DNA from: Candidatus Moraniibacteriota bacterium
GTDB taxonomy: Bacteria > Patescibacteriota > Minisyncoccia > Moranbacterales > UBA1568
NCBI GenBank assembly: GCA_016182385.1
Contig: JACPGV010000011.1
Location: 22,888 to 86,887 of the forward strand
DNA: 64,000 nucleotides
Reading direction: 5' to 3'
Shown here: positions 1 through 64,000 of the stretch, piece after piece
How positions within the stretch are numbered: position 1 is the first letter of the stretch
Layout of the letters: every line of letters starts with the position of its first letter
The notes under the pieces: model-generated
What the model was told of the DNA's origin: nothing
The model's database searches: none
The model's input: the letters and a program-made list of their open reading frames with translations, nothing else
Program-made: the position numbers and the translations under genes

Positions 1-233
1 ACAAGTGAAAAGGATCCTGAACGATATTGCGCTTCCTCCAAGGCAAGCTTGATACCATTACTTATTCCCTGCCCCACTGTAATACCGCGCATGGGAAAAC
101 TCGTAACGATTTTTATTGTCTCGCCAGGTGCCACTCTCTTCTGTGAAAAATTTTCTTTGTTCATCCAAAAAATGGCCACAACAAAAAAAGTAACTACGGC
201 AAAACCGCCCAGTACCCATTTATGTGATTGCAT
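1..233 (-). CDS. ABC transporter substrate-binding protein (type I periplasmic binding protein, Leu/Ile/Val-binding-like), N-terminal ~77 aa only; gene runs off the window start
   Basis: Minus-strand ATG at 233, hydrophobic signal/anchor (LGGFAVVTFFVVAIFW), then IKIVTSFPMRGITVGQGISNGIKLALEE, which resembles the N-terminus of LivJ/LivK-type binding proteins; no stop before position 1. Confidence 0.45.
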   Translation of the reverse strand, partial: MQSHKWVLGGFAVVTFFVVAIFWMNKENFSQKRVAPGETIKIVTSFPMRGITVGQGISNGIKLALEEAQYRSGSFSL

Positions 234-323
234 AAGTGTAATGCCCCCTCCCAAACATTAAAAAAGACCTTGTTTGTTTTTTTTAAAAATACAAACGTTA
301 TCTTGAATATAGCACATTTTTTG

Positions 324-500
324 TTTTTACAACCTCTCTCCATTTTTTTGAGAGTGTAGTTTCGACTTTTCTAAAGATTCTTTGGTTCTTTTGGCACCTA
401 ATTGGATAATTCGAAAAATCCCAAAAGCTCCCACGATGGACGCAAAGAGCGTTTCTTTATTCCAAAAAACTTCTTCTATGGTAATAATATATTCATTCAT
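324..500 (-). CDS. small hypothetical membrane protein (~58 aa, 1 TM)
   Basis: Short minus ORF MNEYIITIEEVFWNKETLFASIVGAFGIFRIIQLGAKR..., below the ORF-track size cutoff; no recognisable family. Confidence 0.2.
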
Positions 501-556
501 ATGTTAACGACCCTTACAAATCCCTCAGGTATATTTTCAAGAGACCTGTTTTCTTG

Positions 557-1012
557 TTATAAGTGAAAAAGTTGATGGATGATAACTCCTTCTTTTTTGA
601 ATCGACCATTTTCTTGAAACGTATTGTAACACAATGGCCGTATCTTACGTAAGACATTTTTTTCGTCTATACTCTTTACTTGAATATCAAACATATCTTC
701 CGAAACAGTCCCTCTTTTTTTGAAAACGCTTCTGGCGGCCTCTCTATTCCCGTCAAACCAAACACAGGTAAAGCCGTTATCTTTCAAATAACGCGCTATT
801 TCCAAGGAAGATTCTTCTGGTGGAAATCCCCAAGTAATCACGATATTATTTGTATTTTTTACCAGTCGTTCAAAAAAAACAAGAGAGAGATTTTCAACTT
901 CACCAAAAAGCGGTCCCTCCAAATCAATATGAAGAAACCCATAATGTTTTTCTAGACTATTGCCGATGGTCGTTTTTCCGGTTCCCGGAATACCACAAAT
1001 GAATAATTTCAT
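557..1012 (-). CDS. P-loop NTPase, nucleoside/nucleotide kinase-like (AAA domain)
   Basis: Walker A GIPGTGKTT near the N-terminus; 151 aa; size and layout of adenylate/shikimate-kinase-like small kinases. Confidence 0.55.
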   Translation of the reverse strand: MKLFICGIPGTGKTTIGNSLEKHYGFLHIDLEGPLFGEVENLSLVFFERLVKNTNNIVITWGFPPEESSLEIARYLKDNGFTCVWFDGNREAARSVFKKRGTVSEDMFDIQVKSIDEKNVLRKIRPLCYNTFQENGRFKKEGVIIHQLFHL

Positions 1013-1052
1013 ATTGAAACGTCATAACAAATCCTCGGATTTTTTACAAAAG

Positions 1053-1124
1053 CTGGGGAGGTAGGAATCGAACCTACGCATACCAGGGCCAGAACCTGGT
1101 GCCTTACCGCTTGGCTACTCCCCA
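1053..1124 (-). tRNA. tRNA-Gln (anticodon CUG)
   Basis: Reverse complement reads UGGGGAGUAGCCAAGCGGUAAGGCACCAGG-UUCUGGC-CCUGG...GUAGGUUCGAUUCCUACCUCCCCAG. It has a 7-bp acceptor stem, D-arm, anticodon loop UUCUGGC (CUG), T-arm GUAGG/CCUAC and discriminator G; CCA is not encoded. The 5' end resembles bacterial tRNA-Gln. Confidence 0.8.
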
Positions 1125-1206
1125 ATATCTCAAAATTTTACTTCGTTATCGTAGCAGAAAGTTACTCTTGAATCAAGAAAAAACGCCGCGGCGGAAATAT
1201 ACTCCG

Positions 1207-1857
1207 TTACGGCGTCAGCATGAGGTACAAGCGCTCATCCGTCTCGAGCGTGCTTTGCCTGAGCTCTTCAAACAAAAAATCATGATGCTCGCTGAGCGGC
1301 AGAACATATTTTTTCGTTTCTTCATTTTTTCGTTGTTGTTGTTCTTTATCGCAGAAGCTAAGTGTCAATTGATTATGAAGACGATCGGCAATTTTAACTG
1401 CCGCAAAATCAAATTGATCTTTAATGCCACGAAAATAAAACTCTTTTCGTTCCGCTTCATAATCGTAGTAATACAAATTACGATCAACAGTGCACGCAGC
1501 GACGATATCGGCTGTTCGTACACTGCTCAAACGACAAACGCGTTCCCTATCCCATTTTTGAGGGAATTCCTCCATAATATCATGTAACAAGGTTGCCGCA
1601 AGTAATTCAGCATCCTCAACCATGTCACAATACACCACAAGAATTGCCATCGTAGCGTATAAGTGTGACACATACGGATCGCCGCTATATCTTTTAATTT
1701 TGACAAACTCTTTTCGTACAATGGCGTCGACGGATCGCAAAAAATTGATGTCTTTTTGACTCAATATTTTTTTATTCTCGATATACTGAAATAACAACTG
1801 ATTCCCGAAACAGCGGATAACTCGGCGCAGAAGCGCCAAACGCGGGTAGTGTCCCAT
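1207..1857 (-). CDS. HD-domain (p)ppGpp pyrophosphohydrolase-like protein (SpoT/RelA hydrolase-domain-only, small alarmone hydrolase-like)
   Basis: PYVSHLYATMAIL ... AATLLHDIMEE ... ADRLHN match the H..H / HD / D signature of the Rel/SpoT HD hydrolase domain; 216 aa with no synthetase domain. Confidence 0.6.
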   Translation of the reverse strand: MGHYPRLALLRRVIRCFGNQLLFQYIENKKILSQKDINFLRSVDAIVRKEFVKIKRYSGDPYVSHLYATMAILVVYCDMVEDAELLAATLLHDIMEEFPQKWDRERVCRLSSVRTADIVAACTVDRNLYYYDYEAERKEFYFRGIKDQFDFAAVKIADRLHNQLTLSFCDKEQQQRKNEETKKYVLPLSEHHDFLFEELRQSTLETDERLYLMLTP

Positions 1858-1935
1858 GGCGCATTCCTTTCAAGATTGGTAAGTAACCGGAAAGTGAATG
1901 TTATCAAGGAAAAAAGCTCCTGTCAAAGAAATGTT

Positions 1936-2850
1936 TTATATCTTGAGATAACGACGGATGGCAATCGCGCTCGAGAGAACGCCCAAAGAAATACCCAATA
2001 AAACAAGTCCGCCAAAAAGAACCCAGAAATAATCATAATACAAATGTAAGAAATTCCCCTGCGCTATTGCTCCTTCGGTAAGAGGAGCGATAAAACGAGC
2101 GGCAATAAAGAGGAAAAGCATCGTAACCACCGAAGCAACCAACCCATACAACGCGCCTTCAAAAACAAATGGCATACGCACATAGATATTGGAAGCACCG
2201 ACAAGACGCATAATTTCAAATTCTTGACGATGAGAGTAGATAGTAATGCGAATAGTATTAAACGTAATAAGAATAGCGATAAACACAAACAATGATCCGA
2301 GGAGTATTCCGGCCTTTCGAGTTGCCTGATTGATTCTATCCAATCGATCAAAAATCTTTTTATTCTTGGCATAATTGATGCGACTCACATCATTCTGAAA
2401 TGTCGATCCCTCAATTTGTTGCACGATAAGTGGATAGTCTTCCGGTCGCACTGCTTTGATGACGAGCGAAGCGAGAAGCGGATTCTCCCCAATTTCCTCG
2501 ATGGCTTGCGCAATGACGGGATCATTATTACTTTCAGCAAGAAATTGTTCAAGAGCCTGCTCACGTGATATATATTCCACAGAAACAATCTCTTTCTTAT
2601 AACGACTCAGCTCATTGCGTACCTCCAAAATTTTCTCTTCACTGACATCAGGATTGAAAGAGACGCTGATATTTACTTTTTCTCTCATGTTTTGTAGCAC
2701 CAACTTGGTGGTAACGCCAAGTAAGAAAGAAAGACTGACAATAAATAACGACAAGGTCAAAATACTGATAGTAGCAAACGTCAGCCAACCGTTACGACGG
2801 AAATTTTCCCTCCCCTCTTTAAAAGTGCGCCAAAGCTTGAGTGTTTTCAT
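1936..2850 (-). CDS. ftsX: cell division ABC transporter permease FtsX
   Basis: 304 aa; N-terminal TM, large periplasmic loop and three C-terminal TMs; immediately downstream of ftsE. Confidence 0.85.
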   Translation of the reverse strand: MKTLKLWRTFKEGRENFRRNGWLTFATISILTLSLFIVSLSFLLGVTTKLVLQNMREKVNISVSFNPDVSEEKILEVRNELSRYKKEIVSVEYISREQALEQFLAESNNDPVIAQAIEEIGENPLLASLVIKAVRPEDYPLIVQQIEGSTFQNDVSRINYAKNKKIFDRLDRINQATRKAGILLGSLFVFIAILITFNTIRITIYSHRQEFEIMRLVGASNIYVRMPFVFEGALYGLVASVVTMLFLFIAARFIAPLTEGAIAQGNFLHLYYDYFWVLFGGLVLLGISLGVLSSAIAIRRYLKI

Positions 2851-2863
2851 AAATAAAAAATAT

Positions 2864-3562
2864 CTAATTTAAAGCGTATTTTCCTTTCGTTTGATCGTGA
2901 ACAATTTTTTGATCATTTATAACGATGACGCGCTTGCCAATTTTATCGACGATTCCTTTATTATGAGTAGCCAAAAGCACCGTTGTGCCAAAAGAATTTA
3001 TTTCCAAAAGAAGCTGAATGATTTCATTGGCTGAGACAGGGTCGAGGTTGCCGGTCGGCTCATCGGCAATGATAACTTTTGGACGATGAATGAGCGCGCG
3101 AGCCAGCGAAACACGCTGTTGTTCTCCTCCGGAAAGTTGCCTGGGAAATTTATGCATCTTGTCACCCAGACCGACGATCTCAAGAATTTCCGGTACTTCT
3201 TGGTTGATTTCTTCCGTGCTTTTACCATCCACCTCCAGGGCGTACGCTACATTTTCAAATGCTGTTCGTTGTGGTAATAATTTGAAATCTTGAAAAACCG
3301 TGCCGATATTGCGTCGAAAAAAAGGAAGGTGCTTACGATTGATTTGTCCTATGGAGCGACCATTGAAATATACCTCTCCTGTTGTCGGAATTTCTTCGGC
3401 ATAAATGAGTTTGAGAAGTGTCGACTTGCCGGCGCCGCTTGGTCCGACGATACAAACAAACTCTCCCGGCATGATAGAAAGCGTCACATTTTCCAATACG
3501 GAAATATCCACTGGAAAAATTTTTGTTACGGCATCAAAATGAATAATGGGTGTCGCTGGCAT
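2864..3562 (-). CDS. ftsE: cell division ATP-binding protein FtsE
   Basis: Walker A GPSGAGKST, ABC signature LSGGEQQRVSLARAL, Walker B IIADEPT; 232 aa; forms the ftsEX pair. Confidence 0.9.
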   Translation of the reverse strand: MPATPIIHFDAVTKIFPVDISVLENVTLSIMPGEFVCIVGPSGAGKSTLLKLIYAEEIPTTGEVYFNGRSIGQINRKHLPFFRRNIGTVFQDFKLLPQRTAFENVAYALEVDGKSTEEINQEVPEILEIVGLGDKMHKFPRQLSGGEQQRVSLARALIHRPKVIIADEPTGNLDPVSANEIIQLLLEINSFGTTVLLATHNKGIVDKIGKRVIVINDQKIVHDQTKGKYALN

Positions 3563-3568
3563 AGTATT

Positions 3569-4661
3569 TTATTTTTTTTGCAAATATTTTAACGCGCTTT
3601 CTATAAATTCATCAAGTTGACCATCAAGAACTTTGGCCGTGTTGCTTGTTTCTGTTTCTGTCCGATGATCTTTTACAAGGGTATACGGGTGAAGAACATA
3701 CGAACGAATCTGATTTCCCCATTCCGCGCTCTTTTGCTCTCCGCGCAAAATTCGTTTTGCTTCCTCTTGTTCCTCCAATTGTTTCTTTATCAATTTTGAA
3801 CGGAGTATTTTCATGGCCTCTTCACGATTTTGCAACTGCGAACGCTCATTTTGCGAGGAGACAATAATTCCGGTCGGAAGATGCGTAATGCGAACAGCGC
3901 TTTCGGTTTTATTGACGTGTTGACCGCCAGCGCCCGATGCTCGATAGGTATCAATCCGCAAATTCTCAGGCTTTATTTCTATTGCCTTGACATCATCGAC
4001 AACCGGAAGCACTTCAACAGAAGCAAACGAGGTTTGCCGCAAGCTATTGGCATTAAACGGTGAGAGACGTACCAAACGATGAATACCGGCCTCGCTTCGC
4101 AAATAACCATAAGCGTACGCACCGGAAATTTCTATCGTGGCACTCTTGATGCCTGCTTCATTCCCTCGAGACTCTTCTATGCACCGCGCTTGCCAATCAT
4201 GTTGTTCAGCATAACGGAGATACATCCGAAGAAGCATTTCCGCCCAATCCTGAGCATCCACACCACCGGCACCACTCCGTATCGTCACAAGAGCATCACG
4301 CATATCATATTCTCCCCCGAGAAGCGTGCGAAATTCCCATTCATCAATGGTGTGTTTGGCTTTTTTGTACTCATGTTCAAGTTCTGCTACATCAGCCGCG
4401 TCAAGATTGGAAAATTCGGCAAGTGTCTCGAGATCGGAAAGCGTTTTTTCAAGTTTTTCAAAAGAATTTTTTTCACTTTGAAGCACCTCAAGCTCTCGCA
4501 TTATCCTCCCGGCCACCTGCGCATCATTCCAAAAATCAGGACGCGCGCTCATGTCACGCAACTCCTTCACCCGAGTCTCTTTCGTGGAGAAGTCAAAGAT
4601 AGTCCTGCAATTGCAGGAGTTTTTGTCGAAGAACAACGATATTTTCCTGTATCGTACTCAT
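3569..4661 (-). CDS. prfB: peptide chain release factor 2, with programmed +1 ribosomal frameshift
   Basis: GGQ motif SGAGGQHVNKTESAVRITHLPTGI. Upstream frame-0 ORF ATG(4661) encodes MSTIQENIVVLRQKLLQLQDYL, then an in-frame UGA at 4593-4595 inside the classic shifty sequence CUU UGA C. The +1 frame continues DFSTKETRVKELRD... to the stop at 3569. Confidence 0.9.
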
Positions 4662-4759
4662 ACGTTTGTCAGTATAACATATATTTTTAACAGAAAAAAG
4701 CCTCCTTGAAAAAAAACTTCTTCTCCTTTACAATGGGTGGAGTCAAAGAATGCCCCCGT

Positions 4760-4835
4760 GCCGATGTAGCTCAGTTGGTAGAGCGACGCACTCGTAACGC
4801 GTAGGTCACCAGTTCAATCCTGGTCATCGGCTCCA
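4760..4835 (+). tRNA. tRNA-Thr (anticodon CGU)
   Basis: GCCGAUGUAGCUCAGUUGGUAGAGC...CUCGUAA loop (CGU)...GGUCACCAGUUCAAUCCUGGUCAUCGGCUCCA; 7-bp acceptor stem with encoded CCA; resembles bacterial tRNA-Thr. Confidence 0.8.
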
Positions 4836-4843
4836 AAGAAAAA

Positions 4844-4870
4844 CAGCCTTTTCCAAGGCTGTTTTTTTTA
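4844..4870 (+). terminator. intrinsic terminator after tRNA-Thr
   Basis: Hairpin CAGCCUU-UUCC-AAGGCUG followed by a U8 run. Confidence 0.55.
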
Positions 4871-4890
4871 TTATTTTCCTTTTTTTGAGG

Positions 4891-5937
4891 TTATTTCGCC
4901 AGTTCATCCTCAACAGCTTTTTTCAGAGTTTCAAAACCTACCGCACCTGAAAGAAACGTGCCGTTAACAAAGGTTCCCGGTGTGCCACCAATGGAAAACT
5001 GCGCGGCCTCCAATTGATCGGCATTGACCTTATCAAGATATTTTTTTGTATCAAGACAAGTTGCAAATTGATTATTCTGCAAACCAAGACGCCAAGCATA
5101 ATTTTTAAATGCCTGCACCCCACTTGTTTTTGACCATTCTTCTTGTTTCGCAAAAAGCAAAGCGGCATATTGGCGAAACTTTCCTTGATCATGAGCGCAA
5201 AAGGCGGCGAGCGCGGCATTTTCGGCCTGATTATGGAAAGAAAGCGGGAGATGTTTGTAGACAAACGTTACCTTGCCTTCATATTCTTTCAACAATCGTT
5301 CGATATCAAGATGAAAAGCGCGACAGTAGGGACATTGAAAATCCGCGAATTCTACAATTTTTACGGGAGCATCTTTAACACCAAGGATTATGTCGGTATC
5401 ATCAATACGGGGTAATTGTAAATACTTGCCTACCGGCAAACCGATTTTCCCCATATCGAAAAAATATCGCTCATCTTGTTTTTCGAACAAACTGGATGCC
5501 TGAGCGAAAAAATCAGTTTCCTCAATATTTTCAGAAAAAATAAATGCCGGTAATGACTTTATCTGAAATCGCGCAACGAGCAATCTTCCTAATTCAGAAT
5601 CGCCATCTACTGGTGAAGCCTCAAGCGTAGGTATAACACGACGAAGCCACAAAAGCGCCTCGCTCGGATCACACGCGATACAATTTTCATCAGTAATCAC
5701 CTGCACTTCTACCTTTGGTTCATCATAAGACACCCATACCTTACCGGCGGTCTCCACGATAGCGTGGTCACGTAAAGCTCCACCGGAAAAACCTTGTCCG
5801 GTGAGCAATTGACCAAAATCAACAAATAAGCCTCCTACAAACAAACCGGCAAGTAAAACCGCCAAGGCAGCCAAGTTTCTTGCCTTTTGGCGATCGGTTT
5901 CCACGGCTTCAGTTTTTTCAGAAAAAAGTGTTTCCAT
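4891..5937 (-). CDS. DsbA-family thiol:disulfide oxidoreductase (membrane-anchored thioredoxin-fold protein)
   Basis: CPYC active site (FADFQCPYCRAFH); N-terminal TM (LAALAVLLAGLFVGGLF); a second degenerate thioredoxin-like segment upstream (ENCIACD). Start trimmed to METLFSEK (ATG at 5937); the ORF track extends to 5979. Confidence 0.7.
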   Translation of the reverse strand: METLFSEKTEAVETDRQKARNLAALAVLLAGLFVGGLFVDFGQLLTGQGFSGGALRDHAIVETAGKVWVSYDEPKVEVQVITDENCIACDPSEALLWLRRVIPTLEASPVDGDSELGRLLVARFQIKSLPAFIFSENIEETDFFAQASSLFEKQDERYFFDMGKIGLPVGKYLQLPRIDDTDIILGVKDAPVKIVEFADFQCPYCRAFHLDIERLLKEYEGKVTFVYKHLPLSFHNQAENAALAAFCAHDQGKFRQYAALLFAKQEEWSKTSGVQAFKNYAWRLGLQNNQFATCLDTKKYLDKVNADQLEAAQFSIGGTPGTFVNGTFLSGAVGFETLKKAVEDELAK

Positions 5938-5956
5938 AAAAAATATCTCTAAAAAA

Positions 5957-6415
5957 TTATTGGGAACAGGCTCCGCCAACCTCTTGTCTCGACGAAACAG
6001 AGGAGCCGCCAGAACGTATCAGAAAGTCTTCTAGCGCATCCAAATCATAAGTCTTTTCATTGGACGAAAGGAGATAATCATCAAAACCGATTGTCAAATA
6101 ATTTTCCGCTGACGTTTTGAAAAACGCACCCAAAAAAAGAGCCACGATAAAAATTACCAAAAGCCCTCGCAAGGAGTAATTCAAAGAAAAAAAACTACTA
6201 AAAATATCTTGTGATTTTTGAAGAGAAAAAGCCGTACTTTTTCTGACGGATTGGTATTTTTCACCAATATTTTTCATAAAATTCGAAACAGCTGACCGTT
6301 GGAACGTCTTTGCTTTCTCAAAAATTGTTTCGATTTTCTCCTGCCACTCTTGAAAACGCGCATTATCAAACATAGCGTTTTCCTCCCCCTCCGGAAGGCT
6401 ATTAGTAATTGACAT
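5957..6415 (-). CDS. hypothetical membrane protein
   Basis: 152 aa with one predicted TM (LLVIFIVALFLGAFF); no family recognised. Confidence 0.35.
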   Translation of the reverse strand: MSITNSLPEGEENAMFDNARFQEWQEKIETIFEKAKTFQRSAVSNFMKNIGEKYQSVRKSTAFSLQKSQDIFSSFFSLNYSLRGLLVIFIVALFLGAFFKTSAENYLTIGFDDYLLSSNEKTYDLDALEDFLIRSGGSSVSSRQEVGGACSQ

Positions 6416-6456
6416 ACCAATCTATCACAACCAAGACGGCCTTGTCAAAACAAGTT

Positions 6457-6795
6457 CTACAACTTGTCAATGGTATCGAGCATATCATCCAATTCATCTA
6501 TACTTTTTACGCCGAGACCGTCCGCTTTACATGATGGATCAGCCAACTCCTTGCGCACCTGTTCGACGGCAAGGAACGGCTTGACTCCTTTCACGATATT
6601 GTCATTAATAACGATGATTGGACCTTCGGCACAATAACCAAGACATCCGTTTATTGGTAAAACAATCGCCTCGTCTTTCTCCAATCCCTCTTTCAAATTG
6701 GTATATATTTTTTCTGCTTCTTTCAAACGACACTTTCCCCCAAGGCATACTTTAATCGTCGCGCGAACATCCTTTTTTTTGTCCAATATCTCCAT
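6457..6795 (-). CDS. thioredoxin-like [2Fe-2S] ferredoxin family protein
   Basis: Cys pattern C17-x4-C22 ... C51-x3-C55 (VCLGGKC ... NGCLGYCAEGP) is typical of NuoE-like thioredoxin-fold 2Fe-2S ferredoxins; 112 aa. Confidence 0.5.
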   Translation of the reverse strand: MEILDKKKDVRATIKVCLGGKCRLKEAEKIYTNLKEGLEKDEAIVLPINGCLGYCAEGPIIVINDNIVKGVKPFLAVEQVRKELADPSCKADGLGVKSIDELDDMLDTIDKL

Positions 6796-6818
6796 AGAAT
6801 CTCAAACGAAAACATTTT

Positions 6819-7394
6819 TTAATATTCTGGCCACAACGTATCCAAAAGATCGTTCCGTCCATCACCGGTTTTGGCGGAATAACGAATGACCGGGGCACCC
6901 GGAAACTCACTCTTGAACGCATAGATGTTCTTTGTCACATCATTTCGCTTGCCTTTATCAGATTTGTTGGCAAGAATAAGAACCTTGCGACCGTATTCTT
7001 TAAGAAGAGCAAATGTTTCTCTGTCGGAATTTTTGGCGCCTACCTCAGCATCAACGACAAGAACTGCCCACGTAAGATTTATCCGCATATCAGCGGCATA
7101 CCATGAAAGATATTTGCCAAGTTTGATGCGTAAGGTTTCCGGTAGTTTTGCATAACCGTACCCCGGTAAATCAGCTATATACCAGCTATCATTAACAAGA
7201 AAATAATTTATTTCTGTTGTTCGACCGGCACGGGAGTTGGAGTGCGCCAAATCTTTCCGTTGGACGATCGAATTAATAACGCTTGATTTTCCCACATTGG
7301 AACGCCCAAAAAAAGCCACTGTTGGACGAGATGGTTCCGGCAAGCCCTCAGATCCTATTACCCCTTTTATGAATTTGGCAGAATGTATCTTCAT
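6819..7394 (-). CDS. engB: ribosome biogenesis GTP-binding protein YsxC/EngB
   Basis: G1 FFGRSNVGKSS, G3 DLPGYG, G4 NKSDK; conserved EngB layout. Start trimmed to MKIHSAKFIKG; the ORF track extends to 7448. Confidence 0.85.
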   Translation of the reverse strand: MKIHSAKFIKGVIGSEGLPEPSRPTVAFFGRSNVGKSSVINSIVQRKDLAHSNSRAGRTTEINYFLVNDSWYIADLPGYGYAKLPETLRIKLGKYLSWYAADMRINLTWAVLVVDAEVGAKNSDRETFALLKEYGRKVLILANKSDKGKRNDVTKNIYAFKSEFPGAPVIRYSAKTGDGRNDLLDTLWPEY

Positions 7395-7463
7395 AGAAAA
7401 TAATTCTACCACATATAAAAGAAAAAGTCCATTGAAAACTTTTCTCACGCCACGGGCCTTTTT

Positions 7464-7955
7464 TTATCTTGTAAGTGAGAGATCGGCGGAATTGAAAAGA
7501 ACGGCAAAATCCTCGCACCACGTCAGCGCGTAGCGATATTTGGAGATATCAACGCCTTGTGGCACGGAATAATTGATATTCCCCTCCGTTCCCTTGATCG
7601 GTCCGAGATCGACGAAATCGCTCGCTTTGAGGTCATTGGCGAGATAGACGCGCACATCGGGACCATTGATCGTCTTGTATTCCTCGTAACGGACGATCGT
7701 CTCGTCGCCATTTTGTACGAGGCGTACGAATCCGCTCGCCGGATGGGTCGGCGTATCCACTACCGGCGCTCGTCTGACTTCTTGCGCTTCTTCTTCGAGC
7801 GGGACTACTGATTCGTCGCTCTTTGTCTTTTGATCAACCACAGTATTTTCCGGCAGAGCATCGTTCACCGTCTTGTTTTTCAAAAGCGGCGACAGACCGT
7901 ACCACGCTATTCCGACGACCACAATGCCGATAATGATAAAAATCGCCTTTTTCAT
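7464..7955 (-). CDS. hypothetical secreted/membrane-anchored protein
   Basis: N-terminal TM/signal (KKAIFIIIGIVVVGIAW) then a ~130 aa soluble domain with a conserved Trp/Cys (ALTWCEDF); no confident family. Confidence 0.4.
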   Translation of the reverse strand: MKKAIFIIIGIVVVGIAWYGLSPLLKNKTVNDALPENTVVDQKTKSDESVVPLEEEAQEVRRAPVVDTPTHPASGFVRLVQNGDETIVRYEEYKTINGPDVRVYLANDLKASDFVDLGPIKGTEGNINYSVPQGVDISKYRYALTWCEDFAVLFNSADLSLTR

Positions 7956-8222
7956 ACTCTGAGTTTTAATTTCCGGCGATGACACTCACATATTGGCCGA
8001 TGTAGTACGGCCACAGAACGATCGCGAGAACGCCCTTCCAAAACGACAGTTTGAGGAAGCCGATCGTAAAAAGCCACCCCGTGCACCACGAGAACCCCGT
8101 AAAACTATGATTTTCGATTTTCACCTTGTCCATAAAACGTTTCTTAAATAATTAATTATAAAAAATTATGTGGCGATCAAGCCGAGAATATTCTTGTGCT
8201 GATATGATACATACTTTGTTGA

Positions 8223-8723
8223 TTATCGTTTCAGAATGAGGCCCTCGAGCACATCCGAGGCGGTGGCGATGAGAGCGGAAACAAAGATGAGAAAAAGGCC
8301 GATAACAACACCACCCGCGATATCCTCCCTTGCTTCACGTTGAATTGTGAAAAAATAAACTTCCGCTCCTAGAATAAAAGCGACGAGTATCATCGCAGAG
8401 TATTTTATTGTCCGCACGGCTTTCGCCGACGCTTCTGAAAACGCTTCATCGTGTCGTATATATCCCAACAATTTGAATGCCTGATAGAGTGCTACGAAGA
8501 ACGCGACGGAAGCGGTATACACGTACCAAAGAAACGGATCGTGGAAATAAATCTGATAAAGCGTGGCGCCAACATTCCTCCCCTCAAGATGGGGCTCCCA
8601 CAATACGAAGACAAGTGTCCCGATACCGAGGGCCACAACGACCGCTTGAAGAAATATCGTCGAGCATCGTTTCATACCGCCAGTATAGCAGGTTTTCGGA
8701 AAAATACTGCAATAATAAGCCAA
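8223..8723 (-). CDS. hypothetical integral membrane protein
   Basis: 166 aa with 4 predicted TMs; no family recognised. Confidence 0.4.
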   Translation of the reverse strand: MAYYCSIFPKTCYTGGMKRCSTIFLQAVVVALGIGTLVFVLWEPHLEGRNVGATLYQIYFHDPFLWYVYTASVAFFVALYQAFKLLGYIRHDEAFSEASAKAVRTIKYSAMILVAFILGAEVYFFTIQREAREDIAGGVVIGLFLIFVSALIATASDVLEGLILKR

Positions 8724-8823
8724 GAAACTAAGGCGGACGTATTGACATCAACCGTAGATCTGCTATAATAGAAACATTCAGACGAAAAGGGATCCGAACG
8801 GCTAATTACCTAAGGAGCCCTTT

Positions 8824-9330
8824 TTATTTTGCCCCAATTTTCTCACGGACAAATTCAAGATAATCAAAATACTCGGAGCCTAGCTTCTTATAGAGCGACG
8901 AAGCATATTGTCTATTCGGGAAAAGCATCTTACCAAATTTCCTTTCTTCGATGAGAAAATCCACCAGCATCTTGTAATCCCCATCGCCGGATACGAGGAA
9001 TATTTTCCCGGGAACTTCCGCCTTACACATCCGCTTCATCGTCTGAAAGATGATATCCGAATCGACATTCCCTTTCTTCTTACCGAGCATCGCGGCATTG
9101 TGCTCGCGAAACATCAGCACGAAACCAGCTGCCTGTATTTCCTCATACAATTCCTCATTCGTTTCCTGGACATAGCCGAGGAAATAGTACGCCTTTGCGA
9201 TGCCATACTTTTGCTCTAGATACACGCGGAAACGCCGCAAGTCTATCCTCCACGGATCCCGCTCACGCTTGGCCGTACCCATATAGAGGTTTTGGCCATC
9301 AATGAATGCCAAGTTCTCTTTTTTTTCCAT
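8824..9330 (-). CDS. NYN-domain (LabA-like PIN-fold) putative RNase
   Basis: FIDGQNLY ... DSDI ... LVSGDGDY acidic-residue pattern characteristic of the NYN/LabA family; 168 aa. Confidence 0.7.
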   Translation of the reverse strand: MEKKENLAFIDGQNLYMGTAKRERDPWRIDLRRFRVYLEQKYGIAKAYYFLGYVQETNEELYEEIQAAGFVLMFREHNAAMLGKKKGNVDSDIIFQTMKRMCKAEVPGKIFLVSGDGDYKMLVDFLIEERKFGKMLFPNRQYASSLYKKLGSEYFDYLEFVREKIGAK

Positions 9331-9490
9331 AAGGTTTTTATTTCAATACCCTTATTCTCCCACGAAATTGATGGTTTTGAAAATATTACCCCAGCCGACG
9401 GTCATCATTTGGTGTAACAATTCGGTTTTTCTTTAAAAAAGGTACTTGACTCCATTTTTCTGCTCAGTTGAGGATCGACCTTAATTAGAT

Positions 9491-10267
9491 TTATTTAGAT
9501 TTTATAATGATTTCTGCCGCCTTTCCTACATTTTTTAATAATTCTTTTGAAAGAATCGGTTCTTTTATTTCGGGAATGCTTGGGGCACAAAAAACATCTG
9601 TTGCTTTCGACATGAACAGCCTTTTCGTCTCTTCGTTTATTTCCTTTTCAGAATCAGACGAGATATCAATAATACTTAAAAGAATATTTTGATATGTTTG
9701 CGCTAGCGTTTTCCTATTAGCAAAATCATTCCTAAGTTTAGAAAAATAGGAATATTGCGATGCTGTAAACCAAACTGCACTTATGATAATAAAATCTATC
9801 AAATAAAACTCAAAACGATCATACCAAGCCTTCCCGGAAGCAAAAATTACTGACCAAAAAGTAGACAAGGTGAGCGCGAGCGCACTCAATAAGAGATACT
9901 TACTCCATTCTTTAACATTATCCCCATATTCTTTTTCTTGAATCGCATAAGCAGAAGCCATTTTCTTTAACTCCATGCTATTTATTTGTTCTTGCTTATT
10001 CTTTATTTCTTTTTTTGCATCTGACAATGTAATCTCTAGTTGCTCTTTCTCGTTCTTTCGTTCTTCCTTTTCAGAAGCCAACCTAGCTTCATAATCAGAT
10101 TTACTAGACGACAAATCACTCTCTAACTTTACGAGTTTTTCGCTATCTTTTTCACTCAAAGATTCTAATTCGAGAATCCTTAAATTTGAAGTCTCAAGCT
10201 GCTTTTTTAAATCCTTATTCTCTACTATAACTCCATCATACTTTTCCTTCCATTTAGTTCTTGTCAT
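9491..10267 (-). CDS. hypothetical coiled-coil protein with two central TM helices
   Basis: N-terminal ~110 aa heptad-rich and charged (LKKQLETSNLRILELESL...), two TMs (YLLLSALALTLSTFWSVIFA; YLIDFIIISAVWFTASQY), and a C-terminal soluble tail. Confidence 0.45.
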   Translation of the reverse strand: MTRTKWKEKYDGVIVENKDLKKQLETSNLRILELESLSEKDSEKLVKLESDLSSSKSDYEARLASEKEERKNEKEQLEITLSDAKKEIKNKQEQINSMELKKMASAYAIQEKEYGDNVKEWSKYLLLSALALTLSTFWSVIFASGKAWYDRFEFYLIDFIIISAVWFTASQYSYFSKLRNDFANRKTLAQTYQNILLSIIDISSDSEKEINEETKRLFMSKATDVFCAPSIPEIKEPILSKELLKNVGKAAEIIIKSK

Positions 10268-10339
10268 AAAAAAAATTTAAAATATCATTTGTAGATTTTT
10301 TAAGAGCGAGGAAATGAATCCTCGCTCTTAGTATACTCC

Positions 10340-12247
10340 TTACTTTTTCTCATCGTCAGCTGGTTTGTCTTCAACCTCAGCGTCCTTTGGGGCTTCACCT
10401 GTCGGCTTGGCTTCCCCTGCTGGCTGCTGGGTGGCCTGCGCTTCTTGCGCGGCCTTGTAGAGTTTCTCACCGATCTTTTGCGCCGCTTGCGACAACGTTT
10501 CGGTCGCTTTCTTGATCGCTTCGAGATCGTCGCCATTTTTTACTTTGTTGAGTTCGGTGATCGCTTCTTCGACCGGTTTCTTCTCTTCGGCCGTGATCTT
10601 GTCGCCCGCGTCCTTCATCGCTTTTTCGGTCGTGTAGGAAAGCGTATCGGCCATATTGCGCGCCTCGATCAATTCTTTCTTGCGCTTGTCTTCCTCGGCG
10701 TGGAGTTCGGCGTCTTTTTTCATTCGTTCGATTTCATCCTTGGAAAGCCCTGTGGATGCCTCGATGCGGATATTCTGGCTCTTGCCACTCGCTTTGTCTT
10801 TGGCGGTCACGGTGAGAATACCAGAGGCGTCGATGTCAAAAGTTACTTCCACCTGCGGGATACCACGCGGTGCCGGCGGAATGCCATCCAAAATGAATTG
10901 ACCGAGTGATTTATTGTCGGATGCCATCTCACGTTCACCTTGCAAAACATGGATTTGTACGCTCGGCTGATTGTCTGCCGCCGTGGAAAAGACCTGGCTT
11001 CGTGATACCGGTACGGTCGTGTTACGGTCGATGAGCGGCGTACGCACACCGCCCAGAGTCTCGATACCGAATGTCAAAGGAGTGACATCAAGAAGGAGCA
11101 CGTCTTTTACGGAACCTTCGAGCACGCCGCCTTGGATGGCCGCGCCGGCCGCCACTACTTCATCTGGATTGACAGTGATATTCGGTTTCTTGCCGAAGAA
11201 TTTCTCGACAGACGAAAGCACGAGCGGCATTCTCGTCATACCACCGACCAAGACTACCTCATTGATATCGGAAACGGAAAGCTTGGCATCGGCGAGAGCC
11301 TTTTTGACCGGCTCAAACGACGCTTCGACAAGATCATGAACGAGCTCTTCAAGTTTGGCGCGAGACATCTTGAGAAGAAGATGTTTTGGTCCAGTGCTAT
11401 CTGCTGTAATGAATGGTTGATTGATTTCTGTTTCCTGCGCCGTAGAAAGTTCGATCTTCGCTTTTTCCGCTGATTCTTTGATGCGCTGGAGTGCGAGCGG
11501 ATCTTTGGAAAGATCAATACCTTCCTGTTTCTTGAATTCATCGAGAATGAAATGGATGATACGTTGATCGAAATCATCGCCACCCAAATGCGTGTCACCG
11601 TTCGTTGATTTTACTTCCACGGTGTCTTCGGCTACTTCGAGAATGGAAATATCAAACGTGCCACCACCCAAATCATACACGGCGATCTTCTCATCCTTCT
11701 TTTTATTGAAACCGTAAGCAAGTGCCGCGGCCGTCGGCTCATTGATGATGCGGCGCACGTTGAAACCGGCGATCGTACCCGCTTCCATCGTCGCTTTACG
11801 TTGTGAGTCATCAAAATACGCCGGTACGGTAATCACCGCATCCGTAATTTTCTCACCGAGTTTTTCTTCGGCGTCGGCCTTCAGTTTGGCAAGTACCATC
11901 GCCGAGATTTCCTGTGGCGTGTATTCTTTGCCTCCCATCACGATTTTGACGCCCTCTCCAGCCTGAATAATTTTGTACGGTAATGTTTTTTTGTCGCGTT
12001 GCACTTCTTCGTCATTGAAATGTCGCCCAATGAGTCGCTTCACGGAAAAAAGCGTATTCTCCGGATTGGTGACAGCCTGACGTTTGGCAAGAAGTCCCAC
12101 AAGGCGCTCGCCAGTTTTACTGATGGCAATCATCGACGGTGTCGTCCGATTACCTTCCTTGTTTTCCACAATTGATGGACTGCCGCCCTCTACGATAGCC
12201 ATCGCTGAATTGGTTGTACCGAGATCGATACCAAGTATTTTAGACAT
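10340..12247 (-). CDS. dnaK: molecular chaperone DnaK (Hsp70)
   Basis: [16 protein letters not shown] and [10 protein letters not shown] signatures with full-length Hsp70 architecture and a low-complexity acidic C-terminus. Start trimmed to [14 protein letters not shown] (ATG at 12247); the track's 12328 start would overlap grpE. Confidence 0.95.
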
Positions 12248-12287
12248 ATATTGTTGCTTAATTGTTTTAGTTATGGATAAAAATATT

Positions 12288-12839
12288 TTATTTGACGACG
12301 ACTTTTGCCGGACGGATGACTCGCTCACCGAAGCGATAGCCTTTCTGAATCACTTTCGCGATCATGTGTTGATCGTTTTCTTTTTGCTTGGCGTTTTCTG
12401 CTCCTTGCTCGCTATCCAGAGCCTCATGAATCTTCGGATCAAATACTTCCCCCTCCTGCACCTCTATCATCGAAACCCCATTGTCCGTGAGAACGGTCTC
12501 GAGCTGCTTCTCGATGTACTGGATACCGACGACCCATGGACTGTCTTTTTGCTCCGGTGGAACGTGAAGTGTCGCTTGACGGAAGTTGTCGAGAACCGGA
12601 ACGATATCGAGAACAAGTTTTTCTATAAGATACCCACCGAGTTCTTTCTGCTGAGCCGCCTGCCGTTTCTTGTAATTCTCGAACTCCGCCTGACAACGCC
12701 TGAGATCATTGAGATATTCCGTAGCGAGCGCTTCAGGAATCTTTTCTTGTGAGTCAGTCGTTGATTTCGCTATGGTTTCCTCTTTGTCTTCTATCACGTT
12801 TTTTTCTTCTTCCTGGATTTTTTTCTTTTTTTCCGTCAT
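12288..12839 (-). CDS. grpE: nucleotide exchange factor GrpE
   Basis: 183 aa; long N-terminal charged helix and C-terminal beta domain; lies between hrcA and dnaK as in the canonical operon. Confidence 0.85.
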
Positions 12840-12849
12840 AAAACGATAC

Positions 12850-13614
12850 TTAGTATAAAAAATAAATTATTTTTCCCGATAACACCACCAACGAAAGTGA
12901 TGACGAACTCTTGAGTAATTTTTTCATATATTCGATAAGGGATTTGTTCTTGGCATAATCCATTCGTTTGGGGCCGATGATGGCGAGCATTCCTTTTTCG
13001 CCCTCCTTGTTCTGATACGGCGCGACAATCATCGAACAATTATCGATACCAGAAATAGGATTTTCGTTCCCGATAAAAATACGTGTTTCGTCATCTTTCA
13101 GTTTTATCATAATATCGTCGAGCTTCTCGTCGAGTGAATCAAGCGTTTCCACCAATCGACAGAGTTCATCGATTTCTTGAAATTCCGGCTTCCCGATCAA
13201 TTCACGCATTCCGAAATCATAAAATTCTTCCTTATCGACAATACCGGAAACAGCGAGATTACCTGAAAGCGCGGAAAGGAGTTTGGCAGTCGTGCGACCG
13301 AGACGTTGATGCTTCGCTTTGAGCGTAAGAAGTTCTTTTTGCAGATGACGCTGATCCTCCCGAGAAAGATCTTCATCGCCCATCATTTCCTCGACATACG
13401 TACGATACCCGCTATCAGTTGGGATGCGACCGGCGCTCGTATGTGGCTGGTACAGATAACCCTCTTCTTCAAGTTTCACCATATCATTCCGTAATGTCGC
13501 CGAAGAAACAGGAAATTCAAAGTGTTCGAGAAGAACCTGCGACCCCACCGGAAGCGCGGTCTTGGTATAGAGCTCGACAATGGCCGAGAGCACTTGTTTT
13601 TGGCGTGAATTCAT
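12850..13614 (-). CDS. hrcA: heat-inducible transcription repressor HrcA
   Basis: N-terminal wHTH (RQKQVLSAIVELYTKTALPVGSQVL); ~255 aa; directly downstream of a CIRCE element. Start trimmed to MNSRQKQ (ATG at 13614) because the track's 13698 start would run through CIRCE. Confidence 0.85.
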   Translation of the reverse strand: MNSRQKQVLSAIVELYTKTALPVGSQVLLEHFEFPVSSATLRNDMVKLEEEGYLYQPHTSAGRIPTDSGYRTYVEEMMGDEDLSREDQRHLQKELLTLKAKHQRLGRTTAKLLSALSGNLAVSGIVDKEEFYDFGMRELIGKPEFQEIDELCRLVETLDSLDEKLDDIMIKLKDDETRIFIGNENPISGIDNCSMIVAPYQNKEGEKGMLAIIGPKRMDYAKNKSLIEYMKKLLKSSSSLSLVVLSGKIIYFLY

Positions 13615-13691
13615 AAAAATCTTTTCATTGTTCTCCTCTTTACTCCCTTTTTTATAAAAAATAGAGGTACAACTCCAGTATAAAATACTAT

Positions 13692-13718
13692 TTAGCACTC
13701 TGTCAAGTGGAGTGCTAA
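13692..13718. promoter_or_regulatory. CIRCE operator (HrcA binding site) of the hrcA-grpE-dnaK operon
   Basis: Perfect inverted repeat TTAGCACTC-N9-GAGTGCTAA (TTAGCACTCtgtcaagtgGAGTGCTAA), ~75 nt upstream of the hrcA start. Confidence 0.9.
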
Positions 13719-13807
13719 TAGCTTTAAAACCTTTTTATCGAGGCCTTATCTCCGCCAAATATCGATCGAGTTCAAAAATGCTCTTTCTTATTTTTATCAT
13801 CACTCCT

Positions 13808-13855
13808 TAAAGAAAAAAACAAAAAAGTCAGGCGTGATTTCACATCTGACTTTCA
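13808..13855 (-). terminator. intrinsic terminator (minus strand) separating the yidD unit from the hrcA promoter
   Basis: On the minus strand, hairpin GUCAG-AUGUGAAAUCACGC-CUGAC followed by UUUUUUGUUUUUUU. Confidence 0.45.
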
Positions 13856-13925
13856 TTTTTGCACAACACCCCTCCACCGCCCATATCATACGAAATGATT
13901 GAGCGATATTATAAATACCAGTCAC

Positions 13926-14120
13926 TTACATGGCAAAAAGATGTTCATGTAGTTTCTGGCATTCGCCGCGTTCTTCGCAGCAAAGACACAGCGGATTGCC
14001 ACAACAGTAGCTTTCCGCTACATCCGAGAGTAACACACAGTCACCCTCTTTTCGGCAAAAAACCCCCGATTCGTCAGAAACGGGCAAAAAAACAGGCGTT
14101 CTTTCGTTTATGTACATCAT
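13926..14120 (-). CDS. small Cys-rich hypothetical protein (~64 aa)
   Basis: Strong SD AAGGAGGGU immediately upstream of ATG(14120). Product MMYINERTPVFLPVSDESGVFCRKEGDCVLLSDVAESYCCGNPLCLCCEERGECQKLHEHLFAM has 8 Cys. The ORF track's longer GTG-initiated form (to 14234) lacks an RBS. Confidence 0.3.
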   Translation of the reverse strand: MMYINERTPVFLPVSDESGVFCRKEGDCVLLSDVAESYCCGNPLCLCCEERGECQKLHEHLFAM

Positions 14121-14127
14121 ACCCTCC

Positions 14128-14328
14128 TTAACGTTGAAGAATTTTTCTATGATACCGGCAGTACCGAGCATCATGACCGCGCTTCCTCCCGTAACAAACA
14201 TGGGGGGGTATTTTACCTGTTTCGAGACAGGCACCTGCTTGAATCCTCAGTAAGCTAACCGGGAGTGGTTGAGGGAACAACTCGACCCCAAAAACACTGA
14301 GGAAGACTAAAACCCCGTCTGAATTCAT
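14128..14328 (-). CDS. small hypothetical protein (66 aa)
   Basis: SD AAAGGAGCUCAA-AUG upstream; hydrophobic N-terminus and basic Cys/His-rich C-terminus; immediately downstream of yidD and upstream of the Cys-rich ORF (possible translational coupling). Confidence 0.3.
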   Translation of the reverse strand: MNSDGVLVFLSVFGVELFPQPLPVSLLRIQAGACLETGKIPPHVCYGRKRGHDARYCRYHRKILQR

Positions 14329-14355
14329 TTGAGCTCCTTTCTTTTGTTAAAAAAC

Positions 14356-14613
14356 TCACGCGACTGGATCGTTTCCTCCGTCGCTCCATGGGTGGCAACG
14401 CAAAACACGTTTCAGGCCTTTACCGCCACCGCGTATGACGCCATACTTCTCTATAGCTTCATACGTATAAGCGCTACAGGTGGGATGAAAACGACAAAAT
14501 CTCTCCCCGAAAACTTTCCCAATAATCCCATGATCAAACGAGAGTGTTTTCTGATACAAAGAAATAAGAAAAAGAATAAGTCGTTTCACAATCGATAGTG
14601 AGATCTGTTTCAC
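14356..14613 (-). CDS. yidD: membrane protein insertion efficiency factor YidD
   Basis: 85 aa; conserved [19 protein letters not shown] motif. Confidence 0.85.
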
Positions 14614-14695
14614 AGCATACGCCTCTTCTTTCTTTTGTCAATTGATTTTGATATACTGATACCATGTTTCATGCGAGTCGAGTCAAAATAAAAAA

Positions 14696-15604
14696 ATGAA
14701 AACCATCACACATAAAAAAATCACTTGGATTGATTTTGAAAGTCCTGAGGACGATGATATCACCTATCTTCAGGAAAACTTCAATATTCACCCCCTGGCG
14801 ATAGAGGAGCTTGTCACGCCCACCTACCAACCAAAAGTCGTCCAATACGAAAATTGCCTTTTTCTTTCAATTCATATTCCTCTTTTTGATGTCGAACATC
14901 GGACAACATACCCCGGTGAACTCGATATTATTCTGACAAGCGATCACCTCATCACCAGTCATAGTCAAAATATCTATCAAATCACGAAATTTTTTGAAAG
15001 CTTGGAAAAAAGCGAAGGAAAAAGACGATTAACCCTCGAAAAAACACCGTCTCATCTTCTTCATCATCTTTTGGAAATTCTTCTCAATTCCTGTTTTCCG
15101 CGTCTCAATCATATCAGTGAAAAACTTGATTTTATTGAAAACCAAGTTTTTGCCGAAAAAGAAAAGGAGATGGTGTTTGAAATTTCCGTACTCAAACGTG
15201 ATATCCTCAATTTCCGACGCACACTCAAACCGCAACGTTCGATTCTTGAATCAATCATCCAAAAAGATCATCCGTTTATTCCAATAGAAACCAAAATCTA
15301 TTTTCAGGATTTGATCGGTACCAATATTCGCCTTTGGAATATCCTCGAAAGTCAAAAAGAAACCATCGAAGCGCTAGAAGCGACCAATAACTCGCTTCTT
15401 TCCAACAAGCTTGATCTTACGATGAAAGTGCTCACAATTTTCTCCGCGGTCTTGTTGCCGATGACCGTCTACTCCAACATGCTTGCTATGAGCGCCCAAA
15501 TCCCATTCGGCAATAATCCGCATGCCTTTTGGATTCATTTCAGTTTGATGCTTCTTCTTTCGTTGGTTACTATTGCCATTTTCAGAACAAAAAAGTGGCT
15601 CTAG
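14696..15604 (+). CDS. CorA-family divalent cation transporter (non-canonical pore motif)
   Basis: ~300 aa; cytoplasmic N-domain plus two C-terminal TMs (LTIFSAVLLPMTVYSNMLAM / WIHFSLMLLLSLVTIAIF); the position equivalent to YGMN reads YSNM. Confidence 0.65.
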   Translation: MKTITHKKITWIDFESPEDDDITYLQENFNIHPLAIEELVTPTYQPKVVQYENCLFLSIHIPLFDVEHRTTYPGELDIILTSDHLITSHSQNIYQITKFFESLEKSEGKRRLTLEKTPSHLLHHLLEILLNSCFPRLNHISEKLDFIENQVFAEKEKEMVFEISVLKRDILNFRRTLKPQRSILESIIQKDHPFIPIETKIYFQDLIGTNIRLWNILESQKETIEALEATNNSLLSNKLDLTMKVLTIFSAVLLPMTVYSNMLAMSAQIPFGNNPHAFWIHFSLMLLLSLVTIAIFRTKKWL

Positions 15605-15640
15605 GGAGATCGTTCCATTGACTTCGCGCACCATACGAGT

Positions 15641-15664
15641 GAGGGGACAATCCCCTCTTTTTTG
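15641..15664 (+). terminator. intrinsic terminator after corA-like gene
   Basis: GAGGGGA-CAA-UCCCCUC followed by UUUUUU. Confidence 0.5.
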
Positions 15665-15710
15665 TGATATTATGACTTTATCCATTCGTAATCGTTGATT
15701 TTTTCCTGTT

Positions 15711-17114
15711 ATGCGTTTGTATAATACCCTCACCAAACAAAAAGAAAACTTCGAGCCTGTCCAAAAAGGAAAAGTCGGTATGTATACGTGCGGACCGACG
15801 GTGTATGGCTATATTCATATCGGCAATATTCGCACATATGTTTTTGCCGATACTCTGCGCCGTGTTCTCGAAGACCAAGGGTATGAGGTACGTATGATCA
15901 AAAATATCACCGATGTCGGTCACCTCACGGCTGACGATATCGCCCAAGGTGATAGCGGTGAAGATAAAATCGAAAAAAAAGCGCGTGCCGAAAAAAAGAC
16001 ACCGGAGGAAATTGTCGCTTTTTATGAAACGTATTTTCACGAGACAGAGTCGGCCATGAACATTTTACCGGCGCATTATTTTCCCCGCGCCACGGCGCAC
16101 GTCGCCCAAATGATCAAACTTATCCAAGCACTCATCGATCGAGGACACGCGTATGAAAAAAATGGGAACGTTTTTCTTGATGTGACGTCTTTTCCGACGT
16201 ACGGCGCTCTCTCCGGCAATACGCTTGACCATCTCAAAGTCGGCGCTCGTCTTGAAGAACACCCTGACAAGAAAAATCCTTGGGATTTCGCGCTCTGGCT
16301 CAAAGCGCCAAAAGATCATCTTATGCATTGGCCAAGTCCGTGGAGCGAAGGATACCCGGGCTGGCATATTGAATGTTCGGCAATGAGCATGGAGTATCTT
16401 GGTGATACACTCGATATTCATACTGGCGGCGAAGACAACATCTTTCCCCATCACGAAGCTGAGATCGTTCAATCTGAAGGTGTAACCGAAAAACCGTTTG
16501 TTCGTTATTGGCTTCATGGTCGTCATCTTCTTGTTGATGGAGAAAAAATGTCAAAATCCAAAGGAAATGTTTATACTTTGGAAGATATTATCGCCAAGGG
16601 ATATTCCCCCATGGATTTTCGTCTTCTTATCATCGGCGCGCACTATCGTGGTCAAATGAATTTTACTTGGGAAACACTCGAGCAAGCAAAACGAAACAAA
16701 GAAACGCTTTTTGGCACCGCAAAACGACTAAGCGCCCGAGCAGAAACAAATGATGGTTTTTCCGGTGAAGATTTTCTTGATCGTATCCGCAAGGCAATAC
16801 AAGATGATCTCAACACCCCCGAAGCACTTGCCCTAGCGCTTGAATTTTGCAAAAAAATAAATACCCTTCTTGATAAAAACGAACCCGTAGAGAGCGAATC
16901 GTTACGAACGATATTTGAAAAAATATTTTTCCTTTTCGGACTTATCATCGAAAAAGAAACTATCCCTGAAGAAATTGAAATCTTGGCAAGGCAACGAGAA
17001 GACGCTCGTCAAAAGAAAGATTTTGCCGAATCCGATCGTTTACGTGACGTTCTTGCCGCTCAAGGTTATCGAGTCGAAGACACCACCATTGGTTACCGTC
17101 TCAAAAAATCCTGA
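15711..17114 (+). CDS. cysS: cysteine--tRNA ligase
   Basis: HIGH motif ([11 protein letters not shown]), KMSKS (KMSKSKGN) and zinc-binding Cys (CGPTVYG...HIECS); 467 aa. Confidence 0.95.
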
Positions 17115-17159
17115 CAACCTATCAAAATACCTTATAAAAAGGCTCTCAGAAAGTTTAAA

Positions 17160-17192
17160 GCCGAGTCTGGTGTTCCAGCACTCGGCTTTTCT
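17160..17192 (+). terminator. intrinsic terminator after cysS
   Basis: GCCGAGU-cugguguuccagc-ACUCGGC followed by UUUU. Confidence 0.5.
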
Positions 17193-17526
17193 TGGCGGCA
17201 AAATTATTATTGTTCTTGCCACCATCCTCCCGGCATCTCCGAATAGAGCATTTGCTCCTCGGAGACGCGAATGTTGTCCCTTTTTACGGCGCTTTTTCTG
17301 TCGCGCACTTTTTTTTCTTGAAAAAAATCCTTGACCTTCGCCAAAATTTTTTTCATTTTTTTCTCCTTTTTTTGATTTCTCAATGTATCACCAACAAATC
17401 GTTCATAACTTGTTGGTAACACCCCGTTACAATCATGTATTATACTCTCATTTTGCCGTTTTGTCAAGATTACCTCTTTAACGGAAAATGGCTATAATAA
17501 GAAGGCTTTTTATCGTATTTTACCGT

Positions 17527-18882
17527 ATGTCGAAGACAACCGAACATCTCCGCGTCCCCCCACATAATCTCGAAGCCGAAACATCTGTTCTCGGCTCTTT
17601 GATGCTCGACAAAGACGCTATTATCAAAGTAGCGGATCTCCTCAAGGTTGGTGATTTTTATAAAGACGATCACAACTTGATCTACGAGACGATGCTTGCT
17701 CTCTACGAAGAACGTGAACCAATCGACGTACTCTCTCTCGCCAACAAACTTGAAGAAAAGAGTCAGCTAGAACGTGTCGGTGGATCGAGTTATCTTGCTT
17801 CTCTTGTCAATTCTGTTCCCTCGGCGACCAATGTCACGCACTACGCCAAAGTCGTTCAAAAGAAAGTTCTCTTGCGTCGTCTTATCGCCGCCGCGAGTGA
17901 CATCGTTGAAATGGGTTATGACGAGTCCGAAGACGTGCAGAAACTTCTCGACGAAGCGGAACAAAAAGTTTTTGCTGTTTCGCAAAAATATATCAAACAA
18001 GATTTCGTACCGATCAAGTCTATTCTCGAAGCCGCTTTCGATCGTATTGATGAACTTCACAAAAGCGATCATGCCTTTCGTGGTGTACAAACGCATTTTC
18101 CCGACCTTGATAATATTCTCGCCGGTCTACAAAAATCCGACCTGCTTATTCTCGCCGCCCGCCCTTCTGTCGGTAAAACGACTTTCGCCCTCGATATCGC
18201 CCGTCAAGTGGGCGTGCACGCCAAAGTCCCTGTCGGTATTTTTTCTTTGGAGATGTCTTCGGATCAATTGGTCGATCGTATGATCGCCGCTCAAGCCGGA
18301 GTTGATCTCTGGCGCTTGCGTACTGGCAAACTTTCAAGCGAAGGTCCCAATAATGATTTTGAACGCATCTCCGATGCCATGGGAGTTCTTTCTGAAGCGC
18401 CTATTTTCATTGATGACACTGGCTCACTCAATATTATGGAAATGCGTACCATGGCGCGTCGTCTCCAAGCCGAACACAATCTCGGGCTCATTATTGTCGA
18501 TTATCTCCAGCTTATGGAAGGTCGTAGTCGTCAGGGTGACAATCGCGTACAAGAAATATCGGAAATCTCCCGCGGTTTGAAACAGCTCGCTCGCGAACTC
18601 AATATTCCGCTCATCGCCCTTTCCCAATTGTCTCGTGCTGTCGAATCACGCCCCGATCAGATACCAAAACTCTCCGACCTCCGCGAATCCGGTTCGATCG
18701 AACAAGATGCCGACGTAGTAATGTTTCTTTATCGTGAAGATCGCGTCAAACCGGATACCCCCAACAAAAATATCGCTGATATCATCGTCGCCAAACACCG
18801 TAACGGCCCCGTGGGCAAGATCCAACTTTACTTCGAGGAAAATTCAACGACGTTCAAATCGCTCGAGAAAATACACGGGTAA
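17527..18882 (+). CDS. dnaB: replicative DNA helicase DnaB
   Basis: N-terminal PPHNLEAETSVLGSL, Walker A ARPSVGKTTFAL, Walker B IIVDYLQLM, arginine finger region. Start set at MSKTTEHL; the track's 17488 start adds an implausible hydrophobic 13 aa. Confidence 0.9.
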   Translation: MSKTTEHLRVPPHNLEAETSVLGSLMLDKDAIIKVADLLKVGDFYKDDHNLIYETMLALYEEREPIDVLSLANKLEEKSQLERVGGSSYLASLVNSVPSATNVTHYAKVVQKKVLLRRLIAAASDIVEMGYDESEDVQKLLDEAEQKVFAVSQKYIKQDFVPIKSILEAAFDRIDELHKSDHAFRGVQTHFPDLDNILAGLQKSDLLILAARPSVGKTTFALDIARQVGVHAKVPVGIFSLEMSSDQLVDRMIAAQAGVDLWRLRTGKLSSEGPNNDFERISDAMGVLSEAPIFIDDTGSLNIMEMRTMARRLQAEHNLGLIIVDYLQLMEGRSRQGDNRVQEISEISRGLKQLARELNIPLIALSQLSRAVESRPDQIPKLSDLRESGSIEQDADVVMFLYREDRVKPDTPNKNIADIIVAKHRNGPVGKIQLYFEENSTTFKSLEKIHG

Positions 18883-18943
18883 AACAAAATCGGAAATCTC
18901 CTTTCCGGGTTTCCCATCAACATAAAAAACGAAAAAACTCCGT

Positions 18944-19540
18944 ATGCAATATCCCAAAGTTTTTCAATCGCTTATCGCGCATTTTTCTTCCTTGCCATCG
19001 GTCGGTCCCAAAATGGCCGAGCGTATTGTCCTGTATCTTTTCAAACAAGATCAAGAAAAATTAAATGGTTTTGCCGAAAGTCTCGAAGCGCTTCACAGTC
19101 TCAAAAGCTGTACTCGTTGTTTTCACATCGCCGAAAGTGATCTGTGTACCATGTGCTCCGATAATGGGCGAGCAGTCAAGGTTATTTGCCTTGTCGAAGA
19201 ACCGCTCGATGTCATCGCCATCGAACGAACAGGGAGTTACCGTGGTCTTTATCATGTCTTGGGTGGGTTGATCGAGAGTGGCAAAAGCGACAACAGCGGT
19301 AATCTGCGCATCAAAGAACTCCTTCGTCGCGTGGAAAATGATGACGTGGAAGAAGTCATTCTTGCTACCAATCCGACCACCGAAGGCGATCTTACAGCGC
19401 TCTACATCAAAAAGAAACTCGAACCCTACAAGATCAAAGTCACCAGACTGGCTCGCGGCATGGCAACCGGTGGCGATATTGAATACGCCGATGAATTGAC
19501 ACTTACTGCCTCATTGACAAACAGAAAAGATTTGGTATAA
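18944..19540 (+). CDS. recR: recombination protein RecR
   Basis: N-terminal HhH (LPSVGPKMAERI), C4 zinc finger (CTRCFH...CTMCSD) and Toprim domain; 198 aa. Confidence 0.9.
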   Translation: MQYPKVFQSLIAHFSSLPSVGPKMAERIVLYLFKQDQEKLNGFAESLEALHSLKSCTRCFHIAESDLCTMCSDNGRAVKVICLVEEPLDVIAIERTGSYRGLYHVLGGLIESGKSDNSGNLRIKELLRRVENDDVEEVILATNPTTEGDLTALYIKKKLEPYKIKVTRLARGMATGGDIEYADELTLTASLTNRKDLV

Positions 19541-19568
19541 TAAAAAAATCTTTTTCAAGGAGGATAAG

Positions 19569-19742
19569 ATGGAAAAGAAGACTGTAGTTATTCCCGTCGT
19601 TCCTTTTATTCCGGGAATGGAGGGAAGATTTACCCCTTACGAGGCCCTTGAAGACAAGGACCTCCTCAGAAATCTTCTTGGCGAGGAGTCCCAAAGAAAT
19701 TCTTTGGGACCGGCCGGCGAAGGGGGATGTCGGGACTAATAG
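19569..19742 (+). CDS. small hypothetical protein (57 aa) with canonical SD
   Basis: AAGGAGGAUAAG-AUG. Product MEKKTVVIPVVPFIPGMEGRFTPYEALEDKDLLRNLLGEESQRNSLGPAGEGGCRD; followed by a hairpin/U-run terminator. Below the ORF-track size cutoff. The coding region also contains a perfect 10-bp hairpin (GUCCCAAAGAAauuCUUUGGGAC), so an RNA element is not excluded. Confidence 0.3.
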
Positions 19743-19760
19743 CTCCGACTCGTTTTTCAA

Positions 19761-19795
19761 AGCCCATTGGCAATGCCATGGGCTTTTTCATTTTT
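19761..19795 (+). terminator. intrinsic terminator after recR/small ORF
   Basis: Hairpin GCCCAUUGGCAAUGCCAUGGGC followed by UUUUUCAUUUUUU. Confidence 0.45.
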
Positions 19796-19808
19796 TATCA
19801 ATATCTCT

Positions 19809-19836
19809 ACAAAAAATCCCCGATATTCTCGGGGAT
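19809..19836 (-). terminator. intrinsic terminator after rplU (minus strand; potentially bidirectional)
   Basis: Minus strand reads AUCCCCGAGAAUAUCGGGGAU followed by UUUUUUU; lies 7 nt past the rplU stop. Confidence 0.55.
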
Positions 19837-19842
19837 TATTTT

Positions 19843-20151
19843 TTATGCGGAAATCTTACTAATTTCAATCTCCGTATACGCTTGACGATGGCCGTAGCGG
19901 GTCAACTCGCGTTTTTTTGCCTTATGCTTCACGCCTTTTACCTTTGAAGATCGTCCTTGAGAAAGCACTTTCCCCTCTACGACGGCGTCAGAAACGATAG
20001 GAGTGCCAATTTTCACGGTTTTTTCATCGCCAACAAAAAGAGTTTCAAACTTTACCGTTGCGCCGACTTCCTCTTTAAGTTTTTCAATCTTAATCTTTTC
20101 TCCCTCGGAAACTTTATATTGTTTTCCGCCAGTCTTGATAATAGCCAACAT
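19843..20151 (-). CDS. rplU: 50S ribosomal protein L21
   Basis: MLAIIKTGGKQYKVSEGEKIKIEKL... 103 aa with the classic L21 N-terminus. Trimmed from the track's 20352 start, which overlaps alaS. Confidence 0.9.
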   Translation of the reverse strand: MLAIIKTGGKQYKVSEGEKIKIEKLKEEVGATVKFETLFVGDEKTVKIGTPIVSDAVVEGKVLSQGRSSKVKGVKHKAKKRELTRYGHRQAYTEIEISKISA

Positions 20152-20234
20152 ACGCCAAAATAAATCATTTGATAACTTCCCCACTGTACCGCATTTCTCT
20201 TTGACTGTCAAACAAAAATAGCAGAAATAGATTT

Positions 20235-22007
20235 TTACTCCAAAAAAGCCTTGATTCGCCGCACACCGGCAGACGAAGCTTCTTCCTTTGCAATTTTCAG
20301 CCGTCCAAAGGCACCAATTTCCGCCGTGTTTTTGACGTGCGGGCCACCACACAACTCACGTGAGAATATTGTTTTTCCCGGACCCTCTACCGTATAGACG
20401 GTTACCTTTTCCGGATATTTTTCCCAAAAACTTCCTTCGATACCGGATGCCTTCGCTGTTTTTTTTTCCATTACCTCAGTGACGACATCTGCTTGAGCAT
20501 CGATAGCCGTATTGACATACCTCTCAACACGATCAAGAATATCTCGGGAAACTTTTTCCGGATACGTAAAATCAAAACGTGTTCGTTCTTCGGTAATATT
20601 AGATCCCGCTTGATGCACCGCGCTCCCTAATTCTTTGCGTAGTCCCGCGAGCATCAAATGTGTTGCTGTATGAAAGGCAGTCACCTTCGGACTATGATCC
20701 GCAAGGCCGCCCTTAAACTTTCCCGCGCTTGCCGTTCGTGAAAGATCTTGATGTTTTTTGAATTCTTCGCGAAAGAGAGCCTCCTCAACAGTTTTGCCCC
20801 GCTCATGAGCAAGCTCTTGTGTCATTTCAAGCGGAAACCCATAGGTCGCAAACAAATCAAAGGCATCTTTTCCGGAAAGCGTCCCTTGCTCCAAACGACG
20901 CTCAAATTCTTTCAATCCTTTCGAAAGCGTCGCGCGAAACTTTTCTTCCTCTCGAGAAAGCTCGCTTTTAATTTTTTCCGCGTGTTCACGAACAGATTCA
21001 TAAATATCGATAAATTTCCCTATGAAAAGGTGTCCCACTTCGGCTATCACCGGTTTTTCATAATTCATCTTGTAAAACTCTCGGATGGCACGACGAATAA
21101 GACGGCGTAAAATATATCCCTGATCGACATTTTTTGGCACGACGCCATCAGCAATCATATGTACCGCGGCCCGCGTATGATCCGCGATAATCCGCGCCGA
21201 TCGTTCGTTGTATTTTTCTGTTCCCACCAAAACGCGAATGGTCTCCAAAACATCAGCAAACGCATCCGTCTCATAGACGCTTTTCATTCCACCAAGAGTC
21301 ACGGCCGTTCGCTCAAGTCCCATTCCTGTGTCGACGCACGGCGCTGGAAGCTTTTCGAGTGTTGTTTCATCAACACGATTATACTGCATAAAAACATTAT
21401 TCCAAATCTCCATCCATTGTTTGGGATGAGTTCCCTTGTTTCCTTGCGGAGCACCTTCACCAACCCAATAAAAAATTTCCGTATCCGGTCCGCAGGGACC
21501 AGTTGGTCCCGCTGCCCACCAATTATCTTCGGCAGGAAGATACGCGATACGTTCTTTGGGCATACCCAATGATTCCCACAGAGCCGCCGACTCATCGTCG
21601 CGAGGAGCGTTTTCATCTCCTGAAAAAACCGTCACGGAAATCATAGCCGGATCGAGACCAAGCCATCGCGCGTCAGTCAGAAATTCCCATGACCACGCAA
21701 TAGATTCTTGTTTGAAATAATCTCCAAGCGACCAATTTCCCAACATTTCAAAAAAAGTAAGGTGGGTATCATCACCGACATCATCAATATCCCCCGTACG
21801 AACACATTTCTGCACGTCAACAAGACGCTTCCCCATGGGATGCGGTTTTCCCAAGAGATACGGAACGAGCGGCTGCATACCAGCCGTATTAAAGAGTACT
21901 GACGGATCGTTTTCCGGTACCAACGGCGCCGAAGGAATAACGGCGTGATTTTTACTTTGAAAAAACTCCAAATATTTTTTTCGAATCTCACTCGTGCGCA
22001 TAAACAA
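20235..22007 (-). CDS. alaS: alanine--tRNA ligase, short form lacking the C-terminal C-Ala domain
   Basis: Class II motifs (FFEMLGNWSLGDYFK; GMGLERT), tRNA-recognition and editing domains (HxxxH...CGGPHV); ends at 590 aa, whereas canonical bacterial AlaS is ~870 aa. Confidence 0.9.
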   Translation of the reverse strand: MFMRTSEIRKKYLEFFQSKNHAVIPSAPLVPENDPSVLFNTAGMQPLVPYLLGKPHPMGKRLVDVQKCVRTGDIDDVGDDTHLTFFEMLGNWSLGDYFKQESIAWSWEFLTDARWLGLDPAMISVTVFSGDENAPRDDESAALWESLGMPKERIAYLPAEDNWWAAGPTGPCGPDTEIFYWVGEGAPQGNKGTHPKQWMEIWNNVFMQYNRVDETTLEKLPAPCVDTGMGLERTAVTLGGMKSVYETDAFADVLETIRVLVGTEKYNERSARIIADHTRAAVHMIADGVVPKNVDQGYILRRLIRRAIREFYKMNYEKPVIAEVGHLFIGKFIDIYESVREHAEKIKSELSREEEKFRATLSKGLKEFERRLEQGTLSGKDAFDLFATYGFPLEMTQELAHERGKTVEEALFREEFKKHQDLSRTASAGKFKGGLADHSPKVTAFHTATHLMLAGLRKELGSAVHQAGSNITEERTRFDFTYPEKVSRDILDRVERYVNTAIDAQADVVTEVMEKKTAKASGIEGSFWEKYPEKVTVYTVEGPGKTIFSRELCGGPHVKNTAEIGAFGRLKIAKEEASSAGVRRIKAFLE

Positions 22008-22057
22008 TATTGATCAATACGGTATCTTTTCTCCCGTACGGAATATTTTTAGAAATA

Positions 22058-22339
22058 TTATAAGCTGTTCATTTGCTTCTTCAATCGGGAGAGCTCCTCA
22101 TCAATAAGTTCTACTTCTCGCGCCATAGAACGCTCCTCCGCTTGTTTTTTTTCCACATCAGCACGCAAATGACCGATTTCCAAATTCATTTTTTTCACAT
22201 CACCTTCTACAAGAACACGTTTCCTCTCAAGACGACTTCTGTCTGATTGGAGAGAAAACATCTGCGCCTGCAAACGACGCATACTGGTTTGTCGTCCCGC
22301 AGACTGATCTTTATCTTCTTCGCTATGCATATTCGTCAT
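22058..22339 (-). CDS. hypothetical coiled-coil protein (93 aa)
   Basis: Heptad-rich, highly charged (LERKRVLVEGDVKKMNLEIGHLRADVEKKQAEE...); no TM; located between alaS and the large membrane protein downstream of ftsA. Confidence 0.35.
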   Translation of the reverse strand: MTNMHSEEDKDQSAGRQTSMRRLQAQMFSLQSDRSRLERKRVLVEGDVKKMNLEIGHLRADVEKKQAEERSMAREVELIDEELSRLKKQMNSL

Positions 22340-22393
22340 ACTCTCTTATTCTAGGAAAAATTATAATACCAAAATAACGATTTTTATACAACT

Positions 22394-24328
22394 TTACTTT
22401 TCTTCTTCACCTTTTTCAACAATAAGCACGATACGTTTTTCGGCATCGGGAATACTTTGAACAAAGAGGTCCGGTCGAAAGATTACATTTATTTTCTTTA
22501 CGGATGGAAACTGAGACAAGACATTTTCTATATCACGAATACTTGCTCCCGCGAGTGCGCCTCGCAGGGCCTGCTCATCTATTTCCGATTCCAATGTGAG
22601 AAGCGCTCGGGCTCGTAGCCGTAATGTATTTTCTGAAAAATTAGGCACAGAATCACCATACGTAACCGCAGAAGAAACCACCTTGAAGGAAACGTTTTCG
22701 ATAGTTTTCTTCTGTTCCGTTTCTATTTTCTCTTGGAGAGCTTTCTCGGAAAAAACGAATGCTTTTACGCGAAACGTATTTCTGTATTCAAACGAGGAAG
22801 CTGCTGTTCCGATTTGTAAGGGCGAAACAAGCACAGTCGGAACAATTTCAATATGTTCATCAAGAATTTTTTCTCCCGGCAAAAGCTCGCCACGTATTTC
22901 TTCCAAAAAGGCGTTCCTCGCCGATTCTTTGGCATCACGTTCGGCGGTTTCAAGATCAACTTTAGCAATAACCGCCACGTCTGTTCCACCGCTGCCACCT
23001 CCAAGCATAGCCTTGGAAGATTTTGCTGAAAAAGCCTCATACTTCGGCCCTCCCTTGAATCCAGGAATAGTGAATGTCGAAGGAGTAATATTATATTCCT
23101 CTCCGGCTTGATCGGCAATAACTTCCGCCTCAATCATTCCAGCCTCTTTTTTTCCGTTGCTAGTAACCATGCCGGGAACAGTTACTCCCTTTACCAAACG
23201 ATAAATCTTCCCATCGCCGGTCTCCAAACGAGTTGTCGCCACGAGAGATTGCGGTTCGGCACTATAATTATTGGAAAGAATCACCGTACCAGAAGCTTTT
23301 TGATTATTTCCCCCGCTTTTTCCGGTCGTCGGAACAGTCAACGCGAGCTCTTTTTCTTTTTCAAAAACACGCGCCGGTATGACCTTTTCACCAGTTGTCA
23401 TATCAGTCCTTCCTTCAAACTCCATATCGACATTCTGCATAATACGATAGGGAGTAACGTGAATTTCCGCTTTGGGAAGAAAAAGATACACCAAAACGCC
23501 TATCGTCGAAAGAAGAGAAATACCTCCCAGAATAAAGAAAATATAATGAGCTTTCTTTCCGGCAAGAGAAGGAACTTGTTCTTCCGGCATCTTTGGTTGC
23601 TCTTTTTTCTTTTCCGGTGATGCCGGCTGATAGGTATTACTATAAAAATTTCTCAAACGTTCATCGCGGCTTATCGATGTCGAGGGAACACGTGTCGGCG
23701 ACGACTCCGTCAAAGCTTGAGCAGAAGGAAGTGGTTTTTCTACGACACGCGCTTGTCTCTTCACCTGGCTTCCCATCATATCGTCTACTCGTTGAGAGTT
23801 CAAACTGGTAAGTTTTTTTGGAGTAGCATCACGCACCCGCACTGTTTTTGGCGCTGTCATAGACAACGTCTCCACTCCTTTTTCTTCCGGTGCCTTTGTC
23901 ACTACTGTCTGAGTAGTCGTCGGACCATTATAAAAATCCGCACTTCCAATTCCCTCGGAACGCAATCCAATATTACCAGAGACCGTTTCTTCTTCACCGC
24001 TATCATGAGTGGAAGTTATTTCGGGTGATATATCCTTCGACGATAATTCGAGATGAGACGTTTTTTGAGCAAAATCTTCAGAATAATTTTCTGTTTCGAT
24101 ACCCGCCTTCTCAGCCAAAAGACGTCCGGCCTCATCTTGTGTCACCAGAATGATCTTTTTCCCCAACTTTTGAGCCTCGCGTTGTAGTAAACGTAAATTG
24201 ATAATACTTTGCAAAACCAAAGCACGCTTGGGAAAAACAAAAATATTTTCCTGCGATGATGATTTTCTCATCCGGCTAATAACCGAAATAATTTCCTCAT
24301 CGGCTTCAATATAAAAAGTTTGTTCCAT
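22394..24328 (-). CDS. hypothetical bitopic membrane protein: N-terminal cytoplasmic domain, S/T/P/E-rich disordered linker, one TM, large extracytoplasmic domain
   Basis: 644 aa. Structured N-terminal ~85 aa (FYIEADEEIISVISRMRKS...ILVTQDEAGRLLAEKAGI), ~170 aa low-complexity linker, TM AHYIFFILGGISLLSTIGVLVYLFL, then a ~360 aa beta-rich domain; immediately downstream of ftsA. Confidence 0.5.
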   Translation of the reverse strand: MEQTFYIEADEEIISVISRMRKSSSQENIFVFPKRALVLQSIINLRLLQREAQKLGKKIILVTQDEAGRLLAEKAGIETENYSEDFAQKTSHLELSSKDISPEITSTHDSGEEETVSGNIGLRSEGIGSADFYNGPTTTQTVVTKAPEEKGVETLSMTAPKTVRVRDATPKKLTSLNSQRVDDMMGSQVKRQARVVEKPLPSAQALTESSPTRVPSTSISRDERLRNFYSNTYQPASPEKKKEQPKMPEEQVPSLAGKKAHYIFFILGGISLLSTIGVLVYLFLPKAEIHVTPYRIMQNVDMEFEGRTDMTTGEKVIPARVFEKEKELALTVPTTGKSGGNNQKASGTVILSNNYSAEPQSLVATTRLETGDGKIYRLVKGVTVPGMVTSNGKKEAGMIEAEVIADQAGEEYNITPSTFTIPGFKGGPKYEAFSAKSSKAMLGGGSGGTDVAVIAKVDLETAERDAKESARNAFLEEIRGELLPGEKILDEHIEIVPTVLVSPLQIGTAASSFEYRNTFRVKAFVFSEKALQEKIETEQKKTIENVSFKVVSSAVTYGDSVPNFSENTLRLRARALLTLESEIDEQALRGALAGASIRDIENVLSQFPSVKKINVIFRPDLFVQSIPDAEKRIVLIVEKGEEEK

Positions 24329-24342
24329 AAACGTTCTTTTGG

Positions 24343-25611
24343 TTATTGTTTTTCTACCGTTTCCATACTGCGACGTAATATACTAGAAAGCATTTTTTCT
24401 TCCTCAAGAGAATCAAGAAGTGCCAAATGAGCTAGTCCGATAGGTGTAATATCCTGAGGATTGCCCAATTCTCCGGTAGTATCAATCATACGCGCCACAT
24501 CTTTCGGTTGAAGAAATCCCACCTGTGGTGCTTTGGCAAATGGAAGATTCTTCGTCCACTCTTTGGAAAGGAGTGCCTGCTTGATGCCCGGAAGCGCCGA
24601 TCCTCCACCACAAAGAAAAATTCGGGATGGCAAAAGATCAGTTTCTGCGAATTCAATAAGAGAAAGTTCTACGCCACCAAGCCAAATACGACAATCATCA
24701 GCGTATAAAGTAGCGATACGAGCATTGTCTTCATCGTGCAATCGACCATGGGCATAATCGATTTTCATTTGTTCAGCCACCTCAAAACTCAATCCAAACT
24801 CTTGCGCCAGACGTTTCGTAAAAGCGCGTCCACCAAGCGCAAACATTTTTGTTCCCTCAAGACCGCCATTACGCACGACGGCAATATCCGTTGTTCCTCC
24901 ACCGATATCGATAAAAATAGCACTGAAATCAAGCATGTCATCCACTTCGATAGAACGAGCAACCGCGTATGGTTCTGCCGCGATAGACAAGAGATCGAGA
25001 TCAAGCTCGTCAGCAATTTTTTGTAACGCCCCCAAATGAATCATCGGCGCATACGCGTTAAACACGCTCATGGAAACATCTCTCCCCTGAAAATTTACGG
25101 GATTCAGAACATGATACCCATCAATGCGAACATCAACAACAGCGGCATTGATCAATTTGACATCAATATCATCTTGTCCGGTCTCCCAGGCAAGTTGTCG
25201 TTTGATTCGCTGGTAAGCCTTCTCCTGAACTTTCTGAATAATCATCCGGAGTTCCGGAATAGCGATACGTATTTCCGAATTGACGCGCTCATAGTGTACC
25301 GTCGTCGTCGTTCCTTTCACCAACTCTCCCGCGATACCGATGATACTTTTTTGAACGCGCTTTACATGAGCTCTTTCTTTCGCCAATTGGATAGCTTCTC
25401 GTGCCGATTCTATAACTCCGCCGATGTCCGTTACGGCGCCGCTTTGCATATTCCCCGATTTCTGAGCGACACGCCCGACACCTATAATCATGCCTTTTTT
25501 CTGTTCATGATCAACACGAAACACCAGTGCCTTGACCACTTCCGTTCCGATATCCAAAGCGAGCATGAGATCGGTATCACGACCGAAACGCATCTTTGAA
25601 AAAAGTCCCAT
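24343..25611 (-). CDS. ftsA: cell division protein FtsA (actin-like ATPase)
   Basis: Phosphate-1 ALDIGTEVVKALVF, phosphate-2 FIDIGGGTTDIAV, adenosine motif LCGGGSALPG; 422 aa with an amphipathic C-terminal helix. The PilM alternative is less likely given the length and C-terminus. Confidence 0.7.
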   Translation of the reverse strand: MGLFSKMRFGRDTDLMLALDIGTEVVKALVFRVDHEQKKGMIIGVGRVAQKSGNMQSGAVTDIGGVIESAREAIQLAKERAHVKRVQKSIIGIAGELVKGTTTTVHYERVNSEIRIAIPELRMIIQKVQEKAYQRIKRQLAWETGQDDIDVKLINAAVVDVRIDGYHVLNPVNFQGRDVSMSVFNAYAPMIHLGALQKIADELDLDLLSIAAEPYAVARSIEVDDMLDFSAIFIDIGGGTTDIAVVRNGGLEGTKMFALGGRAFTKRLAQEFGLSFEVAEQMKIDYAHGRLHDEDNARIATLYADDCRIWLGGVELSLIEFAETDLLPSRIFLCGGGSALPGIKQALLSKEWTKNLPFAKAPQVGFLQPKDVARMIDTTGELGNPQDITPIGLAHLALLDSLEEEKMLSSILRRSMETVEKQ

Positions 25612-25661
25612 AAAAAATATTTTTGTTTCCTCTCTTTTTTAGTATACCACCCTCTCGTTTT

Positions 25662-26690
25662 TTAATTGAGTCTTTCCGGTGTAATCCGCGCGATAATCGT
25701 TTCCATTTTTTCCGTATGAAGCAACCCCTCAATGGCCCCGTACTCTCCCACGACACTTCCGCTATTTGCCATTCCATAACGAAGCGCTTCGTCCAGTGTT
25801 TTCCCTCGAAGGATTGCCGAAAAAAATCCTGAACCAAAAGCGTCTCCACAGCCGGTACTATCCACAACGCCATCAACGGTATAAATCGGACAATACCAGC
25901 ACTCTTTGCCATCATACGCCCAACTGCCGCGTTTCCCGTCAGTCATCCCCACCACTTTCGCTCCTACCCGTATCAAGGCCTGGACAAGAAAAATTTCATC
26001 ATCCAAACTTTCTTTGGGTACGCCCTCTTGCAAACGAGAAATAAGCTCGATAGCCTCATCCTTATTGAGTAATAAAATATCTGTTTTCGTTATAGCCTCC
26101 AAAACACGCTTGGGGTTGGTCTTTATATTATGTTGCCCGGGATTAAATGCCAAAGAAAATCCTCTCATCTCCTTTAAAGAAAGCAGTTTTCCCAAATTGT
26201 TTTCCCAATCACCGTTCAAAGCACTCACAAAAATCCATTGCGTTTGAGCAAAAGCGTCATCACGAATTTTCAATTTTTCATTGGCATCACGATTATGAAA
26301 AATCGTGCGTTCACCATTTTGTGTCATGACAACAATGGCAGACAGGTCAGTTTTTGCGCTTTCGTCACAAAAAAGAAGCTCTGTCCGCACTCTTTCATTT
26401 TTCAATACTTGTTTTGCCCATCGCCCAGTCTCATCATTACCAATATTACTATAACAAGCTCCCGTATGCCCCAAACGAGCAAGACCGACGGACACATTGG
26501 CGGCGACACCACCGACGGCCTCATAACGATTCTTACAAGCGATCTTTCCTCCCAATTCGAACGCCAATTTTTCTTTTGAAGTAATATCTTCCGGCGTACG
26601 CATAACGACTCCTTCTTCCGTTGGAAAAAAAATATCCTTCGATATCGAGCCGACGCAAATTACTTCGTATGATTTCTGGAAAAAAAACAT
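25662..26690 (-). CDS. PfkB-family carbohydrate kinase (ribokinase-like)
   Basis: N-terminal ICVGSI...D motif and C-terminal PfkB signature DSTGCGDAFGSGF. Confidence 0.75.
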   Translation of the reverse strand: MFFFQKSYEVICVGSISKDIFFPTEEGVVMRTPEDITSKEKLAFELGGKIACKNRYEAVGGVAANVSVGLARLGHTGACYSNIGNDETGRWAKQVLKNERVRTELLFCDESAKTDLSAIVVMTQNGERTIFHNRDANEKLKIRDDAFAQTQWIFVSALNGDWENNLGKLLSLKEMRGFSLAFNPGQHNIKTNPKRVLEAITKTDILLLNKDEAIELISRLQEGVPKESLDDEIFLVQALIRVGAKVVGMTDGKRGSWAYDGKECWYCPIYTVDGVVDSTGCGDAFGSGFFSAILRGKTLDEALRYGMANSGSVVGEYGAIEGLLHTEKMETIIARITPERLN

Positions 26691-26699
26691 AAAAAAATA

Positions 26700-27977
26700 T
26701 CAAATAATTTCTCTTTCTATGGCAAGAAGCCTATTATATTTGGCAATGCGTTCACCACGAGAAAGCGAACCGGTCTTCATAAACTCCGCTCCCACACCAA
26801 AAGCCAGATCAGCAATAAAATCATCAATAGTCTCTCCTGAACGATGAGAAATGACTCTTCGCATGTCATTTTTTTCCGCCAAACGTACGCAACGGAGTGT
26901 TTCGGTCACGGTGCCAATCTGATTGGGTTTAATAAGTACGGCATTACAAGCACCTTCCCGTATGGCCCTCTCCAATCGCTTGACATTGGTAACCAACAAG
27001 TCATCACCAATAAAAAGAAGTGGGTTTTTCCATGCTGTCGATTCCTTGGAAAGTTTTTCGCGCATGAGTGCCCACCCTTGCCAATCTTCTTCATGGAGAC
27101 CATCCTCAATGGAAACAACACAATATTTCTGTATCCATTCACGATACACGTTGATGAGACTTTCTCGAGACAGCGACACTCCTTCCGGTTTGAGCCCATA
27201 CTGATCTTCCGACGCTTCATAAAAAGAATTTGCCGCGACATCAAGTCCGATACAAACTTCTTCACCCGCTCGATACCCCGCTTCCGTGATGGCACGAAGA
27301 ATCATCTGAAGCGCCTGAGCGTGATTTTCAAGATGCGGTGCAAATCCACCCTCATCACCCACGCCAATCGAAAATCCATCCTGTGAAAGAAGTTTCTTTA
27401 ATGAATGAAAAATTTCGCTTCCAGCACGAAGCTGTTCTTTGTATCCACCAATCCCATACGGTATAATTTTGAATTCCTGTACCGAAAGACCAGAGTCGCT
27501 ATGTTTCCCGCCATTCAAAATATTAAACATCGGCACAACGAATTTTTTATTCTTTTTTTTGCCATAGAGAGTTTCTATATGACGATAGAGCGGTCGACCG
27601 GAAGAAATCGCGGCCGCTCGACATACGGCAAGCGAGATACCCAAAAGAGCGTTGGCTCCAAGGCGTTCTTTATTTTCCGTCCCATCAAGAGCGATCATTT
27701 TTTCATCAAGTGCCTCCTGTTCAAAAGCATCCATTCCTTTAACGGCTTCGGCGAGCTCTCCATTTACATGGGCTATCGCATTCTCCACACCCAAACCCCC
27801 GAAACGATTTGGGTCACCATCACGAAGCTCTACCGCTTCAAAAGCACCTGTTGACGCTCCTGATGGTACGCCCGCAGTTGCTGCTGTACCATCTTCCAAT
27901 ACAACCGTCACTTCAATCGTCGGATTGCCACGAGAATCAAGAATCTCTCGTCCTTGTACCTCAGTAATTTTTGCCAT
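26700..27977 (-). CDS. eno: enolase (phosphopyruvate hydratase)
   Basis: MAKITEVQGREILDSRGNPTIEV N-terminus; SHRSGETED-like catalytic motif (SHRSGETIDDFIADLA); 425 aa. Confidence 0.95.
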   Translation of the reverse strand: MAKITEVQGREILDSRGNPTIEVTVVLEDGTAATAGVPSGASTGAFEAVELRDGDPNRFGGLGVENAIAHVNGELAEAVKGMDAFEQEALDEKMIALDGTENKERLGANALLGISLAVCRAAAISSGRPLYRHIETLYGKKKNKKFVVPMFNILNGGKHSDSGLSVQEFKIIPYGIGGYKEQLRAGSEIFHSLKKLLSQDGFSIGVGDEGGFAPHLENHAQALQMILRAITEAGYRAGEEVCIGLDVAANSFYEASEDQYGLKPEGVSLSRESLINVYREWIQKYCVVSIEDGLHEEDWQGWALMREKLSKESTAWKNPLLFIGDDLLVTNVKRLERAIREGACNAVLIKPNQIGTVTETLRCVRLAEKNDMRRVISHRSGETIDDFIADLAFGVGAEFMKTGSLSRGERIAKYNRLLAIEREII

Positions 27978-28030
27978 ATTCAGAAATAATTAGTATGTTT
28001 CAAAAACACTCTTCTCTCACTCCTAGTATA

Positions 28031-29083
28031 TCATTTTGATTGCAAAGCCTCTATGCCGGGCAATTGTTTACCGCTTAAATATTCAAGCATCGCTCCACCG
28101 CCAGAAGAAACAAAACTTACTTTCGCCATAACACCGGCCTCTTCCAATACGGCGAGCGACTCACCGCCCCCAATCACCACAAAAGCACCACTCTCCAAAA
28201 TGGCATGCAAAATGGCGTCCGTCCCGATATCATACGGCTTTTCTTCGAACTTTCCCATCGGTCCGTTCCACACGATAGTTTTCGCCTGCTTGATAATCTG
28301 TGTGTAATAGGCGATGGTAGTTGGTCCGATATCCAACCGTTGCGGCGAATTAAAATCCTGCGGCAGAAGCACTTTGGAAGAAAATGCTATTTTTTGATCC
28401 AGTGCCTCATTGGCAATTTTTCCACCAACTAAAATACAATCATAATTTTCCTCCAACGATCGAATAAGTGGCAACTTTGTTTCTATTTTCGCCCCTCCAA
28501 TGATCGCGACCGCCGGACGTTCCGGTCGAAAACGAGCATTATCAAGCTCTCGCATTTCTTTTTGTAAACAAAAACCACCGGCGGCAGGCAAAAGTTTCGG
28601 CACACCAACTATGGAAGCGTGCGCCCGATGACTGACGCTAAACGCCTCATTCACATACACCGTAAAAGGTTCGGCCAATTGTTTGGCAAAAAGAAGATCG
28701 TTTTCTTCCTCTCCCGAATAAAAACGAACGTTCTCCAAAAGAAGTATCTCGTTTCCAGAAAGACGCTCCAAGGATTCCCCGACGGACGATCCGACGCAAT
28801 CGGACACAAACACCACTTTTCTTTCCAAAGCATTTTCTATTGATCGCATCAGGCGCTCCGTGGAAAATTGAAGATCTTTTTTCCCCTCCGGTCTTCCAAA
28901 ATGAGTAAGCAGAGCGATCTTTACACCAGAAAAACCGGCAATATATTCGATCGTCTCTTTAACGATCGAAAAACGAAAATGCTCCTGTACCGCATCAATG
29001 TTATTAAGCTCAACATTAAAGTCGACTCGCACCAGTACCCGTTGATTCTCAAAAGATATTTCTTCCACACCCTTGATAATCAT
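28031..29083 (-). CDS. pgk: phosphoglycerate kinase
   Basis: RVLVRVDFNV N-terminal motif, HFGRPEGKK, hinge and C-terminal GGGAMLEYLSGKQLPGIEAL. Start trimmed to MIIKGVEE (ATG at 29083); the track's 29197 start overlaps mraY. Confidence 0.9.
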   Translation of the reverse strand: MIIKGVEEISFENQRVLVRVDFNVELNNIDAVQEHFRFSIVKETIEYIAGFSGVKIALLTHFGRPEGKKDLQFSTERLMRSIENALERKVVFVSDCVGSSVGESLERLSGNEILLLENVRFYSGEEENDLLFAKQLAEPFTVYVNEAFSVSHRAHASIVGVPKLLPAAGGFCLQKEMRELDNARFRPERPAVAIIGGAKIETKLPLIRSLEENYDCILVGGKIANEALDQKIAFSSKVLLPQDFNSPQRLDIGPTTIAYYTQIIKQAKTIVWNGPMGKFEEKPYDIGTDAILHAILESGAFVVIGGGESLAVLEEAGVMAKVSFVSSGGGAMLEYLSGKQLPGIEALQSK

Positions 29084-29100
29084 AGTCGTAAAATAAATAT

Positions 29101-30210
29101 TTATTTTCCCATTCCCAAAATACCGATCATGACGCCGATAAGAGCGGTAAGAGACGTAAAAATCCATGCGCGCATGACAATTTTTGGTTCGGGCCATCCC
29201 TTTGCCTCAAAATGATGATGCAGCGGCGCCGCCAAGAAAATTTTTCTTCCAAAAAAACGCTTGCTCAAGAGTTGCAAAGCGGCACTTCCTGATTCCAAAA
29301 TATACACAAAAACAATAAGAAATAATACGAGCGCGGAGTTGGTCAGCATCGCCACGACACCAAGCGTGGTTCCAAGCGATATAGCTCCCGTATCACCCAT
29401 AAAAAATCGGGCCGGATAGATGTTAAACCACAAAAATGCCAACAGCGCTCCCGAGACCGCGGCACAAAACGATGCCAAGTCCATTCTATTCTGCACGAAA
29501 GCAATGAGCGCGAAAGAGCTGAAAGCGATAAGCAATACGCCACCGTTTAATCCATCGAGACCATCCGTCTCATTGGAAGAAATTGCGGCAAATAAAATGA
29601 CAAAAATAAAAAGCGGGATATACCACCAACCGATAGAAAAATCACCCACCGCCGGAATATGCATCTGATCCCAACCAAGCTTTTCATAGAACCACCATGC
29701 GCCGGCGCCGGCAATAACGAACAACCACCAAAAACGGAAAGCAAAACGCATCCCACCGCCCTTGTTGCTTCCACAACCGCGAACACTCATATAGTCATCG
29801 AGCATACCCAAGATACCGGCCATGACCAAAACAAAAAGTGGCAACCATACCTGCGAACGCTTGAAAAAATCCAAACGAGCGATAAAATTCGTATTGGTCC
29901 ATTCAGCGATAAACGGAAACACATAGTGGGAAAGCAGGACCAGTATGAGAACCGATGCCCAGACGATGACTCCACCCATCGTGGGCGTCCCGGCTTTACA
30001 CGCGTGCAATTTATTCACAAAAGTCAATTGTTGTCCGTTCACATCGTTCTTTTTTATCTTTATACCGAATCGATATTTATAGAGAATATGCGTCCAAAGC
30101 GGTGTCAAAAGAAACGCGAGCAAAAAAGAACACAATCCGGTAGCCAATACCTTGAGAATATTCATAATAAACGGTATGTGCTGAATCTGAGCGATCTGAA
30201 TATTTTCCAT
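29101..30210 (-). CDS. mraY: phospho-N-acetylmuramoyl-pentapeptide transferase MraY
   Basis: 10 predicted TMs; the LDDYMSVRG and NETDGLDGL motifs of the MraY/WecA (GT4 polyprenyl-phosphate sugar-phosphate transferase) family; 369 aa. Confidence 0.8.
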   Translation of the reverse strand: MENIQIAQIQHIPFIMNILKVLATGLCSFLLAFLLTPLWTHILYKYRFGIKIKKNDVNGQQLTFVNKLHACKAGTPTMGGVIVWASVLILVLLSHYVFPFIAEWTNTNFIARLDFFKRSQVWLPLFVLVMAGILGMLDDYMSVRGCGSNKGGGMRFAFRFWWLFVIAGAGAWWFYEKLGWDQMHIPAVGDFSIGWWYIPLFIFVILFAAISSNETDGLDGLNGGVLLIAFSSFALIAFVQNRMDLASFCAAVSGALLAFLWFNIYPARFFMGDTGAISLGTTLGVVAMLTNSALVLFLIVFVYILESGSAALQLLSKRFFGRKIFLAAPLHHHFEAKGWPEPKIVMRAWIFTSLTALIGVMIGILGMGK

Positions 30211-30230
30211 AAAAAAACAATTTCAATAAA

Positions 30231-31259
30231 TTATTTCCACTCTACCGCTTGAAAACTCCAATCAAACATAGAACGAATACTTTGCCAACGATACGGATCA
30301 TTGAGAAGCACGGCAATAACTTTGTGACTCTCATGACTATCAGAAGAAGCTACCGCCAACAAAGAGTATCCGGCGAGCGGTGTAAATCCCGTCTTGGTAC
30401 CAAGAAGATTCGGCCACTGTCCAAGCAGTTCATTGGTATTGAATATCTCGTGTTCATAAACATTATCCGCGGAAGAAATAAACATTTTTTCCATACGCAT
30501 AATATCCCACAAGACCGGATACTGAAGCGCGTGTGCCGTAAGAGTGGCAACATCACGCGCCGAAGAATAACACTCATGCTCCCGACCGTCTGGTTCCAAT
30601 CCGGAAGGCGTACAGAAATGCGTATTCTGTAGTCCCAGCTCTTTGGTTCGTTCGTTCATAATCTTCACGAAACCCTCTTCAGTCTTTCCTATATGCTTTC
30701 CTAGAGCCAGCGCCGCGTCATTGGCGCTATTCATAAGAGCCGCTTTCAAAAGATTTTTCACGCTTATTTTTTCTCCTATTTTCAAGCGTTCACTGTTACA
30801 AAAACCAGAGCGCGGGCAACCAATACGCGTACCTTCCGTGTAGATTGTCTCTTCATCAATCGTTACCAACTCATCAAGATTGTCCACTCTTTCCACGACG
30901 ATGGTCGCGGTAAATAATTTGGTAAGAGAGGCAATCTGTCTTTGTGTGTCAGCGTTCCGTTCATAGAGCACCTTCCCGGAGTCGGCATCAAGAATAATCG
31001 CGGCATGCGCTGTCGGGATACTTAGATGCGGTGCGTACGGTTTGAGCTCCGGCTGAAATCCCGTTGAAAATGTATGCTCATTGCTTACGTAGGGAACAAT
31101 TCTTGTTTGTGATTCAGTATCATCTTCAGAAAAACGCTTTATCTTATTATCAAAAAAACCAAAAACATCCTCGCCATGCGCCAAAAAAATATCGCTATTC
31201 CAAGAAAGAGCTCCTGCCACTACCCCAAGCAATATGATCCACAAAAAAAACTTTCGCAT
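30231..31259 (-). CDS. D-alanyl-D-alanine carboxypeptidase (peptidase S11, low-molecular-weight PBP)
   Basis: Signal/TM N-terminus, SxxK active site (ASLTKLFT) and an SxN-like motif; 342 aa. Confidence 0.8.
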   Translation of the reverse strand: MRKFFLWIILLGVVAGALSWNSDIFLAHGEDVFGFFDNKIKRFSEDDTESQTRIVPYVSNEHTFSTGFQPELKPYAPHLSIPTAHAAIILDADSGKVLYERNADTQRQIASLTKLFTATIVVERVDNLDELVTIDEETIYTEGTRIGCPRSGFCNSERLKIGEKISVKNLLKAALMNSANDAALALGKHIGKTEEGFVKIMNERTKELGLQNTHFCTPSGLEPDGREHECYSSARDVATLTAHALQYPVLWDIMRMEKMFISSADNVYEHEIFNTNELLGQWPNLLGTKTGFTPLAGYSLLAVASSDSHESHKVIAVLLNDPYRWQSIRSMFDWSFQAVEWK

Positions 31260-31262
31260 ACG

Positions 31263-31877
31263 TTATGATTGTTCTTTGACCGTCAAAGATTCTTGATTTC
31301 CCTCTTCTTTTTCGATATCTTCCTCATTTTTCAATATCATTTTCAATCGTTCATCGGAGGAAAGTGTTTCATATTCCGGTAATTCTTCCACCTTACCGAT
31401 ACCGAGAGATTGTAAAAAACGAAACGTCGGAGCATAGACATATCCGCGAGCATCAGCGGGATTACCACTTCGTTCGATAAGATCACGGAGCAAAAGATTC
31501 CGCAACGTAAAACTGCAATTTACTCCGCGTACCGCTTCAATTTCAGCACGAGTGATAGGTGCTCGATAGACGATAATGCTCAGCACCTCAAGCGCCGCTT
31601 TAGAAAGAGCATCAGTGAGCGTCGCTTTGGTGAGCGCCTCGACAAAGGCGGCATTTTCCGGCTTGGTACCCAGAGCAACTGCTTTTTCCTTCCGCACTAT
31701 CATGAGCCCACTCTCCTGATCGGCAATATATTTTTGGGAGAGTATCTCAATATTTTCAAGAATCGTTTTTTCATCAACGTGCATCGTTTTCATAAGATGC
31801 GCCACAGAAAGCGGCTCGCCACTTATGAAAAGAAGCGATTCCAAAATTGAAGCAATAGTATTCTGAGAAGAAGTCAT
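31263..31877 (-). CDS. scpB: segregation and condensation protein B
   Basis: Tandem winged-helix architecture (SILESLLFISGEPLSV...); directly downstream of scpA. Confidence 0.85.
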   Translation of the reverse strand: MTSSQNTIASILESLLFISGEPLSVAHLMKTMHVDEKTILENIEILSQKYIADQESGLMIVRKEKAVALGTKPENAAFVEALTKATLTDALSKAALEVLSIIVYRAPITRAEIEAVRGVNCSFTLRNLLLRDLIERSGNPADARGYVYAPTFRFLQSLGIGKVEELPEYETLSSDERLKMILKNEEDIEKEEGNQESLTVKEQS

Positions 31878-31882
31878 AGGTT

Positions 31883-32593
31883 TTATACAACAGGAAGACG
31901 TTTGATACGAATATCACTGAAAAATTTCTCTTGTTCCACAAAAATAACTCGTTGTTTTACCATCTCCAGCACCGCCAAAAACGATACGATGATTTCCACT
32001 CGATCAGCTGCCTGATGGGTCAATTCACTAAAAGAAGATTCTGCTCGCTCGAGCAGAGAATTCTTCAAATGCAATATCTTTTCTTCCAAAGTAATGATCG
32101 TACGCATTTCTTCTTCGGGCAACGCTTCAAACACCGGTATTTCCCCAAGTACATCAACAAAGTGTTTCCGTATATCGGCTACCGTCAAGTGACTCGGTGG
32201 ATAAAATACTGAACGCAAACCAAGAAAGCTCTCCCGAATATGGCTTCGACGTCCCTGAAAAAGCAACGTTCCAATCATCGATGCCGCTTCACGAAATCGT
32301 TTGTATACCTTCAGGCGATTTTCCAAATCATCCATTGACTCTTCTTCATCATTGCTAAACTGTAGTACCGGAAGAAGCGCGCGAGATTTTATCAGAAGCA
32401 GCCGCGCCGCGACAGAAAGAAAAGAGGACAAATTGGCAAGCGAAATAACCTCTTCCTGTTCAATATAACGCAGATACTGATCAGTTACCTTGGCAAGGCT
32501 CACTTGAGTGATATCGAGCTTTTCTTTTTCAATAAGCGAAAGCAAAAGATCAAGCGGACCCTCAAATTGTTCCAAGGTAATACGATAGGCCAT
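31883..32593 (-). CDS. scpA: segregation and condensation protein A
   Basis: N-terminal FEGPLDLLLSLIEKEKLDIT kleisin motif; ~236 aa. Confidence 0.85.
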   Translation of the reverse strand: MAYRITLEQFEGPLDLLLSLIEKEKLDITQVSLAKVTDQYLRYIEQEEVISLANLSSFLSVAARLLLIKSRALLPVLQFSNDEEESMDDLENRLKVYKRFREAASMIGTLLFQGRRSHIRESFLGLRSVFYPPSHLTVADIRKHFVDVLGEIPVFEALPEEEMRTIITLEEKILHLKNSLLERAESSFSELTHQAADRVEIIVSFLAVLEMVKQRVIFVEQEKFFSDIRIKRLPVV

Positions 32594-32697
32594 AAAAACA
32601 AACAAAGAAAACGTATTTTACGCGCACAACGAAAAGAGAAATGAACCATCATTTCTCCTATACAATAACACTTTTTTTACCTTTTTCCAAGAAAAAG

Positions 32698-33894
32698 TCA
32701 GGCTTTTTTGCCGCATTCTTCTTCCCCCTGAGTATCCTCGAGCAAAATAGCGGAAACGAGAGCAAAGATAAACACCAGAACAATAACAAAGAAAAGGCTC
32801 TTGATGGGGAAAAAGATTAGTATGAAAGCCGCAATCGCCGCGCCGACCACATTCGCCAAGGGACGCGCGGTACGAAAAAAAGAAATAATATCAGCATCGT
32901 CACCATCTATTTGTTTGTAAAAATACGCGTCACGCAAAACATCAATCATAGCCGCGCCGACACGCGTCAGAAAAAGCACACCACCCCACACGAGTAATCC
33001 ATACGACGAATCAAGAAATGGAAGAAGAGCTGTCGAAAACATGATGATCATAATACCGACCATAAGCATCTCCTTTTCCCCTAACCGTTTGTCAGCAAGA
33101 GCGCCGACCGGATACTGCAACAAAACAAACGGGAGGAGCATAATGGTAAAAATAATACCGATATCCTTCCAAGAAAAACCGAGATGAAGCAGATGGAGTG
33201 GCATATAAATGATCATGATGGAATAAAAAAACTCAATCGCCAACGCCACGCAGTAAATATGAAACAAATTCTTCTCACGTAACATTTTCCGAAGAGCTTG
33301 CCATGGCCTGAGTCCTTCATGTACGGAGGCGTTATCATGACGAAAAATAAGAAGTGACGCCAAAAAAACAATAATATAACCCAGTGTCATAACAAAAAAA
33401 ACACCTTCGTATTCGAAACGATCGAGCACTCTCGTCGCCAAAAACGGCGCAATCAAAAAACCGGTGTTCACTACCGTCAAATGAAGTCCTCGAACCCGTC
33501 CCGCCATTCCATCGGAAGAAAATCCCTCGAGTAAAATATCAAGCGCCACCCACGTCACGCTATTAACAACCAAAAAGAGGATAGCCACAACAAGAGAAAA
33601 TATTGTTGGCGGCATATTCGTAAGCAGAGCCGAGAGAAGCACCGCGAGACCAAGAGAAAAATAAAACATGCGCGCCTTACCAATTTTTCGGATAAGCGGT
33701 TGCAAATAAAAAAGAGAAAGCAAAACGCCAACAAAAGCCGTAATATAAAAAATACCGACATTGTCTGTCCCGGAAATCTTGGCAAGATAAGAAGAGAGAA
33801 TATAGACACAAAAAGCATCAAAAAATCCCAGTAAAAAAGAAACAGCGCTCACAATAAGCACTTTGTTGCGATTGAAATTATCTTTGTGTATCAT
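32698..33894 (-). CDS. MFS transporter
   Basis: 398 aa with 12 predicted TMs in a 6+6 arrangement and a central loop. Confidence 0.7.
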   Translation of the reverse strand: MIHKDNFNRNKVLIVSAVSFLLGFFDAFCVYILSSYLAKISGTDNVGIFYITAFVGVLLSLFYLQPLIRKIGKARMFYFSLGLAVLLSALLTNMPPTIFSLVVAILFLVVNSVTWVALDILLEGFSSDGMAGRVRGLHLTVVNTGFLIAPFLATRVLDRFEYEGVFFVMTLGYIIVFLASLLIFRHDNASVHEGLRPWQALRKMLREKNLFHIYCVALAIEFFYSIMIIYMPLHLLHLGFSWKDIGIIFTIMLLPFVLLQYPVGALADKRLGEKEMLMVGIMIIMFSTALLPFLDSSYGLLVWGGVLFLTRVGAAMIDVLRDAYFYKQIDGDDADIISFFRTARPLANVVGAAIAAFILIFFPIKSLFFVIVLVFIFALVSAILLEDTQGEEECGKKA

Positions 33895-33995
33895 ATTTTT
33901 TGTTTGTTTTTCTAGTATAACATGAAATGTTTTTTATGTCCGAACAAAACATCTGAAAAAAAGAGGTGTCCGCTTTGCCAAATCATCTGCTACCG

Positions 33996-34406
33996 TTATT
34001 TCATACACCCGGCGACATACCCTCGTTTTTTCGCTTCATCCTCCGAGGCAAAACATATCTTATTTTCAGGCTTAATTCTTTTGACAACCGCGCAGGTGAC
34101 CACATGATACTTATTCGAATTACGACTTCCGACCAGAGGACATGATCCGGAAGAAGGCACCGTGTTATTTATTATCGCACCCTCATTACTTTTTTCATCT
34201 TTTTTGCCAGTTTCTTCCTCATGCGTCAAAGGCTTCACCTCAGGAATACTAATAACAATCGGCGCAGGCGACAAACGAACGCCATAGAGAAATCCAGCTT
34301 CAAAAGCAAGCGCACTCGATAAAATAAGTCCAAAAAACACAAGAAGGCGATTCTCGTTGTTTCGCACCCATGAGAAAAATCTTTGCAAAAAAGAGAAAAA
34401 CGGCAT
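33996..34406 (-). CDS. hypothetical membrane-anchored protein with C-terminal Cys-containing domain
   Basis: N-terminal TM (LLVFFGLILSSALAFEAGFLYGV), then a ~90 aa domain with 4 Cys (CPLVGSRNSNKYHVVTCAVVKRIKPENKICFASEDEAKKRGYVAGC). Confidence 0.4.
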   Translation of the reverse strand: MPFFSFLQRFFSWVRNNENRLLVFFGLILSSALAFEAGFLYGVRLSPAPIVISIPEVKPLTHEEETGKKDEKSNEGAIINNTVPSSGSCPLVGSRNSNKYHVVTCAVVKRIKPENKICFASEDEAKKRGYVAGCMK

Positions 34407-34489
34407 ACGGGAAGATTGACAAAACGATAGAGCGTGCTATACTCATCCAGTATACAGAAAACATCGGTAATACGTAAATTTTTCGGTTT

Positions 34490-34774
34490 ATGGCAACTAG
34501 AAAAGCAGGTGGATCAACCGCCTTAGGTCGCGATTCCATTTCCAAACGTCTCGGTGTAAAAGCCTTCGGTGGCCAATCGGTGGCTATTGGAAATATCATC
34601 GTCCGTCAACGCGGTACGAAATTTCATCCCGGAAAAAATGTCAAACGTGGAGAAGACGACACTTTGTTCGCTCTTATCGCCGGCACGGTTTCCTTCCAAA
34701 CAAAAAAAGTGAAAAGTTTCACCGGAAAACTGACCGAGCGCATTTTTGTGAATGTTATTGCGGAAAAGAAGTAG
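34490..34774 (+). CDS. rpmA: 50S ribosomal protein L27
   Basis: [31 protein letters not shown]...[13 protein letters not shown]; canonical L27. Confidence 0.9.
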
Positions 34775-34788
34775 CTCCTTTTCGCTCA

Positions 34789-34825
34789 AAAAAACACCCT
34801 CGTATGCACGAAGGTGTTTTTTATT
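34789..34825. terminator. bidirectional intrinsic terminator between convergent rpmA and pyrG
   Basis: AACACCCUCGuaugcaCGAAGGUGUU hairpin flanked by A-run and U-run. Confidence 0.45.
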
Positions 34826-34832
34826 TTTCTCC

Positions 34833-36488
34833 TTACTTTCTCCCTTGGCAAGAACGGAGAAACGCAACAAAAAGCGGATGGGGGTGAAGTAAAGATGATT
34901 GGAATTCCGGATGAAACTGCGTAGCGAGGAAAAAGGGATGTTTTTTCTTCGGTAATTCAGCGATTTCCATCAAAATACCATCGGGCGAAGTGGCAGAAAA
35001 CAAAAGCCCCGCTTTTCTAAAATGCTCCACATACTCAGGATTGACCTCGTAACGATGACGATGGCGTTCGGAAATATTTTCTTGTCCGTAGGCCTGCGAG
35101 GCAATCGTCTTCAAAGTAATTCGTGCCGGGTAACAACCCAAACGCATCGTCGCGCCATACTTTTTCTTCAACACATTTTGTTTTTGCTCAGGCATAATAT
35201 CAACAACCGGATGCTTTGTTGTTTTGTCAACTTCGGTAGTGTGCGCGTCTTTCAATAAAAGAACGTGGCGCGCGTATTCAATAACCATAAGTTGCATACC
35301 GTAACAAAGACCAAAATACGGAATCCTGTTTTCACGACAATAACGGATCACGGCAATTTTCCCTTCAATACCACGACTGCCAAATCCACCAGGAATAAGG
35401 ATGCCATCATATTGTTTCAATGAGGAAAGCTTCTTCTGATCTTCTTCAAAATCGGTACTATCGATCCAATCAATTTCCGGTTTCCGACCAATTTCACACG
35501 CGGCGTGTTTGAGAGCCTCAAGTACGCTAATATACGCGTCCGAAAGAACATAGTCTCCTGTTTTGAAATATTTTCCCACCACTCCAATACGAACACTCTT
35601 TGAAGATTGATGGATGCGCTTCACGCGTTTGTGCCATTCCTCCAACTCACCTACTTTTCGACGCGAATGAAGGCCGAGTTTTTTGAGAATAATATCACTC
35701 AACGCATCTTTTTCAAAGTTAAGCGGTACATCATAAATACTTTCCACGTCTGGCGCGTTGATGACGTCTTCTTGGCGAACACTGCAAAAAACAGCAATCT
35801 TTTCCTTGCGCTTCTCATCAAGAGGCCGATCGGCCCGCGCAACGATAATATCCGGCTGAACACCGGTTCCATTGAGTGTTCGAACGGCATGTTGAGTCGG
35901 CTTGGTTTTCATCTCTCCTACCTTAGATGGCGTCGGGATATAACTTACCATGACCGTGATAACATCTTTCGAATGGGCGATTTTTAACATACGTACCGCC
36001 TCCAAAAAGAGAATATTTTCATACTCCCCGACCGTTCCACCAATTTCTATGATCGCTACGTCGGCAGATACCTTTTTGACGGCTTTTTTGATACGACTGA
36101 TCACTTCAAGCGGAATATGCGGTACCACTTGGACACATCTTCCCTGATATTCAAGATTGCGTTCTTTTTCAATGACGGACTTATACACGAGACCGGTCGT
36201 CATGTAATTGTCACGGTCAAGCTCAATATTGAGAAACCGTTCATAATTTCCCATATCCTGGTCCGTTTCGTGTCCATCTTTCAAAACAAACACTTCGCCG
36301 TGCTCCGTCGGATTCATCGTTCCGGCATCAACATTGATATAGGGATCGATTTTGAAGGCCGTGACGGAAAGACCGCGTGCCTGCAAAATCTTGCCAATCG
36401 ATGATGTCGTGATACCCTTACCGACACCACTCATCACGCCACCAACTACAAAAATATATTTCGGATTTCTTTTTTTTGTTTTCGCCAT
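34833..36488 (-). CDS. pyrG: CTP synthase
   Basis: N-terminal synthetase domain (YIFVVGGVMSGVGKGI) and C-terminal class I glutamine amidotransferase with catalytic Cys (GLCYGMQ); 551 aa. Confidence 0.95.
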   Translation of the reverse strand: MAKTKKRNPKYIFVVGGVMSGVGKGITTSSIGKILQARGLSVTAFKIDPYINVDAGTMNPTEHGEVFVLKDGHETDQDMGNYERFLNIELDRDNYMTTGLVYKSVIEKERNLEYQGRCVQVVPHIPLEVISRIKKAVKKVSADVAIIEIGGTVGEYENILFLEAVRMLKIAHSKDVITVMVSYIPTPSKVGEMKTKPTQHAVRTLNGTGVQPDIIVARADRPLDEKRKEKIAVFCSVRQEDVINAPDVESIYDVPLNFEKDALSDIILKKLGLHSRRKVGELEEWHKRVKRIHQSSKSVRIGVVGKYFKTGDYVLSDAYISVLEALKHAACEIGRKPEIDWIDSTDFEEDQKKLSSLKQYDGILIPGGFGSRGIEGKIAVIRYCRENRIPYFGLCYGMQLMVIEYARHVLLLKDAHTTEVDKTTKHPVVDIMPEQKQNVLKKKYGATMRLGCYPARITLKTIASQAYGQENISERHRHRYEVNPEYVEHFRKAGLLFSATSPDGILMEIAELPKKKHPFFLATQFHPEFQSSLLHPHPLFVAFLRSCQGRK

Positions 36489-36569
36489 AAAAATCTCTTA
36501 GAGAAAGAGCCGCTGTTCCGAATCGAGGGAAAAAAGCGGCTCTTGTAAAATTACTCTGAAACACTGATA

Positions 36570-37010
36570 CTAAGCGGTTTCCAAAGAAACCTCAAACCGC
36601 GCCGTTATATCATGTCCGAAATTTGCCTGTACGGGAAACACGCCTATTTTCTTGAGTGGGTGTTCCAAGACAATGTTTTTAGCCTCAATATCCACATTCA
36701 TCGACTGAAGAGCGGTGGCAATTTCTTCCGCGCCAATCGAACCAAACAACTTTCCATTTTCTGATTTCACAGAAAGAGAAACCGTACGCCCATCAACAGC
36801 CGTCGCACGCATTCGTAAATCGGCGACAAGCGACTCCGCTTCTTTGACGCGCTTGGCAATACGCTTTTGCGCTTCCTTGATAACCACAGGCGTCGCCAAA
36901 TCCGCCAAACCTTTTGGCAAGAGAAAATTCAGTCCGTATCCGTTTGGTACTTCCTTGATATCCCCCGCTTTACCGAGACCTTTCACTTCTTCCAAAAGAA
37001 TCACTTTCAT
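36570..37010 (-). CDS. rplI: 50S ribosomal protein L9
   Basis: MKVILLEEVKGLGKAGDIKEVPNGYGLNFLLPKGLA; canonical L9. Confidence 0.9.
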   Translation of the reverse strand: MKVILLEEVKGLGKAGDIKEVPNGYGLNFLLPKGLADLATPVVIKEAQKRIAKRVKEAESLVADLRMRATAVDGRTVSLSVKSENGKLFGSIGAEEIATALQSMNVDIEAKNIVLEHPLKKIGVFPVQANFGHDITARFEVSLETA

Positions 37011-37210
37011 AACTCAAACATAGTAGATTACCTGTACCATCTTAACGTAGGAAAATAATTTGCGCAACCCCGATATTTTCCAATACGCTTGTCAAAAAAC
37101 AAGAAAAGTGCTTACTTGAAAATAGACTTTTTGGTCGAGAAACGACGCAGGAACGTCAGTACCGCCAAAAGTTTTTGTTCTTTTACCACAAAATGATCAA
37201 AGGGTAGAAA

Positions 37211-37669
37211 ATGCCACCAATTCGAAAAATAACACCGTACACTGCTCACGCGACAGGGAAAGAAGTTCATGAACTCATCAAAAGCCTTGCTCCACATGGT
37301 GTCCAAAACGTTGAACAGGCAAAAGATGTCCTTCGTGAAGCCTTCAGTCGCGGATATCCTCTCGAATTCGCTTTGGGCATCGGCGATCAAGTCCTCCGTT
37401 ATTGCGTTCTGGCGTTTGCAAGGAGACATCACATCAGAACCAATGTGTTCCATGACGTGAATCCCCGCGTCATTTTACTGCTCTTTCTGCAGACGGCGCT
37501 CGCTGGCAAATACAAGCAACAGCTGGATGAATTACGAAGCCTGCGAAATTTTTTCACCGAAGAAAACATCGAGCAACTCGCTCGAGAGACAGGAAGATTC
37601 TCCGAAATACAACGAGCTCATTCTCTCCGTCGTCGTCAATCGACGGAAAGGAGTCTTGCCAGAGCATAA
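37211..37669 (+). CDS. hypothetical helical protein (152 aa)
   Basis: ORF with SD-like AAGGGU upstream, ending just before a strong plus-strand intrinsic terminator; preferred over the overlapping 113-aa minus-strand ORF. Confidence 0.35.
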   Translation: MPPIRKITPYTAHATGKEVHELIKSLAPHGVQNVEQAKDVLREAFSRGYPLEFALGIGDQVLRYCVLAFARRHHIRTNVFHDVNPRVILLLFLQTALAGKYKQQLDELRSLRNFFTEENIEQLARETGRFSEIQRAHSLRRRQSTERSLARA

Positions 37670-37677
37670 TATGCACA

Positions 37678-37714
37678 GACCTCGGTCGCAGAACGATCGA
37701 GGTCTCTTTTTTTA
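37678..37714 (+). terminator. intrinsic terminator
   Basis: AGACCUCG-gucgcagaacgau-CGAGGUCU followed by CUUUUUUU. Confidence 0.5.
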
Positions 37715-38818
37715 TACAATCAGCATGCTATCACCGAAAGAATAAAAAGAAAAATTATTTTTGATAGCAAGAGCATATAACTCAACAATCCCTCTCTTGG
37801 CGTTTTTATTCTGCAAAAAAGCGTCAACCAAAAGCATAAGCGACGTCTTGGGAAGATGAAAATTCGTCAGCAAATGATCCACCATTTGAAACTGATAGGG
37901 CGGATAAATAAAAATATCTGTCTTGCCACTATACGTCACACTGTTTCCACACATTTCATCTCTCCATTTTTTAGTCTTACTATTTTCGCGATCGCGAAAA
38001 TAGTAAGACTTAGATACGAATGATTCCAACGTGCGCGTGACCGTTGTCCCTACGGCAATGATCGGTTGTTTTGTTTTTTTGGCGTGACAGAGTGCCTGTA
38101 TCGTTTCTTTAGGAATATTCACAAACTCCGTATGTAATTTTCCTGTCAAAAAATGTTCATCTTGAAGCGGGGCAAATGTTCCCAAACCAACATCAAGCGT
38201 AATATTTTTTGTCACAATATTTTTTTTCTTCAAAGAAGAAAATACTCGATCGGTAAAATGAAGTGATGCGGTCGGTGCCGCGACAGAGGCTCCCTTTTCG
38301 GCAAAAATGGTCTGATACCGCTTCCGAAGTTTCTCTTCCTCCATTGATGCCCCTAAAAGATAATGAGGGAGTGGCGTTTTGCCGTATTGTTCCAGTAGAG
38401 TCTCCAACGAAAACACGCTCTCCAACCGCAGAAAAAAAATTTTTTCATTCTGTCCGATTACCTCAAAAAAACTCCCGTCAGAAAAGAAAAGTTTTTGTCC
38501 GATGGCGATTTTCCTATCGACAAGCGCCGGAATCCGTTGCGGATCTTCTCTCTCATTGGCAAGCACGAATACTTCGATCTTCCCACCTGTTTCCTTGCGA
38601 AGCCATAAACGCGCCGGCAATACCACGGTATTATTGAGAACCATAAGCGATTGCGCCGGAAGATAGCGTGTCAGATTTTTGAAAATATCAAATGTCACCG
38701 TGTCCGTCGTTGTATCATACACAAAGAGCCGCGCGCTATCCCGCGGTTCTACTCCCTCTTTCCGAATGAGCGCTTCGGGCAAGGTGTAATCATATTTTTC
38801 CCTATCAATAATCTGCAT
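37712..38818 (-). CDS. queA: S-adenosylmethionine:tRNA ribosyltransferase-isomerase
   Basis: YDYTLPEALIRKEGVEPRDSARL N-terminus and conserved QueA core; start trimmed to MQIIDREKYDY (ATG at 38818). Confidence 0.9.
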   Translation of the reverse strand: MQIIDREKYDYTLPEALIRKEGVEPRDSARLFVYDTTTDTVTFDIFKNLTRYLPAQSLMVLNNTVVLPARLWLRKETGGKIEVFVLANEREDPQRIPALVDRKIAIGQKLFFSDGSFFEVIGQNEKIFFLRLESVFSLETLLEQYGKTPLPHYLLGASMEEEKLRKRYQTIFAEKGASVAAPTASLHFTDRVFSSLKKKNIVTKNITLDVGLGTFAPLQDEHFLTGKLHTEFVNIPKETIQALCHAKKTKQPIIAVGTTVTRTLESFVSKSYYFRDRENSKTKKWRDEMCGNSVTYSGKTDIFIYPPYQFQMVDHLLTNFHLPKTSLMLLVDAFLQNKNAKRGIVELYALAIKNNFSFYSFGDSMLIV

Positions 38819-38893
38819 AGAAACACTGTAGCAAATATACAAAAAAACAAAAACCCTTGGTCACTACGCGGTAGTTTCCAAGGGTTTGCGAAA

Positions 38894-39235
38894 TCACTTC
38901 TTCTCCTCCTCTATCCGCCGCGCGCAAGCCGCTGCAATCTCTCGGATCATGAAGTTGAGCCGAGCGATTCGAGCCTCACTTTCATGATAGAGCTCTCTCC
39001 GTTTCTTTTTGTAATCATTTTGGACGGAAGGAGTAATAAGCTTGGTTCCCGATTCCACAGATAACTCCAGAATTTCAATATAAGAATCCTGAAGACTATC
39101 CATCATCTCGGAATACCCCGCTTGCTCCGCTTCAATACTTCTTTGAAGCAGTATAATGCTTACTTCGGCTACGGTTACAAAGTTCTCCGAAGTTCGCACC
39201 GTCTCAAGCGTCCTTTCAATAATTTCCTTATCCAT
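38894..39235 (-). CDS. hypothetical small helical protein (weak Rx4H motif, possibly HEPN-like)
   Basis: 113 aa, all-helical; contains KRRELYHESE (an R-x4-H spacing). It directly flanks the AbiE toxin-antitoxin pair; no confident family assignment. Confidence 0.35.
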   Translation of the reverse strand: MDKEIIERTLETVRTSENFVTVAEVSIILLQRSIEAEQAGYSEMMDSLQDSYIEILELSVESGTKLITPSVQNDYKKKRRELYHESEARIARLNFMIREIAAACARRIEEEKK

Positions 39236-39361
39236 CTTGCGCTCCTTTCTGAAAAAACTTTTCCCTTGAACGCCGGGAAATGTAGCGTTCGTAAATTTGC
39301 ATACGAAGTTTAATTATACACCTTTTTAGGCGTTGTGTCAAGGTTTTTGCCTTAGGCAATT

Positions 39362-40159
39362 TTACTTTTCAAAACTCTGTAAATATTCTGGAAGTTTCAA
39401 AATCCATTTCGCTTGTTCCGGATAAAATAAAAACCTCTCGACATCTTTTGCTGCCTGTTCCAGATTGCTCTTTCTCGCCTGCTGTGTCAAAAATTCTACC
39501 AACATATGACGATTCGTAATATCAAGCTTCTTTTCTTTAAAAAGAGCATAGTTCGGCTCCAAATCCTTTTGACTCAAGAACCATACCAAATCATAAAAAT
39601 CGCGTCCTTTTTGATATGGACGAAAAATAATAGCAACGACTTTTTGAGCGAAAAGTGTTTCCAGAGAATTGACCAACAAAGGAAAACGCTCATTAAAACT
39701 ATCAGAGAATTTCGTTTCCGTGCGCGCTTTCTTGAACGGATTGAAATCAATTTCAAATTTGATAAGCATCTTTTCATTTTCTTGAACATTCAGACCGAAT
39801 TCCCATAAAACATCCTTGAATCTGAAATAAATAGTATGGATATTTTCAGTCGTTTTCGTACGCGCATCGACTTGAAATCCCTGCATATCCAACTTGTTTC
39901 TGATATCAGCCATCAATTCCTCGATATGAAATCCTTCTTTTTTTACCAGATCAAAATACAAATCTTCCGAAAAACGGTTGATTCCATATGCAAAACGAAG
40001 ACACGCACCACCCATGAATGAAATGCTGTCATTGAACTTGCTCAAAGAAAGTGCTTTGAGAATCTGCGTCTGCAAATATTCGAGTAAAATATTGCGATCC
40101 TGCCACGGAATATTTCTCTCTTCTGCGTATTTTTTAAAAAAGTCTTTACTCGGTAGCAT
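39362..40159 (-). CDS. AbiEii/AbiGii-family nucleotidyltransferase toxin (type IV TA toxin, DUF1814)
   Basis: GGACLRFAYGINRFSEDLYFD... matches the nucleotidyltransferase-fold core of AbiEii. Start set at MLPSKDFF (ATG at 40159), 8 nt after the AbiEi stop; the track's 40258 start overlaps AbiEi. Confidence 0.75.
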   Translation of the reverse strand: MLPSKDFFKKYAEERNIPWQDRNILLEYLQTQILKALSLSKFNDSISFMGGACLRFAYGINRFSEDLYFDLVKKEGFHIEELMADIRNKLDMQGFQVDARTKTTENIHTIYFRFKDVLWEFGLNVQENEKMLIKFEIDFNPFKKARTETKFSDSFNERFPLLVNSLETLFAQKVVAIIFRPYQKGRDFYDLVWFLSQKDLEPNYALFKEKKLDITNRHMLVEFLTQQARKSNLEQAAKDVERFLFYPEQAKWILKLPEYLQSFEK

Positions 40160-40769
40160 AATATTTGATAAAACTTTTAGTAAGAAGCGAAACCTTTTTA
40201 TTTTGAAAGGCCTCGGCAAATCCCAGTAATTTTTTCGTATCAAAAACAAAGTCCTCATTGAAACGATATCCTCGGAATTGTTCCGAATCTCCGTTTAAAA
40301 TATTGCGTTTCAAATAAAAAAAATCCACCAGTGCCTTTTCTGGCAATGCCATATTAAAGGAAATTTTCCCGTCCTTTTTCGTTTCATATCCGCCAAATGC
40401 GCTCTTTTTGATTTTCTGATAACTGAAACGTCCCAATTTCGTATCAAACTCTTTCGTTTTCCTTGTCGTCACCGAAGTCACCGTAAACACAGCCTCCGGA
40501 ATAATTCCATAAAAACTCAACGCCTTTTCCATGCTCACATAGGATGGTTGATACATTTTTGTCGCAAACCACACAGGATCCGCATTTTTTGCCTCCTCAG
40601 CGACAACATACATACCTCTTCTCAACATAATAAGATGACCCTTGTTAACCCAATTTTTCAGATTAACAAGCATGGTACTTGTGAACGCACCACCCAGAAC
40701 AAGCCTCAGTTCTTTCGTTTCAAAAAGCGGCAATTCTTCAACTTTTTTTCTAAATTCAAAATAATTCAT
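40146..40769 (-). CDS. AbiEi-family antitoxin/transcriptional regulator (type IV TA antitoxin)
   Basis: N-terminal wHTH-like region and the conserved PSYVSMEKALSFYGIIPE motif of AbiEi antitoxins; 207 aa; immediately upstream of AbiEii. Confidence 0.75.
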   Translation of the reverse strand: MNYFEFRKKVEELPLFETKELRLVLGGAFTSTMLVNLKNWVNKGHLIMLRRGMYVVAEEAKNADPVWFATKMYQPSYVSMEKALSFYGIIPEAVFTVTSVTTRKTKEFDTKLGRFSYQKIKKSAFGGYETKKDGKISFNMALPEKALVDFFYLKRNILNGDSEQFRGYRFNEDFVFDTKKLLGFAEAFQNKKVSLLTKSFIKYYATE

Positions 40770-40783
40770 TTCTTTTACTAATA

Positions 40784-40812
40784 GAATTATATCAATAAAA
40801 GAATTATATCAA
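40784..40812. promoter_or_regulatory. tandem direct repeats with embedded -10 boxes in the AbiEi promoter region (candidate autoregulatory operator)
   Basis: Two 13-nt direct repeats, AGAATTATATCAA on the plus strand and TTGATATAATTCT on the coding strand, at 40784-40796 and 40800-40812 (16-bp period), each containing TATAAT, within 45 nt upstream of the abiEi start in a >80% AT region. Confidence 0.4.
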
Positions 40813-40912
40813 AAATATTTTATATTGTCAATATACTAATTTTATTGCTTAATATAAGAATTTTTCTCTTTTTTATAAAGATATCCGACTATTCTATCTA
40901 AACCCCCGCAAA

Positions 40913-41275
40913 TCAATGTTTTTCTTTGACTGGAGGATCATTTTTCCCCTCACCTCGAATCTCAATAATCCCCCGAATCACCGCCATAACAATAAAGTAG
41001 TACGCATACACAGCAAATTCTTCTGCACGTTCTGGCCTCTTCAAAAGATGAAGGATTGGAGTAAATAGAAGAAACAAAAGCGCTGCTCCCGCCAGTAGTC
41101 TACTTGGAATAGGCCCAATAAGTGACCAGATAAAAATCAAAAAGATGATAATTTCTACCATGGTCCAATCAAAATAGACTCCCAAGACTGCTCCTAGCAC
41201 CGGAAGTACAATATCTACTTTTCTAGAGATAACAAAATGCCGTACCCGTCCTTCAAGTTTCTCTTCTGATCCCAT
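40913..41275 (-). CDS. small 4-TM membrane protein (GtrA-like size and topology)
   Basis: ~120 aa from MGSEEKLEG with four predicted TMs; the stop of the upstream YfhO-like gene lies 5 nt before it. The track's longer form (to 41431) overlaps that gene. Confidence 0.35.
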   Translation of the reverse strand: MGSEEKLEGRVRHFVISRKVDIVLPVLGAVLGVYFDWTMVEIIIFLIFIWSLIGPIPSRLLAGAALLFLLFTPILHLLKRPERAEEFAVYAYYFIVMAVIRGIIEIRGEGKNDPPVKEKH

Positions 41276-41279
41276 ACGA

Positions 41280-43460
41280 TTACCGGTTAGATTTATATTG
41301 CCACCTCTTTCTCCACTCACTGGCAAGCAAAATAGAAAGAACAAAAAGACTGACTCCGGTAATCCACATACCGACATATAAGAGACGTGCCGGCAGGTAG
41401 TACAGGGAAACGTTTCCTCCCTTTCGATCACGATCTAATCTCCAGGCATTGGCATGCTGAATGCTGTTGTCCCGAGTCAATGAGACTTTGTTTCCAGCTA
41501 GATCAACATATTCCGCTCTCCAGAGAGAATCGTAGCGCTCATTCAAGAAAATAGTGGCGTCCTGCTTCATATCCACCACCGGTACCATAATTTCTCGTGG
41601 ATTTTTTCTCTGGTATGCCAGTTCTTCTATATTTTCACGTAGCGCCTGTACAGACTGCGAAAGTCCTTCTATTTTCATCGGAACAAATGGGGCATTGATC
41701 CCTACAAATACGTATGGAAACACCCGCTTCTCTTCCAAAGTATAGAGAGTAAAAAAATCATTCTCTTTTACTTTCTGCAACGCTCCAGTTCTTTCAAGGT
41801 ATTCCTTAGCTCCTTCAAATTCTTCTTGATTCTCCTTACGAGTATCCTTATGAAAAAACACATACTCAACCCCTAGAAGACCGTAGAGATCAGTTATCCA
41901 CTGCGGGTCATGCTGACTCTCAAACTCCGTAGCAAACATCCAATGAGGAATGTAGTAGTCATACAGCTCTACGTATTTTTTACTATACAAACGATACGCG
42001 ATATCGGGACCATTGACCTTCCAAGTAGGAAAATTCACTCTCCCGACGCTCGAACCAGGAGCGTACGGCAACATTGCAATCTTACTGTCCTTTTTACTTG
42101 ACTCAATGACTGAAGCGACATCATAATATGCCTGAGGAACCTCTACGAGAGCACTATACTTAGCCTTGGTATAGTCCTTGGCTTTCTGACCAGAAAGAGC
42201 AAAGCTCAATTTTGTCTGAAGGCCGCCTACGTAAAAAGGAAGCGCCAGAATAATCGTCATGAGAAGAAATGAGAGCATAAGGAAACGAGCATACTTCTTT
42301 CCTTCAAATGATTGAAGGAAAAGTAGAAGAAGTCCTGAAAGAAGAAATGGAGTTATCGTAGCCAGCTTATCCCAGCCACGCAAAGTATTGAATCCTGGCA
42401 GAGTGAATAGAAATTCGTTCATAGACTCAAATGGGAAACGCACTCGTGCCACCAGAGCCATGAAAATAAATGTGAGCATGAAAAAGGCACCGAATATCTT
42501 TTGGTCCCTCGAACTCCTTTTCCGAAAGAATCCATACAACGCCAAGAAAAAAGGAATGAAAGCTATGAAGGCTATCACTCTCTTTGCTTGAGAAAAATCT
42601 GGGTATGGAAAATTCATTGGATAATAGCGTTCCTGCTCACTCGTAGGAAGTAATCGAATCGTATCCGAAAAAGCATTCGACGTCTCCCTTAATCGCTCTG
42701 AAAGATCAACAAATTCTGAAGTATAAACTGCTTGTACGCCACCTCGTAGCTGAGGTATCTGTGGCAACAACCAGTAGGTGTTCATGAGAGCCGCTCCAAA
42801 AACAAGCATCCCTATTTTAAGCAAAGTCTGACGATCAAAAGGGATGGAACGGAAAAGAAACAGTGCGAGCGTAAGAAAAAAGAATAAGATACCAAGAGAC
42901 AGAGCAAAAGCCGGATTTCCAAAACTCGTCGAAGCAAGAAAAGCAACCCCCACAAAACCGTAGCTAAAAATTCTCTGAGATGATTCGAGAGCTTTGATAT
43001 ACATCCCTACCAGAAGAGGAATGAATATGTACAAGACCTGATACGAACTATACCCCCAAGCAGCAGTGAAGACATAGAGTGTATAGAGATTCGTAGCGTA
43101 AAAAAGTGCGGAAAGTGACCGTGTCAGTCCAGATGACCTCGAGAACACCAATGCACAAAATGACAGAAACGAAAAAAATGAACCAAGAAGGAATATTCCG
43201 ACATACCAAGAAAGTTGAGCCGTATCACTAATACCTAGTTGGTCAATAATGTAAAAGACGCCATAAAATAATGAAGCGCTGCCGAAAGCATCGTAATGAA
43301 AACGAACAAAATTTTCGGTCATGTTAATAGCCTGAATAACATCCCCGCCAAGCAAAATATGTCTCGCAGGAAAGATATTCATGAGAGTACATAAAACAAG
43401 AAGAAATACTCCTATTGTTTCCCATCGGTACCGAAGTAGAATGTGTCGTACTCTCTCCAT
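41280..43460 (-). CDS. YfhO-like GT-C-fold membrane glycosyltransferase (paralog 1)
   Basis: 726 aa. ~13 N-terminal TMs with an acidic GGDV motif in the first extracytoplasmic loop, a ~300 aa extracytoplasmic domain and a single C-terminal TM (LLYVGMWITGVSLFVLSILL); this is the topology of YfhO/ArnT-type GT-C enzymes. Confidence 0.5.
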   Translation of the reverse strand: MERVRHILLRYRWETIGVFLLVLCTLMNIFPARHILLGGDVIQAINMTENFVRFHYDAFGSASLFYGVFYIIDQLGISDTAQLSWYVGIFLLGSFFSFLSFCALVFSRSSGLTRSLSALFYATNLYTLYVFTAAWGYSSYQVLYIFIPLLVGMYIKALESSQRIFSYGFVGVAFLASTSFGNPAFALSLGILFFFLTLALFLFRSIPFDRQTLLKIGMLVFGAALMNTYWLLPQIPQLRGGVQAVYTSEFVDLSERLRETSNAFSDTIRLLPTSEQERYYPMNFPYPDFSQAKRVIAFIAFIPFFLALYGFFRKRSSRDQKIFGAFFMLTFIFMALVARVRFPFESMNEFLFTLPGFNTLRGWDKLATITPFLLSGLLLLFLQSFEGKKYARFLMLSFLLMTIILALPFYVGGLQTKLSFALSGQKAKDYTKAKYSALVEVPQAYYDVASVIESSKKDSKIAMLPYAPGSSVGRVNFPTWKVNGPDIAYRLYSKKYVELYDYYIPHWMFATEFESQHDPQWITDLYGLLGVEYVFFHKDTRKENQEEFEGAKEYLERTGALQKVKENDFFTLYTLEEKRVFPYVFVGINAPFVPMKIEGLSQSVQALRENIEELAYQRKNPREIMVPVVDMKQDATIFLNERYDSLWRAEYVDLAGNKVSLTRDNSIQHANAWRLDRDRKGGNVSLYYLPARLLYVGMWITGVSLFVLSILLASEWRKRWQYKSNR

Positions 43461-43468
43461 AACATTAC

Positions 43469-44998
43469 TTATCGTAATTTTGAAACACTGGCATGAACAG
43501 AAAACTCATTGAACCCGAAAAACCCTGATGATTTCTCCTCACCTACGTAAGTTGCTTTGACGTAGACTGTTTTCGCTACTCTGTTCCCTGGTAACGTCAA
43601 CAAAAACCGTACCCGCCCAGATGATTCCTCTACAAATGGAATTTCCTGCCAATGTTCCTTATCCAGAGAATACTCCAATTGAATTTCTGACAAATCATCG
43701 CCGTCCTGTTGTGCATCCAAAGCAAAAAATTCGAAGGGACGCCCTGTTTCAAATCGATACATGAGATACTCCCCTGTCTTCTGACTTCCTGTGATAATCT
43801 TCCTCTCCCTGTCGAAGATGATACTTTGACTCGCCTCGTAGAGATTATCATAATCAACTGGGTCGTGTCTCAATTGGAAAGCATAGAGAAGCTTCTTCCC
43901 TAAATCCTCCAACTTCGCTCCATCAGGAAAGCTATCCGCCCCATTCAACCGTGCCCGTTGGCCAATATGCACAAAAAGATCTCCCTTTTCCTTAAATTCT
44001 TTCGGGTCAACCGTCTTCTCCAATTCGCCTAAAGAAAAGAAGTTTTCTGGGTCTTTATCCTTTGGGCCAACAAAATTAAGAGCATACCAGCCGCCCTGTT
44101 TCAAAGGAAAAGAGAAAGGGAGTAGGAAATTACCAGAAAAAATTCTCATACCATTCAAAGCGTCCAATACGAAGGGTATCCTTTGAAGAGGAGCTGATTC
44201 TTTTTCTTTCGTTACACTATTGTAACGAAAGAGTTCAAAAGCATATTCTTGTCTCCCGCCACCATCTATTTTTCCTGAAAATTCGAGCGACCGAATAAAA
44301 TCACCGTCAGCCTGAAAAAGCCATTCTTTTTTCTGAGAGCTTTTATCTATATTATTTACTGAAAAAAGCTCTCGATGACTAGTCTCCGAGATACCATAAA
44401 AAGTAGGCATGAGACTGACTGCTTCAAAGCGAGTCTGCACTTCAAGCGGCGTGATATCAAAAGATTTTATGAAAACTTCTGGATCATACCATTCCATTTC
44501 TGAAACCTCAGAATTCTTTTTCAATCGAATAATAAGGTCCTGATACCTCCCAGGCGTGGAAAAGACTACTTCACGATATTGACCCTTTTCATCTGGTTCA
44601 AAAGTCCATGAGCTGATGGGCAGTATTTCATTTAGGGAAGATCGAGCCAATACCTCGACCTGTTCTTTATCCTTCGTACTCACATGAATGCCCAGGCGAA
44701 AAAAATCATTCGTTCGAGATTCGAAAAAATTCTCATAGATTTTCTCTGGGATTTTTTTAGTAAGATCGGGTCGAAAAACAAAGGCTGATTTTTCCTTCTT
44801 TGATTCAGGCTTCTTCACTACCTGATCAGGTGCTACAGCCTGATGCCAGAGGTAGGCGGTAAGAAAAATAAAAAGAATGAAGAAATAGCGAAAGTATCTC
44901 CCCAAAAAGACTCCCATTTTCCTAATCACTCCGTGAATTTCTTTCATGTTCTTCATTTTGGATATTTTATCAGTTCTGAGATGATTTGTCATGGTCAC
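43469..44998 (-). CDS. hypothetical membrane-anchored extracytoplasmic protein (509 aa)
   Basis: Single N-terminal TM (YFFILFIFLTAYLW), then a ~450 aa soluble domain; sandwiched between, and overlapping, the two YfhO-like paralogs. Confidence 0.45.
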   Translation of the reverse strand: MTMTNHLRTDKISKMKNMKEIHGVIRKMGVFLGRYFRYFFILFIFLTAYLWHQAVAPDQVVKKPESKKEKSAFVFRPDLTKKIPEKIYENFFESRTNDFFRLGIHVSTKDKEQVEVLARSSLNEILPISSWTFEPDEKGQYREVVFSTPGRYQDLIIRLKKNSEVSEMEWYDPEVFIKSFDITPLEVQTRFEAVSLMPTFYGISETSHRELFSVNNIDKSSQKKEWLFQADGDFIRSLEFSGKIDGGGRQEYAFELFRYNSVTKEKESAPLQRIPFVLDALNGMRIFSGNFLLPFSFPLKQGGWYALNFVGPKDKDPENFFSLGELEKTVDPKEFKEKGDLFVHIGQRARLNGADSFPDGAKLEDLGKKLLYAFQLRHDPVDYDNLYEASQSIIFDRERKIITGSQKTGEYLMYRFETGRPFEFFALDAQQDGDDLSEIQLEYSLDKEHWQEIPFVEESSGRVRFLLTLPGNRVAKTVYVKATYVGEEKSSGFFGFNEFSVHASVSKLR

Positions 44999-47471
44999 TT
45001 TTTTGCCTTTTTTCCTTTTTTAGAGCTCTTTTTACCAAAAGCAGCGAGTACCAAAGGAGACCGAGACCGGAAATAATTATCCCAATATATGAGACCCTCT
45101 GAGGCCAAAATTCTATAATCACTTCGACATCCTGAGTTTCATCTTTATTCTTCAGACAACTCTCAGACTGTTCCTGGCATATAGCATCTATATCAAGAAC
45201 CCAGGCGTTGGCGTAACCATTGACCACAAGTTGTCTATTCTTAGTATCGAGAGGTTCTTGAAACCACGTTTCAGAAAAGCGAGCCTCTACGAGATTATCA
45301 TTTTGAACGGTGTTAAAGAACTTTTTTGAGACAAAATCGATAGAAAATTTCTCGATAAAATCAATCTTCCCTCGATAGTCATCCCATTTTTTGTGAACAA
45401 TACTTTTTTCTTTTCCGTCTCCCAGCTCCGTGACACTCCCCTCGTTTACGAGCCTCACAAGTTCATCGCTATCAGCCTGAAAATATTTATTCTTTTCCAA
45501 TATCTTGTATTCCTTCAGTCGAGAGAGGAGTGACCCACGATCCTGATAAGAACTCTTTTTTTCCGCCAAGTATATGTTCCAATCTTTATGATACTGTTCG
45601 CTCAAAACCAGCACGACGTTCCCCTGTGCACCGTGCAAACGTACTCGATACTGCGTCGGATTGATTTTCTTGTACTCAACACTCGCCCCGGAGAAAATTC
45701 CTCCTCTGTCTATATCAGCATTTATCTCATTATCCTGAAACGAAACTTTCCGCTCAGCATGACGAATAGGCGAGTTATCAAGAAGTATTTGCGTTAATGG
45801 TGCGTCATCAAAGGTACCAATACTTTCGGCCGTATACAACTGTGGTAAAAATTCGTTTCGATCGACATACTGAATAGAGAGAAAACCCTCTTGAAAAGCC
45901 GGTACTGTATTCTTCACATAATAAACAATTTTGTTCATCAAGGAAGCGTCTTCGAATATGAAACCAACTGCATGATTCGAGAGACTCCCGAGAACCTTGT
46001 CATACCCCAAGTTATAGTTTGTGTACAAGAAGTTGTAGATAATTGGCCCAAAGAATCCCCACTGGGTATTGAGGTACGTCAGATCACTGTTGGGATAGAA
46101 CGTCCGGACGTTCATTTTTTGGTAATCAATAAACTCGCGCACCTTGTAATACTCATTTGGGATATGAAAACCACGTTGCTGAATGTTCGTATATTGGTTG
46201 ATCCCGTTGAAATTTTTATAGTACTCCCCGTTCCAGTATGGGTATCCGACATAGATCGTCACAACAAGTATAAGAGAGCTAAAAAAGAACCGTTTTCTTG
46301 GAATTTGTTCGACAAAGAAAAACAAAAGGAGCGCATAAAATACCGAGAGGAAAAAAACTGCTCCCGCTGTCGTTCGCAAAAAGGCTAACAAAGGCACACT
46401 CGCAACAAAGTGCTCATACATCTGCCCAAAAGGCTTATTTGGTCCCGCAGCAAAAAAGAGATAGATGACAAGAAGAAGCCAAACGATGATCTCGTCTCTC
46501 TTATCTACATTGTGTTCGGAGTGAATAATAAGCAGTCGTGCAAAGATGATAAAGACAAAGAAATAGCTCAGGATCAAAATGAGAGCACTCGAATTATAGG
46601 AAAGAACATCCAGATGATTCAGAAAGATAGAATCTTGATGAAGCTTCAATATCTTATCCATGGTATCCACGCCGAAATTCATCATCTTGCCAATATCCTT
46701 GTACCCCGACTTCACTTTTACCCCATAGTCGATGGGATCATAGTTTAAGGTGAAATTTGCTAAAGGCAAAAATAAATAGGCCGAAAGAACAAAGGCGAGT
46801 GAAAATTTTATGAACACCTTTCGCAGCTCTACACCAGTAATTTTTTGAAGACTCCAATTAGCAAAGAAAATAATTGCTGAGATGAGAAAAAGATGAAAAA
46901 GGTACTTCGGGTTCGGTAGATCTAGAGAGCAAAAAGCCAGTATCACATTTAACCAAAGTGCCGTTCCGATGGTGACGTCTTTCTCCTTGACGATCCTAAA
47001 AATGAAATAGATGAACCAAGGAGTAAAAGCGTACACAAATATGTAATGGTAGGCATTGAGAAGAGCTGGGGAGAGGAGATAGAACACGATCGGCACCAAG
47101 AGTTCTAGTCGTTGCGCCTTTGGGGAAAAAAGCTGAGCCAGTTTGTAAATACCAAATCCCGCAATCAACGTTAGAAAAAATAATAAGACTGCAGAAATAA
47201 AAAGGATATTACCCGTAAAAAGCTCGGCCACCCAGTACATGATGTAAAAAACATAGTAGTTCACGGCGAAGTATTGGCCATTTTTCATCTCTATCCACTG
47301 ATAGAGATATTTTTCCAGCCCCTCACTGTTGAATGGTATGAGTACATCGCCCCCGATAGAAAGACGCCCCCAAGTATAAAAAGCTGGTAACAGTGCTAAC
47401 CCAAAAATAACCAGTTCGGGAGAGTACCGAACGAGCAACCTCAAAAATGTCTTCCAAATCTCTCGGTTCAT
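44970..47471 (-). CDS. YfhO-like GT-C-fold membrane glycosyltransferase (paralog 2)
   Basis: 833 aa; same architecture as 41280..43460. The N-termini are alignable (LLVRYSPELVIFGLALLPAFYTWGRLSIGGDV vs ILLRYRWETIGVFLLVLCTLMNIFPARHILLGGDV); C-terminal TM IGIIISGLGLLWYSLLLV. Confidence 0.5.
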   Translation of the reverse strand: MNREIWKTFLRLLVRYSPELVIFGLALLPAFYTWGRLSIGGDVLIPFNSEGLEKYLYQWIEMKNGQYFAVNYYVFYIMYWVAELFTGNILFISAVLLFFLTLIAGFGIYKLAQLFSPKAQRLELLVPIVFYLLSPALLNAYHYIFVYAFTPWFIYFIFRIVKEKDVTIGTALWLNVILAFCSLDLPNPKYLFHLFLISAIIFFANWSLQKITGVELRKVFIKFSLAFVLSAYLFLPLANFTLNYDPIDYGVKVKSGYKDIGKMMNFGVDTMDKILKLHQDSIFLNHLDVLSYNSSALILILSYFFVFIIFARLLIIHSEHNVDKRDEIIVWLLLVIYLFFAAGPNKPFGQMYEHFVASVPLLAFLRTTAGAVFFLSVFYALLLFFFVEQIPRKRFFFSSLILVVTIYVGYPYWNGEYYKNFNGINQYTNIQQRGFHIPNEYYKVREFIDYQKMNVRTFYPNSDLTYLNTQWGFFGPIIYNFLYTNYNLGYDKVLGSLSNHAVGFIFEDASLMNKIVYYVKNTVPAFQEGFLSIQYVDRNEFLPQLYTAESIGTFDDAPLTQILLDNSPIRHAERKVSFQDNEINADIDRGGIFSGASVEYKKINPTQYRVRLHGAQGNVVLVLSEQYHKDWNIYLAEKKSSYQDRGSLLSRLKEYKILEKNKYFQADSDELVRLVNEGSVTELGDGKEKSIVHKKWDDYRGKIDFIEKFSIDFVSKKFFNTVQNDNLVEARFSETWFQEPLDTKNRQLVVNGYANAWVLDIDAICQEQSESCLKNKDETQDVEVIIEFWPQRVSYIGIIISGLGLLWYSLLLVKRALKKEKRQKSDHDKSSQN

Positions 47472-48325
47472 GCTTTTTTATAGAGGGCGTAAAAAGTAGG
47501 ACTCAGGAAGTCTAGTATCTTAAGAGCGACTAAAGAGAAGGAAACAATGAGTGGAATATTCTGGAGTTTCCCCAATTGGTTCCGCACCAACGTCTCTTTG
47601 TTAAGCGTCGGATATTTAAACAACACTTCTTCAAATCCATTCTTGCGCATCAATCGCCTGAGCCGATACGGGTTCGTCAGATTAACGTGCAGGCTCCGAT
47701 CGTGCTGATTCGCCTCACGCACTGCTTTCCAAGTACGAATGCCAAATATAATATGAATGAAATCAAAAACTGGACGGATAGTATTTAGGTAGAATGTATT
47801 ATCTGTGTGCACCACAATAGAGACGTCACTCCCCCACCCTCTAATCTGGGAAAGTACCAATTCAATTTCCGGATCATACATATGCTCTACGACATCTGCT
47901 AAATACACGGCTTTGATGTTCGAAAAGTCATGTTGGTAGTCATTGTTTGTATTGATAAAACGCATTTTTCCCGTATACTGAGGAATCATTTGCAGCTTTT
48001 CCTGGCAGATATCAATAGCACTCTTAGAGTAGTCTATTCCTGTACAATCACAGCCGTATCGAGAAACAAGAAAAAAAGCCAAGTCTCCATTGCCGCATCC
48101 ATAGTCCACAATCCTATCAGTTGGCTGAAGTTTGAGAAGATTTGCCATCTCGGAAAATATCGTAAGATGCCCAGTTTTGAAATACGTCCCATCTTCAGAA
48201 AGTATTGACCGCCCATAGGCATTCTGATAATACGCTTTGCTATAGAGATTGGAATCGACTTGTTCCATAGATTTTCTTTTTATGAATTCAATGCTTCGTA
48301 TTCCTTGGTCACAACCACATCCCAA
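47468..48325 (-). CDS. class I SAM-dependent methyltransferase
   Basis: Motif I VDYGCGNGDLA, acidic motif II and motif III (AVYLADVVEHM) in a Rossmann-fold MTase; 4-nt overlap with the downstream YfhO-like gene. Confidence 0.75.
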   Translation of the reverse strand: MGCGCDQGIRSIEFIKRKSMEQVDSNLYSKAYYQNAYGRSILSEDGTYFKTGHLTIFSEMANLLKLQPTDRIVDYGCGNGDLAFFLVSRYGCDCTGIDYSKSAIDICQEKLQMIPQYTGKMRFINTNNDYQHDFSNIKAVYLADVVEHMYDPEIELVLSQIRGWGSDVSIVVHTDNTFYLNTIRPVFDFIHIIFGIRTWKAVREANQHDRSLHVNLTNPYRLRRLMRKNGFEEVLFKYPTLNKETLVRNQLGKLQNIPLIVSFSLVALKILDFLSPTFYALYKKA

Positions 48326-49425
48326 CTAAACGCGTCTAGTAGTTTTTCTCCAGCTTCGTTTTTGAGTTCGTCACTCCTGAGAAGTTCGAGGGTTTTACTT
48401 GCTATACCGGCATAATCTTGCCACGGTATAATAATCACTTCATTATGCCGATAGAGATGTCGGAATGGTGGGAGGTTATATACCAAAGCTTGTTTCCCAG
48501 AACAGACCACTTCCAAAAGCGCTACTCCAAAACTTTCATCATAGCTAAAAAACCAAAACAATTTTGAGGATTTTATTACATTAAACTTCTCGGTGCCAAC
48601 CTTATACCCCAGGAAAAAGATGTTCTGCTCCAGGTTCATTTTCTGAATGCGTTCTTGATAAGCTTTGACGGTTGGCTCGTCTCCTCCGCCCATGATACCC
48701 AACCGAAAATTTGGCTGTTCCTTCACTACCAAAGCAAGGCTCTCGAGCATATCATAGATTCCCTTTTTCTCATTGATTCTCCCCATGAATAAGGCGTCGA
48801 AAGTATATCGCTCATCAAGCACTGCCTCCCGAATTCTCTGACCCTCCACCGCACATCCGGTCAGTACAATCTGATTTCGTTTAAATCTATGTTCCAGGAG
48901 ATAAGTTTCTAGATCTGGCGTAATGACATAAATTTTATCTGCCCTTCGGAGCAAGTGTAGACTCATATGAAAAAATACCCACGCCAAGAAACGTATACCT
49001 TTATTACCAGGTCCTTGGAGTGGCACTGTATTGTCGAACACTGTAATCCACTTCGTTTCCGGATGAAAAAGCCGGTAAAAGAAAGGAAAGAGAGTAAACT
49101 CGAGAACGGAGGTTAATGTGTAGAGCACATCATAGTTACCAGTCTTCACTTTGCCATACTGTCGAAATACCAAAAGGTTTCTACGCAGCGCGTACCAAAT
49201 GTACCGAAGCTTTGTGAAGCGTTCCTCTGGAATATTTCTAAGCTCATCCATCTCCGCATTAAAGGCATAGACATCTTTTCCTTTAAGGTTAATCCGCTCG
49301 ATGAAAACGCCCGTCTGAATATATATTTCATACCCAAGTTCTTCCCATTTTTTCATCTTGATAAGCCAGATAATCTGAATCCCCTCACGATTCAGATTGA
49401 CGATATTGACAAGCATTTTTTTCAT
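48280..49425 (-). CDS. glycosyltransferase family 4 (GT-B, glycosyl transferase group 1)
   Basis: C-terminal retaining GT-B signature E-x7-E region (SYDESFGVALLEVVCSGKQALV); 381 aa. Confidence 0.75.
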   Translation of the reverse strand: MKKMLVNIVNLNREGIQIIWLIKMKKWEELGYEIYIQTGVFIERINLKGKDVYAFNAEMDELRNIPEERFTKLRYIWYALRRNLLVFRQYGKVKTGNYDVLYTLTSVLEFTLFPFFYRLFHPETKWITVFDNTVPLQGPGNKGIRFLAWVFFHMSLHLLRRADKIYVITPDLETYLLEHRFKRNQIVLTGCAVEGQRIREAVLDERYTFDALFMGRINEKKGIYDMLESLALVVKEQPNFRLGIMGGGDEPTVKAYQERIQKMNLEQNIFFLGYKVGTEKFNVIKSSKLFWFFSYDESFGVALLEVVCSGKQALVYNLPPFRHLYRHNEVIIIPWQDYAGIASKTLELLRSDELKNEAGEKLLDAFSWDVVVTKEYEALNS

Positions 49426-49439
49426 ATTCTCTCGACTAT

Positions 49440-50075
49440 TTATTTGCTATATATCGCCACAATCTGACCACCAAACAATATTCTTCTCGTTAAGAAATTC
49501 ATCTTGAAATGAAAGATGTACGGAGTAAACATTTCCTTCTTAGAAAGACCTACTCTTCTCAAGAAAAAATCCATCGTGTAGGGAGTAAACAGCATACGAT
49601 GTGTCGGATCTACTTCGCCGGTAAAGTTCTTGCTGCCCAAAAAACGGGTTAAGCTATTGGCATTAGGTGTGGTCACAATAAGCAAGCCACCCTTTTTCAG
49701 ATGTTTTTGAAGTATTTGTTCCAGTGGAACAAAATTCGTTAAATGCTCTACAACATCAAACATCGTGATGACATCGAAAGACTCTTCCAAAGGAAATATT
49801 CCTTGATTCAAATCCATTTGGAAAAATCGATCTTTGATATGGGGAAACTTTTCCTGACACTGCTTTACGGCATACTCAGAATAATCACAGCCATAGCACG
49901 TGCTGGTTCGCTCAATATTCCCTATAAACTCACCAGTGGCACAGCCAACGTCCAATACTTTCTTCTCTTTCAACGAGACTCCCAGAGTAGCTAAAAAAGA
50001 AAGATAAGCCGGGAACACTTCACCGCTTTTGGTCGTCTCTCTAGTAAAATATTCTTGGCTATACATAGTGTTCAT
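49440..50075 (-). CDS. class I SAM-dependent methyltransferase
   Basis: Motif I VLDVGCATGEF and post-I/II motifs (DVITMFDVVEHL); 211 aa. Confidence 0.75.
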   Translation of the reverse strand: MNTMYSQEYFTRETTKSGEVFPAYLSFLATLGVSLKEKKVLDVGCATGEFIGNIERTSTCYGCDYSEYAVKQCQEKFPHIKDRFFQMDLNQGIFPLEESFDVITMFDVVEHLTNFVPLEQILQKHLKKGGLLIVTTPNANSLTRFLGSKNFTGEVDPTHRMLFTPYTMDFFLRRVGLSKKEMFTPYIFHFKMNFLTRRILFGGQIVAIYSK

Positions 50076-51159
50076 CTTTCAATGATTCAAAGACTTCTAT
50101 CATCTTTTGTGCAGATGATTCCCAGGTAAACTGACTCGCAAACTCCAAGTTCGTTTCAATCAACTGTTGACGTTTCTCTGACGAAAGCGCGACCAATCGC
50201 TCCATAACTTGAGTTATTTCTGGAACGTTCTTAGCATCAAACATCCATTCTCTATGGGGATTCACTTCTGGAAGAGAGCTATTATCCGCCGACAATACCG
50301 GGCAGTGCTGCGCCATAGACTCAATAACCGGCAAACCGAAACCCTCATAGAAAGATGGGTAAATAAAGAATGCCGCATGTCGATAGAGATTCTTCAGCTG
50401 TTCTTCTGAAACAAAGCCCAGCAATTTCACCCGTTCGGATATGTGGAGCGCCTCAGCCAGTGACCGAAGCTCTTTCTGATGACCCTCACTCATCAAGCCA
50501 GCAATGACATATGTATAGTTTCTAAGTTGATCACTCCCTGCCATGGCACGAAGCACGCTAAAGATATTTTTTCGACTCGGATGGGTAGTCACAGAAAAAA
50601 AATAAGGCTCTTGTACAATTGGTTGTTCGTTTTCTGGTTCCGTCCAGAAAATATCATTAATCCCTGGATAGATAACACTTATTTTCTTTTCAGAAGTTCC
50701 AAAAAAGTGAACCACATCACGCTTCGTGCTTTCAGAAATACACACGATATGATCCGCTTTCTTCAGTGACCGCCCAATAGAATACGTATGGTAAACCTTG
50801 TAAAGAGCGGAGTAAAGTTTCGGAAAATGAAGGAATGCAAGGTCATAGACTGTCATGGTGTATTTCACGCCTCTCTTTTTCCCAACAGGCAAAAGTACTG
50901 AGGCTCCATGGACCACATCAACTTTATTTCGCCGGATGAGCGAGTGAATAAGAAAAGTGTCGAAAAGCACCGCCCCCCACAAAGTATCGGGCAATTTGAA
51001 CTGCTCTGTCTTACCAATCGTCTTATTGAGTTGTGTCTGAAAAAAAAGATAGTCATTCTTTTTGTCAAGCTCAAGAATTTTAGAGAACAACAAATAAACA
51101 TAGTAGGGCACCCCACTGTTTTTGTTCTGATAAATCCTCGAATTAATGCCTATTCTCAT
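50059..51159 (-). CDS. glycosyltransferase family 4 (GT-B)
   Basis: PSFYEGFGLPVIESMAQHCPVLSADNSSLPEV, the classic GT4 EX7E motif; 366 aa. Confidence 0.8.
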   Translation of the reverse strand: MRIGINSRIYQNKNSGVPYYVYLLFSKILELDKKNDYLFFQTQLNKTIGKTEQFKLPDTLWGAVLFDTFLIHSLIRRNKVDVVHGASVLLPVGKKRGVKYTMTVYDLAFLHFPKLYSALYKVYHTYSIGRSLKKADHIVCISESTKRDVVHFFGTSEKKISVIYPGINDIFWTEPENEQPIVQEPYFFSVTTHPSRKNIFSVLRAMAGSDQLRNYTYVIAGLMSEGHQKELRSLAEALHISERVKLLGFVSEEQLKNLYRHAAFFIYPSFYEGFGLPVIESMAQHCPVLSADNSSLPEVNPHREWMFDAKNVPEITQVMERLVALSSEKRQQLIETNLEFASQFTWESSAQKMIEVFESLKDEHYV

Positions 51160-51182
51160 CTACGTATGCCCTTTCGTTGTAA

Positions 51183-51923
51183 TTAGCCTCTTTTCTGCGC
51201 CTTCAGATAGAATCTTGTCGGTACCAGCGATCCCTTCAGGCCTTTCAATATCCGCTCTCGCATTTTCTGACTGGTCGTATAAGAAGTGCGGAAAATATGT
51301 TTGCAGATGTAAAAGTAAAGCATGTCTAGATCCCAATACAGGTTACCAATCTCTTGATTTTCCGTCACTCCAAAGCCAGCACCAGAGAGAATACTCTCGA
51401 GCTTCTTTTTAGAGTAATGCCGATGCCCGAGCATCCATGCTGGATCAATCGGATTAAGAATATGACTACGCATCGTACTCACAATGAGCACTCCATCTGG
51501 TTTAAGAAGCTTGTGAAAAAACTGCAGCGCTACCCCCTCCTTGCCTTTTGGAACATGCTCAATGACATCAAGGAAGATCACCGTATCGAATGTTCCTCCG
51601 TGCTTAGCAATAAATCCTTCATTCCCACTCATAAGTTGGCACTGTTCAAAGGAAAAATGTGGGAAATTCCTCCGAGCTACTGAGAGGGCATCATCATTTT
51701 CATCGATACCCGTCAGGTCAGTCTGGATATTCTTCTTGGTGATAGTCTTTTCAAGTGGTCCCGTCCAACAACCCGCATCAAGTACTTTCTTCCCTTCAAT
51801 ATGTGGACGATAGTAGTCAACTACAAATTCATGTTGATAATTATCGACAATATCCTGATCATTGAGCTCTACATATTCCATGCTACCATTATACGAAAGC
51901 ATCCTCTTGAGAAAATTTGCCAT
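51183..51923 (-). CDS. class I SAM-dependent methyltransferase
   Basis: Motif I VLDAGCWTGPL and VIFLDVIEHV; 246 aa. Confidence 0.75.
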   Translation of the reverse strand: MANFLKRMLSYNGSMEYVELNDQDIVDNYQHEFVVDYYRPHIEGKKVLDAGCWTGPLEKTITKKNIQTDLTGIDENDDALSVARRNFPHFSFEQCQLMSGNEGFIAKHGGTFDTVIFLDVIEHVPKGKEGVALQFFHKLLKPDGVLIVSTMRSHILNPIDPAWMLGHRHYSKKKLESILSGAGFGVTENQEIGNLYWDLDMLYFYICKHIFRTSYTTSQKMRERILKGLKGSLVPTRFYLKAQKRG

Positions 51924-51934
51924 AATATTATTAC

Positions 51935-52915
51935 TTATTTATTTTTAGAAAGTCTCTCTACGTCAGCGTCTACCATCATTTTAACTAGCTCTTCAAATCC
52001 TACCTCCGACTCCCAGCCCAACACCTTTTTAGCTTTGTCGTTCTTCCCATGAAGTGCATAGAGCTCGACTGGCCGATTGAACTGGGGATCGATTTTCACG
52101 TACCGCTCCCAATCATTGATACCGACATGTTCGAATGCTACATTCAAAAAATCACGAATTGAGTGTGTTACCCCGGTCGAAAGAATATAGTTATCTGGCT
52201 TTTCCTGTTGAAGCATAAGCCACATAGCCTTCACGTAATCACCAGCAAATCCCCAATCGCGCTTACTATCCAAATTACCAAGCCTAATCTCTTCAGCTAA
52301 ACCAAGCTTAATACGAGCCACTCCATCACTAATCTTTCGTGTCACAAAGCGTAGCCCTCGAATTGGTGATTCGTGATTAAAAAGAATACCATTGGCACAA
52401 AACATACCGTAGCTCTCACGGAAATTGACCGTCATCCAGTAGGCATAGAGTTTTGAGATAGCATAGGGACTCTTAGGATGAAAAGGAGTTTCTTCGGTTT
52501 GCAGTCCTTCCGTATGACTGTCTCCAAACATTTCACTGGTCGAAGCCTGGTAAAATTTCGTCTTTGGTGAGAAATCTTTAATTGCTGTTAGGAGATAAAG
52601 CACTCCCAATGAATTGACCTCTGTAGTGAGCTTTGCCTGTTCCCAGGATGCCCCTACAAATGACTGGGCAGCCAAATTGTATACTTCATCAGGCTGGTGT
52701 TCGGCGATGATCTTTCGAAGCGACTCCTCATCGGCCATGTCACCGTTCACAAAAGTGATCTTCTCTCGCACATTGAGGAAGTCAAGATTTTCAAAATTAA
52801 CCGCTGTAAGATCACGAGCTAACCCAAGCACTTCATAGCCCTTTGCAAGCAAAAACTTCGACAGATAGGCTCCATCTTGCCCTGCTACTCCAGTAATGAG
52901 TGCCTTTTTTTTCAT
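51935..52915 (-). CDS. gmd: GDP-mannose 4,6-dehydratase (copy 2)
   Basis: ALITGVAGQDGAYLSKFLLAKGYEVLG (GxxGxxG Rossmann), catalytic triad region SPYAISKLYA and NHESPIRG, all characteristic of Gmd. Start trimmed to MKKKALITG (ATG at 52915). Confidence 0.85.
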   Translation of the reverse strand: MKKKALITGVAGQDGAYLSKFLLAKGYEVLGLARDLTAVNFENLDFLNVREKITFVNGDMADEESLRKIIAEHQPDEVYNLAAQSFVGASWEQAKLTTEVNSLGVLYLLTAIKDFSPKTKFYQASTSEMFGDSHTEGLQTEETPFHPKSPYAISKLYAYWMTVNFRESYGMFCANGILFNHESPIRGLRFVTRKISDGVARIKLGLAEEIRLGNLDSKRDWGFAGDYVKAMWLMLQQEKPDNYILSTGVTHSIRDFLNVAFEHVGINDWERYVKIDPQFNRPVELYALHGKNDKAKKVLGWESEVGFEELVKMMVDADVERLSKNK

Positions 52916-52916
52916 A

Positions 52917-54056
52917 CTACCTTGTATACAACGCCAGTGTCTTACGAGCTGTTTCGAAAGGGGTACGTGAACGCGCTTTCGTCTCAACATTTTTCTCAAT
53001 TTCTACTATTTTTTCTGGATGCTCAGCGGCAAACTTAAATGCTTCATGGAAGCGGTCGTTATCGGTCAAAATCCCCGTCTTGCCATCCTCAATATCCTCG
53101 AGAAAATGCCCTATCTTCGAACAAATCACCGCCTTCCCATAGCTGACTGAGTGAAACAGCGGACCGCTCGATCCCATAGAAACCACCGCTGGAATCACGA
53201 CTGCATATGCCTTCTCATACAAGTCATCCTGTTCTTCTTGTTCGATAAAACCTCTGACGATCACTTTTTCTTCGAGATGATTATCCTTGATAATCTGCAT
53301 AATCTCGTCGTAGGCTTTTTCCTGGCCCTTGATGACTCCGCCGGCCAAAATAAACTTGTAGTCACTCCCTGGATTTTCTTCGATATACCGTCGGAAACCT
53401 TCCAGTGCGAAACCAAGCCCCTTCCGTCGTACCATGTACCCAAAGTAAAAAAAGTATTTCTCTTTTCGTGAGTTATTGATTTCTCTCTGGGGAATCGCGA
53501 TCGGAATCACATTCACCTTTTTTGGATCAACACCATAGTCCGTCACCAGAATCTCTTTGGTCAGATGTGTATGCACAGTAAGCGCATGAGAAAAGAGTGA
53601 GATCATTTTATAAACGTAGTGAAAAAAGAACGTCAACATAAATGGTCGAAGGAGCGGTGAATCCTGATGAAAAAGCTTCATAAAGGCATCATCTACCTGT
53701 CGTCTGAAAACCGCGGCGTGTACAGTTGTCACCACTCGGATCCCCTGCAACCGGAGAGCTACTACCAACAAAGGAAAGAAGCTGGCCGTCAAAATACCAC
53801 CATACATGTTGAGCTCATGTTGTAAATGAACAACATCCGGCTTATCCTTTTTGATCTCACTCAAAATTTCTGGAATATACCGGAGAGATTTTGACCAAAC
53901 CATTTTTATAGTCCCACAATTCTGTATTTCTACATTCTTCGGATTCTTATCAGCGTATACCAAAAGCTCGACATTCTGATGCTCGTTTAATCCCCTCGTA
54001 ATGTATTGAGAATAGTGCCCCGATGGCAACATTCCAGAAATGAAAACTATCTTCAT
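52917..54056 (-). CDS. glycosyltransferase, GT-B fold (GT4-like, divergent)
   Basis: 379 aa; N-terminal MKIVFISGMLPSGHY (GT-B N-domain) and a C-terminal nucleotide-sugar-binding domain with a degenerate EX7E region. Confidence 0.6.
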   Translation of the reverse strand: MKIVFISGMLPSGHYSQYITRGLNEHQNVELLVYADKNPKNVEIQNCGTIKMVWSKSLRYIPEILSEIKKDKPDVVHLQHELNMYGGILTASFFPLLVVALRLQGIRVVTTVHAAVFRRQVDDAFMKLFHQDSPLLRPFMLTFFFHYVYKMISLFSHALTVHTHLTKEILVTDYGVDPKKVNVIPIAIPQREINNSRKEKYFFYFGYMVRRKGLGFALEGFRRYIEENPGSDYKFILAGGVIKGQEKAYDEIMQIIKDNHLEEKVIVRGFIEQEEQDDLYEKAYAVVIPAVVSMGSSGPLFHSVSYGKAVICSKIGHFLEDIEDGKTGILTDNDRFHEAFKFAAEHPEKIVEIEKNVETKARSRTPFETARKTLALYTR

Positions 54057-54060
54057 ATAA

Positions 54061-55002
54061 TCATGCTTGCATTTTGAAATCCACCATTTTCTGAATCATT
54101 TCTTCAAAACCAACTCTTGGTTGCCACCCCGTTGTTCGTTTTAATTTCTCGGCATTTCCCACCATCGGCAAGCGCTTCCTCGTCAGAATGGCTTTATTCT
54201 CACGAACATACTGCCGCCAATCGAGACCAACGTGCTCGAAGGCTATCGACACTAAATCTTGAATGGCATGCTTCTGTCCAGTAGCGATGATAAACTCGTC
54301 CGGTTTCTCTAACTGCAATATTCGGTAGGCAGCCTCTACATAGTCAGGGGCATAGCCCCAGTCTACCTCGACTGATAAATCCCCTACCGTAAGCTCAGTT
54401 TCCGTACCCTTTTTGATATTGACCGCCCCCACTACTACTTTCATAGAGACAAACTTCTCAGCGCGATATTCTGACTCATGGTTATAAAAAATACCAACCG
54501 CAGCAAAAAGACCGTACTTCTCTCGATACAAACGACTGATCAAAAGACCATCAAGTTTAGTGATACCGTAGGGATTATTCGGCTGAAACGGTGTCGTCTC
54601 ATCCTGCGCTTCAGTATTTACCTCGCCAAAGATAAGTGAAGAAGCAGCGTAAAATATTCTTGTCTTGGGAGAATACAGCCGCGCGCCCTCGAGAAAGTTA
54701 AGGTAAGAGAAGACGTGCACCGTATAACTTTTTTCGAAGAGTTCCACTTCATCGATTTGCGCATCTTGGGAAGAATGATGGAAAGCGGCCAGATAGTAGA
54801 CCTCATCTGGTTGAACCGCCTGAAGAAAAGAGGCGACCTGCTCTCGATCTGTGATATCTACCCGCTTCTGCCAATCGTTCCCGTCACTTCGTACAACACC
54901 TCGGTCGAGTCCGATGACACTGTATCCCTTCTTAACAAGTAGCTCAAAAAGGAACCGTCCGTCCTGGCCCTGTGATCCGACAATGACCGCTATCTTACTC
55001 AT
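54061..55002 (-). CDS. Gmd/Rmd-family short-chain dehydrogenase: probable GDP-4-keto-6-deoxyhexose reductase (Rmd-like)
   Basis: 313 aa; VGSQGQDGRFLFELLVKKGYSVIGLDR Rossmann motif and YxxxK (NPYGITKLDG). Gmd-like but shorter, and it lacks the Gmd-specific insert, as in GDP-6-deoxy-4-keto-mannose reductases. Confidence 0.65.
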   Translation of the reverse strand: MSKIAVIVGSQGQDGRFLFELLVKKGYSVIGLDRGVVRSDGNDWQKRVDITDREQVASFLQAVQPDEVYYLAAFHHSSQDAQIDEVELFEKSYTVHVFSYLNFLEGARLYSPKTRIFYAASSLIFGEVNTEAQDETTPFQPNNPYGITKLDGLLISRLYREKYGLFAAVGIFYNHESEYRAEKFVSMKVVVGAVNIKKGTETELTVGDLSVEVDWGYAPDYVEAAYRILQLEKPDEFIIATGQKHAIQDLVSIAFEHVGLDWRQYVRENKAILTRKRLPMVGNAEKLKRTTGWQPRVGFEEMIQKMVDFKMQA

Positions 55003-56249
55003 ACCACTTCTATCTTAGGCAGAGGAAACATAAGATGACCACCATCTTCAAGGTATTCCGTTTCCCGCTCGATAATACCCTTCTTGAAGTGCCACGGCAG
55101 CACCATAAAGTAGTCAGGCTTCATAGCCTTGGCTTCCTTTTCAGAAATGATCGGGATAAGCGTGCCCGGTGTCAATCTGCCAAACTTATAGTCATTCACT
55201 TCCGCTATATACGGCATTTCTTTTGGAGTAATGCCACAGTATTGGAGGATGACATTTCCCTTCGTTGAAGCGCCGTAGCCAAAAATCTTTTTTCCATCAG
55301 CTGCTGCCTTCTGGAAGAACTCCATCAAGTCCTTTCGGTGTTGTTCGGTGTTTTTCCGAAAATCCTCATAAATCTTGAGATCGTCGAAACCGCGCGCCAC
55401 CTCTTCGGCCAGCACCTCCTTCACCTGATCAACCATTTCCTCATGCTGCGAATCTTTTTTGGCAAAGGTCACAGCAAAACTAGCGCCATTCGTGTCATTG
55501 AACTCGAGGTCAATCACCTTAAGATTTGCTCGCTCAGCCATCCAAACAAACTGTTTGAGTGCATAGTACTCTAGGTGTTCATGGCAAATAGTGTCGTAGG
55601 AAACATTATCAATCATGGCCGGCATATAACTCTGCTCTACCACCCAAATACCATCGTCAGTAAGGACACTTTCGATGTCTTGCATAATCTGGAGTGGTTC
55701 TGGGAGATCATAAAACATCGCAATAGATGTCACGACTCGTGCTTTCTTTTCGCCACGTTCTTTTTTCACAGCAGCAGCAGTAAAAAAACTTGGGACATGA
55801 GCGATATATGGAGGGTAGTATTCCTGGAACTTATCCGAGGTCGGGTCAACACCTAAGAGATCAAGCTTTGTATTTTTGTACGAAGAAAGAAGCGTCCCAT
55901 CATTACTCGCAATATCGATGACAAGATCCCCATCCTTCAAATCCATCCTCTGTTCGATTTTCTCCACAATCCCCTCCAAGTGCTTCACCATTGACTTATT
56001 CAACGCAGAACGGTACCCATAATTGTCTCCGTACAATTTCTCCATTTCGTAGTCATGTCGGAGCTGTACGAGTCCACAGACGTCTTCGCCTAACGAGCTG
56101 AAACACTTCACCATTTCCAACGGCCCCTCTTCAACCACCTCGCCCGGGAGAGGAAAAACCCCTGTCAGTGCCTGACTCCCCAGATCAACTACGGAAACCA
56201 GATTCGTATTTCCACAAATTCGACAGTGCTTGATTTCTTGATACAACAT
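54999..56249 (-). CDS. NDP-hexose C-methyltransferase (TylCIII/NovU family: N-terminal zinc ribbon + class I MTase + C-methyltransferase C-terminal domain)
   Basis: HCRICGNTNLVSVVDLGSQAL zinc-ribbon start, CHEHLEYY, GYGASTKGNVILQ and GGHLMFPLP align with TylCIII-type sugar 3-C/5-C-methyltransferases; 416 aa; 4-nt overlap with the reductase gene. Confidence 0.7.
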   Translation of the reverse strand: MLYQEIKHCRICGNTNLVSVVDLGSQALTGVFPLPGEVVEEGPLEMVKCFSSLGEDVCGLVQLRHDYEMEKLYGDNYGYRSALNKSMVKHLEGIVEKIEQRMDLKDGDLVIDIASNDGTLLSSYKNTKLDLLGVDPTSDKFQEYYPPYIAHVPSFFTAAAVKKERGEKKARVVTSIAMFYDLPEPLQIMQDIESVLTDDGIWVVEQSYMPAMIDNVSYDTICHEHLEYYALKQFVWMAERANLKVIDLEFNDTNGASFAVTFAKKDSQHEEMVDQVKEVLAEEVARGFDDLKIYEDFRKNTEQHRKDLMEFFQKAAADGKKIFGYGASTKGNVILQYCGITPKEMPYIAEVNDYKFGRLTPGTLIPIISEKEAKAMKPDYFMVLPWHFKKGIIERETEYLEDGGHLMFPLPKIEVV

Positions 56250-56276
56250 ATTTTTGAGCGCTCCTTAATTACAAAA

Positions 56277-57320
56277 TTAGTAATGGTAATCCGTTTCGCC
56301 CTTGAGATCATACTTCATCATCAACTTCACAAGTTCCTCAAAACCCATTTTCGGTCTCCAGCTAAGTTTCCTCTGGGCCTTGGAATTATCTCCGATCAAG
56401 AGATCTACTTCTGCCGGTCGAAAATACATTGGGTCAATTTCCACCAACACTTTGCCCGTAGTTTTGTCCTTACCCTTCTCATTAATCCCTTCACCCTCCC
56501 ATACCAAATCATAACCTGCCTCTTTGAAGGCAAGCTCACAAAACTCCCGTACTGTATGGGTCTCACCAGTTGAAATCACAAAATCTTCTGGCTTCTCCTG
56601 CTGAAGCATCAGCCACATCGCCTCTACATAGTCTTTAGCATAACCCCAATCACGCTTGGCATCGAGATTCCCCAGATAAATTCTCTCTTGTGTTCCATTT
56701 TTAATACCAGCAACACCAGTGGTAATTTTTCTCGTTACAAAAATTTTTCCTCGACGTGGCGACTCATGATTAAATAAAATACCATTACAAGCAAAAAGAT
56801 TATATGCCTCACGATAATTCACCACAATCCAATAAGCATAAAGCTTGGCGACCCCATAGGGAGAGCGTGGGTAAAATGGAGTAGTCTCCTTCTGGGGTGT
56901 TTCCTGGACCTTGCCGAACAATTCCGAAGTCGAAGCCTGATAGAACTTCGTTTTGATGCCAGTCTCTTTGATAGCATCTAGGAAACGAAGCGTGCCCAGG
57001 GCATCAACTTCAGCAGTATATTCTGGAACCTGAAAAGAAATATGCACATGTGACTGCGCGGCAAGATTATATATTTCATCAGGCTTGATCATCTCAAGCA
57101 AACGGTTCAAGTTGCTTGAATCCGTCAAATCACCGTAGTGGAGATGAATCCTCGACTTTTCCGAATGTGACCCTGAAAACATATGGTCAATCCGTTCGGT
57201 ATTGAAGATCGAAGCCGCTCGACGTAAACCGTGCACTTCATAACCTTTTTCCAAAAGAAGTTCTGCCAAATAAGACCCGTCCTGACCTGTAATTCCAGTA
57301 ATAAGTGCTTTTTTTATCAT
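56277..57320 (-). CDS. gmd: GDP-mannose 4,6-dehydratase (copy 1, canonical)
   Basis: [31 protein letters not shown] ... [12 protein letters not shown] ... NHESPRRG ... C-terminal tail; full-length 347 aa, closely alignable with canonical bacterial Gmd. Confidence 0.9.
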
Positions 57321-57826
57321 AAATTTTTTAAGATATTTTTTACTTGGCTGTATCTTAGAACGTGATCCGCATAATGTTCCCGCGTTACAAGTTCTTTTAT
57401 CTCAAACTTCTTCCAATATCGATAGAAAAATGAGTACGCTTTAAAACTCATACCTGGATTGATATAACAATCGGTTACAAGATGAAAAAAAGCCCCGATA
57501 GTTACCCCCCACATCAAAGCTCGTGACTCCCCCGAGACCTCAATACTCACTATAACGATTATCAATAGTATAACGTATTCCCACCCGTGAAACAACACGT
57601 AAATCTTGTCATTTTTAAAAAATTGATACCCTTTTAGAAAATGGGTGAGTCGGAAATTTCTTCCAAAAGCGATAAAATAATCAATAAAATGATCCACATC
57701 AATCAAAACGCCGCCAAAAAACGCCGCCAAAAAAGAAATGGGCTGATAACCAAAGAAAAACCACGTAATAACTCCGGCTAAAAGAGAAAGAAAGAAATGA
57801 AGAAACAGATGAAACATTAAACTCAT
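57317..57826 (-). CDS. hypothetical polytopic membrane protein (possible membrane-bound metal-dependent hydrolase, YdjM-like)
   Basis: 169 aa with ~5 TMs and conserved His/Asp (LHFFLS...[11 protein letters not shown]...FHGWEY...FHLVTDCY). Confidence 0.35.
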
Positions 57827-57862
57827 AACACCCTAAACAAAGCTTCTTTTTCCACAATAAAC

Positions 57863-59572
57863 CTATCGATTGACCGCGCTATCCTCAAGACGCACGGCAT
57901 CCTTTTCCTTGTCTACAGAGGTTTTTGATTTGAAAAAATGACCAGTAAGTTTGCCAAAAACATTCTTCCAAAATTTCTTTGAAGTAAAGCTCACATTTGT
58001 TTTTGTTTGATTTGGATCAAAGTCAAGCAAATGCCCTATAAGTCTCTTTCCTGCTGAATAAAAAAACTTCAAATCATCAATGCTACGAATACTTATAATT
58101 TTTCGAAAAATGAATCGTGGAGAGAAAAAGGCCGAATAAAGATCCTGGGTCAAACTCAAAAGCTGTTCCTGAGTCAAGGGAATCTTCATAACTGATCCAC
58201 GCATATCATAATCATCATAATCTTCCGTTACCAAGAGTCCTTTTTCCTTACACTCTTTCCACAGAGGGGTTCCCGGATACGGAACAACGATCGTCGCCTG
58301 CATGGTGGCAAAATATCCCTTCTTAAAACAGTATTTAGCTACGGCAATGGTCCGTTTCGAATCTTCATAATCTTCCCACGGATATCCAAGCATAATGGTA
58401 GCATGCGGCTCAAGACCAGCCTTTGAAGCCATGCGAGCGCCATTAATAGTGTCAGCTTCTTTTGTTCCTTTATCAAGCTTATCAAGTGTTTTTTGGTTTC
58501 CCGACTCCATTCCATACAAAATAAAACGAAACCCTGCCTTCGCCATGAGATTATAATATTCTTGATTCAAAGCATTAAACCGCATATTACAACCATAAAT
58601 AACCTTTTTGTTGTAACCACTCTCAATCAACAGCTCACAAAATTTCTTGAGTTTTGGACCAATAAAAAGTGTGCCGGCATCATCAAAAATTTCCCGAATA
58701 CCATATTTATCCACTACATGTTTCACCTCTGCAAACAAGCGTTCGGGAGAAAAGCTCCGATACGTACCAAGAGGATTGATCGTATGATCCCATACACAGA
58801 ACGTGCAACGATTCCACCAACAATCACGGCCACTGTACATATACGTTCCTGGTGTATATTTGTAATTTCCGTTTTCATAGGCGTACAATTCCCAACGAGT
58901 CAAATCCCGATCAATAAAAGGCAAAGCATCGAGAGCATGTCGCACCCAATCCGGACCAGAACTATAAATTTTTTCACCTGATGGCAAAGTTGTGGTTTCT
59001 TTTGGAGTGACTTTTATCTCAGTATTTCCTTCACGCCAATATACTCCCCCCTCAAGTTCTTCTCCTCGATAAATATGATTCAAGAGATTTACAATCAAAA
59101 AATCATAATCACCGCCTCGTAAAATATAGTCTATCTTGCTATTTTCAAATTGCTCAAGCGGCATGAAAGTAACATGATCTCCCACCCAAATAAGTTTGAG
59201 GTGCGGCAATTTTTCTTTCAAATCATTAATTTGCTTCCAATGTCTTTTAATAACCGGTGATTTTGATTCTACAAGTAAATACTCGGCCCCCGTGGCGCGA
59301 AGCTCATCAACCCACTGATCATATTCTTTATGCTCAGAAATACCATCCATCCAATAAACTTTATACCCTTGATCCTGAAGATACGAGGCGGCATAAGCAG
59401 GCACCATCGGATAAATGTATGTGGGGGCATTGAAATATTGAAACTGCCGGTTCTGACTCAGAAGTGCTACTCCTTTCTCTGATTTTATAGGCGGATATCC
59501 CACCGCCACCACTATTTCTTTTGGAAGAGGTATCAGATTTTTCTTTTCTTCTTTTGTCTCGCCAGTGTTCAT
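57863..59572 (-). CDS. B12-binding domain radical SAM protein (class B radical SAM, putative methyltransferase)
   Basis: N-terminal Rossmann-like cobalamin-binding region, Cys cluster SGRDCWWNRCTFCVWD, and a downstream radical-SAM TIM-barrel (GYPWE... glycine-rich SAM motifs); ~570 aa from MNTGETKEE (ATG at 59572). The track's 59692 start overlaps the ferredoxin gene. Confidence 0.7.
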   Translation of the reverse strand: MNTGETKEEKKNLIPLPKEIVVAVGYPPIKSEKGVALLSQNRQFQYFNAPTYIYPMVPAYAASYLQDQGYKVYWMDGISEHKEYDQWVDELRATGAEYLLVESKSPVIKRHWKQINDLKEKLPHLKLIWVGDHVTFMPLEQFENSKIDYILRGGDYDFLIVNLLNHIYRGEELEGGVYWREGNTEIKVTPKETTTLPSGEKIYSSGPDWVRHALDALPFIDRDLTRWELYAYENGNYKYTPGTYMYSGRDCWWNRCTFCVWDHTINPLGTYRSFSPERLFAEVKHVVDKYGIREIFDDAGTLFIGPKLKKFCELLIESGYNKKVIYGCNMRFNALNQEYYNLMAKAGFRFILYGMESGNQKTLDKLDKGTKEADTINGARMASKAGLEPHATIMLGYPWEDYEDSKRTIAVAKYCFKKGYFATMQATIVVPYPGTPLWKECKEKGLLVTEDYDDYDMRGSVMKIPLTQEQLLSLTQDLYSAFFSPRFIFRKIISIRSIDDLKFFYSAGKRLIGHLLDFDPNQTKTNVSFTSKKFWKNVFGKLTGHFFKSKTSVDKEKDAVRLEDSAVNR

Positions 59573-59585
59573 ATTGAATTTGATG

Positions 59586-59846
59586 TTATTTTTTTGGATA
59601 AATTTTTTCACCGCCCTGATATACTTCGATCGCCAACACCGAACAAGATTGAGCCGCTTCAATAATTTTTTCAAGACTATCCCAGTCGCCATCTTTTATA
59701 ATGGCAATATTTTTTTCATCAAGATCAAAAGTTGACGGACTATACACGACACACGTAGCGGCACCGACACACTTTTCTCTCAAAATACGAATTTCAATAT
59801 CGCCTTTTTTTACTATCTGGAGAGCCTCATCTTGTTGCATAAACAA
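59586..59846 (-). CDS. ferredoxin (single-cluster Fe-S, Fer4-like)
   Basis: 86 aa; CVGAATCVVYSPSTFDL ... AAQSCSVLAIEV, the C-x5-C...C-(P) pattern of mono-cluster [3Fe-4S]/[4Fe-4S] ferredoxins; 13 nt upstream of the radical SAM gene. Confidence 0.55.
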   Translation of the reverse strand: MFMQQDEALQIVKKGDIEIRILREKCVGAATCVVYSPSTFDLDEKNIAIIKDGDWDSLEKIIEAAQSCSVLAIEVYQGGEKIYPKK

Positions 59847-59931
59847 ACATCACCCGAAACATCGAGACGTCATCAAGAATTACCAAGATACAATACCACA
59901 AAAACTCAATCTTTACTAGAAAACAAGAATC

Positions 59932-60909
59932 CTAACGAAGCTTGCTTTTTAAGTTTCGCACCAACAAAAATCCAATAAGAAAATAAAAGCCGTAAACCAA
60001 ATGAGTGAAGAATATATAGTAAAGAGCATTGAAAAGAATGAAAGTATTTTTCTCAAACCGATACATATCCAGAAAAGATAGGAAAAGAGCTCCCCCGTAT
60101 AAAAACCACCCTATTTCATACCAAAAAAGAAAATGCGGGAAAAGAAAAATCGATCCAGTCCCTACTGTCACAAAAAGAAAAAAGAATGAGGGAATAAAAT
60201 ATTTGATACGCAATGACGTTTCCGGAAATTTTTTCGCGAAAAAACCTCGGTGCAGTCCATACCCATGCACTTGTTTCATATGTCGAAAAAATCCCTCTCG
60301 TCGATGATGATAAACATGAAGCGAAGGATCATACAGGATCTTTCCTTTTAATTTTTTTATAATATTCAAACACAGTTTCGTATCCTCTCCAGGCCAAAAT
60401 CCACAATCAAATCCATCAACATCAGCAAACGCCTGCTTTCGAATAGAAAGATTGACGCTCGGCCAATCGTCAACTAATCGTTTCTTTCCAACAGGCACAT
60501 AACGTTCTGGGGAACCACCGGAGAGAGAACTTAAAAAAACCGCCCCAGACACTTTCTGCCAAAAACTATCATGGGAAGGAGTAATAGCCGGTCCTCCAAC
60601 AGCGATAATAGAAGGATCGGAAAAATCATGATCCAAAATATCCAAAAAATTTTTTTCTGGATAAGCATCGTCATCGACAAAAATAAGTATTTCGCCCACC
60701 GCATCACGTATGGCGAGTGTTCGCTTCTCAGCCGGTCCGCAATGCCCGGTAGCTATTTGTCTTGTTTTTTGCCATGTTTCAGAAGTCGCCTTATCGGGAT
60801 AAATGATAATTTCATAATCATCACGAGATATCTCGAGTGTTTTTGGTACAGCCTCACGAATATAATCATTTATCTCCTTTACTGGAATAATAAAACTGTA
60901 TCGTATCAT
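59932..60909 (-). CDS. glycosyltransferase family 2 (GT-A) with C-terminal TMs
   Basis: FIIPVKEINDYIREAV, the FVDDDAYP D-x-D region and four C-terminal TMs; 325 aa. Confidence 0.75.
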   Translation of the reverse strand: MIRYSFIIPVKEINDYIREAVPKTLEISRDDYEIIIYPDKATSETWQKTRQIATGHCGPAEKRTLAIRDAVGEILIFVDDDAYPEKNFLDILDHDFSDPSIIAVGGPAITPSHDSFWQKVSGAVFLSSLSGGSPERYVPVGKKRLVDDWPSVNLSIRKQAFADVDGFDCGFWPGEDTKLCLNIIKKLKGKILYDPSLHVYHHRREGFFRHMKQVHGYGLHRGFFAKKFPETSLRIKYFIPSFFFLFVTVGTGSIFLFPHFLFWYEIGWFLYGGALFLSFLDMYRFEKNTFILFNALYYIFFTHLVYGFYFLIGFLLVRNLKSKLR

Positions 60910-60911
60910 AG

Positions 60912-61868
60912 CTACACAATGGCAAGTTTATGACGAAAATAATCAACTGTTTTTTGAAGCCCTTCATCAAGTTGCACTTTCGGCTCCCACCCATCAAGCT
61001 TTTCTTTCGCAAGAGCAATATCCGGATTTCGTTGTTTCGGATCGTCGGGCGGAAGATCTTTGTATACAATTCTGCTTTTACTTTCCGGAATAAAATGAAG
61101 GATTTTCTCAGCTAACTCTTTTATGGTGAATTCATTCGGATTGCCGATATTTACAGGACCGACAAATCCATCTTGATTCATCATTCTCATCATACCCTCA
61201 ATCAAATCATCTACATACTGAAAACTTCTTGTTTGAGATCCATCACCATAAATGGTAATATCTTCATTTTTTAAAGCCTGAACAATAAAATTTGACACTA
61301 CCCGACCATCATAAGGATGCATATTTGGTCCATACGTATTAAAAATACGAATAACACGAATATCTACTTTATTTTGACGATAGTAATCAAAAAAAAGCGT
61401 TTCCGCGCAACGTTTTCCTTCATCATAACAGGAACGGAAACCGACGGGATTAACATGTCCCCAATACGATTCTTTCTGCGGTGTGATTTCAGGATCGCCA
61501 TACACTTCCGAAGTAGAGGCTTGAAGAATACGTGCTTTGGTACGTTTTGCCAAACCAAGCATATTAATCGCTCCATGAACAGATGTTTTCGTAGTTTGCA
61601 CCGGATCAAATTGATAGTGAATAGGTGAGGCAGGACAAGCAAGGTTATAAATTTGATCCACTTCTACATACAGAGGAAAAGTAACGTCATGACGCATCAA
61701 ATCAAAACGCGGACAAGTCAAAATATCTAAAATATTATTCTTGCTTCCAGTAAAAAAATTATCAACACACAATACATCGTGTCCCTCTTTCAAAAGACGA
61801 CGACACAAATGAGAGCCTAAAAACCCCGCTCCACCTGTAACCAAAATTTTTTTTTCCGTCATATACAA
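60912..61868 (-). CDS. UDP-glucuronate decarboxylase (UDP-xylose synthase)
   Basis: [40 protein letters not shown] and the YDEGKR catalytic region, alignable end-to-end with UXS/ArnA-decarboxylase-type SDRs; 318 aa. Confidence 0.85.
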
Positions 61869-61907
61869 AACCTTTTCTTTTTAACGAAAATTAATCTTTT
61901 CTCGAAC

Positions 61908-61980
61908 AATGTACAACGGGCGATTAATGACTTCGTTGTGAATACGAGCGATTGCGTCATGACCTTATTATAGTTCATTT
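61908..61980 (-). pseudogene. remnant 3' end of a GtrB-like GT2 gene (duplicated fragment)
   Basis: Minus-strand reading gives ...GHDAIARIHNEVINRPLYIVREKINFR*, a near copy of the C-terminus (IARIHNEVINRPLYIVREEINGIEQ) of the GT2 gene at 63633. 41/45 nt are identical to 63666..63710. Confidence 0.5.
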
Positions 61981-61997
61981 TCTGATGAGATTCCAAT

Positions 61998-62264
61998 TTA
62001 TACCATATCTGAGCCTATATCTATACTTTTGACACTTTCTTTTCTCTGCCTTATACCACACTTGAAGTATTTGAGAGAGGCCGTCGACCGTTCAGAGGAT
62101 AGCCCTCTTTCTTTTTTCCTGTTTTTACTGTCTTTATCTACGAAGATATTGAATGACTGGTTCCGAAAACCTTCACAAAAACTTTTTACTCCGATCTGCT
62201 GTTTGAAAAAATCGACCAACTCTTTTTTATATTTTGAAGGAGTTTCTACCAATCCGTATTCCAT
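61998..62264 (-). CDS. hypothetical protein (88 aa), possibly a gene fragment
   Basis: ORF with a protein-like N-terminus (MEYGLVETPSKYKKELVDFFKQQIG) and a low-complexity C-terminus; lies inside the repeat-flanked insert. Confidence 0.2.
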   Translation of the reverse strand: MEYGLVETPSKYKKELVDFFKQQIGVKSFCEGFRNQSFNIFVDKDSKNRKKERGLSSERSTASLKYFKCGIRQRKESVKSIDIGSDMV

Positions 62265-62353
62265 TTTGAGATCATAATAAGTATCTCATTTAAGGAAAAG
62301 CTGCCTTCATCCGTTCTCCTCCACATACTTCTTACAATTTTTTCCTAATCATT

Positions 62354-63523
62354 TCAGTAAAAATTATCCACCGTCAATAATTTGACTTTCGCTTCGGAAT
62401 ATCTGTTCTTGAAAGCCTTGTTGATAGCTTTTCGCTTGTATTTAATCTCTACTCCGATAATTTCGCTACCTTTTTCCAGTACAACATCTATCTCGGAACC
62501 CTGCTTCGTTCTCCAATAATAAAATTTAAAGCCTCTATCAGAATAGCTGTCCTGTTTTATCAATTCACTGATTATGAAATTTTCAAACAAAGATCCTTTA
62601 TCCACTCTCGAATTCAAATCGGAAAAATCCTCAATCAAGGCATTTCTCACGCCAGTATCGTAGAAAAATATCTTTGCTGATTTCGATATTTCATCTCTTT
62701 TCCTTTTTGAATACGGATATAATCGAAACAAAATGAAGCTCTGCTCAAAAATCTCAATATACCTTTTGACAGTCCGCTGGTCAGTTTTCAAACTACTGGC
62801 CAATTCAGAATAATTTATAAGATTGCCAATCTGGAAAGCCAGAAGTTTCAATAAATTCTTAGCAAGCTTCTTATCCTCAATCAAATGTAATTCGAGAATG
62901 TCCTTGAAAATCAGACTATCCACAAAATTCAACAAGTATTTCTCATCATTCGGATATTTGATAAAATGAGGATACTGTCCATACACCAGAACACTATCCA
63001 GTATGTTCTTTATATCAAACGCATAGAATTGCTCTTTTGGGTTATCTTTTTCATCATCAATAATTTTTTCAAGAATGTTAAAATTCAAACTCTTCTCAAT
63101 ACCCTTCTGGTTCAGATATTCAGAAAAAGTAAGCGGGTAAATATTATAATCGATTTTTCTCCCCGCGAGACTCTCACCCGTCTTGTTTTTTATATGAAAA
63201 GAAGATGATCCGGTGATAATAATCCTCAGATTATTCATCTGATCATACAATATCTTTATAGCTCTTCCGGGATTGTCAAGCAGATGAATCTCATCGATGA
63301 TAATCTCTTTTGCCTTCTTATTTATAATTGTTTTATATGTCTCTATATCATATGTCTCCAATATCTTCTTGATCGGCTCATTATCCACAAGAAAATACTC
63401 CGCGTTCGGAAATATCTTTTTGACTATAGTTGTCTTTCCAGCCTGTCTCGATCCAAGCAAAATAAGTACTTGTTCGTACTTTTTAAAGTGTTCACTCATT
63501 TGGAAATCAAGATGTCTTTTCAT
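62354..63523 (-). CDS. AAA-family ATPase with C-terminal DUF4143 domain
   Basis: Walker A LLGSRQAGKTT, Walker B IIIDEIH; C-terminal region typical of the widespread archaeal/bacterial DUF4143 ATPases; 389 aa. Confidence 0.8.
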   Translation of the reverse strand: MKRHLDFQMSEHFKKYEQVLILLGSRQAGKTTIVKKIFPNAEYFLVDNEPIKKILETYDIETYKTIINKKAKEIIIDEIHLLDNPGRAIKILYDQMNNLRIIITGSSSFHIKNKTGESLAGRKIDYNIYPLTFSEYLNQKGIEKSLNFNILEKIIDDEKDNPKEQFYAFDIKNILDSVLVYGQYPHFIKYPNDEKYLLNFVDSLIFKDILELHLIEDKKLAKNLLKLLAFQIGNLINYSELASSLKTDQRTVKRYIEIFEQSFILFRLYPYSKRKRDEISKSAKIFFYDTGVRNALIEDFSDLNSRVDKGSLFENFIISELIKQDSYSDRGFKFYYWRTKQGSEIDVVLEKGSEIIGVEIKYKRKAINKAFKNRYSEAKVKLLTVDNFY

Positions 63524-63632
63524 AAAAAATATGTCTTTTCGTGTATTATATGTATAAAAAGATATATCTAATTATACATAATAAGGAATATTTGTCAAAT
63601 TCAAACAATACGACAGTCCGTCACTAACGATC

Positions 63633-64000
63633 CTATTGTTCAATACCATTTATCTCCTCCCGCACGATGTAGAGCGGGCGATTGATGACTTCGTTGTGAA
63701 TACGAGCGATATAAAGAGTAATAAAACCAAGAGAAATGAGAACGATGCCGATCAGAAACATATTACTGACACCAAGGATGGCAATGGGCGTAAACATGCC
63801 AGGTGCAAAAAACCAATCCGCAACAAGCATCATCGCAAGCAAGAGTCCGCTTATGAGCGTAATACAAATACCCAAATATCCGGCTAAACGAAGAGGGAGA
63901 AGTGAAAACGATGTAAGACTATTTATCGCCAAACGAACAAGCTTTACATAAGAATATCCAGCATTGCCGTAGAGACGCTCTGGAGCCACGAATTCTATCT
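63633..64000 (-). CDS. glycosyltransferase family 2, GtrB/CsbB/DPM1-like polyprenyl-phosphate sugar transferase; C-terminal ~120 aa only (gene continues beyond window end)
   Basis: Two C-terminal TMs (LLPLRLAGYLGICITLISGLLLAMMLV; ILGVSNMFLIGIVLISLGFITLY) followed by IARIHNEVINRPLYIV, the C-terminal layout of GtrB-type GT2 enzymes. The reading frame is open to the window edge. Confidence 0.55.
   Translation of the reverse strand, partial: IEFVAPERLYGNAGYSYVKLVRLAINSLTSFSLLPLRLAGYLGICITLISGLLLAMMLVADWFFAPGMFTPIAILGVSNMFLIGIVLISLGFITLYIARIHNEVINRPLYIVREEINGIEQ

Follow-up and report, generated by a model that had tools for sequence, protein, structure and literature searches.

A solitary two-TM protein of a candidate defence family and an unrelated NYN gene downstream of an hrcA-grpE-dnaK operon in Patescibacteria

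The stretch of DNA analysed here (the window, 64,000 nucleotides) carries a CIRCE operator with hrcA, grpE and dnaK, then an ORF for a 258-aa membrane protein and then a NYN gene, all on one strand, and this layout, as first described in the initial annotation, was confirmed from the ORFs, the Pfam matches and a CIRCE scan. The features needed for the argument are given below in the order in which the minus strand is read.

13692..13718, no strand assigned: CIRCE operator (HrcA binding site), perfect match TTAGCACTC-N9-GAGTGCTAA
13706 to 13677, minus strand: promoter-like TTGACA-18-TATACT (consensus scan)
12850..13614, minus strand: hrcA (Pfam HrcA, 1.2e-23; likely start ATG 13614)
12288..12839, minus strand: grpE (Pfam GrpE, 1.1e-36)
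10340..12247, minus strand: dnaK (Pfam HSP70, 6e-256; likely start ATG 12247)
10301..10330, minus strand: 12-bp perfect hairpin, 9 nt past the dnaK stop (inverted repeat I8, 100% complementary)
9491..10267, minus strand: 258-aa membrane protein of an unannotated Patescibacteria family (ORF, hydropathy, AF2 model, family alignments)
9743..9898, minus strand: codons of its TM hairpin, residues 124-175 (hydropathy, alignments A1 and A3)
9683..9727, minus strand: codons of its most conserved motif, residues 181-195, DFANRKTLAQTYQNI (family identity profile, hhalign)
9331..9490, minus strand: 160-bp spacer separating the NYN gene from the membrane gene (fold z 0.15, no significant structure)
8824..9330, minus strand: NYN/LabA-like PIN-fold protein, 168 aa (Pfam NYN, PF01936, 1.6e-11)
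8775..8800, minus strand: terminator-like hairpin after the NYN gene (consensus scan, sequence)
8223..8723, minus strand: DUF2975 membrane protein (Pfam DUF2975, 1.8e-19), the next gene in the dnaK-to-engB interval

The upstream genes constitute a heat-shock operon, with CIRCE followed by hrcA-grpE-dnaK in canonical order on the minus strand by both the ORF list and Pfam. The window shares a perfect CIRCE, a promoter and the gene order with the class I hrcA-grpE-dnaK-dnaJ operon (CIRCE/HrcA, Bacillus/Clostridium type), and the CIRCE, of which a motif scan of the window found one copy only, overlaps the sigma-70-like promoter upstream of hrcA. Mechanical ORFs for hrcA (12850-13698, with alignments of relatives starting at ORF residues 23-28) and for dnaK (reaching 12328) are longer than the genes as listed. 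Differences from the class I operon lie at its distal end, where the window has no dnaJ, and where a hairpin or terminator follows dnaK in the window and in three related loci (L001, L003 and L025) whose DnaK proteins are 86-90% identical to that of the window (89% for L025). No dnaJ lies anywhere in the 64-kb window, since no J-domain (HPD) or CxxCxGxG motif of such a gene was found in any frame, the sole HPD in the window being a chance occurrence in cysS. Neither the 258-aa nor the 168-aa protein has a DnaJ Pfam match or an HPD tripeptide, and the 258-aa gene is no dnaJ replacement. The expectation that dnaJ should follow dnaK, from which the locus first drew attention, is reasonable for Patescibacteria generally, a J-domain gene being found directly after dnaK in two distant loci of that group (L055 and L081), but does not hold for this clade, as dnaJ was not found after dnaK in L001, L003 or L025 either and a terminator is there instead. 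Here dnaK and dnaJ are not linked, and a missing dnaJ after dnaK is no anomaly in this clade. The heat-shock operons of relatives also carry insertions, of hsp20 in L001 and of an IVP gene in L003.

Downstream of dnaK the relatives L001, L003 and L025 have a canonical intrinsic terminator, AAGCGGGGCCATTTTGGCCCCGCTTTT, and at the matching position in the window stands the 12-bp hairpin, which is followed by an A-run and not a U-run and which falls in an 86-nt fold of −22 kcal/mol (z −4.8). A homologue of the 258-aa gene lies directly after dnaK in two other Moranbacteria-like genomes (L001 and L003) and probably in a third (L030), and the protein core is 62-81% identical among these genomes. 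The dnaK-to-gene gap is 72 bp in the window, where both genes are on the same strand, 57 bp in L001 and 43 bp in L003; in both relatives the canonical terminator precedes the homologue, and in L003 around 10 nt separate its U-run from the start codon. In L025, however, the order is dnaK-339aa-DKNYY-NYN, without the membrane gene, which is thus present or absent among close relatives. Its composition is AT-rich against that of dnaK in each genome carrying it, with a GC3 of 0.31 versus 0.54 in the window, 0.37 versus 0.84 in L001 and 0.25 versus 0.76 in L003; at 0.305 it ranks second lowest among 53 ORFs of the window, whose mean is 0.42 (sd 0.06). In L001 and L003 the homologue heads a low-GC3 island of which the other genes are unrelated between the two genomes, and in the window the low-GC3 islet is this single gene. 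Around it no nearby tRNA or Rfam family was found as an insertion scar, and the sole flanking repeat (D9, 11/12 matches of an AT-rich 12-mer) was judged to be chance. In this clade the surroundings of dnaK are variable and prone to insertions. Also part of the variable dnaK-to-engB interval, although outside the present finding, is the DUF2975 gene, absent from L001, L003 and L025.

That the 258-aa ORF is genuine follows from the 74 homologue clusters and the invariant residues (W121, W148, N184, R185 and Q190) obtained for it. The two TMs predicted at first reading were borne out by hydropathy, which places hydrophobic segments near residues 124-145 and 152-170/175. The chain opens with a helix that is variable and charged (residues 1 to about 95) and leads into a conserved juxtamembrane helix (96-122), then the TM hairpin (124-145 and 152-175), with the invariant W148 in its conserved loop and a conserved acidic/polar residue (D159) within TM2; the cytoplasmic helix that follows, D-F-A-N-R-K-T-L-A-Q (181-190), is also conserved, and a tail forms the C-terminus. 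The AF2 model (pLDDT 79) has one long helix from 4 to 143 and further helices at 152-198, 205-226 and 242-257. Whether the long N-terminal helix is a coiled coil, as first proposed, depends on the member considered, as a crude heptad test gave significant periodicity in 33 of 70 family members but not in the window protein itself (p 0.39). Conservation is very uneven along the protein, with identity to 66 distant family members averaging 61% over residues 176-200 and 19% at the N-terminus, and the 181-195 motif recurs in long-form proteobacterial relatives as (E)DYAYK..A..Y.

Every source name among the 74 clusters is of the Patescibacteria, and a scan of 185,579 species genomes gave 11 matches, spread over nine named Patescibacteria lineages. 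The 258-aa protein has no Pfam family and no PADLOC match, and scans of it and its relatives against Pfam, NCBIfam, PADLOC and PHROGs returned only coiled-coil noise (bZIP, DivIC, LmuB, JetC); the PADLOC matches of relatives were to SMC-like coiled-coil models (LmuB, JetC) and, weakly, to AbiZ in 4 of 150. Across the window no protein matched the known anti-phage models of PADLOC-DB 2.0. The SLATT and zeta-toxin-partner identities that had been put forward found no support in the Pfam and PADLOC scans of the protein, with no SLATT profile matched by the 258-aa protein at E≤0.1 or by any of 10 homologues at E≤1, and none among the top families of 150 relatives, and SMODS, SLOG or nucleotide-signal genes were not seen among the neighbours at 21 family loci. 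DUF6161 (PF19658) was considered and set aside, because the lead consists of one homologue whose match, confined to the helix and TM1, is borderline (27.6 bits, cut-off 27); at E≤0.01 six of 150 relatives, and not the 258-aa protein, match it. A sequence search of solved structures gave coiled coils only, fold searches gave generic helical matches only, and searches for the short form in IMG/VR, INPHARED and PLSDB, made to see whether it came from a phage or plasmid, found nothing.

The NYN protein belongs with the NYN/LabA (DUF88) PIN-like nucleases, at 45.3 bits against a gathering cut-off of 24.2 and with the acidic residues D11, D90/D92 and D115/D117 intact. It differs from the class at large in sitting within a tight Patescibacteria subfamily, 61-93% identical across orders and without conserved neighbours, the largest neighbour cluster among 80 loci having 5 members; there are 4337 homologues at E≤1e-10, the top 120 of which are 69-93% identical. 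On sequence grounds the NYN gene is a separate, very widely conserved nuclease-like gene of the Patescibacteria with its own upstream region. The initial annotation had paired it with the membrane gene as a defence or stress-response module, and the two are indeed adjacent, on the same strand and both within the variable region past dnaK. However, tblastn found no NYN near the other loci with a 258-aa homologue (about 20) and no 258-aa homologue near 80 NYN loci, so that the adjacency does not recur in related genomes or at any other of about 100 loci; thousands of close NYN homologues have no such partner, and the L025 NYN, 93% identical to that of the window, is downstream of dnaK without a membrane gene. 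Against a joint function are also the 160-bp spacer, in which Rfam finds nothing relevant, the sharply different GC3 (0.31 for the membrane gene, 0.57 for NYN) and the lack of a PADLOC match for the NYN protein. A two-gene effector module is largely refuted, and we regard it as very improbable indeed; the adjacency is a coincidence and the two genes are unrelated. What stands of the module proposal is that the membrane protein looks defence-related, from restriction-modification (R-M) neighbours and a P2-hotspot homology, but alone and not with NYN.

The defence-related appearance comes from family members elsewhere. Outside this clade 8 of 17 family loci adjoin DNA methyltransferases or restriction genes, and four of these (L004, L033, L018 and L021) are tight co-directional operons of membrane gene, methylase and nuclease with gaps of 2-9 bp. 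L004-7 and L033 have type III-like Mod+Res operons with gaps of 3-4 bp, and L018 and L021 an EcoRI-like methylase with GmrSD/HNH, with or without a Septu-like ATPase. At L009, L016, L022 and L024 the family gene is divergent to LexA-S24(-methylase) genes, and these four LexA_DNA_bind-Peptidase_S24 pairs have in common an intergenic motif, TTATCCACA. Single loci place the family gene beside a PD-T7-4-like DUF4145 gene (L008, 1.7e-14), an MzaB-like MORC ATPase (L023), or NOV_C and a reverse transcriptase (L013). Control DNA from Patescibacteria (633 kb) carries methylase-like genes at a rate of 1.26 per 100 kb. Relative to that background, methylase adjacency at 8 of 20 loci (from a set of 20-21) has a binomial P of 3e-7 to 3e-4, depending on the span, which places the family among defence-island genes in the operational sense of enrichment beside known defence genes; collapsed to 4-5 independent module types the P weakens to about 0.001-0.07. 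Surroundings are housekeeping or uninformative at 5 of 21 loci (L010-12, L017, L020, L031, L035). The window copy is not itself within a defence island, by Pfam and PADLOC scans of its neighbours and a methylase scan of the window, since no methylase lies at the locus and its neighbours dnaK, NYN, DUF2975 and DM13 are all without a PADLOC match. It is one of several solitary copies, with those of L001, L003, L020, L031 and L035, and all of them keep the invariant residues.

A link to proteobacterial mobile elements is more distant. By hhalign the family alignment (A3) matches a long-form proteobacterial group (A4) at 99.1% (E 7e-19), and A4 in turn matches WP_001583354.1 in a profile-profile comparison at 99.6% (E 1.7e-24). 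When the Patescibacteria profile is set directly against WP_001583354.1 the match is not significant, at 4% probability, and so the connection requires the intermediate group A4. The 258-aa protein would thus be remotely homologous, in two profile steps, to WP_001583354.1, a cargo protein of the P2 gpA-gpQ hotspot, whose gene is the sole cargo of the gpA-gpQ interval in a P2-like prophage of E. coli. The protein is catalogued in Table S5A of the survey of this antiviral hotspot (Rousset et al. 2022, PMC9122126) but is not among the systems that the main text reports as validated, and the hotspot holds non-defence cargo too (Rousset et al. 2022, PMC9122126). Another long-form homologue, on a Vibrio plasmid, adjoins an integrase and an Abi-family gene. 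Proteins of the WP_001583354.1 type and their relatives of about 430 aa, on plasmids of Vibrio, Xanthomonas and Paraburkholderia, share with the family the juxtamembrane helix (…AxAF/Y…), the TM hairpin, the cytoplasmic helix (QY…LR.DYA.K..A..Y) and a variable helical N-terminal region, and they too occur as solitary genes in accessory or defence locations. They differ in length (about 430-463 aa, with an N-terminal domain of about 230 aa in contrast to the family's helix of about 100 aa) and in being proteobacterial and phage- or plasmid-borne; they are uncharacterised in their turn, and a defence function has not been validated for them.

Amongst better known systems, the two-TM abortive infection effectors (SLATT, AbiZ, and the TM effectors of CBASS, Pycsar and TIR systems) are likewise small cytoplasmic-membrane proteins with a TM hairpin and cytoplasmic termini, and the family resembles them in its defence-island location and, putatively, in being oligomeric and membrane-perturbing. 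Profile matches do not extend the likeness (none to SLATT, weak ones to AbiZ in 4 of 150), no cyclase, SMODS or TIR gene is nearby, and the partners at family loci are instead methylases and nucleases. Superinfection-exclusion proteins (T4 Imm, P22 SieA/SieB), which block DNA entry, are also small, solo-acting inner-membrane proteins, and the long-form relative occupies the site of the P2 exclusion genes old and tin. No sequence or fold similarity to them was found, and the short form is chromosomal and absent from the viral and plasmid collections.

Were the dnaK linkage to be functional, the gene would be a fourth member of the heat-shock operon, reached by read-through of the hairpin and serving membrane proteostasis or DnaK anchoring in place of dnaJ. 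Its strand, its closeness to dnaK here and at the matching position in L001, L003 and probably L030, and the conserved core of the dnaK-linked copies fit such a role; the lack of a U-run after the window hairpin makes read-through plausible, and the short distance from U-run to start codon in L003 leaves no room for a separate promoter. Nevertheless a canonical terminator separates dnaK from the gene in relatives, L025 has the same operon without it, none of the 17 family loci outside the clade is near dnaK, the operon exceeds it by a wide margin in GC3 in all three genomes, and neither a J domain nor an HPD motif is present in the protein, which together leave heat-shock membership rather unlikely. 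If it is the R-M neighbours that matter, the coiled-coil/two-TM protein could be an R-M accessory subunit that tethers Mod/Res or methylase/nuclease complexes at the membrane where DNA enters, with the window copy an orphan after loss of its partner. The four tight operons argue for this, as do four further loci beside LexA-methylase genes, but the partners come from unrelated R-M types (III-like, II-like and IV-like), with which co-location in islands fits better than a specific subunit, and the many solitary copies, to which the P2-hotspot long form may be added, retain all invariant residues; a dedicated subunit is unlikely.

Regulation offers a further way of joining the loci. In Gram-positive bacteria the division inhibitors of the SOS response sit in the membrane and their genes are divergent from lexA, and a stress-regulon membrane protein, such as a division inhibitor like YneA or ChiZ, wired to HrcA/CIRCE or to a LexA-like regulator, could halt growth under damage without sensing phage. 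Four loci divergent from a LexA_DNA_bind-Peptidase_S24 gene, with their common intergenic motif, and three or four loci behind an HrcA-controlled operon are as this predicts. Yet the LexA-like genes share an operon with DNA methylases or are fused to them, and so look like R-M controllers rather than the LexA of the cell itself, other loci lack a regulator, and the protein does not resemble known division inhibitors, so that we hold such a role to be quite improbable. It is also rather doubtful that this is an ordinary lineage-specific housekeeping membrane protein whose neighbourhoods reflect no more than the general tendency of accessory genes to cluster in the small genomes of Patescibacteria. 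The five loci in housekeeping or uninformative contexts and the lack of a specific match to known defence models would suit it, whilst the patchy occurrence (among species genomes and among close relatives alike), the foreign composition and a methylase adjacency above background would not.

The reading we prefer, with about an even chance of being right, is that two unrelated accessory genes lie after dnaK and that the 258-aa gene encodes a solitary membrane protein of a defence-island type. Its foreign composition, its patchy presence, the R-M and antiviral neighbours elsewhere and the remote P2-hotspot homology are together the behaviour of a defence-island gene; foreign-looking, and with a family found elsewhere beside restriction enzymes and in an antiviral hotspot, it is a candidate phage-defence gene. 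For the family as a whole the defence role is likewise a candidate one, assigned through guilt by association only. On the preferred reading the gene would be a stand-alone member of a Patescibacteria family, undescribed so far, of two-TM proteins, N-in/C-in, in which a fast-evolving N-terminal helical (coiled-coil-like) domain is joined to a conserved module of juxtamembrane helix, TM hairpin and 'DYANR' helix, and accessory genes would have been inserted in the variable interval from the dnaK terminator region to engB. The protein would act alone at the cytoplasmic membrane, with the variable N-terminal helix sensing an invader cue or a partner and the TM hairpin, which is conserved and has an acidic residue buried in it, allowing it to oligomerise; the oligomer would then either perturb the membrane, giving growth arrest of the abortive infection kind, or block the entry of DNA as in exclusion. 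The dnaK-adjacent position in three or four genomes could also mean a functional tie to the heat-shock operon and not an insertion hotspot. A bolder form of the preferred reading, in our judgement decidedly unlikely as it stands, would make the juxtamembrane helix, TM hairpin and DYA helix the effector of an unrecognised single-gene antiviral or exclusion family, present in Patescibacteria (often R-M-wired) and in enterobacterial P2-type prophages, and captured here behind an HrcA/CIRCE-controlled dnaK operon so as to be heat- or stress-inducible by read-through.

For the question with which the locus was approached the result is mostly corrective: the region past dnaK is variable, dnaJ is unlinked and the pairing of the membrane gene with NYN is coincidental. 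Beyond that, the genomes of Patescibacteria are tiny, and to our knowledge few immune systems besides restriction-modification are recognised in them. A family-specific membrane protein found repeatedly in their R-M operons would be a new element in the handling of foreign DNA by these episymbionts, and the link to a P2-hotspot cargo protein would provide a tractable entry point in E. coli for the whole superfamily.

The window source is a Candidatus Moranbacteria MAG, and the 258-aa protein encoded behind dnaK is identical to HYV45_03720. The arrangement reported by the initial annotation, a 258-aa two-TM protein and then a NYN protein behind dnaK with no dnaJ, was confirmed by ORF analysis, Pfam and a motif scan, and reads as follows.

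13692-13718, perfect CIRCE element, overlapping a promoter-like site
12850-13698, minus strand, hrcA ORF, likely start 13614
12288-12839, minus strand, grpE ORF
10340-12328, minus strand, dnaK ORF, likely start 12247
10301-10330, perfect 12-bp hairpin after dnaK (z -4.8), followed by an A-run and not a U-run
9491-10267, minus strand, ORF of the 258-aa membrane protein
8824-9330, minus strand, ORF of the 168-aa NYN domain protein (NYN match 1.6e-11, above the gathering score)

Downstream of the NYN gene the minus strand carries, in order, DUF2975, a 55-aa ORF, DM13 and engB. A site at 8742-8769 that matches the sigma-70 consensus perfectly (12/12; TTGACA-16-TATAAT, preceded by TG) lies on the plus strand, opposite to all local genes, and faces the NYN terminator hairpin some 10-50 nt off; a short antisense or small RNA may start from it, or it may be due to chance. 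An AT-rich 12-mer, TAGATTTT[A/T]TAA (11/12 match), occurs at the stop codon of the membrane gene (9496-9507) and just 5' of its start (10292-10303), and was judged to be a chance repeat. Inserts in the heat-shock operon differ among the Moranbacteria-like relatives, being an hsp20 gene (L001, 5437-5880) or a 23S_rRNA_IVP-family gene (L003, 5392-5784) between grpE and dnaK, and a 44-aa ORF between hrcA and grpE (L025, 671-805); none is present in the window.

No J-domain or DnaJ zinc-finger motif occurs anywhere in the 64-kb window. The expectation of dnaJ after dnaK is a fair one for the phylum, since a J-domain/zinc-finger gene directly follows dnaK in two distant Patescibacteria loci (L055 and L081), but does not hold for the Moranbacteria-like clade, where dnaK is without dnaJ behind it in 4/4 genomes examined (the window, L001, L003 and L025). 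The three relatives have in common a nearly identical canonical dnaK terminator, AAGCGGGGCCATTTTGGCCCCGC(T)n, kept although their synonymous sites have otherwise strongly diverged, and in its place the window has the unrelated 12-bp hairpin and A-run. With dnaJ missing behind dnaK in all four genomes and a terminator or hairpin at that point, the unlinking of dnaJ is a clade trait and is not caused by the membrane and NYN genes; the proposal that these two substitute for dnaJ finds little support.

Homologues of the membrane gene take the same position 57 bp after dnaK in L001 (an 826-kb contig, 58% identical) and 43 bp after it in L003 (50% identical), and in L030 (a 1.5-kb contig, 63% identical) a homologue lies about 280 bp past a terminator that is nearly the same and sits at the edge of the contig. 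These proteins and that of the window are mutual closest relatives. The membrane gene is compositionally foreign, with a GC3 of 0.31 in the window (dnaK 0.54), 0.37 in L001 (dnaK 0.84) and 0.25 in L003 (dnaK 0.76). In L001 and L003 it opens a stretch of genes with low GC3 whose other members are unrelated between the genomes, and gene content between dnaK and engB differs among all four genomes. These stretches and this differing content mark the interval as a variable accessory region beginning at the dnaK terminator, of which the membrane gene is the most persistent, though non-universal, resident. The region in L003 (13246-15476) also carries NADAR and a large NUDIX protein (NUDIX gene GC3 0.33); both are ADP-ribose-related and often tied to conflict systems. 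Low GC3 (0.28-0.31) recurs in three other window ORFs, at 59932-61868 and 557-1012 (minus strand), which may mark further foreign islets.

A module pairing a membrane effector with a nuclease, as first suggested, is essentially excluded, and the two genes are independent. They are separated by an unstructured 160-bp spacer and differ sharply in GC3 (0.31 for the membrane gene versus 0.57 for NYN). By tblastn, no NYN gene was found in any locus of a membrane-protein homologue, the 80 metagenomic NYN loci searched held no homologue of the membrane protein, and the pair occurred together in none of the other loci examined. The order in L025 is hrcA-grpE-dnaK-339aa-DKNYY-NYN, with NYN 93% and DnaK 89% identical to those of the window and the membrane gene absent. 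The NYN protein has 4337 homologues at E<=1e-10 (the top 120 at 69-93% identity); its Patescibacteria subfamily is very large and tightly conserved, with 61-93% identity across many orders. Its neighbourhood is not conserved, the biggest neighbour cluster reaching 5/80 loci and dnaK lying within 8 kb in only 3/38 long loci; it may be either a housekeeping RNase under strong constraint or a mobile gene. Across the NYN loci L037-L116 neighbours are almost never alike, GIY-YIG, reverse transcriptase, prfA and obg each appearing a few times.

Profile searches of Pfam, NCBIfam and PADLOC assigned the 258-aa protein to no family. It is a conserved, real accessory gene product. Word-seeded searches returned 14 and then 74 clusters, all annotated hypothetical and, where a source was named, all from Patescibacteria; an exhaustive profile search gave 269 representatives at E<=1e-3 (45 at <=1e-30), and 185,579 species genomes held 11 family loci, all in Patescibacteria and from nine named lineages. 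The family is restricted to that phylum. Across 70 sequences W121, W148, N184, R185 and Q190 are invariant and a D-[FY]-A-N-R-K-T-L-A-Q motif after TM2 nearly so. The protein has two hydrophobic segments, with a conserved residue within TM2 that is acidic or polar (D/E/N), and its AF2 model is all-helical (pLDDT 79), a helix at 4-143 continuing into TM1 and being followed by helices 152-198, 205-226 and 242-257. Distant members are 19% identical to the protein over the N-terminal helix, 43% over the juxtamembrane helix, 39% over the TM hairpin and 61% over the post-TM2 helix. The N-terminal coiled coil proposed earlier finds partial confirmation, heptad periodicity being significant in 33/70 members but not in the window protein.

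The family profile (A3) aligns with that of a group of ~430-aa long-form proteins (A4) at 99.1% probability (E 7e-19) over the juxtamembrane helix, TM hairpin and DYA helix, and that group aligns with WP_001583354.1 (463 aa) at 99.6% (E 1.7e-24). Direct comparison of the family with WP_001583354.1 was not significant and so the link is transitive; by this route the Patescibacteria family and proteobacterial hotspot cargo appear to have a membrane module in common. A tie to DUF6161 is borderline only. WP_001583354.1 is present in 13 complete E. coli chromosomes and a Klebsiella element, and in the P2-like prophage of E. coli CP61_Sichuan is the sole cargo gene between the gpA side (replication endonuclease gpA, a small ORF and a DinI-like gene) and portal gpQ. 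The gpA-gpQ locus of P2-like prophages is a hotspot of antiviral systems and the site of old and tin; WP_001583354.1 is listed in Table S5A, once with a DUF4145 gene, and is not among the systems the main text reports as validated (Rousset et al. 2022, PMC9122126). On a Vibrio plasmid, a homologue has an integrase and a gene of the Abi family beside it.

The survey of neighbourhoods covered 17 distinct loci from outside the Moranbacteria clade.

Neighbourhoods of the membrane gene in other Patescibacteria
L004-7, L033: heads an operon with N6/N4 methylase and ResIII helicase-nuclease, gaps 3-4 bp
L018, L021: followed by EcoRI-like methylase and GmrSD_N-HNH nuclease; in L021 also an AAA_21 ATPase with matches to the Septu PtuA and HEC-04 models
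L009, L016, L022, L024: divergent from a LexA_DNA_bind-Peptidase_S24 gene, with a DNA methylase fused to that gene or next in line; additionally PvuII-like nuclease (L016), GIY-YIG gene (L024), HTH and 349-aa ORF (L009)
L008: followed by DUF4145 protein, 850-1560 (PD-T7-4 match 1.7e-14)
L023: preceded by MORC-type ATPase (MzaB match)
L013: NOV_C and reverse transcriptase on either side
L019: between ABC/AAA_21 ATPase and MazG-like gene
L010-12, L017, L020, L031, L035: housekeeping or uninformative

The same methylase queries run on 633 kb of control Patescibacteria DNA found 8 methylase-like places, and 8/20 family loci are methylase-adjacent (binomial P 3e-7 to 3e-4 by the span allowed; ~0.001-0.07 when the loci count as only 4-5 independent types of module). 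The family is thus enriched beside R-M and defence genes. A PD-T7-4-like DUF4145 gene accompanies the family twice, in L008 and in one E. coli P2-hotspot arrangement with WP_001583354.

In the four divergent loci, each from a different Patescibacteria genome, the LexA-S24 domains are fused to or in operon with two DNA methylase families (C5 and N6/N4), spanning 1432-2997 (L009), 8364-9698 (L016), 8122-9935 (L022) and 7658-9465 (L024), and the protein could be a self-cleaving repressor serving as R-M controller. The shared intergenic region in 4/4 holds a DnaA-box-like 9-mer, TTATCCACA, 3-30 nt ahead of a start codon (L009 3085; L016 9699(-) and 9766; L022 9928; L024 9536), exact in all four loci with one copy at 1 mismatch; it was not found upstream of either the window gene or the other family loci, and may be a LexA-like repressor operator or a DnaA site.

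We infer a defence-island-type membrane protein acting autonomously, in which the variable N-terminal helix would be a sensor or interaction domain and the conserved TM hairpin the effector, acting by membrane perturbation (abortive infection) or by blocking DNA entry. Rival readings take up parts of the same evidence. With the methylase operons in view the protein might be a membrane tether for R-M, with the divergent LexA loci a stress protein wired to repressors, and with the housekeeping settings an ordinary lineage-specific membrane protein. It might also be a heat-shock operon member proper, expressed via read-through from dnaK; in L003 there is no space for a promoter between the terminator and the membrane gene, which favours this, and weak extended -10-like motifs lie ahead of the gene in L001 and the window. 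The evidence points consistently, though purely by association, to defence against foreign DNA as a candidate role of the family. This leaves an undescribed family of membrane proteins as a candidate of moderate interest, for which E. coli P2 prophages offer an experimentally accessible relative.

Follow-up and report, generated by a model that had tools for sequence, protein, structure and literature searches.

A conserved gene pair encoding an FtsA-family actin-like ATPase and a bitopic membrane protein in Candidatus Moraniibacteriota and other CPR bacteria

Genes of the locus and their neighbourhood

The DNA analysed here (the window) is a stretch of 64,000 nucleotides from a Candidatus Moraniibacteriota bacterium. 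Its minus strand carries three co-oriented genes, each at the position at which an earlier sequence-only reading of the same DNA had placed it. The first (24343..25611) encodes an actin-like ATPase of 422 aa, assigned as a non-canonical member of the FtsA family from Pfam, TIGR01174, a PDB sequence match, Foldseek, and a structural model. It is followed after 14 nt, in another reading frame, by the gene for a bitopic protein of 644 aa (22394-24328) and, after a further 54 nt, by the gene for a soluble coiled-coil protein of 93 aa (22058..22339). The latter protein has no transmembrane segment, its hydrophobic residues recur with a 3.5-residue period, and its matches to coiled-coil families are all sub-threshold. 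Its gene is kept downstream of the pair only in Moranbacteria-type genomes and is missing in more distant carriers.

The upstream context of the pair consists of housekeeping and envelope genes, namely scpAB, a D,D-carboxypeptidase gene, and mraY. The mraY gene stands isolated beside pgk, so the dcw cluster is clearly fragmented in the source organism. None of ftsZ, ftsQ, ftsW, or ftsI adjoins the pair, and the module has no specific tie to division. The GC content is unremarkable.

The sequence-only reading held that no ftsZ lies downstream of the FtsA gene, and motif, profile, and Pfam searches agree with it over a much wider range. The tubulin signature motif is absent from all window ORFs, and Pfam Tubulin/FtsZ gave no match among 44 window ORFs of at least 93 aa, which include nearly all ORFs of at least 180 aa. 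Four FtsZ sequences were combined into a profile, which had no hit in the window or in 88 related loci (1.47 Mb in total); by motif and profile, ftsZ was also not found in 17 kb of the contig beyond the window or at distances of up to 10 kb from the pair in the 88 loci. MreB is also encoded in organisms carrying the pair, which means that the cell already has an elongation actin.

Properties of the two proteins

The 422-aa protein carries the ASKHA motifs LALDIGTE (phosphate-1), DIGGGTTD (phosphate-2), and LCGGGS (adenosine), all of which are invariant. It is nearest to FtsA by sequence, profile, and fold, with PilM second. Pfam FtsA matches it with 63.8 bits (cut-off 31.8), the best hit of a PDB sequence search is FtsA 7q6f (E 2e-13, compared to 1e-6 for PilM), and the top 18 Foldseek matches of its model are all FtsA (E 3e-22; top structure 7q6i), with PilM next. 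On TIGR01174 the protein reaches 106.8 bits, below the equivalog cut-off of 175.85; a distant orthologue reaches 91.1 bits, and of the 371 positions of the model just 2-260 are aligned. On the same model, five FtsAs encoded next to FtsZ on low-GC metagenome contigs reach 228-368 bits (the calibration set comprises 120 loci from a metagenome scan for low-GC ftsZ, none of them assignable to Parcubacteria). Because the 422-aa protein fails a cut-off that FtsZ-adjacent FtsAs pass easily, its sequence indicates a member of the FtsA family that is not a canonical FtsA, and it could be a paralogue instead of the cell's own FtsA. Thus, from the earlier description of an actin-like FtsA, the family is retained and the canonical identity is given up.

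The structural model of this protein is only moderate (mean pLDDT 65) and therefore resolves neither the SHS2 insert nor the C-terminal helix firmly. It contains a strand-helix-strand-strand insert of the SHS2 (1C) type at aa 99-189, with a pLDDT of about 65-80. This region aligns with FtsA 7q6f; Pfam SHS2_FTSA has no match on the protein. The C-terminus is a conserved basic tail, EEKMLSSILRRSM, whose pattern EEKxLxxILRRxxxxx is kept in every lineage and which is helical in the model at low confidence.

The anatomy that had been proposed for the 644-aa protein, a cytoplasmic head, a linker, one transmembrane helix, and an outside domain, is reproduced by its AlphaFold2 model. The head (aa 1-90; 24059..24328) is folded with a pLDDT of about 90 and forms a small beta-alpha-beta-alpha-beta-alpha-beta domain in which D10-E11-E12, Q40, N44, and R50-E51 are invariant. 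As modelled, the fold is generic, with STAS and TIM-barrel fragments scoring equally. No helix-turn-helix of the RodZ type was matched in this beta-alpha-beta sandwich with Pfam or NCBIfam, and an identification as RodZ was rejected because the head is not a helix-turn-helix. The cytoplasmic linker (aa 91-256; 23561..24058) is disordered as judged from pLDDT (below 50 at residues 93-256), alignments, and composition (S 12.8%, T 10.4%, E 9.8%, P 8.5%). Its motifs IGSSDFY, LRVRNASPEK.TSLNS.R, and REERLKNFY are conserved only within Moranbacteria. A single transmembrane helix follows (aa 257-283; 23480..23560), seen both in the AlphaFold2 model (helix 258-282) and by hydropathy, where the one segment is marked by 19-residue windows over threshold that start at residues 260-269. 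The K-rich stretch in front of it points to an N-in/C-out topology.

The remainder (aa 284-644 and the stop codon; 22394..23479) is the extracytoplasmic domain, which is confidently modelled from residue 286 to 644. It consists of a long three-stranded sheet, a beta-barrel at aa ~355-440 with the motifs PQxLVATTRF and IPGFKGxxKY, a long helix, and a C-terminal alpha/beta module. According to the model, this is the baseplate-wedge fold known from phage and contractile-injection-system Baseplate J proteins and also from the GlxA barrel, and it is common to the wedge proteins Baseplate J, gp6, and Mu gp47 and to the GlxA beta-barrel domain (PF04865, PF21110, PHROG_6). At the sequence level, PF04865 does not match the 644-aa protein and is recorded on just 3 of 120 homologues; weak partial matches were obtained with PHROG_6 (E 2.7e-4) and with PF21110 (7 of 36 family members). 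Unlike wedge proteins, which occur in phage tails as soluble components, the 644-aa protein is anchored in the membrane, its wedge-like part is extracytoplasmic and joined to a cytoplasmic head, and its gene sits among housekeeping genes. We know of no role of the baseplate-wedge fold in division.

Linkage, spread, and conservation of the pair

In all 67 related loci where upstream DNA is present and adjacency and orientation could be measured, the 644-aa partner gene comes immediately after the FtsA-like gene on the same strand, with a median gap of 20 nt. So strict an adjacency is not a chance arrangement. The linkage spans 80 GTDB species and holds at loci that are just 26-31% identical and whose other neighbours have changed: in distant lineages the flanks shift from pfkB...cc93-alaS to alaS...infA-rpsM-rpsK-rpsD-rpoA, and the pair stays together. 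Since the 644-aa gene adjoins the FtsA-like gene in every related locus with upstream DNA, its product is well supported as a dedicated partner of the actin-like protein. This supports the suggestion of the sequence-only reading that the 644-aa protein is a partner of FtsA; a sporadic and unlinked occurrence of the gene, which would have refuted that reading, is not seen. The term "lineage-specific" does not fit, as the 644-aa family comprises 9,172 clusters at 50% identity (matching at E<=1e-3) and extends to Portnoybacteria and marine Parcubacteria. Among the best 150 of the 9,172 clusters the architecture is uniform, with lengths of about 590-720 aa; just a few entries, which seem to be partial, are shorter.

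Conservation is unevenly distributed over the pair. Compared with the proteins of the window, the FtsA-like protein has a median identity of 78.7%, PfkB of 59%, AlaRS of 54%, and the 644-aa partner of 44%; within the partner it is 78% for the head, 51% for the outside domain, and 25% for the linker. The head is therefore as conserved as the actin, and it covaries with it. Distances of the FtsA-like protein correlate best with those of the head (r = 0.92). Once PfkB is controlled for, the head retains a partial correlation of 0.69 and the outside domain one of 0.39; these values were computed on non-independent pairs, and two slow-evolving sequences can correlate without contact. Among the subdomains of the FtsA-like protein, 1C is one of the most conserved and 2B is the least conserved folded part. 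In canonical FtsA, 2B is the subdomain that binds FtsZ. FtsA is usually far less conserved than the 422-aa family.

A proposed transmembrane coupler and its alternatives

The reading that we prefer, to which we assign a probability of roughly 55%, is that the pair is an actin-to-envelope transmembrane coupler, most likely serving division or envelope morphogenesis. The two genes make up an operon-like module that is conserved in CPR bacteria of the Parcubacteria/Paceibacteria type, and their products probably form a cytoskeletal link that spans the membrane. The 422-aa ATPase would polymerise on the inner face of the membrane, to which it may attach by its conserved basic C-terminal helix; polymerisation of this kind would explain a degree of conservation similar to that of MreB. 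The folded head of the 644-aa protein is predicted to dock on the actin-like protein, and the likeliest site is the highly conserved 1C/SHS2 side, which is where FtsA binds FtsN and PilM binds PilN. The flexible linker and the single transmembrane helix would join the head to the outside domain, whose baseplate-wedge fold would oligomerise. Through the module, a filament in the cytoplasm would thus be linked to a scaffold that is extracellular or faces the cell wall. The role in division or envelope morphogenesis is proposed by analogy with FtsA-FtsN, MreB-RodZ, and PilM-PilN.

Each of these systems resembles the pair in part. FtsA-FtsN (PDB 7q6i, Vibrio maritimus FtsA with FtsN 1-29) likewise combines an FtsA-fold actin containing a 1C/SHS2 domain with a bitopic partner that is directed at the actin by its N-terminus in the cytoplasm and has its C-terminus outside. 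However, FtsN works with a basic peptide of short length and, in the periplasm, a SPOR domain, whereas in the 644-aa partner a folded head of 85 aa and a long linker are combined with an ectodomain of the baseplate-wedge fold. Moreover, ftsN is not found beside ftsA, whereas the 644-aa gene adjoins an FtsA-like gene that is itself never near ftsZ in the loci searched. MreB-RodZ offers, by analogy, a highly conserved actin-like filament and a folded cytoplasmic head of ~85 aa on a bitopic protein with an extracytoplasmic domain. The RodZ head is a helix-turn-helix and the 644-aa head a beta/alpha sandwich, and the actin of the pair is of the FtsA type (with the 1C insert) and not of the MreB type, a separate MreB being present. 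ZipA is also a bitopic divisome anchor with a long flexible linker (P/Q- or S/T/P-rich) between the globular domain and the membrane; it differs in having the opposite topology, with a C-terminal cytoplasmic globular domain that binds FtsZ, and no ectodomain.

The strongest competitor, which we consider a serious if somewhat less probable explanation, is a specific sub-case of the coupler. It holds that the 422-aa protein is the sole FtsA of the lineage, highly derived and moved away from ftsZ, and that it recruits the 644-aa protein as a late component of the divisome, in place of FtsN, FtsQ, or ZipA, with division otherwise ordinary and driven by FtsZ. FtsA is the nearest family by every measure, the size and the conserved basic C-terminal helix are FtsA-like, the protein carries the name FtsA in IMG, the dcw cluster is fragmented, and no second FtsA-like ORF was seen in the 1.47 Mb of related loci. 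However, the two TIGR01174 scores (106.8 and 91.1 bits) fall well short of the cut-off that the five FtsZ-adjacent FtsAs exceed, and all 58 FtsZ-adjacent FtsAs score just 15-74 bits on the profile of the 422-aa family. The weak conservation of 2B, the FtsZ site of canonical FtsA, and an overall conservation far above the usual level of FtsA also argue against it. Furthermore, the ftsZ neighbourhood of CPR bacteria in general has been reported to include FtsA (PMC9871819).

A bolder version of the coupler is also conceivable, and we regard it as tentative. In Parcubacteria-type CPR bacteria the pair might form a third, so far undescribed actin machine beside an ordinary FtsZ/FtsA divisome and MreB, in which an FtsZ-independent FtsA paralogue would be firmly connected by its dedicated bitopic protein to an extracellular scaffold domesticated from a phage baseplate wedge. 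Such a scaffold, perhaps a ring or a surface organelle, might serve to remodel the envelope or to attach to a host.

A PilM-PilN-like alignment complex, belonging to a type IV pilus or to a competence or secretion system, is an unlikely identity for the pair; the 644-aa protein would then be a fused bitopic partner of the PilN/PilO type. Such a complex has in common with the pair that an actin-like ATPase is combined with a bitopic protein, and an FtsA/PilM-clade ATPase is encoded immediately upstream of that partner in the PilM-PilN(-PilO) system as well. PilM is the second-best match by structure and sequence, Pfam PilM_2 gives 32.3 bits (cut-off 27), and some orthologues are called PilM in NCBI. 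However, the PilM_2 match is confined to aa 213-348 and weaker than that of FtsA, and TIGR01175 (PilM) fails with 27.1 bits against a cut-off of 133, PilM models scoring well below FtsA. PilN-type partners have a short conserved N-terminal peptide right before the transmembrane segment, whereas the 644-aa protein has an 85-aa head and a linker of ~170 aa, and the folds differ too. The sequence-only reading had itself named a PilM with pilN and pilO nearby as the case that would overturn it; no pilN, pilO, pilB, or pilC gene was seen in the window or among the related loci with Pfam annotation, and a PilM identity was rejected for want of pilus genes.

Less probable still is a transmembrane signalling or anti-sigma-like protein, a possibility raised in the earlier reading, in which a STAS-like head would act in partner switching and the adjacency to the actin gene would be merely operonic. 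No sigma-factor gene adjoins the pair and no anti-sigma domain was found, on which grounds an anti-sigma factor was rejected; partner switching by a STAS domain would also be expected to show adjacent sigma or kinase/phosphatase genes or an anti-sigma/STAS domain match, and neither was seen. Least credible of all, and effectively refuted, is the view that the 644-aa gene encodes a Baseplate J wedge left behind by a prophage or contractile injection system and lies beside the actin gene by chance: the fold, the weak sequence similarity to wedge proteins, and the few PF04865 records would fit, but no tail, sheath, tube, or other baseplate gene surrounds the pair, the protein has a cytoplasmic head and a transmembrane helix that wedge proteins lack, the GC content is unremarkable, and the position among housekeeping neighbours is fixed in all loci, in at least 80 species and thousands of clusters.

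A large part of bacterial diversity belongs to CPR/Patescibacteria. To our knowledge, almost nothing is known of how their tiny cells divide, take shape, or anchor the envelope. Of the genes in the neighbourhood that do not serve translation, those of the pair rank among the most conserved, and they occur in thousands of sequence clusters; the pair has no name in the database entries examined, and neither the genes nor the pair are described in the open-access literature searched. "FtsA" labels in metabolic reconstructions of CPR bacteria may not mean an FtsA that tethers FtsZ. If the two proteins bind each other, they would provide a testable entry into CPR cell biology, with an actin-like filament tied across the membrane to an outside scaffold, and they would clearly exemplify the reuse of a phage baseplate fold by a core cellular machine.

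Identity and conservation of the FtsA-like protein

The 422-aa protein encoded at 24343-25611 (minus strand) is a member of the FtsA family. It matches Pfam FtsA at 63.8 bits against a cut-off of 31.8, with weaker matches to PilM_2 (32.3 bits) and MreB (29.4 bits). FtsA is also its best PDB sequence match (E 2e-13; PilM, E 1e-6), and FtsA structures fill the first 18 Foldseek ranks (E 3e-22 to 4e-16), followed by PilM and then by EutJ and MreB-like proteins. The structure model, of moderate quality (mean pLDDT 65), contains a strand-helix-strand-strand insert at aa 99-189, which is predicted to lie where FtsA and PilM carry their SHS2/1C subdomain.

The sequence-only reading had called this protein FtsA, which holds for the family and not for canonical FtsA. 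The protein is not a canonical FtsA because it fails the TIGR01174 equivalog model (106.8 bits against a cut-off of 175.85, model positions 2-260 of 371 only), because it separates from FtsZ-adjacent FtsAs on calibration, and because no orthologue has an ftsZ within 10 kb. On TIGR01174, a distant orthologue reaches 91.1 bits, and five FtsZ-adjacent FtsAs score 228-368 bits. The calibration set comprised 120 low-GC ftsZ loci from metagenomes, with FtsA adjoining ftsZ in 58; all 58 of these FtsAs score 15-74 bits on the profile of the 422-aa family, and its orthologues about 680-800 bits. In databases the protein goes variously by "hypothetical protein", "FtsA", "FtsA domain-containing" and "PilM". 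Two low-GC (31-35%) metagenome contigs (L188:2173-5984 and L192:3751-5538) encode FtsZ with an unusual N-terminal G-box (GIGGSGKNALNHM); in L188, a short 387-aa FtsA is still above the TIGR01174 cut-off (240.8 bits), and two inserted genes, one transposase-like, separate ftsA from ftsZ.

The observation that no ftsZ lies downstream of the FtsA-like gene holds: a tubulin signature, a four-sequence FtsZ profile and Pfam scans covering almost every ORF of at least 180 aa revealed no FtsZ in the window, and ftsZ is likewise absent from the 10 kb before and the ~7 kb after it on contigs of this organism.

Over 83 related loci, the median identity to the counterpart encoded in the window is 78.7% for the FtsA-like protein, 59% for PfkB, 54% for AlaRS, 44% for the 644-aa protein and 35% for the 93-aa coiled-coil protein. 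The constraint on the 422-aa protein is more like that on MreB, since canonical FtsA as a rule evolves faster than AlaRS. Its basic C-terminal tail (EEKxLxxILRR...) is kept across all lineages and could be a membrane-targeting helix. In the complete long-read-derived genome CP064994.1, the ORF is split into two overlapping pieces (L055:8718-9982), probably by an assembly frameshift rather than as a pseudogene, given its conservation elsewhere.

Within the protein, conservation is among the highest in the 1C/SHS2 insert and lowest in subdomain 2B, the part of canonical FtsA that binds the FtsZ tail. The poor conservation of 2B and the score below the TIGR01174 cut-off both speak for a paralogue, as does a published survey that reports FtsA as conserved beside ftsZ across CPR in general (PMC9871819); a canonical ftsA could then stand beside ftsZ elsewhere in the genome. 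Alternatively, the protein may be a relocated, derived FtsA, in line with the fragmented dcw cluster of this genome and with the finding that none of the loci examined holds a second FtsA-like gene.

The bitopic partner and its linkage to the actin

The 644-aa partner (22394-24328, minus strand) is identical to NCBI HYV45_03790 and carries the database name "hypothetical protein". An AlphaFold2 model built on a 36-sequence alignment, together with hydropathy, agrees with the anatomy first read from the sequence: a confident beta-alpha-beta-alpha-beta-alpha-beta head (aa 1-90, pLDDT about 90), a disordered linker rich in S, T, E and P (aa 93-256), a single TM helix (aa 258-282) and a confident outside domain (aa 286-644). 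Head, TM helix and ectodomain are kept in all lineages, unlike the linker, whose three short motifs are Moranbacteria-specific and which elsewhere is acidic or K-rich.

No Pfam match reaches the gathering threshold (PIN_4, 17.5 bits, is sub-threshold), and neither NCBIfam nor a PDB sequence search yields a match. Weak profile signals from PHROG_6 "baseplate wedge subunit" (aa 343-421, E 2.7e-4), PF21110 "GlxA beta barrel" (7 of 36 family members and many distant ones) and PF04865 (3 of 120 homologues) agree in pointing to a wedge-like ectodomain. At 50% identity, the family comprises 9,172 clusters at E<=1e-3 and 3,346 at E<=1e-30, and the top 150 share one architecture, save a few shorter, apparently partial entries. 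The only division-related name in the family, "septum formation topological specificity factor MinE", given by JGI to the distant homologue P0394, presumably reflects a spurious match of a small domain to the head.

In a scan that took a single genome for each GTDB species (80 loci), an FtsA-like gene directly precedes the 644-aa homologue in every locus having upstream DNA, on the same strand in all 67 measurable cases and with a median gap of 20 nt. Distant carriers (26-31% identity) belong to the Patescibacteria group and marine Parcubacteria, where all neighbours outside the pair differ: the order is alaS, FtsA-like, 644-like, infA-rpsM-rpsK-rpsD-rpoA-rplQ, with murA-mreB ~7 kb downstream. 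Further homologues occur in Portnoybacteria. Three distant Parcubacteria loci (L086-L088) share a conserved neighbourhood in which two to three VirD4/TrwB-like coupling ATPases (TrwB_AAD_bind, zf_Tbcl_2) and a DUF8128 protein are encoded upstream, a few kb from alaS and the pair.

Within the partner, identity of the head is 78%, a conservation equal to that of the actin, while the ectodomain reaches 51% and the linker 25%. Across 55 genomes, pairwise distances of the actin track those of the head most closely (r = 0.92; ectodomain and PfkB, 0.86 each), and controlling for PfkB leaves partial correlations of 0.69 with the head and 0.39 with the ectodomain. All these values come from non-independent distance pairs, and slow evolution of two sequences can by itself yield a correlation. 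This covariation is supportive of a physical partnership and not decisive.

Gene neighbourhood

The window belongs to a metagenome-assembled genome of Candidatus Moranbacteria (CPR/Parcubacteria). The pair lies in a co-oriented minus-strand run of scpA, scpB, a D,D-carboxypeptidase gene, mraY, pgk, eno, a PfkB kinase gene, the 422-aa, 644-aa and 93-aa genes, alaS and rplU. The gaps of 14 nt (422-aa/644-aa) and 54 nt (644-aa/93-aa) hold no convincing terminator. The 93-aa protein (22058-22339, minus strand) is soluble, with a heptad-like hydrophobic period of 3.5 residues and only sub-threshold matches to coiled-coil families; its gene is limited to Moranbacteria-type genomes.

The adjacent alaS (20235-22007, minus strand) encodes a short 590-aa AlaRS with tRNA-synt_2c and tRNA_SAD and without the C-terminal C-Ala domain. 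The identity of this AlaRS to its relatives has a bimodal distribution, with 45-60% in some Moranbacteria and 75-81% in others, and no such split is seen in the flanking genes. This suggests that the group has two lineages of alaS or has undergone replacement of the gene. The pgk ORF (388 aa, 28031-29197, minus strand) overlaps the end of mraY (29101-30210, minus strand) by 97 nt; since PGK has 350-351 aa in relatives, an internal Met is probably the true start. Besides the FtsA-like gene, the only clear division-associated genes of the window are ftsX (with the FtsX extracellular domain) and ftsE (1936-3562, minus strand), which adjoin the gene of a peptide chain release factor with PCRF and RF-1 domains. 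At 39362-40769 (minus strand), an AbiEii nucleotidyltransferase toxin (298 aa) and a weak AbiEi-like antitoxin (207 aa) form a type IV toxin-antitoxin/abortive-infection pair. Three successive large ORFs without any Pfam match (726, 509 and 833 aa; 41280-47471, minus strand) directly adjoin a ~15-kb cluster (47468-61868) of glycosyltransferases, SAM methyltransferases, sugar epimerases/dehydratases and a B12-binding radical SAM enzyme.

A putative membrane-spanning module

The best-supported reading of the pair is a two-protein, membrane-spanning module. An FtsA-family filament former on the cytoplasmic membrane face would be bound by the head of its dedicated bitopic partner, whose ectodomain, built on an oligomerising wedge fold, would face the wall or cell surface. 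The housekeeping and envelope gene context favours a role in division or envelope morphogenesis. FtsA-FtsN, MreB-RodZ and PilM-PilN follow the same logic, although the parts of the 644-aa partner are unlike those of all three.

A PilM-PilN pair is unlikely, given the lack of nearby pilus genes, the weak PilM scores and the anatomy of the partner. A prophage or baseplate remnant is effectively refuted by the TM helix and head, a housekeeping position fixed across species and the lack of tail genes. An anti-sigma signalling role, which the sequence-only reading had offered as an alternative, was abandoned together with a STAS one, as the 644-aa protein has neither a matching domain nor a sigma, kinase or phosphatase gene beside it.

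The pair is undescribed in the open-access literature searched. An actin-like ATPase with a bitopic coupler is rated as a known scheme; what is rated as new is the partner family and its unexpected, putative baseplate-wedge ectodomain.

Follow-up and report, generated by a model that had tools for sequence, protein, structure and literature searches.

An AbiE cassette with a promoter dyad and a probably inactivated AbiEii toxin in a Candidatus Moranbacteria contig

The AbiE system of S. agalactiae (AbiEi SAG1284 and AbiEii SAG1285; Dy et al., 2014, PMC3985639; Arrowsmith et al., 2026, preprint) is a bicistronic operon with the antitoxin gene first, in which a COG5340 antitoxin with a winged helix-turn-helix is paired with a DUF1814 nucleotidyltransferase (NTase). 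AbiE was moved from type IV to type VII in a 2026 preprint (10.64898/2026.01.19.700257). If active, AbiEii would attach nucleotides to the 3′ ends of tRNA and so bring translation to a stop, and neutralisation, on current evidence from the family, would involve binding of the toxin and induced autophosphorylation of a Ser or Thr in its motif II. In the S. agalactiae toxin, both D69A and D69E abolished toxicity (PMC3985639). A role in defence is uncertain even for active homologues, as S. agalactiae AbiE, assayed in E. coli with 32 coliphages, protected against none. The AbiEi operators characterised elsewhere consist of inverted repeats overlapping the promoter (PMC3985639, PMC7319586). The MenAT systems of M. 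tuberculosis (Rv2827c-Rv2826c and Rv1044-Rv1045, with the toxin TglT/MenT3; PMC7319586, PMC10435456) share the DUF1814 toxin fold and have an AbiEi-type antitoxin that autoregulates via inverted repeats over the start site. In a literature search that otherwise returned mostly noise from the tree genus Abies, an AbiEii-AbiEi pair in a patescibacterial epibiont was found mentioned in one preprint.

A Candidatus Moranbacteria (CPR) contig, its organism named by the source annotations, carries an AbiEi/AbiEii pair of this kind on its minus strand. The whole stretch of 64,000 nucleotides that was analysed is referred to here as the window; positions are those of the window, and abiEi, abiEii, the neighbouring 113-aa gene and the elements belonging to them lie on the minus strand. 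The gene abiEi (40146..40769) encodes an antitoxin and transcriptional regulator of 207 aa, and abiEii (39362..40159) a full-length DUF1814 nucleotidyltransferase toxin homologue of 265 aa. Judged from its arrangement, the pair is a bicistronic operon with the antitoxin first, as in S. agalactiae. abiEi and abiEii share 14 nt (ATGCTACCGAGTAA), and the separation of 8 nt given in the original prediction is wrong. Related loci with a readable AbiEii keep the MLP(S/N)K start as well as this 14-nt overlap.

The identification of the pair as AbiEi and AbiEii (COG5340 and DUF1814), which had been proposed from the sequence without database searches, is borne out by Pfam and PADLOC matches, and the three open reading frames and the peptide motifs cited with them are all present on the minus strand. 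AbiEii matched Pfam PF08843 (E=1.8e-23, 84.2 bits against a cutoff of 22.5 bits) and the PADLOC AbiEii profile (E=6.5e-51). AbiEi matched the PADLOC AbiEi profile over its full length (residues 1-203, E=3.5e-56), while its matches to Pfam AbiEi_4 (16.6 bits, residues 16-57) and NCBIfam TAA_AbiEi (51.6 bits) lie below the respective cutoffs of 25 and 150 bits. A sequence search of the PDB with AbiEi gave no match. The antitoxin looks intact from its alignment, departing, and only mildly, at 3 of 123 near-invariant columns.

The pair itself is a known kind of system, and the main new point is a substitution in the toxin, D68Y. AbiEii was compared with 120 homologues (cluster representatives, 69-85% identity) from Moranbacteria and Parcubacteria MAGs. 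Motif I (hG[G/S]) is present as G50-G51. Motifs III and IV (K173, R180 and R186-D187-F-Y-D190) are intact and invariant in the family alignment, and so is S64, the Ser/Thr that precedes the first Asp of motif II by two positions (T65 in S. agalactiae). When the two toxins are compared by motifs, the S. agalactiae AbiEii likewise has the motif I GG, R-x-[S/T]-x-D, K173/R180 and +DxxD, at nearly equal residue numbers. The two differ at the equivalent of D69, the second motif II Asp, which is Tyr here. The pattern R-x-[S/T]-x-D-h-D reads R62-F-S64-E-D66-L-Y68, with Tyr in place of the second metal-binding Asp, and R62, S64, D66 and Y68 correspond to R63, T65, D67 and D69 in the R-x-T-x-D-x-D pattern of S. 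agalactiae. The motif quoted in the original prediction, GGACLRFAYGINRFSEDLYFD, is indeed present, but its catalytic DxD has no second Asp (D-L-Y, not D-L-D).

Codon 68 (39956..39958) is TAT, where relatives have GAT or GAC for the second catalytic Asp. Asp occupies this position in 118 of the 120 homologues, and the motif reads RFSEDLYFD here against RFSEDLDFD in 117 of them, with one D68N and one D66N among the set. The protein deviates at three of 116 near-invariant columns (T52A, D68Y and I206L), and 77 of the 120 homologues deviate at none. Codon 52, GCG for Ala (40004..40006), directly follows the motif I GG and specifies Thr in 119/120 homologues. Each of the two changes beside or within the motifs is a single-base change (GAT to TAT for D68Y, ACN to GCG for T52A). 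The only PDB sequence matches of AbiEii were H. pylori JHP933 (PDB 4o8s/4ok0) and lactococcal AbiGII (PDB 9hlo_B), both weak overall (E of about 1e-3) and local. JHP933 shares the motif II context NRFSEDLDFD apart from the second Asp, and both proteins, unlike AbiEii here, keep both Asp residues. The alignments to 4o8s (‘NRFSEDLDFD’) and 9hlo_B agree with the residue equivalence given above, Y68 aligning to the second D of ‘EDLDFD’ in JHP933 and of ‘VDIDF’ in AbiGII. The AlphaFold model of AbiEii is of moderate confidence (pLDDT 72.9), and its top fold match was 6j7p, which is Rv1045 TglT/MenT3 (E=1.7e-3, TM ~0.29), followed by NTases of the pol-beta type; this fold match is supportive but weak.

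Since D68Y falls on the residue that matches S. agalactiae D69, whose D69A and D69E variants are non-toxic, AbiEii is probably inactive, and on this comparison the toxin is most likely catalytically dead or non-toxic. Loss of the second Asp of the catalytic D..D pair, residues whose absence the original prediction had itself named as counting against it, argues against the active role in defence or stabilisation that had been suggested for the locus. With some confidence, we regard the locus as an AbiE cassette circulating in Moranbacteria and Parcubacteria, with a dyad at its promoter, a recently disarmed toxin and an intact antitoxin/repressor, and with no working defence or addiction system. 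A near-consensus sigma-70 promoter, together with a 34-bp dyad that extends over the entire leader and the region of transcription start, would control abiEi and then the overlapping abiEii. The C-terminal domain of AbiEi would neutralise AbiEii, S64 being the candidate phosphoacceptor. With the second metal-binding Asp of its pol-beta DxD replaced through D68Y, and with T52A beside the GG, AbiEii would be catalytically dead. The abiEii reading frame is otherwise intact and of full length, so that inactivation may have been recent, or the variant may retain some function.

A fully functional AbiE toxin-antitoxin or abortive-infection module, with Tyr68 tolerated by the enzyme, present as a minority allele, or due to an error of sequencing or consensus calling, is unlikely, though it has several points in its favour. 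The full-length reading frame and the intact motifs I, III and IV and phosphoacceptor S64 would fit it, as would the intact antitoxin and promoter (the latter even a perfect consensus); there would be most reason to retain a tight promoter and an antitoxin if the toxin could still do harm. Against an artefact, the same codon 68 was found in two assemblies: a protein identical to AbiEii of the window is encoded in a separate Logan assembly (L001, SRR12113420), which may share reads with the MAG. Against tolerance stand the near-universal Asp at position 68, the loss of toxicity with even the conservative D69E in the characterised homologue, and a second unique change, T52A, beside motif I.

The abiE promoter matches the consensus at 12/12 positions; its spacer is 17 nt long and its -10 is TG-extended. 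All of 14 related promoters keep the TTGAC of its -35 hexamer TTGACA (40826..40831), with G as sixth base in 3 of them, and its -10 hexamer TATAAT (40803..40808) is TACAAT in most relatives. A 34-bp dyad-symmetric, operator-like element (40770..40803), TTCTTTTATTGATATAA directly followed by TTCTATTAGTAAAAGAA, with the idealised form TTCCTTTATTGATATAA followed by TTATATCAATAAAGGAA, begins on the final base of the -10 and ends immediately ahead of the ATG. It is an inverted repeat with 17-nt arms (left 40787-40803, right 40770-40786), a gap of 0 and 82% complementarity. Promoter and dyad are kept in 14 distinct related loci. A mean of 13.8/17 dyad pairs are complementary over the 14 loci, and one locus (L017) has 16/17, where other registers (n=405) gave 5.5 +/- 1.4; shuffles of the intergenic region of the window reached 14/17 pairs in 25 of 5000 cases. 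No half-site was found elsewhere in the window at <=2 mismatches. The dyad is supported by conservation and not by compensatory change, two Watson-Crick pair types occurring at only 3/17 pairs. A search for a leader RNA hairpin gave no significant fold (-3.9 kcal/mol, z=0.28), which favours an element acting at the DNA level. We infer that AbiEi binds the 34-bp dyad for autoregulation.

Further upstream, a conserved block, TATTAAGCAATAAA (40839..40852; consensus TATTAAGCCATAAA), is found in 10/14 related promoters and may be an auxiliary site or a UP-like element. Because the dyad coincides with the leader and the region of the start codon, its conservation could instead reflect translation initiation. 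Another inverted repeat, with 26-nt arms and a 3-nt gap (40793-40818 / 40822-40847), was rejected as unconserved, with 20/26 pairs in the window and 5-16/26 in relatives. Its geometry resembles the IR1-N3-IR2 of S. agalactiae.

The promoter dyad of S. agalactiae has an outer motif resembling that of the dyad described here, TGTTGCTTTTA...TAAAAGCAACA there and TTCTTTTA...TAAAAGAA here. The two differ in dimensions and placement: the dyad in the window comprises 2 x 17 bp without a spacer, with outer motifs separated by N18, and is placed downstream of the -10, where it covers the start site and the leader, whereas that of S. agalactiae comprises 2 x 23 bp with a 3-bp spacer and N27 and lies across the -35 and -10. 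In its position over the start site, the dyad can be likened to the inverted repeats of M. tuberculosis MenAT. Rv2827c differs in using, with negative cooperativity, four 23-bp repeats set 13 bp apart, and the M. tuberculosis proteins, to which the fold match is weak, are much larger or have diverged further. A more speculative and rather improbable reading of the comparison is a series of AbiEi operators with gaps of 0, 3 bp (S. agalactiae) and 13 bp (M. tuberculosis), in which the distances between outer motifs (N18, N27 and N37) are about one helical turn apart.

The promoter region looks to be of an autoregulatory type, as the original prediction had it, but that prediction placed repression on a pair of 13-nt direct repeats. 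These exist as two exact copies of TTGATATAATTCT, each holding a TATAAT, at a period of 17 nt and not 16. Copy 1 (40800..40812) consists of the extended -10 box and the first 4 nt of the dyad, and copy 2 (40783..40795) of the inner 9 nt of the left arm of the dyad, its centre and 4 nt of the right arm. It is quite unlikely that the direct repeats are the AbiEi operator in a tandem head-to-tail arrangement, or two tandem extended -10 promoters (TGnTATAAT twice), with the dyad incidental. Both copies are exact and the only exact ones in the 64-kb window, and both fit the extended -10 consensus TGnTATAAT, so that on this view the second TGATATAAT would act as a promoter; a GATAYAAT core is moreover repeated at 17-nt spacing in most relatives. 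Allowing <=2 mismatches, TTGATATAATTCT is not enriched in the window (6 found, 3.5 expected). The 13/13 identity of the copies is seen in this genome only, falling to 7-9/13 in 13 related promoters. Copy 2 is a poor -10 (TATTTT/TACTTT) in three related loci (L006, L007 and L025), while TTTATTGATA and the right arm are kept there. Copy 1 is accounted for by the -10 box paired with the invariant -35. The conserved feature is thus the 34-bp dyad, and characterised AbiEi proteins bind inverted repeats, which argues against repression through the direct repeats and for the dyad as the candidate operator.

An intact AbiEi expressed from a perfect-consensus promoter beside a catalytically dead AbiEii could also mean that the disarmed copy is kept on purpose. 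It would then serve as an anti-addiction or immunity module against incoming homologous AbiE cassettes, or its AbiEi would have been co-opted as a regulator; both ideas appear rather improbable.

Next to the cassette, on the same strand, lies a gene for a 113-aa three-helix protein (38894..39235), which adjoins queA and is no AbiE component. It has a separate, perfect TTGACA-17-TATAAT promoter outside the AbiE cassette (39313..39341) and a likely terminator of its own, a stem-loop (17-nt arms, 3-nt loop) with a T-run behind it (38851..38887), and its G+C resembles that of the flanks and not that of the cassette. Five small, distant homologues (111-121 aa) were found, several of them upstream of queA without AbiE there, and the protein is absent from all 20 of the related AbiE loci. 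Its model (AF2 pLDDT 89.9) has helices at residues 3-15, 19-62 and 74-112. It had no Pfam match, and a fold search of the PDB gave no significant match (best E=0.31), only generic helical hairpins. The helical protein that had been described at the locus is present as an open reading frame, but its ‘Rx4H-like’ motif (R79..H84) is not conserved, both residues varying among the 6 family members. A HEPN assignment was rejected on the unconserved Rx4H and the lack of Pfam and significant fold matches, and a SLATT assignment on scores of 13 bits against a 60-bit cutoff (NCBIfam SLATT_5) and E=0.0027 over 55 residues only (PADLOC). A three-gene system with this protein as a HEPN-like or SLATT-like effector or an accessory regulator, to which its adjacency, the weak SLATT-type matches and the presence of R79-x4-H84 might point, is highly improbable given its absence from related AbiE loci, its own transcription signals, its G+C, and homologues that adjoin queA without AbiE. 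The protein is a member of a rare family of the queA neighbourhood and not HEPN.

The conserved AbiE cassette, comprising promoter/operator, abiEi and abiEii (39361..40857), is 1.5 kb long and was delimited by blastn against 20 related loci, across which it is found in differing contexts. Homology (69-78%) starts at about 40,810-40,867 and ends at the abiEii stop codon (39,358-39,383). The G+C of the cassette is 0.355-0.39, against 0.42-0.47 in the flanks. The locus lies at the junction of housekeeping genes (QueA, L9, CTP synthase and ScpAB) and a glycan-type cluster (methyltransferases, GT4 glycosyltransferases and GDP-mannose dehydratase), in agreement with the boundary of an accessory region and the glycan neighbour that had been proposed. 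Best non-self identities are 85% for AbiEii and 80% for AbiEi, against only 69% for QueA. No convincing flanking direct or inverted repeats were found as boundaries of a mobile element, and no known RNA family or tRNA gene that could have served as an integration target was found. From homology ending at the cassette borders, the dip in G+C, the differing neighbours around AbiE in related loci and the AbiE identities above that of QueA, we infer an ordinary accessory cassette that was horizontally acquired.

The comparative footprint at the abiE promoter provides a concrete candidate operator for an AbiEi of the CPR lineage and corrects which of the repeats matters. AbiE is among the most abundant annotated defence systems, and HMM-based annotation, that of the original prediction included, would score this locus as active. 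One of the two catalytic aspartates is substituted in three of the 120 AbiEii cluster representatives. As D68Y illustrates, counts of defence systems can include disarmed copies.

The gene pair is authentic: it forms an AbiE-family cassette whose promoter and dyad are well defined and conserved. As originally predicted, abiEi (40769..40146, minus strand, 207 aa) and abiEii (ATG at 40159, end 39362, minus strand, 265 aa) encode an AbiEi-AbiEii pair: both proteins have full-length PADLOC matches (E = 3.5e-56 and 6.5e-51, respectively), and AbiEii also exceeds the cutoff of Pfam PF08843 (84.2 bits; cutoff 22.5). AbiEi falls below the curated Pfam threshold for AbiEi_4 (16.6 vs. 25 bits, residues 16–57, the wHTH) and the NCBIfam threshold for TAA_AbiEi (51.6 vs. 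150 bits); at 123 near-invariant columns it departs from the family only three times, mildly and within the range of its relatives. Instead of being separated by 8 nt, as had been described, abiEi and abiEii share 14 nt (ATGCTACCGAGTAA), and this overlap and an MLP(S/N)K start are kept in related loci with readable AbiEii. As a type, the cassette is ordinary, and earlier work has noted AbiE in Patescibacteria.

The abiE promoter, on the minus strand, consists of TTGACA (40831..40826), a 17-nt spacer and TATAAT (40808..40803), matching the consensus at 12 of 12 positions and carrying a TG extension. Twenty related loci, taken from contigs of genomes and metagenomes, gave 14 distinct promoter sequences, and these can be aligned gap-free from the −35 through to the ATG. 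Across these, the −35, the −10 (TACAAT in most relatives) and the entire stretch between the −10 and the ATG are conserved, whereas the −35/−10 spacer is not. Ten of the 14 promoters (that of the window and those of nine related loci) also share a block, TATTAAGCCATAAA (40839-40852, minus strand), some 10 nt ahead of the −35; it may serve AbiEi as an auxiliary site or act as an UP-like element.

Characterised AbiEi proteins repress their own promoters (PMC3985639, PMC7319586), and the operator in the window was first proposed to be a pair of direct repeats with a period of 16 bp. Exact copies of TTGATATAATTCT are indeed found at 40812..40800 and 40795..40783, spaced 17 nt apart, but this 13/13 identity is confined to the window (7–9/13 in relatives), and the AbiEi operators described in the literature take the form of inverted repeats. 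Copy 1 essentially coincides with the extended −10, while copy 2 comprises the inner part of the left arm of a dyad together with the dyad centre. The dyad (idealised as TTCCTTTATTGATATAA|TTATATCAATAAAGGAA; 40803..40770, minus strand) begins on the final base of the −10 and ends immediately before the ATG. Over the 14 loci, a mean of 13.8 of its 17 pairs are complementary, compared with 5.5 ± 1.4 in other registers and gaps (n = 405) and 9.7 in the next unrelated register. The window has 14/17 pairs, a value reached by 25 of 5000 shuffles of its intergenic region (window alone), and the related locus L017 has 16/17. It is the conservation of both arms that supports the dyad, not compensatory change: only three pairs occur as two Watson-Crick pair types. 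No significant fold was found in the leader RNA, and no further half-site within the window. The right arm loosely resembles the block upstream of the −35.

The S. agalactiae AbiEi operator is a 23-bp IR1-N3-IR2 with a perfect core, TGTTGCTTTTA-N27-TAAAAGCAACA (PMC3985639), and that of M. tuberculosis Rv2827c comprises four repeats of 23 bp separated by 13-bp gaps (PMC7319586). The outer motif in the window, TTCTTTTA-N18-TAAAAGAA, appears similar to the S. agalactiae core, with a spacing shorter by about one helical turn. An inverted repeat of S. agalactiae-like geometry (26-nt arms, 3-nt gap) was rejected as not conserved (20/26 in the window, 5–16/26 elsewhere).

The small helical protein originally assigned to the locus (113 aa; 39235..38894, minus strand) is a queA-neighbourhood protein outside the AbiE module. 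Its gene has its own 12/12 consensus promoter (TTGACA-17-TATAAT, 39341..39313), a GGAG ribosome-binding site, a stem-loop terminator with a T-run (38887..38851) and a G+C content like that of the flanks; queA follows on the same minus strand, from ~38818 to 37712. A word-indexed search returned only the protein itself, and an exhaustive HMMER search added five small homologues (111–121 aa, 27–41% identity). Homologues lie immediately upstream of queA (contigs L033, L034 and L044) or with a PAS-protein gene between them and queA (L040-L042), and none has AbiE nearby. The family is rare, with 6–7 known three-helix members of 111–121 aa in several Moranbacteria-like genomes (for example L044:5576-5929, L040:2767-3132 and L033:561-908). 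Its conserved motifs are SVESG..LVDTS and YKK.RR.MY, and it has no Pfam match; R79 and H84 of the supposed Rx4H-like motif vary among homologues. AlphaFold models the protein as a three-helix hairpin (pLDDT 89.9), which has no significant PDB match. A SLATT identity was discarded, as HMM matches were far below threshold.

Nucleotide homology to all related loci extends from ~40,857 to 39,361, from the promoter block through the abiEii stop, and not beyond; G+C is 0.355–0.39 in the cassette vs. 0.42–0.47 on both sides. The window's neighbouring genes are absent from the related loci, except for a short match to the 135-aa membrane-protein gene in L021, where the homologue lies upstream of AbiE. 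Horizontal spread of the cassette among Moranbacteria is suggested by the best non-self identities, which are 85% for AbiEii and 80% for AbiEi vs. 69% for QueA (most QueA 57–65%). Nothing marks an insertion site: neither a tRNA nor an Rfam family nor a flanking repeat was found there. In two related MAG contigs, L006 (2205-3561) and L007 (437-1842), a second, divergent AbiEi/AbiEii pair (~32–34% identity) is located immediately upstream of the close homologue, in tandem.

The original placement of the locus at the boundary to an accessory, glycan-related region is fair, since housekeeping genes (QueA, L9, CTP synthase, ScpA/B) occupy the low-coordinate side and glycan-type genes the other. There, four consecutive minus-strand ORFs (135, 726, 509 and 833 aa; 40913-47471), none with a Pfam match at E<=0.001, separate the cassette from methyltransferases, GT4 glycosyltransferases and a GDP-mannose dehydratase. 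Many long hydrophobic stretches in at least the 726-aa and 135-aa translations suggest membrane proteins, and the group may represent membrane proteins for glycan assembly that have yet to be characterised. On the plus strand, opposite to queA and in the interval between queA and the L9 gene, is a 152-aa ORF (37211-37669) that has no Pfam match; in the related genome L043, the corresponding position holds an unannotated gene of 217 aa.

AbiEii proteins share a motif II of the form R-x-[S/T]-x-D-h-D; the version in the window is R62-F-S64-E-D66-L-Y68, so the expected pair of catalytic Asp residues is broken by a Tyr at the second position. Among 120 AbiEii homologues (69–85% identity), 117 have RFSEDLDFD. 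The window protein deviates at three of 116 near-invariant columns (T52A, D68Y and I206L), while 77 of the 120 homologues deviate at none. D68Y (GAT to TAT, 39958..39956) and T52A (ACN to GCG, 40006..40004), the latter directly C-terminal to the GG of motif I, are single-base substitutions. An identical protein occurs in the Logan assembly of SRR12113420 (L001), possibly from the same reads as the MAG. In HMMER alignments, Y68 stands opposite the second Asp of both JHP933 'NRFSEDLDFD' (4o8s) and AbiGII 'VDIDF' (9hlo_B). Motifs I, III and IV (G50 G51, K173, R180, R186-D187-x-x-D190) are intact, as is the phosphoacceptor position (S64, equivalent to T65). The AlphaFold model of AbiEii is of moderate quality (pLDDT 72.9); its top PDB match, Rv1045 TglT/MenT3 (E=1.7e-3), followed by pol-beta-type NTases, is weak evidence in agreement with the family assignment.

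Active DUF1814 toxins (MenT1/3/4, AbiEii) attach nucleotides to the 3′ ends of tRNAs and thereby block translation. AbiEi binds AbiEii and induces its autophosphorylation at T65, a finding that led the authors of preprint 10.64898/2026.01.19.700257 to move AbiE from the type IV to the type VII systems. S. agalactiae AbiE did not protect E. coli against 32 coliphages. In S. agalactiae AbiEii, D67A, D69A, D67E and D69E each abolish toxicity, and a motif II double mutant loses GTP binding (PMC3985639). Judged from its sequence, the window toxin lacks one of the defining catalytic features and is probably inactive; the most economical reading is that a point mutation recently inactivated the toxin and left the antitoxin/repressor intact. 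Catalytic-Asp substitutions are present in three of 120 cluster representatives, namely the window protein, P0014 (D68N) and P0109 (D66N), and with these further cases natural disarming of the AbiEii lineage seems to be recurrent.
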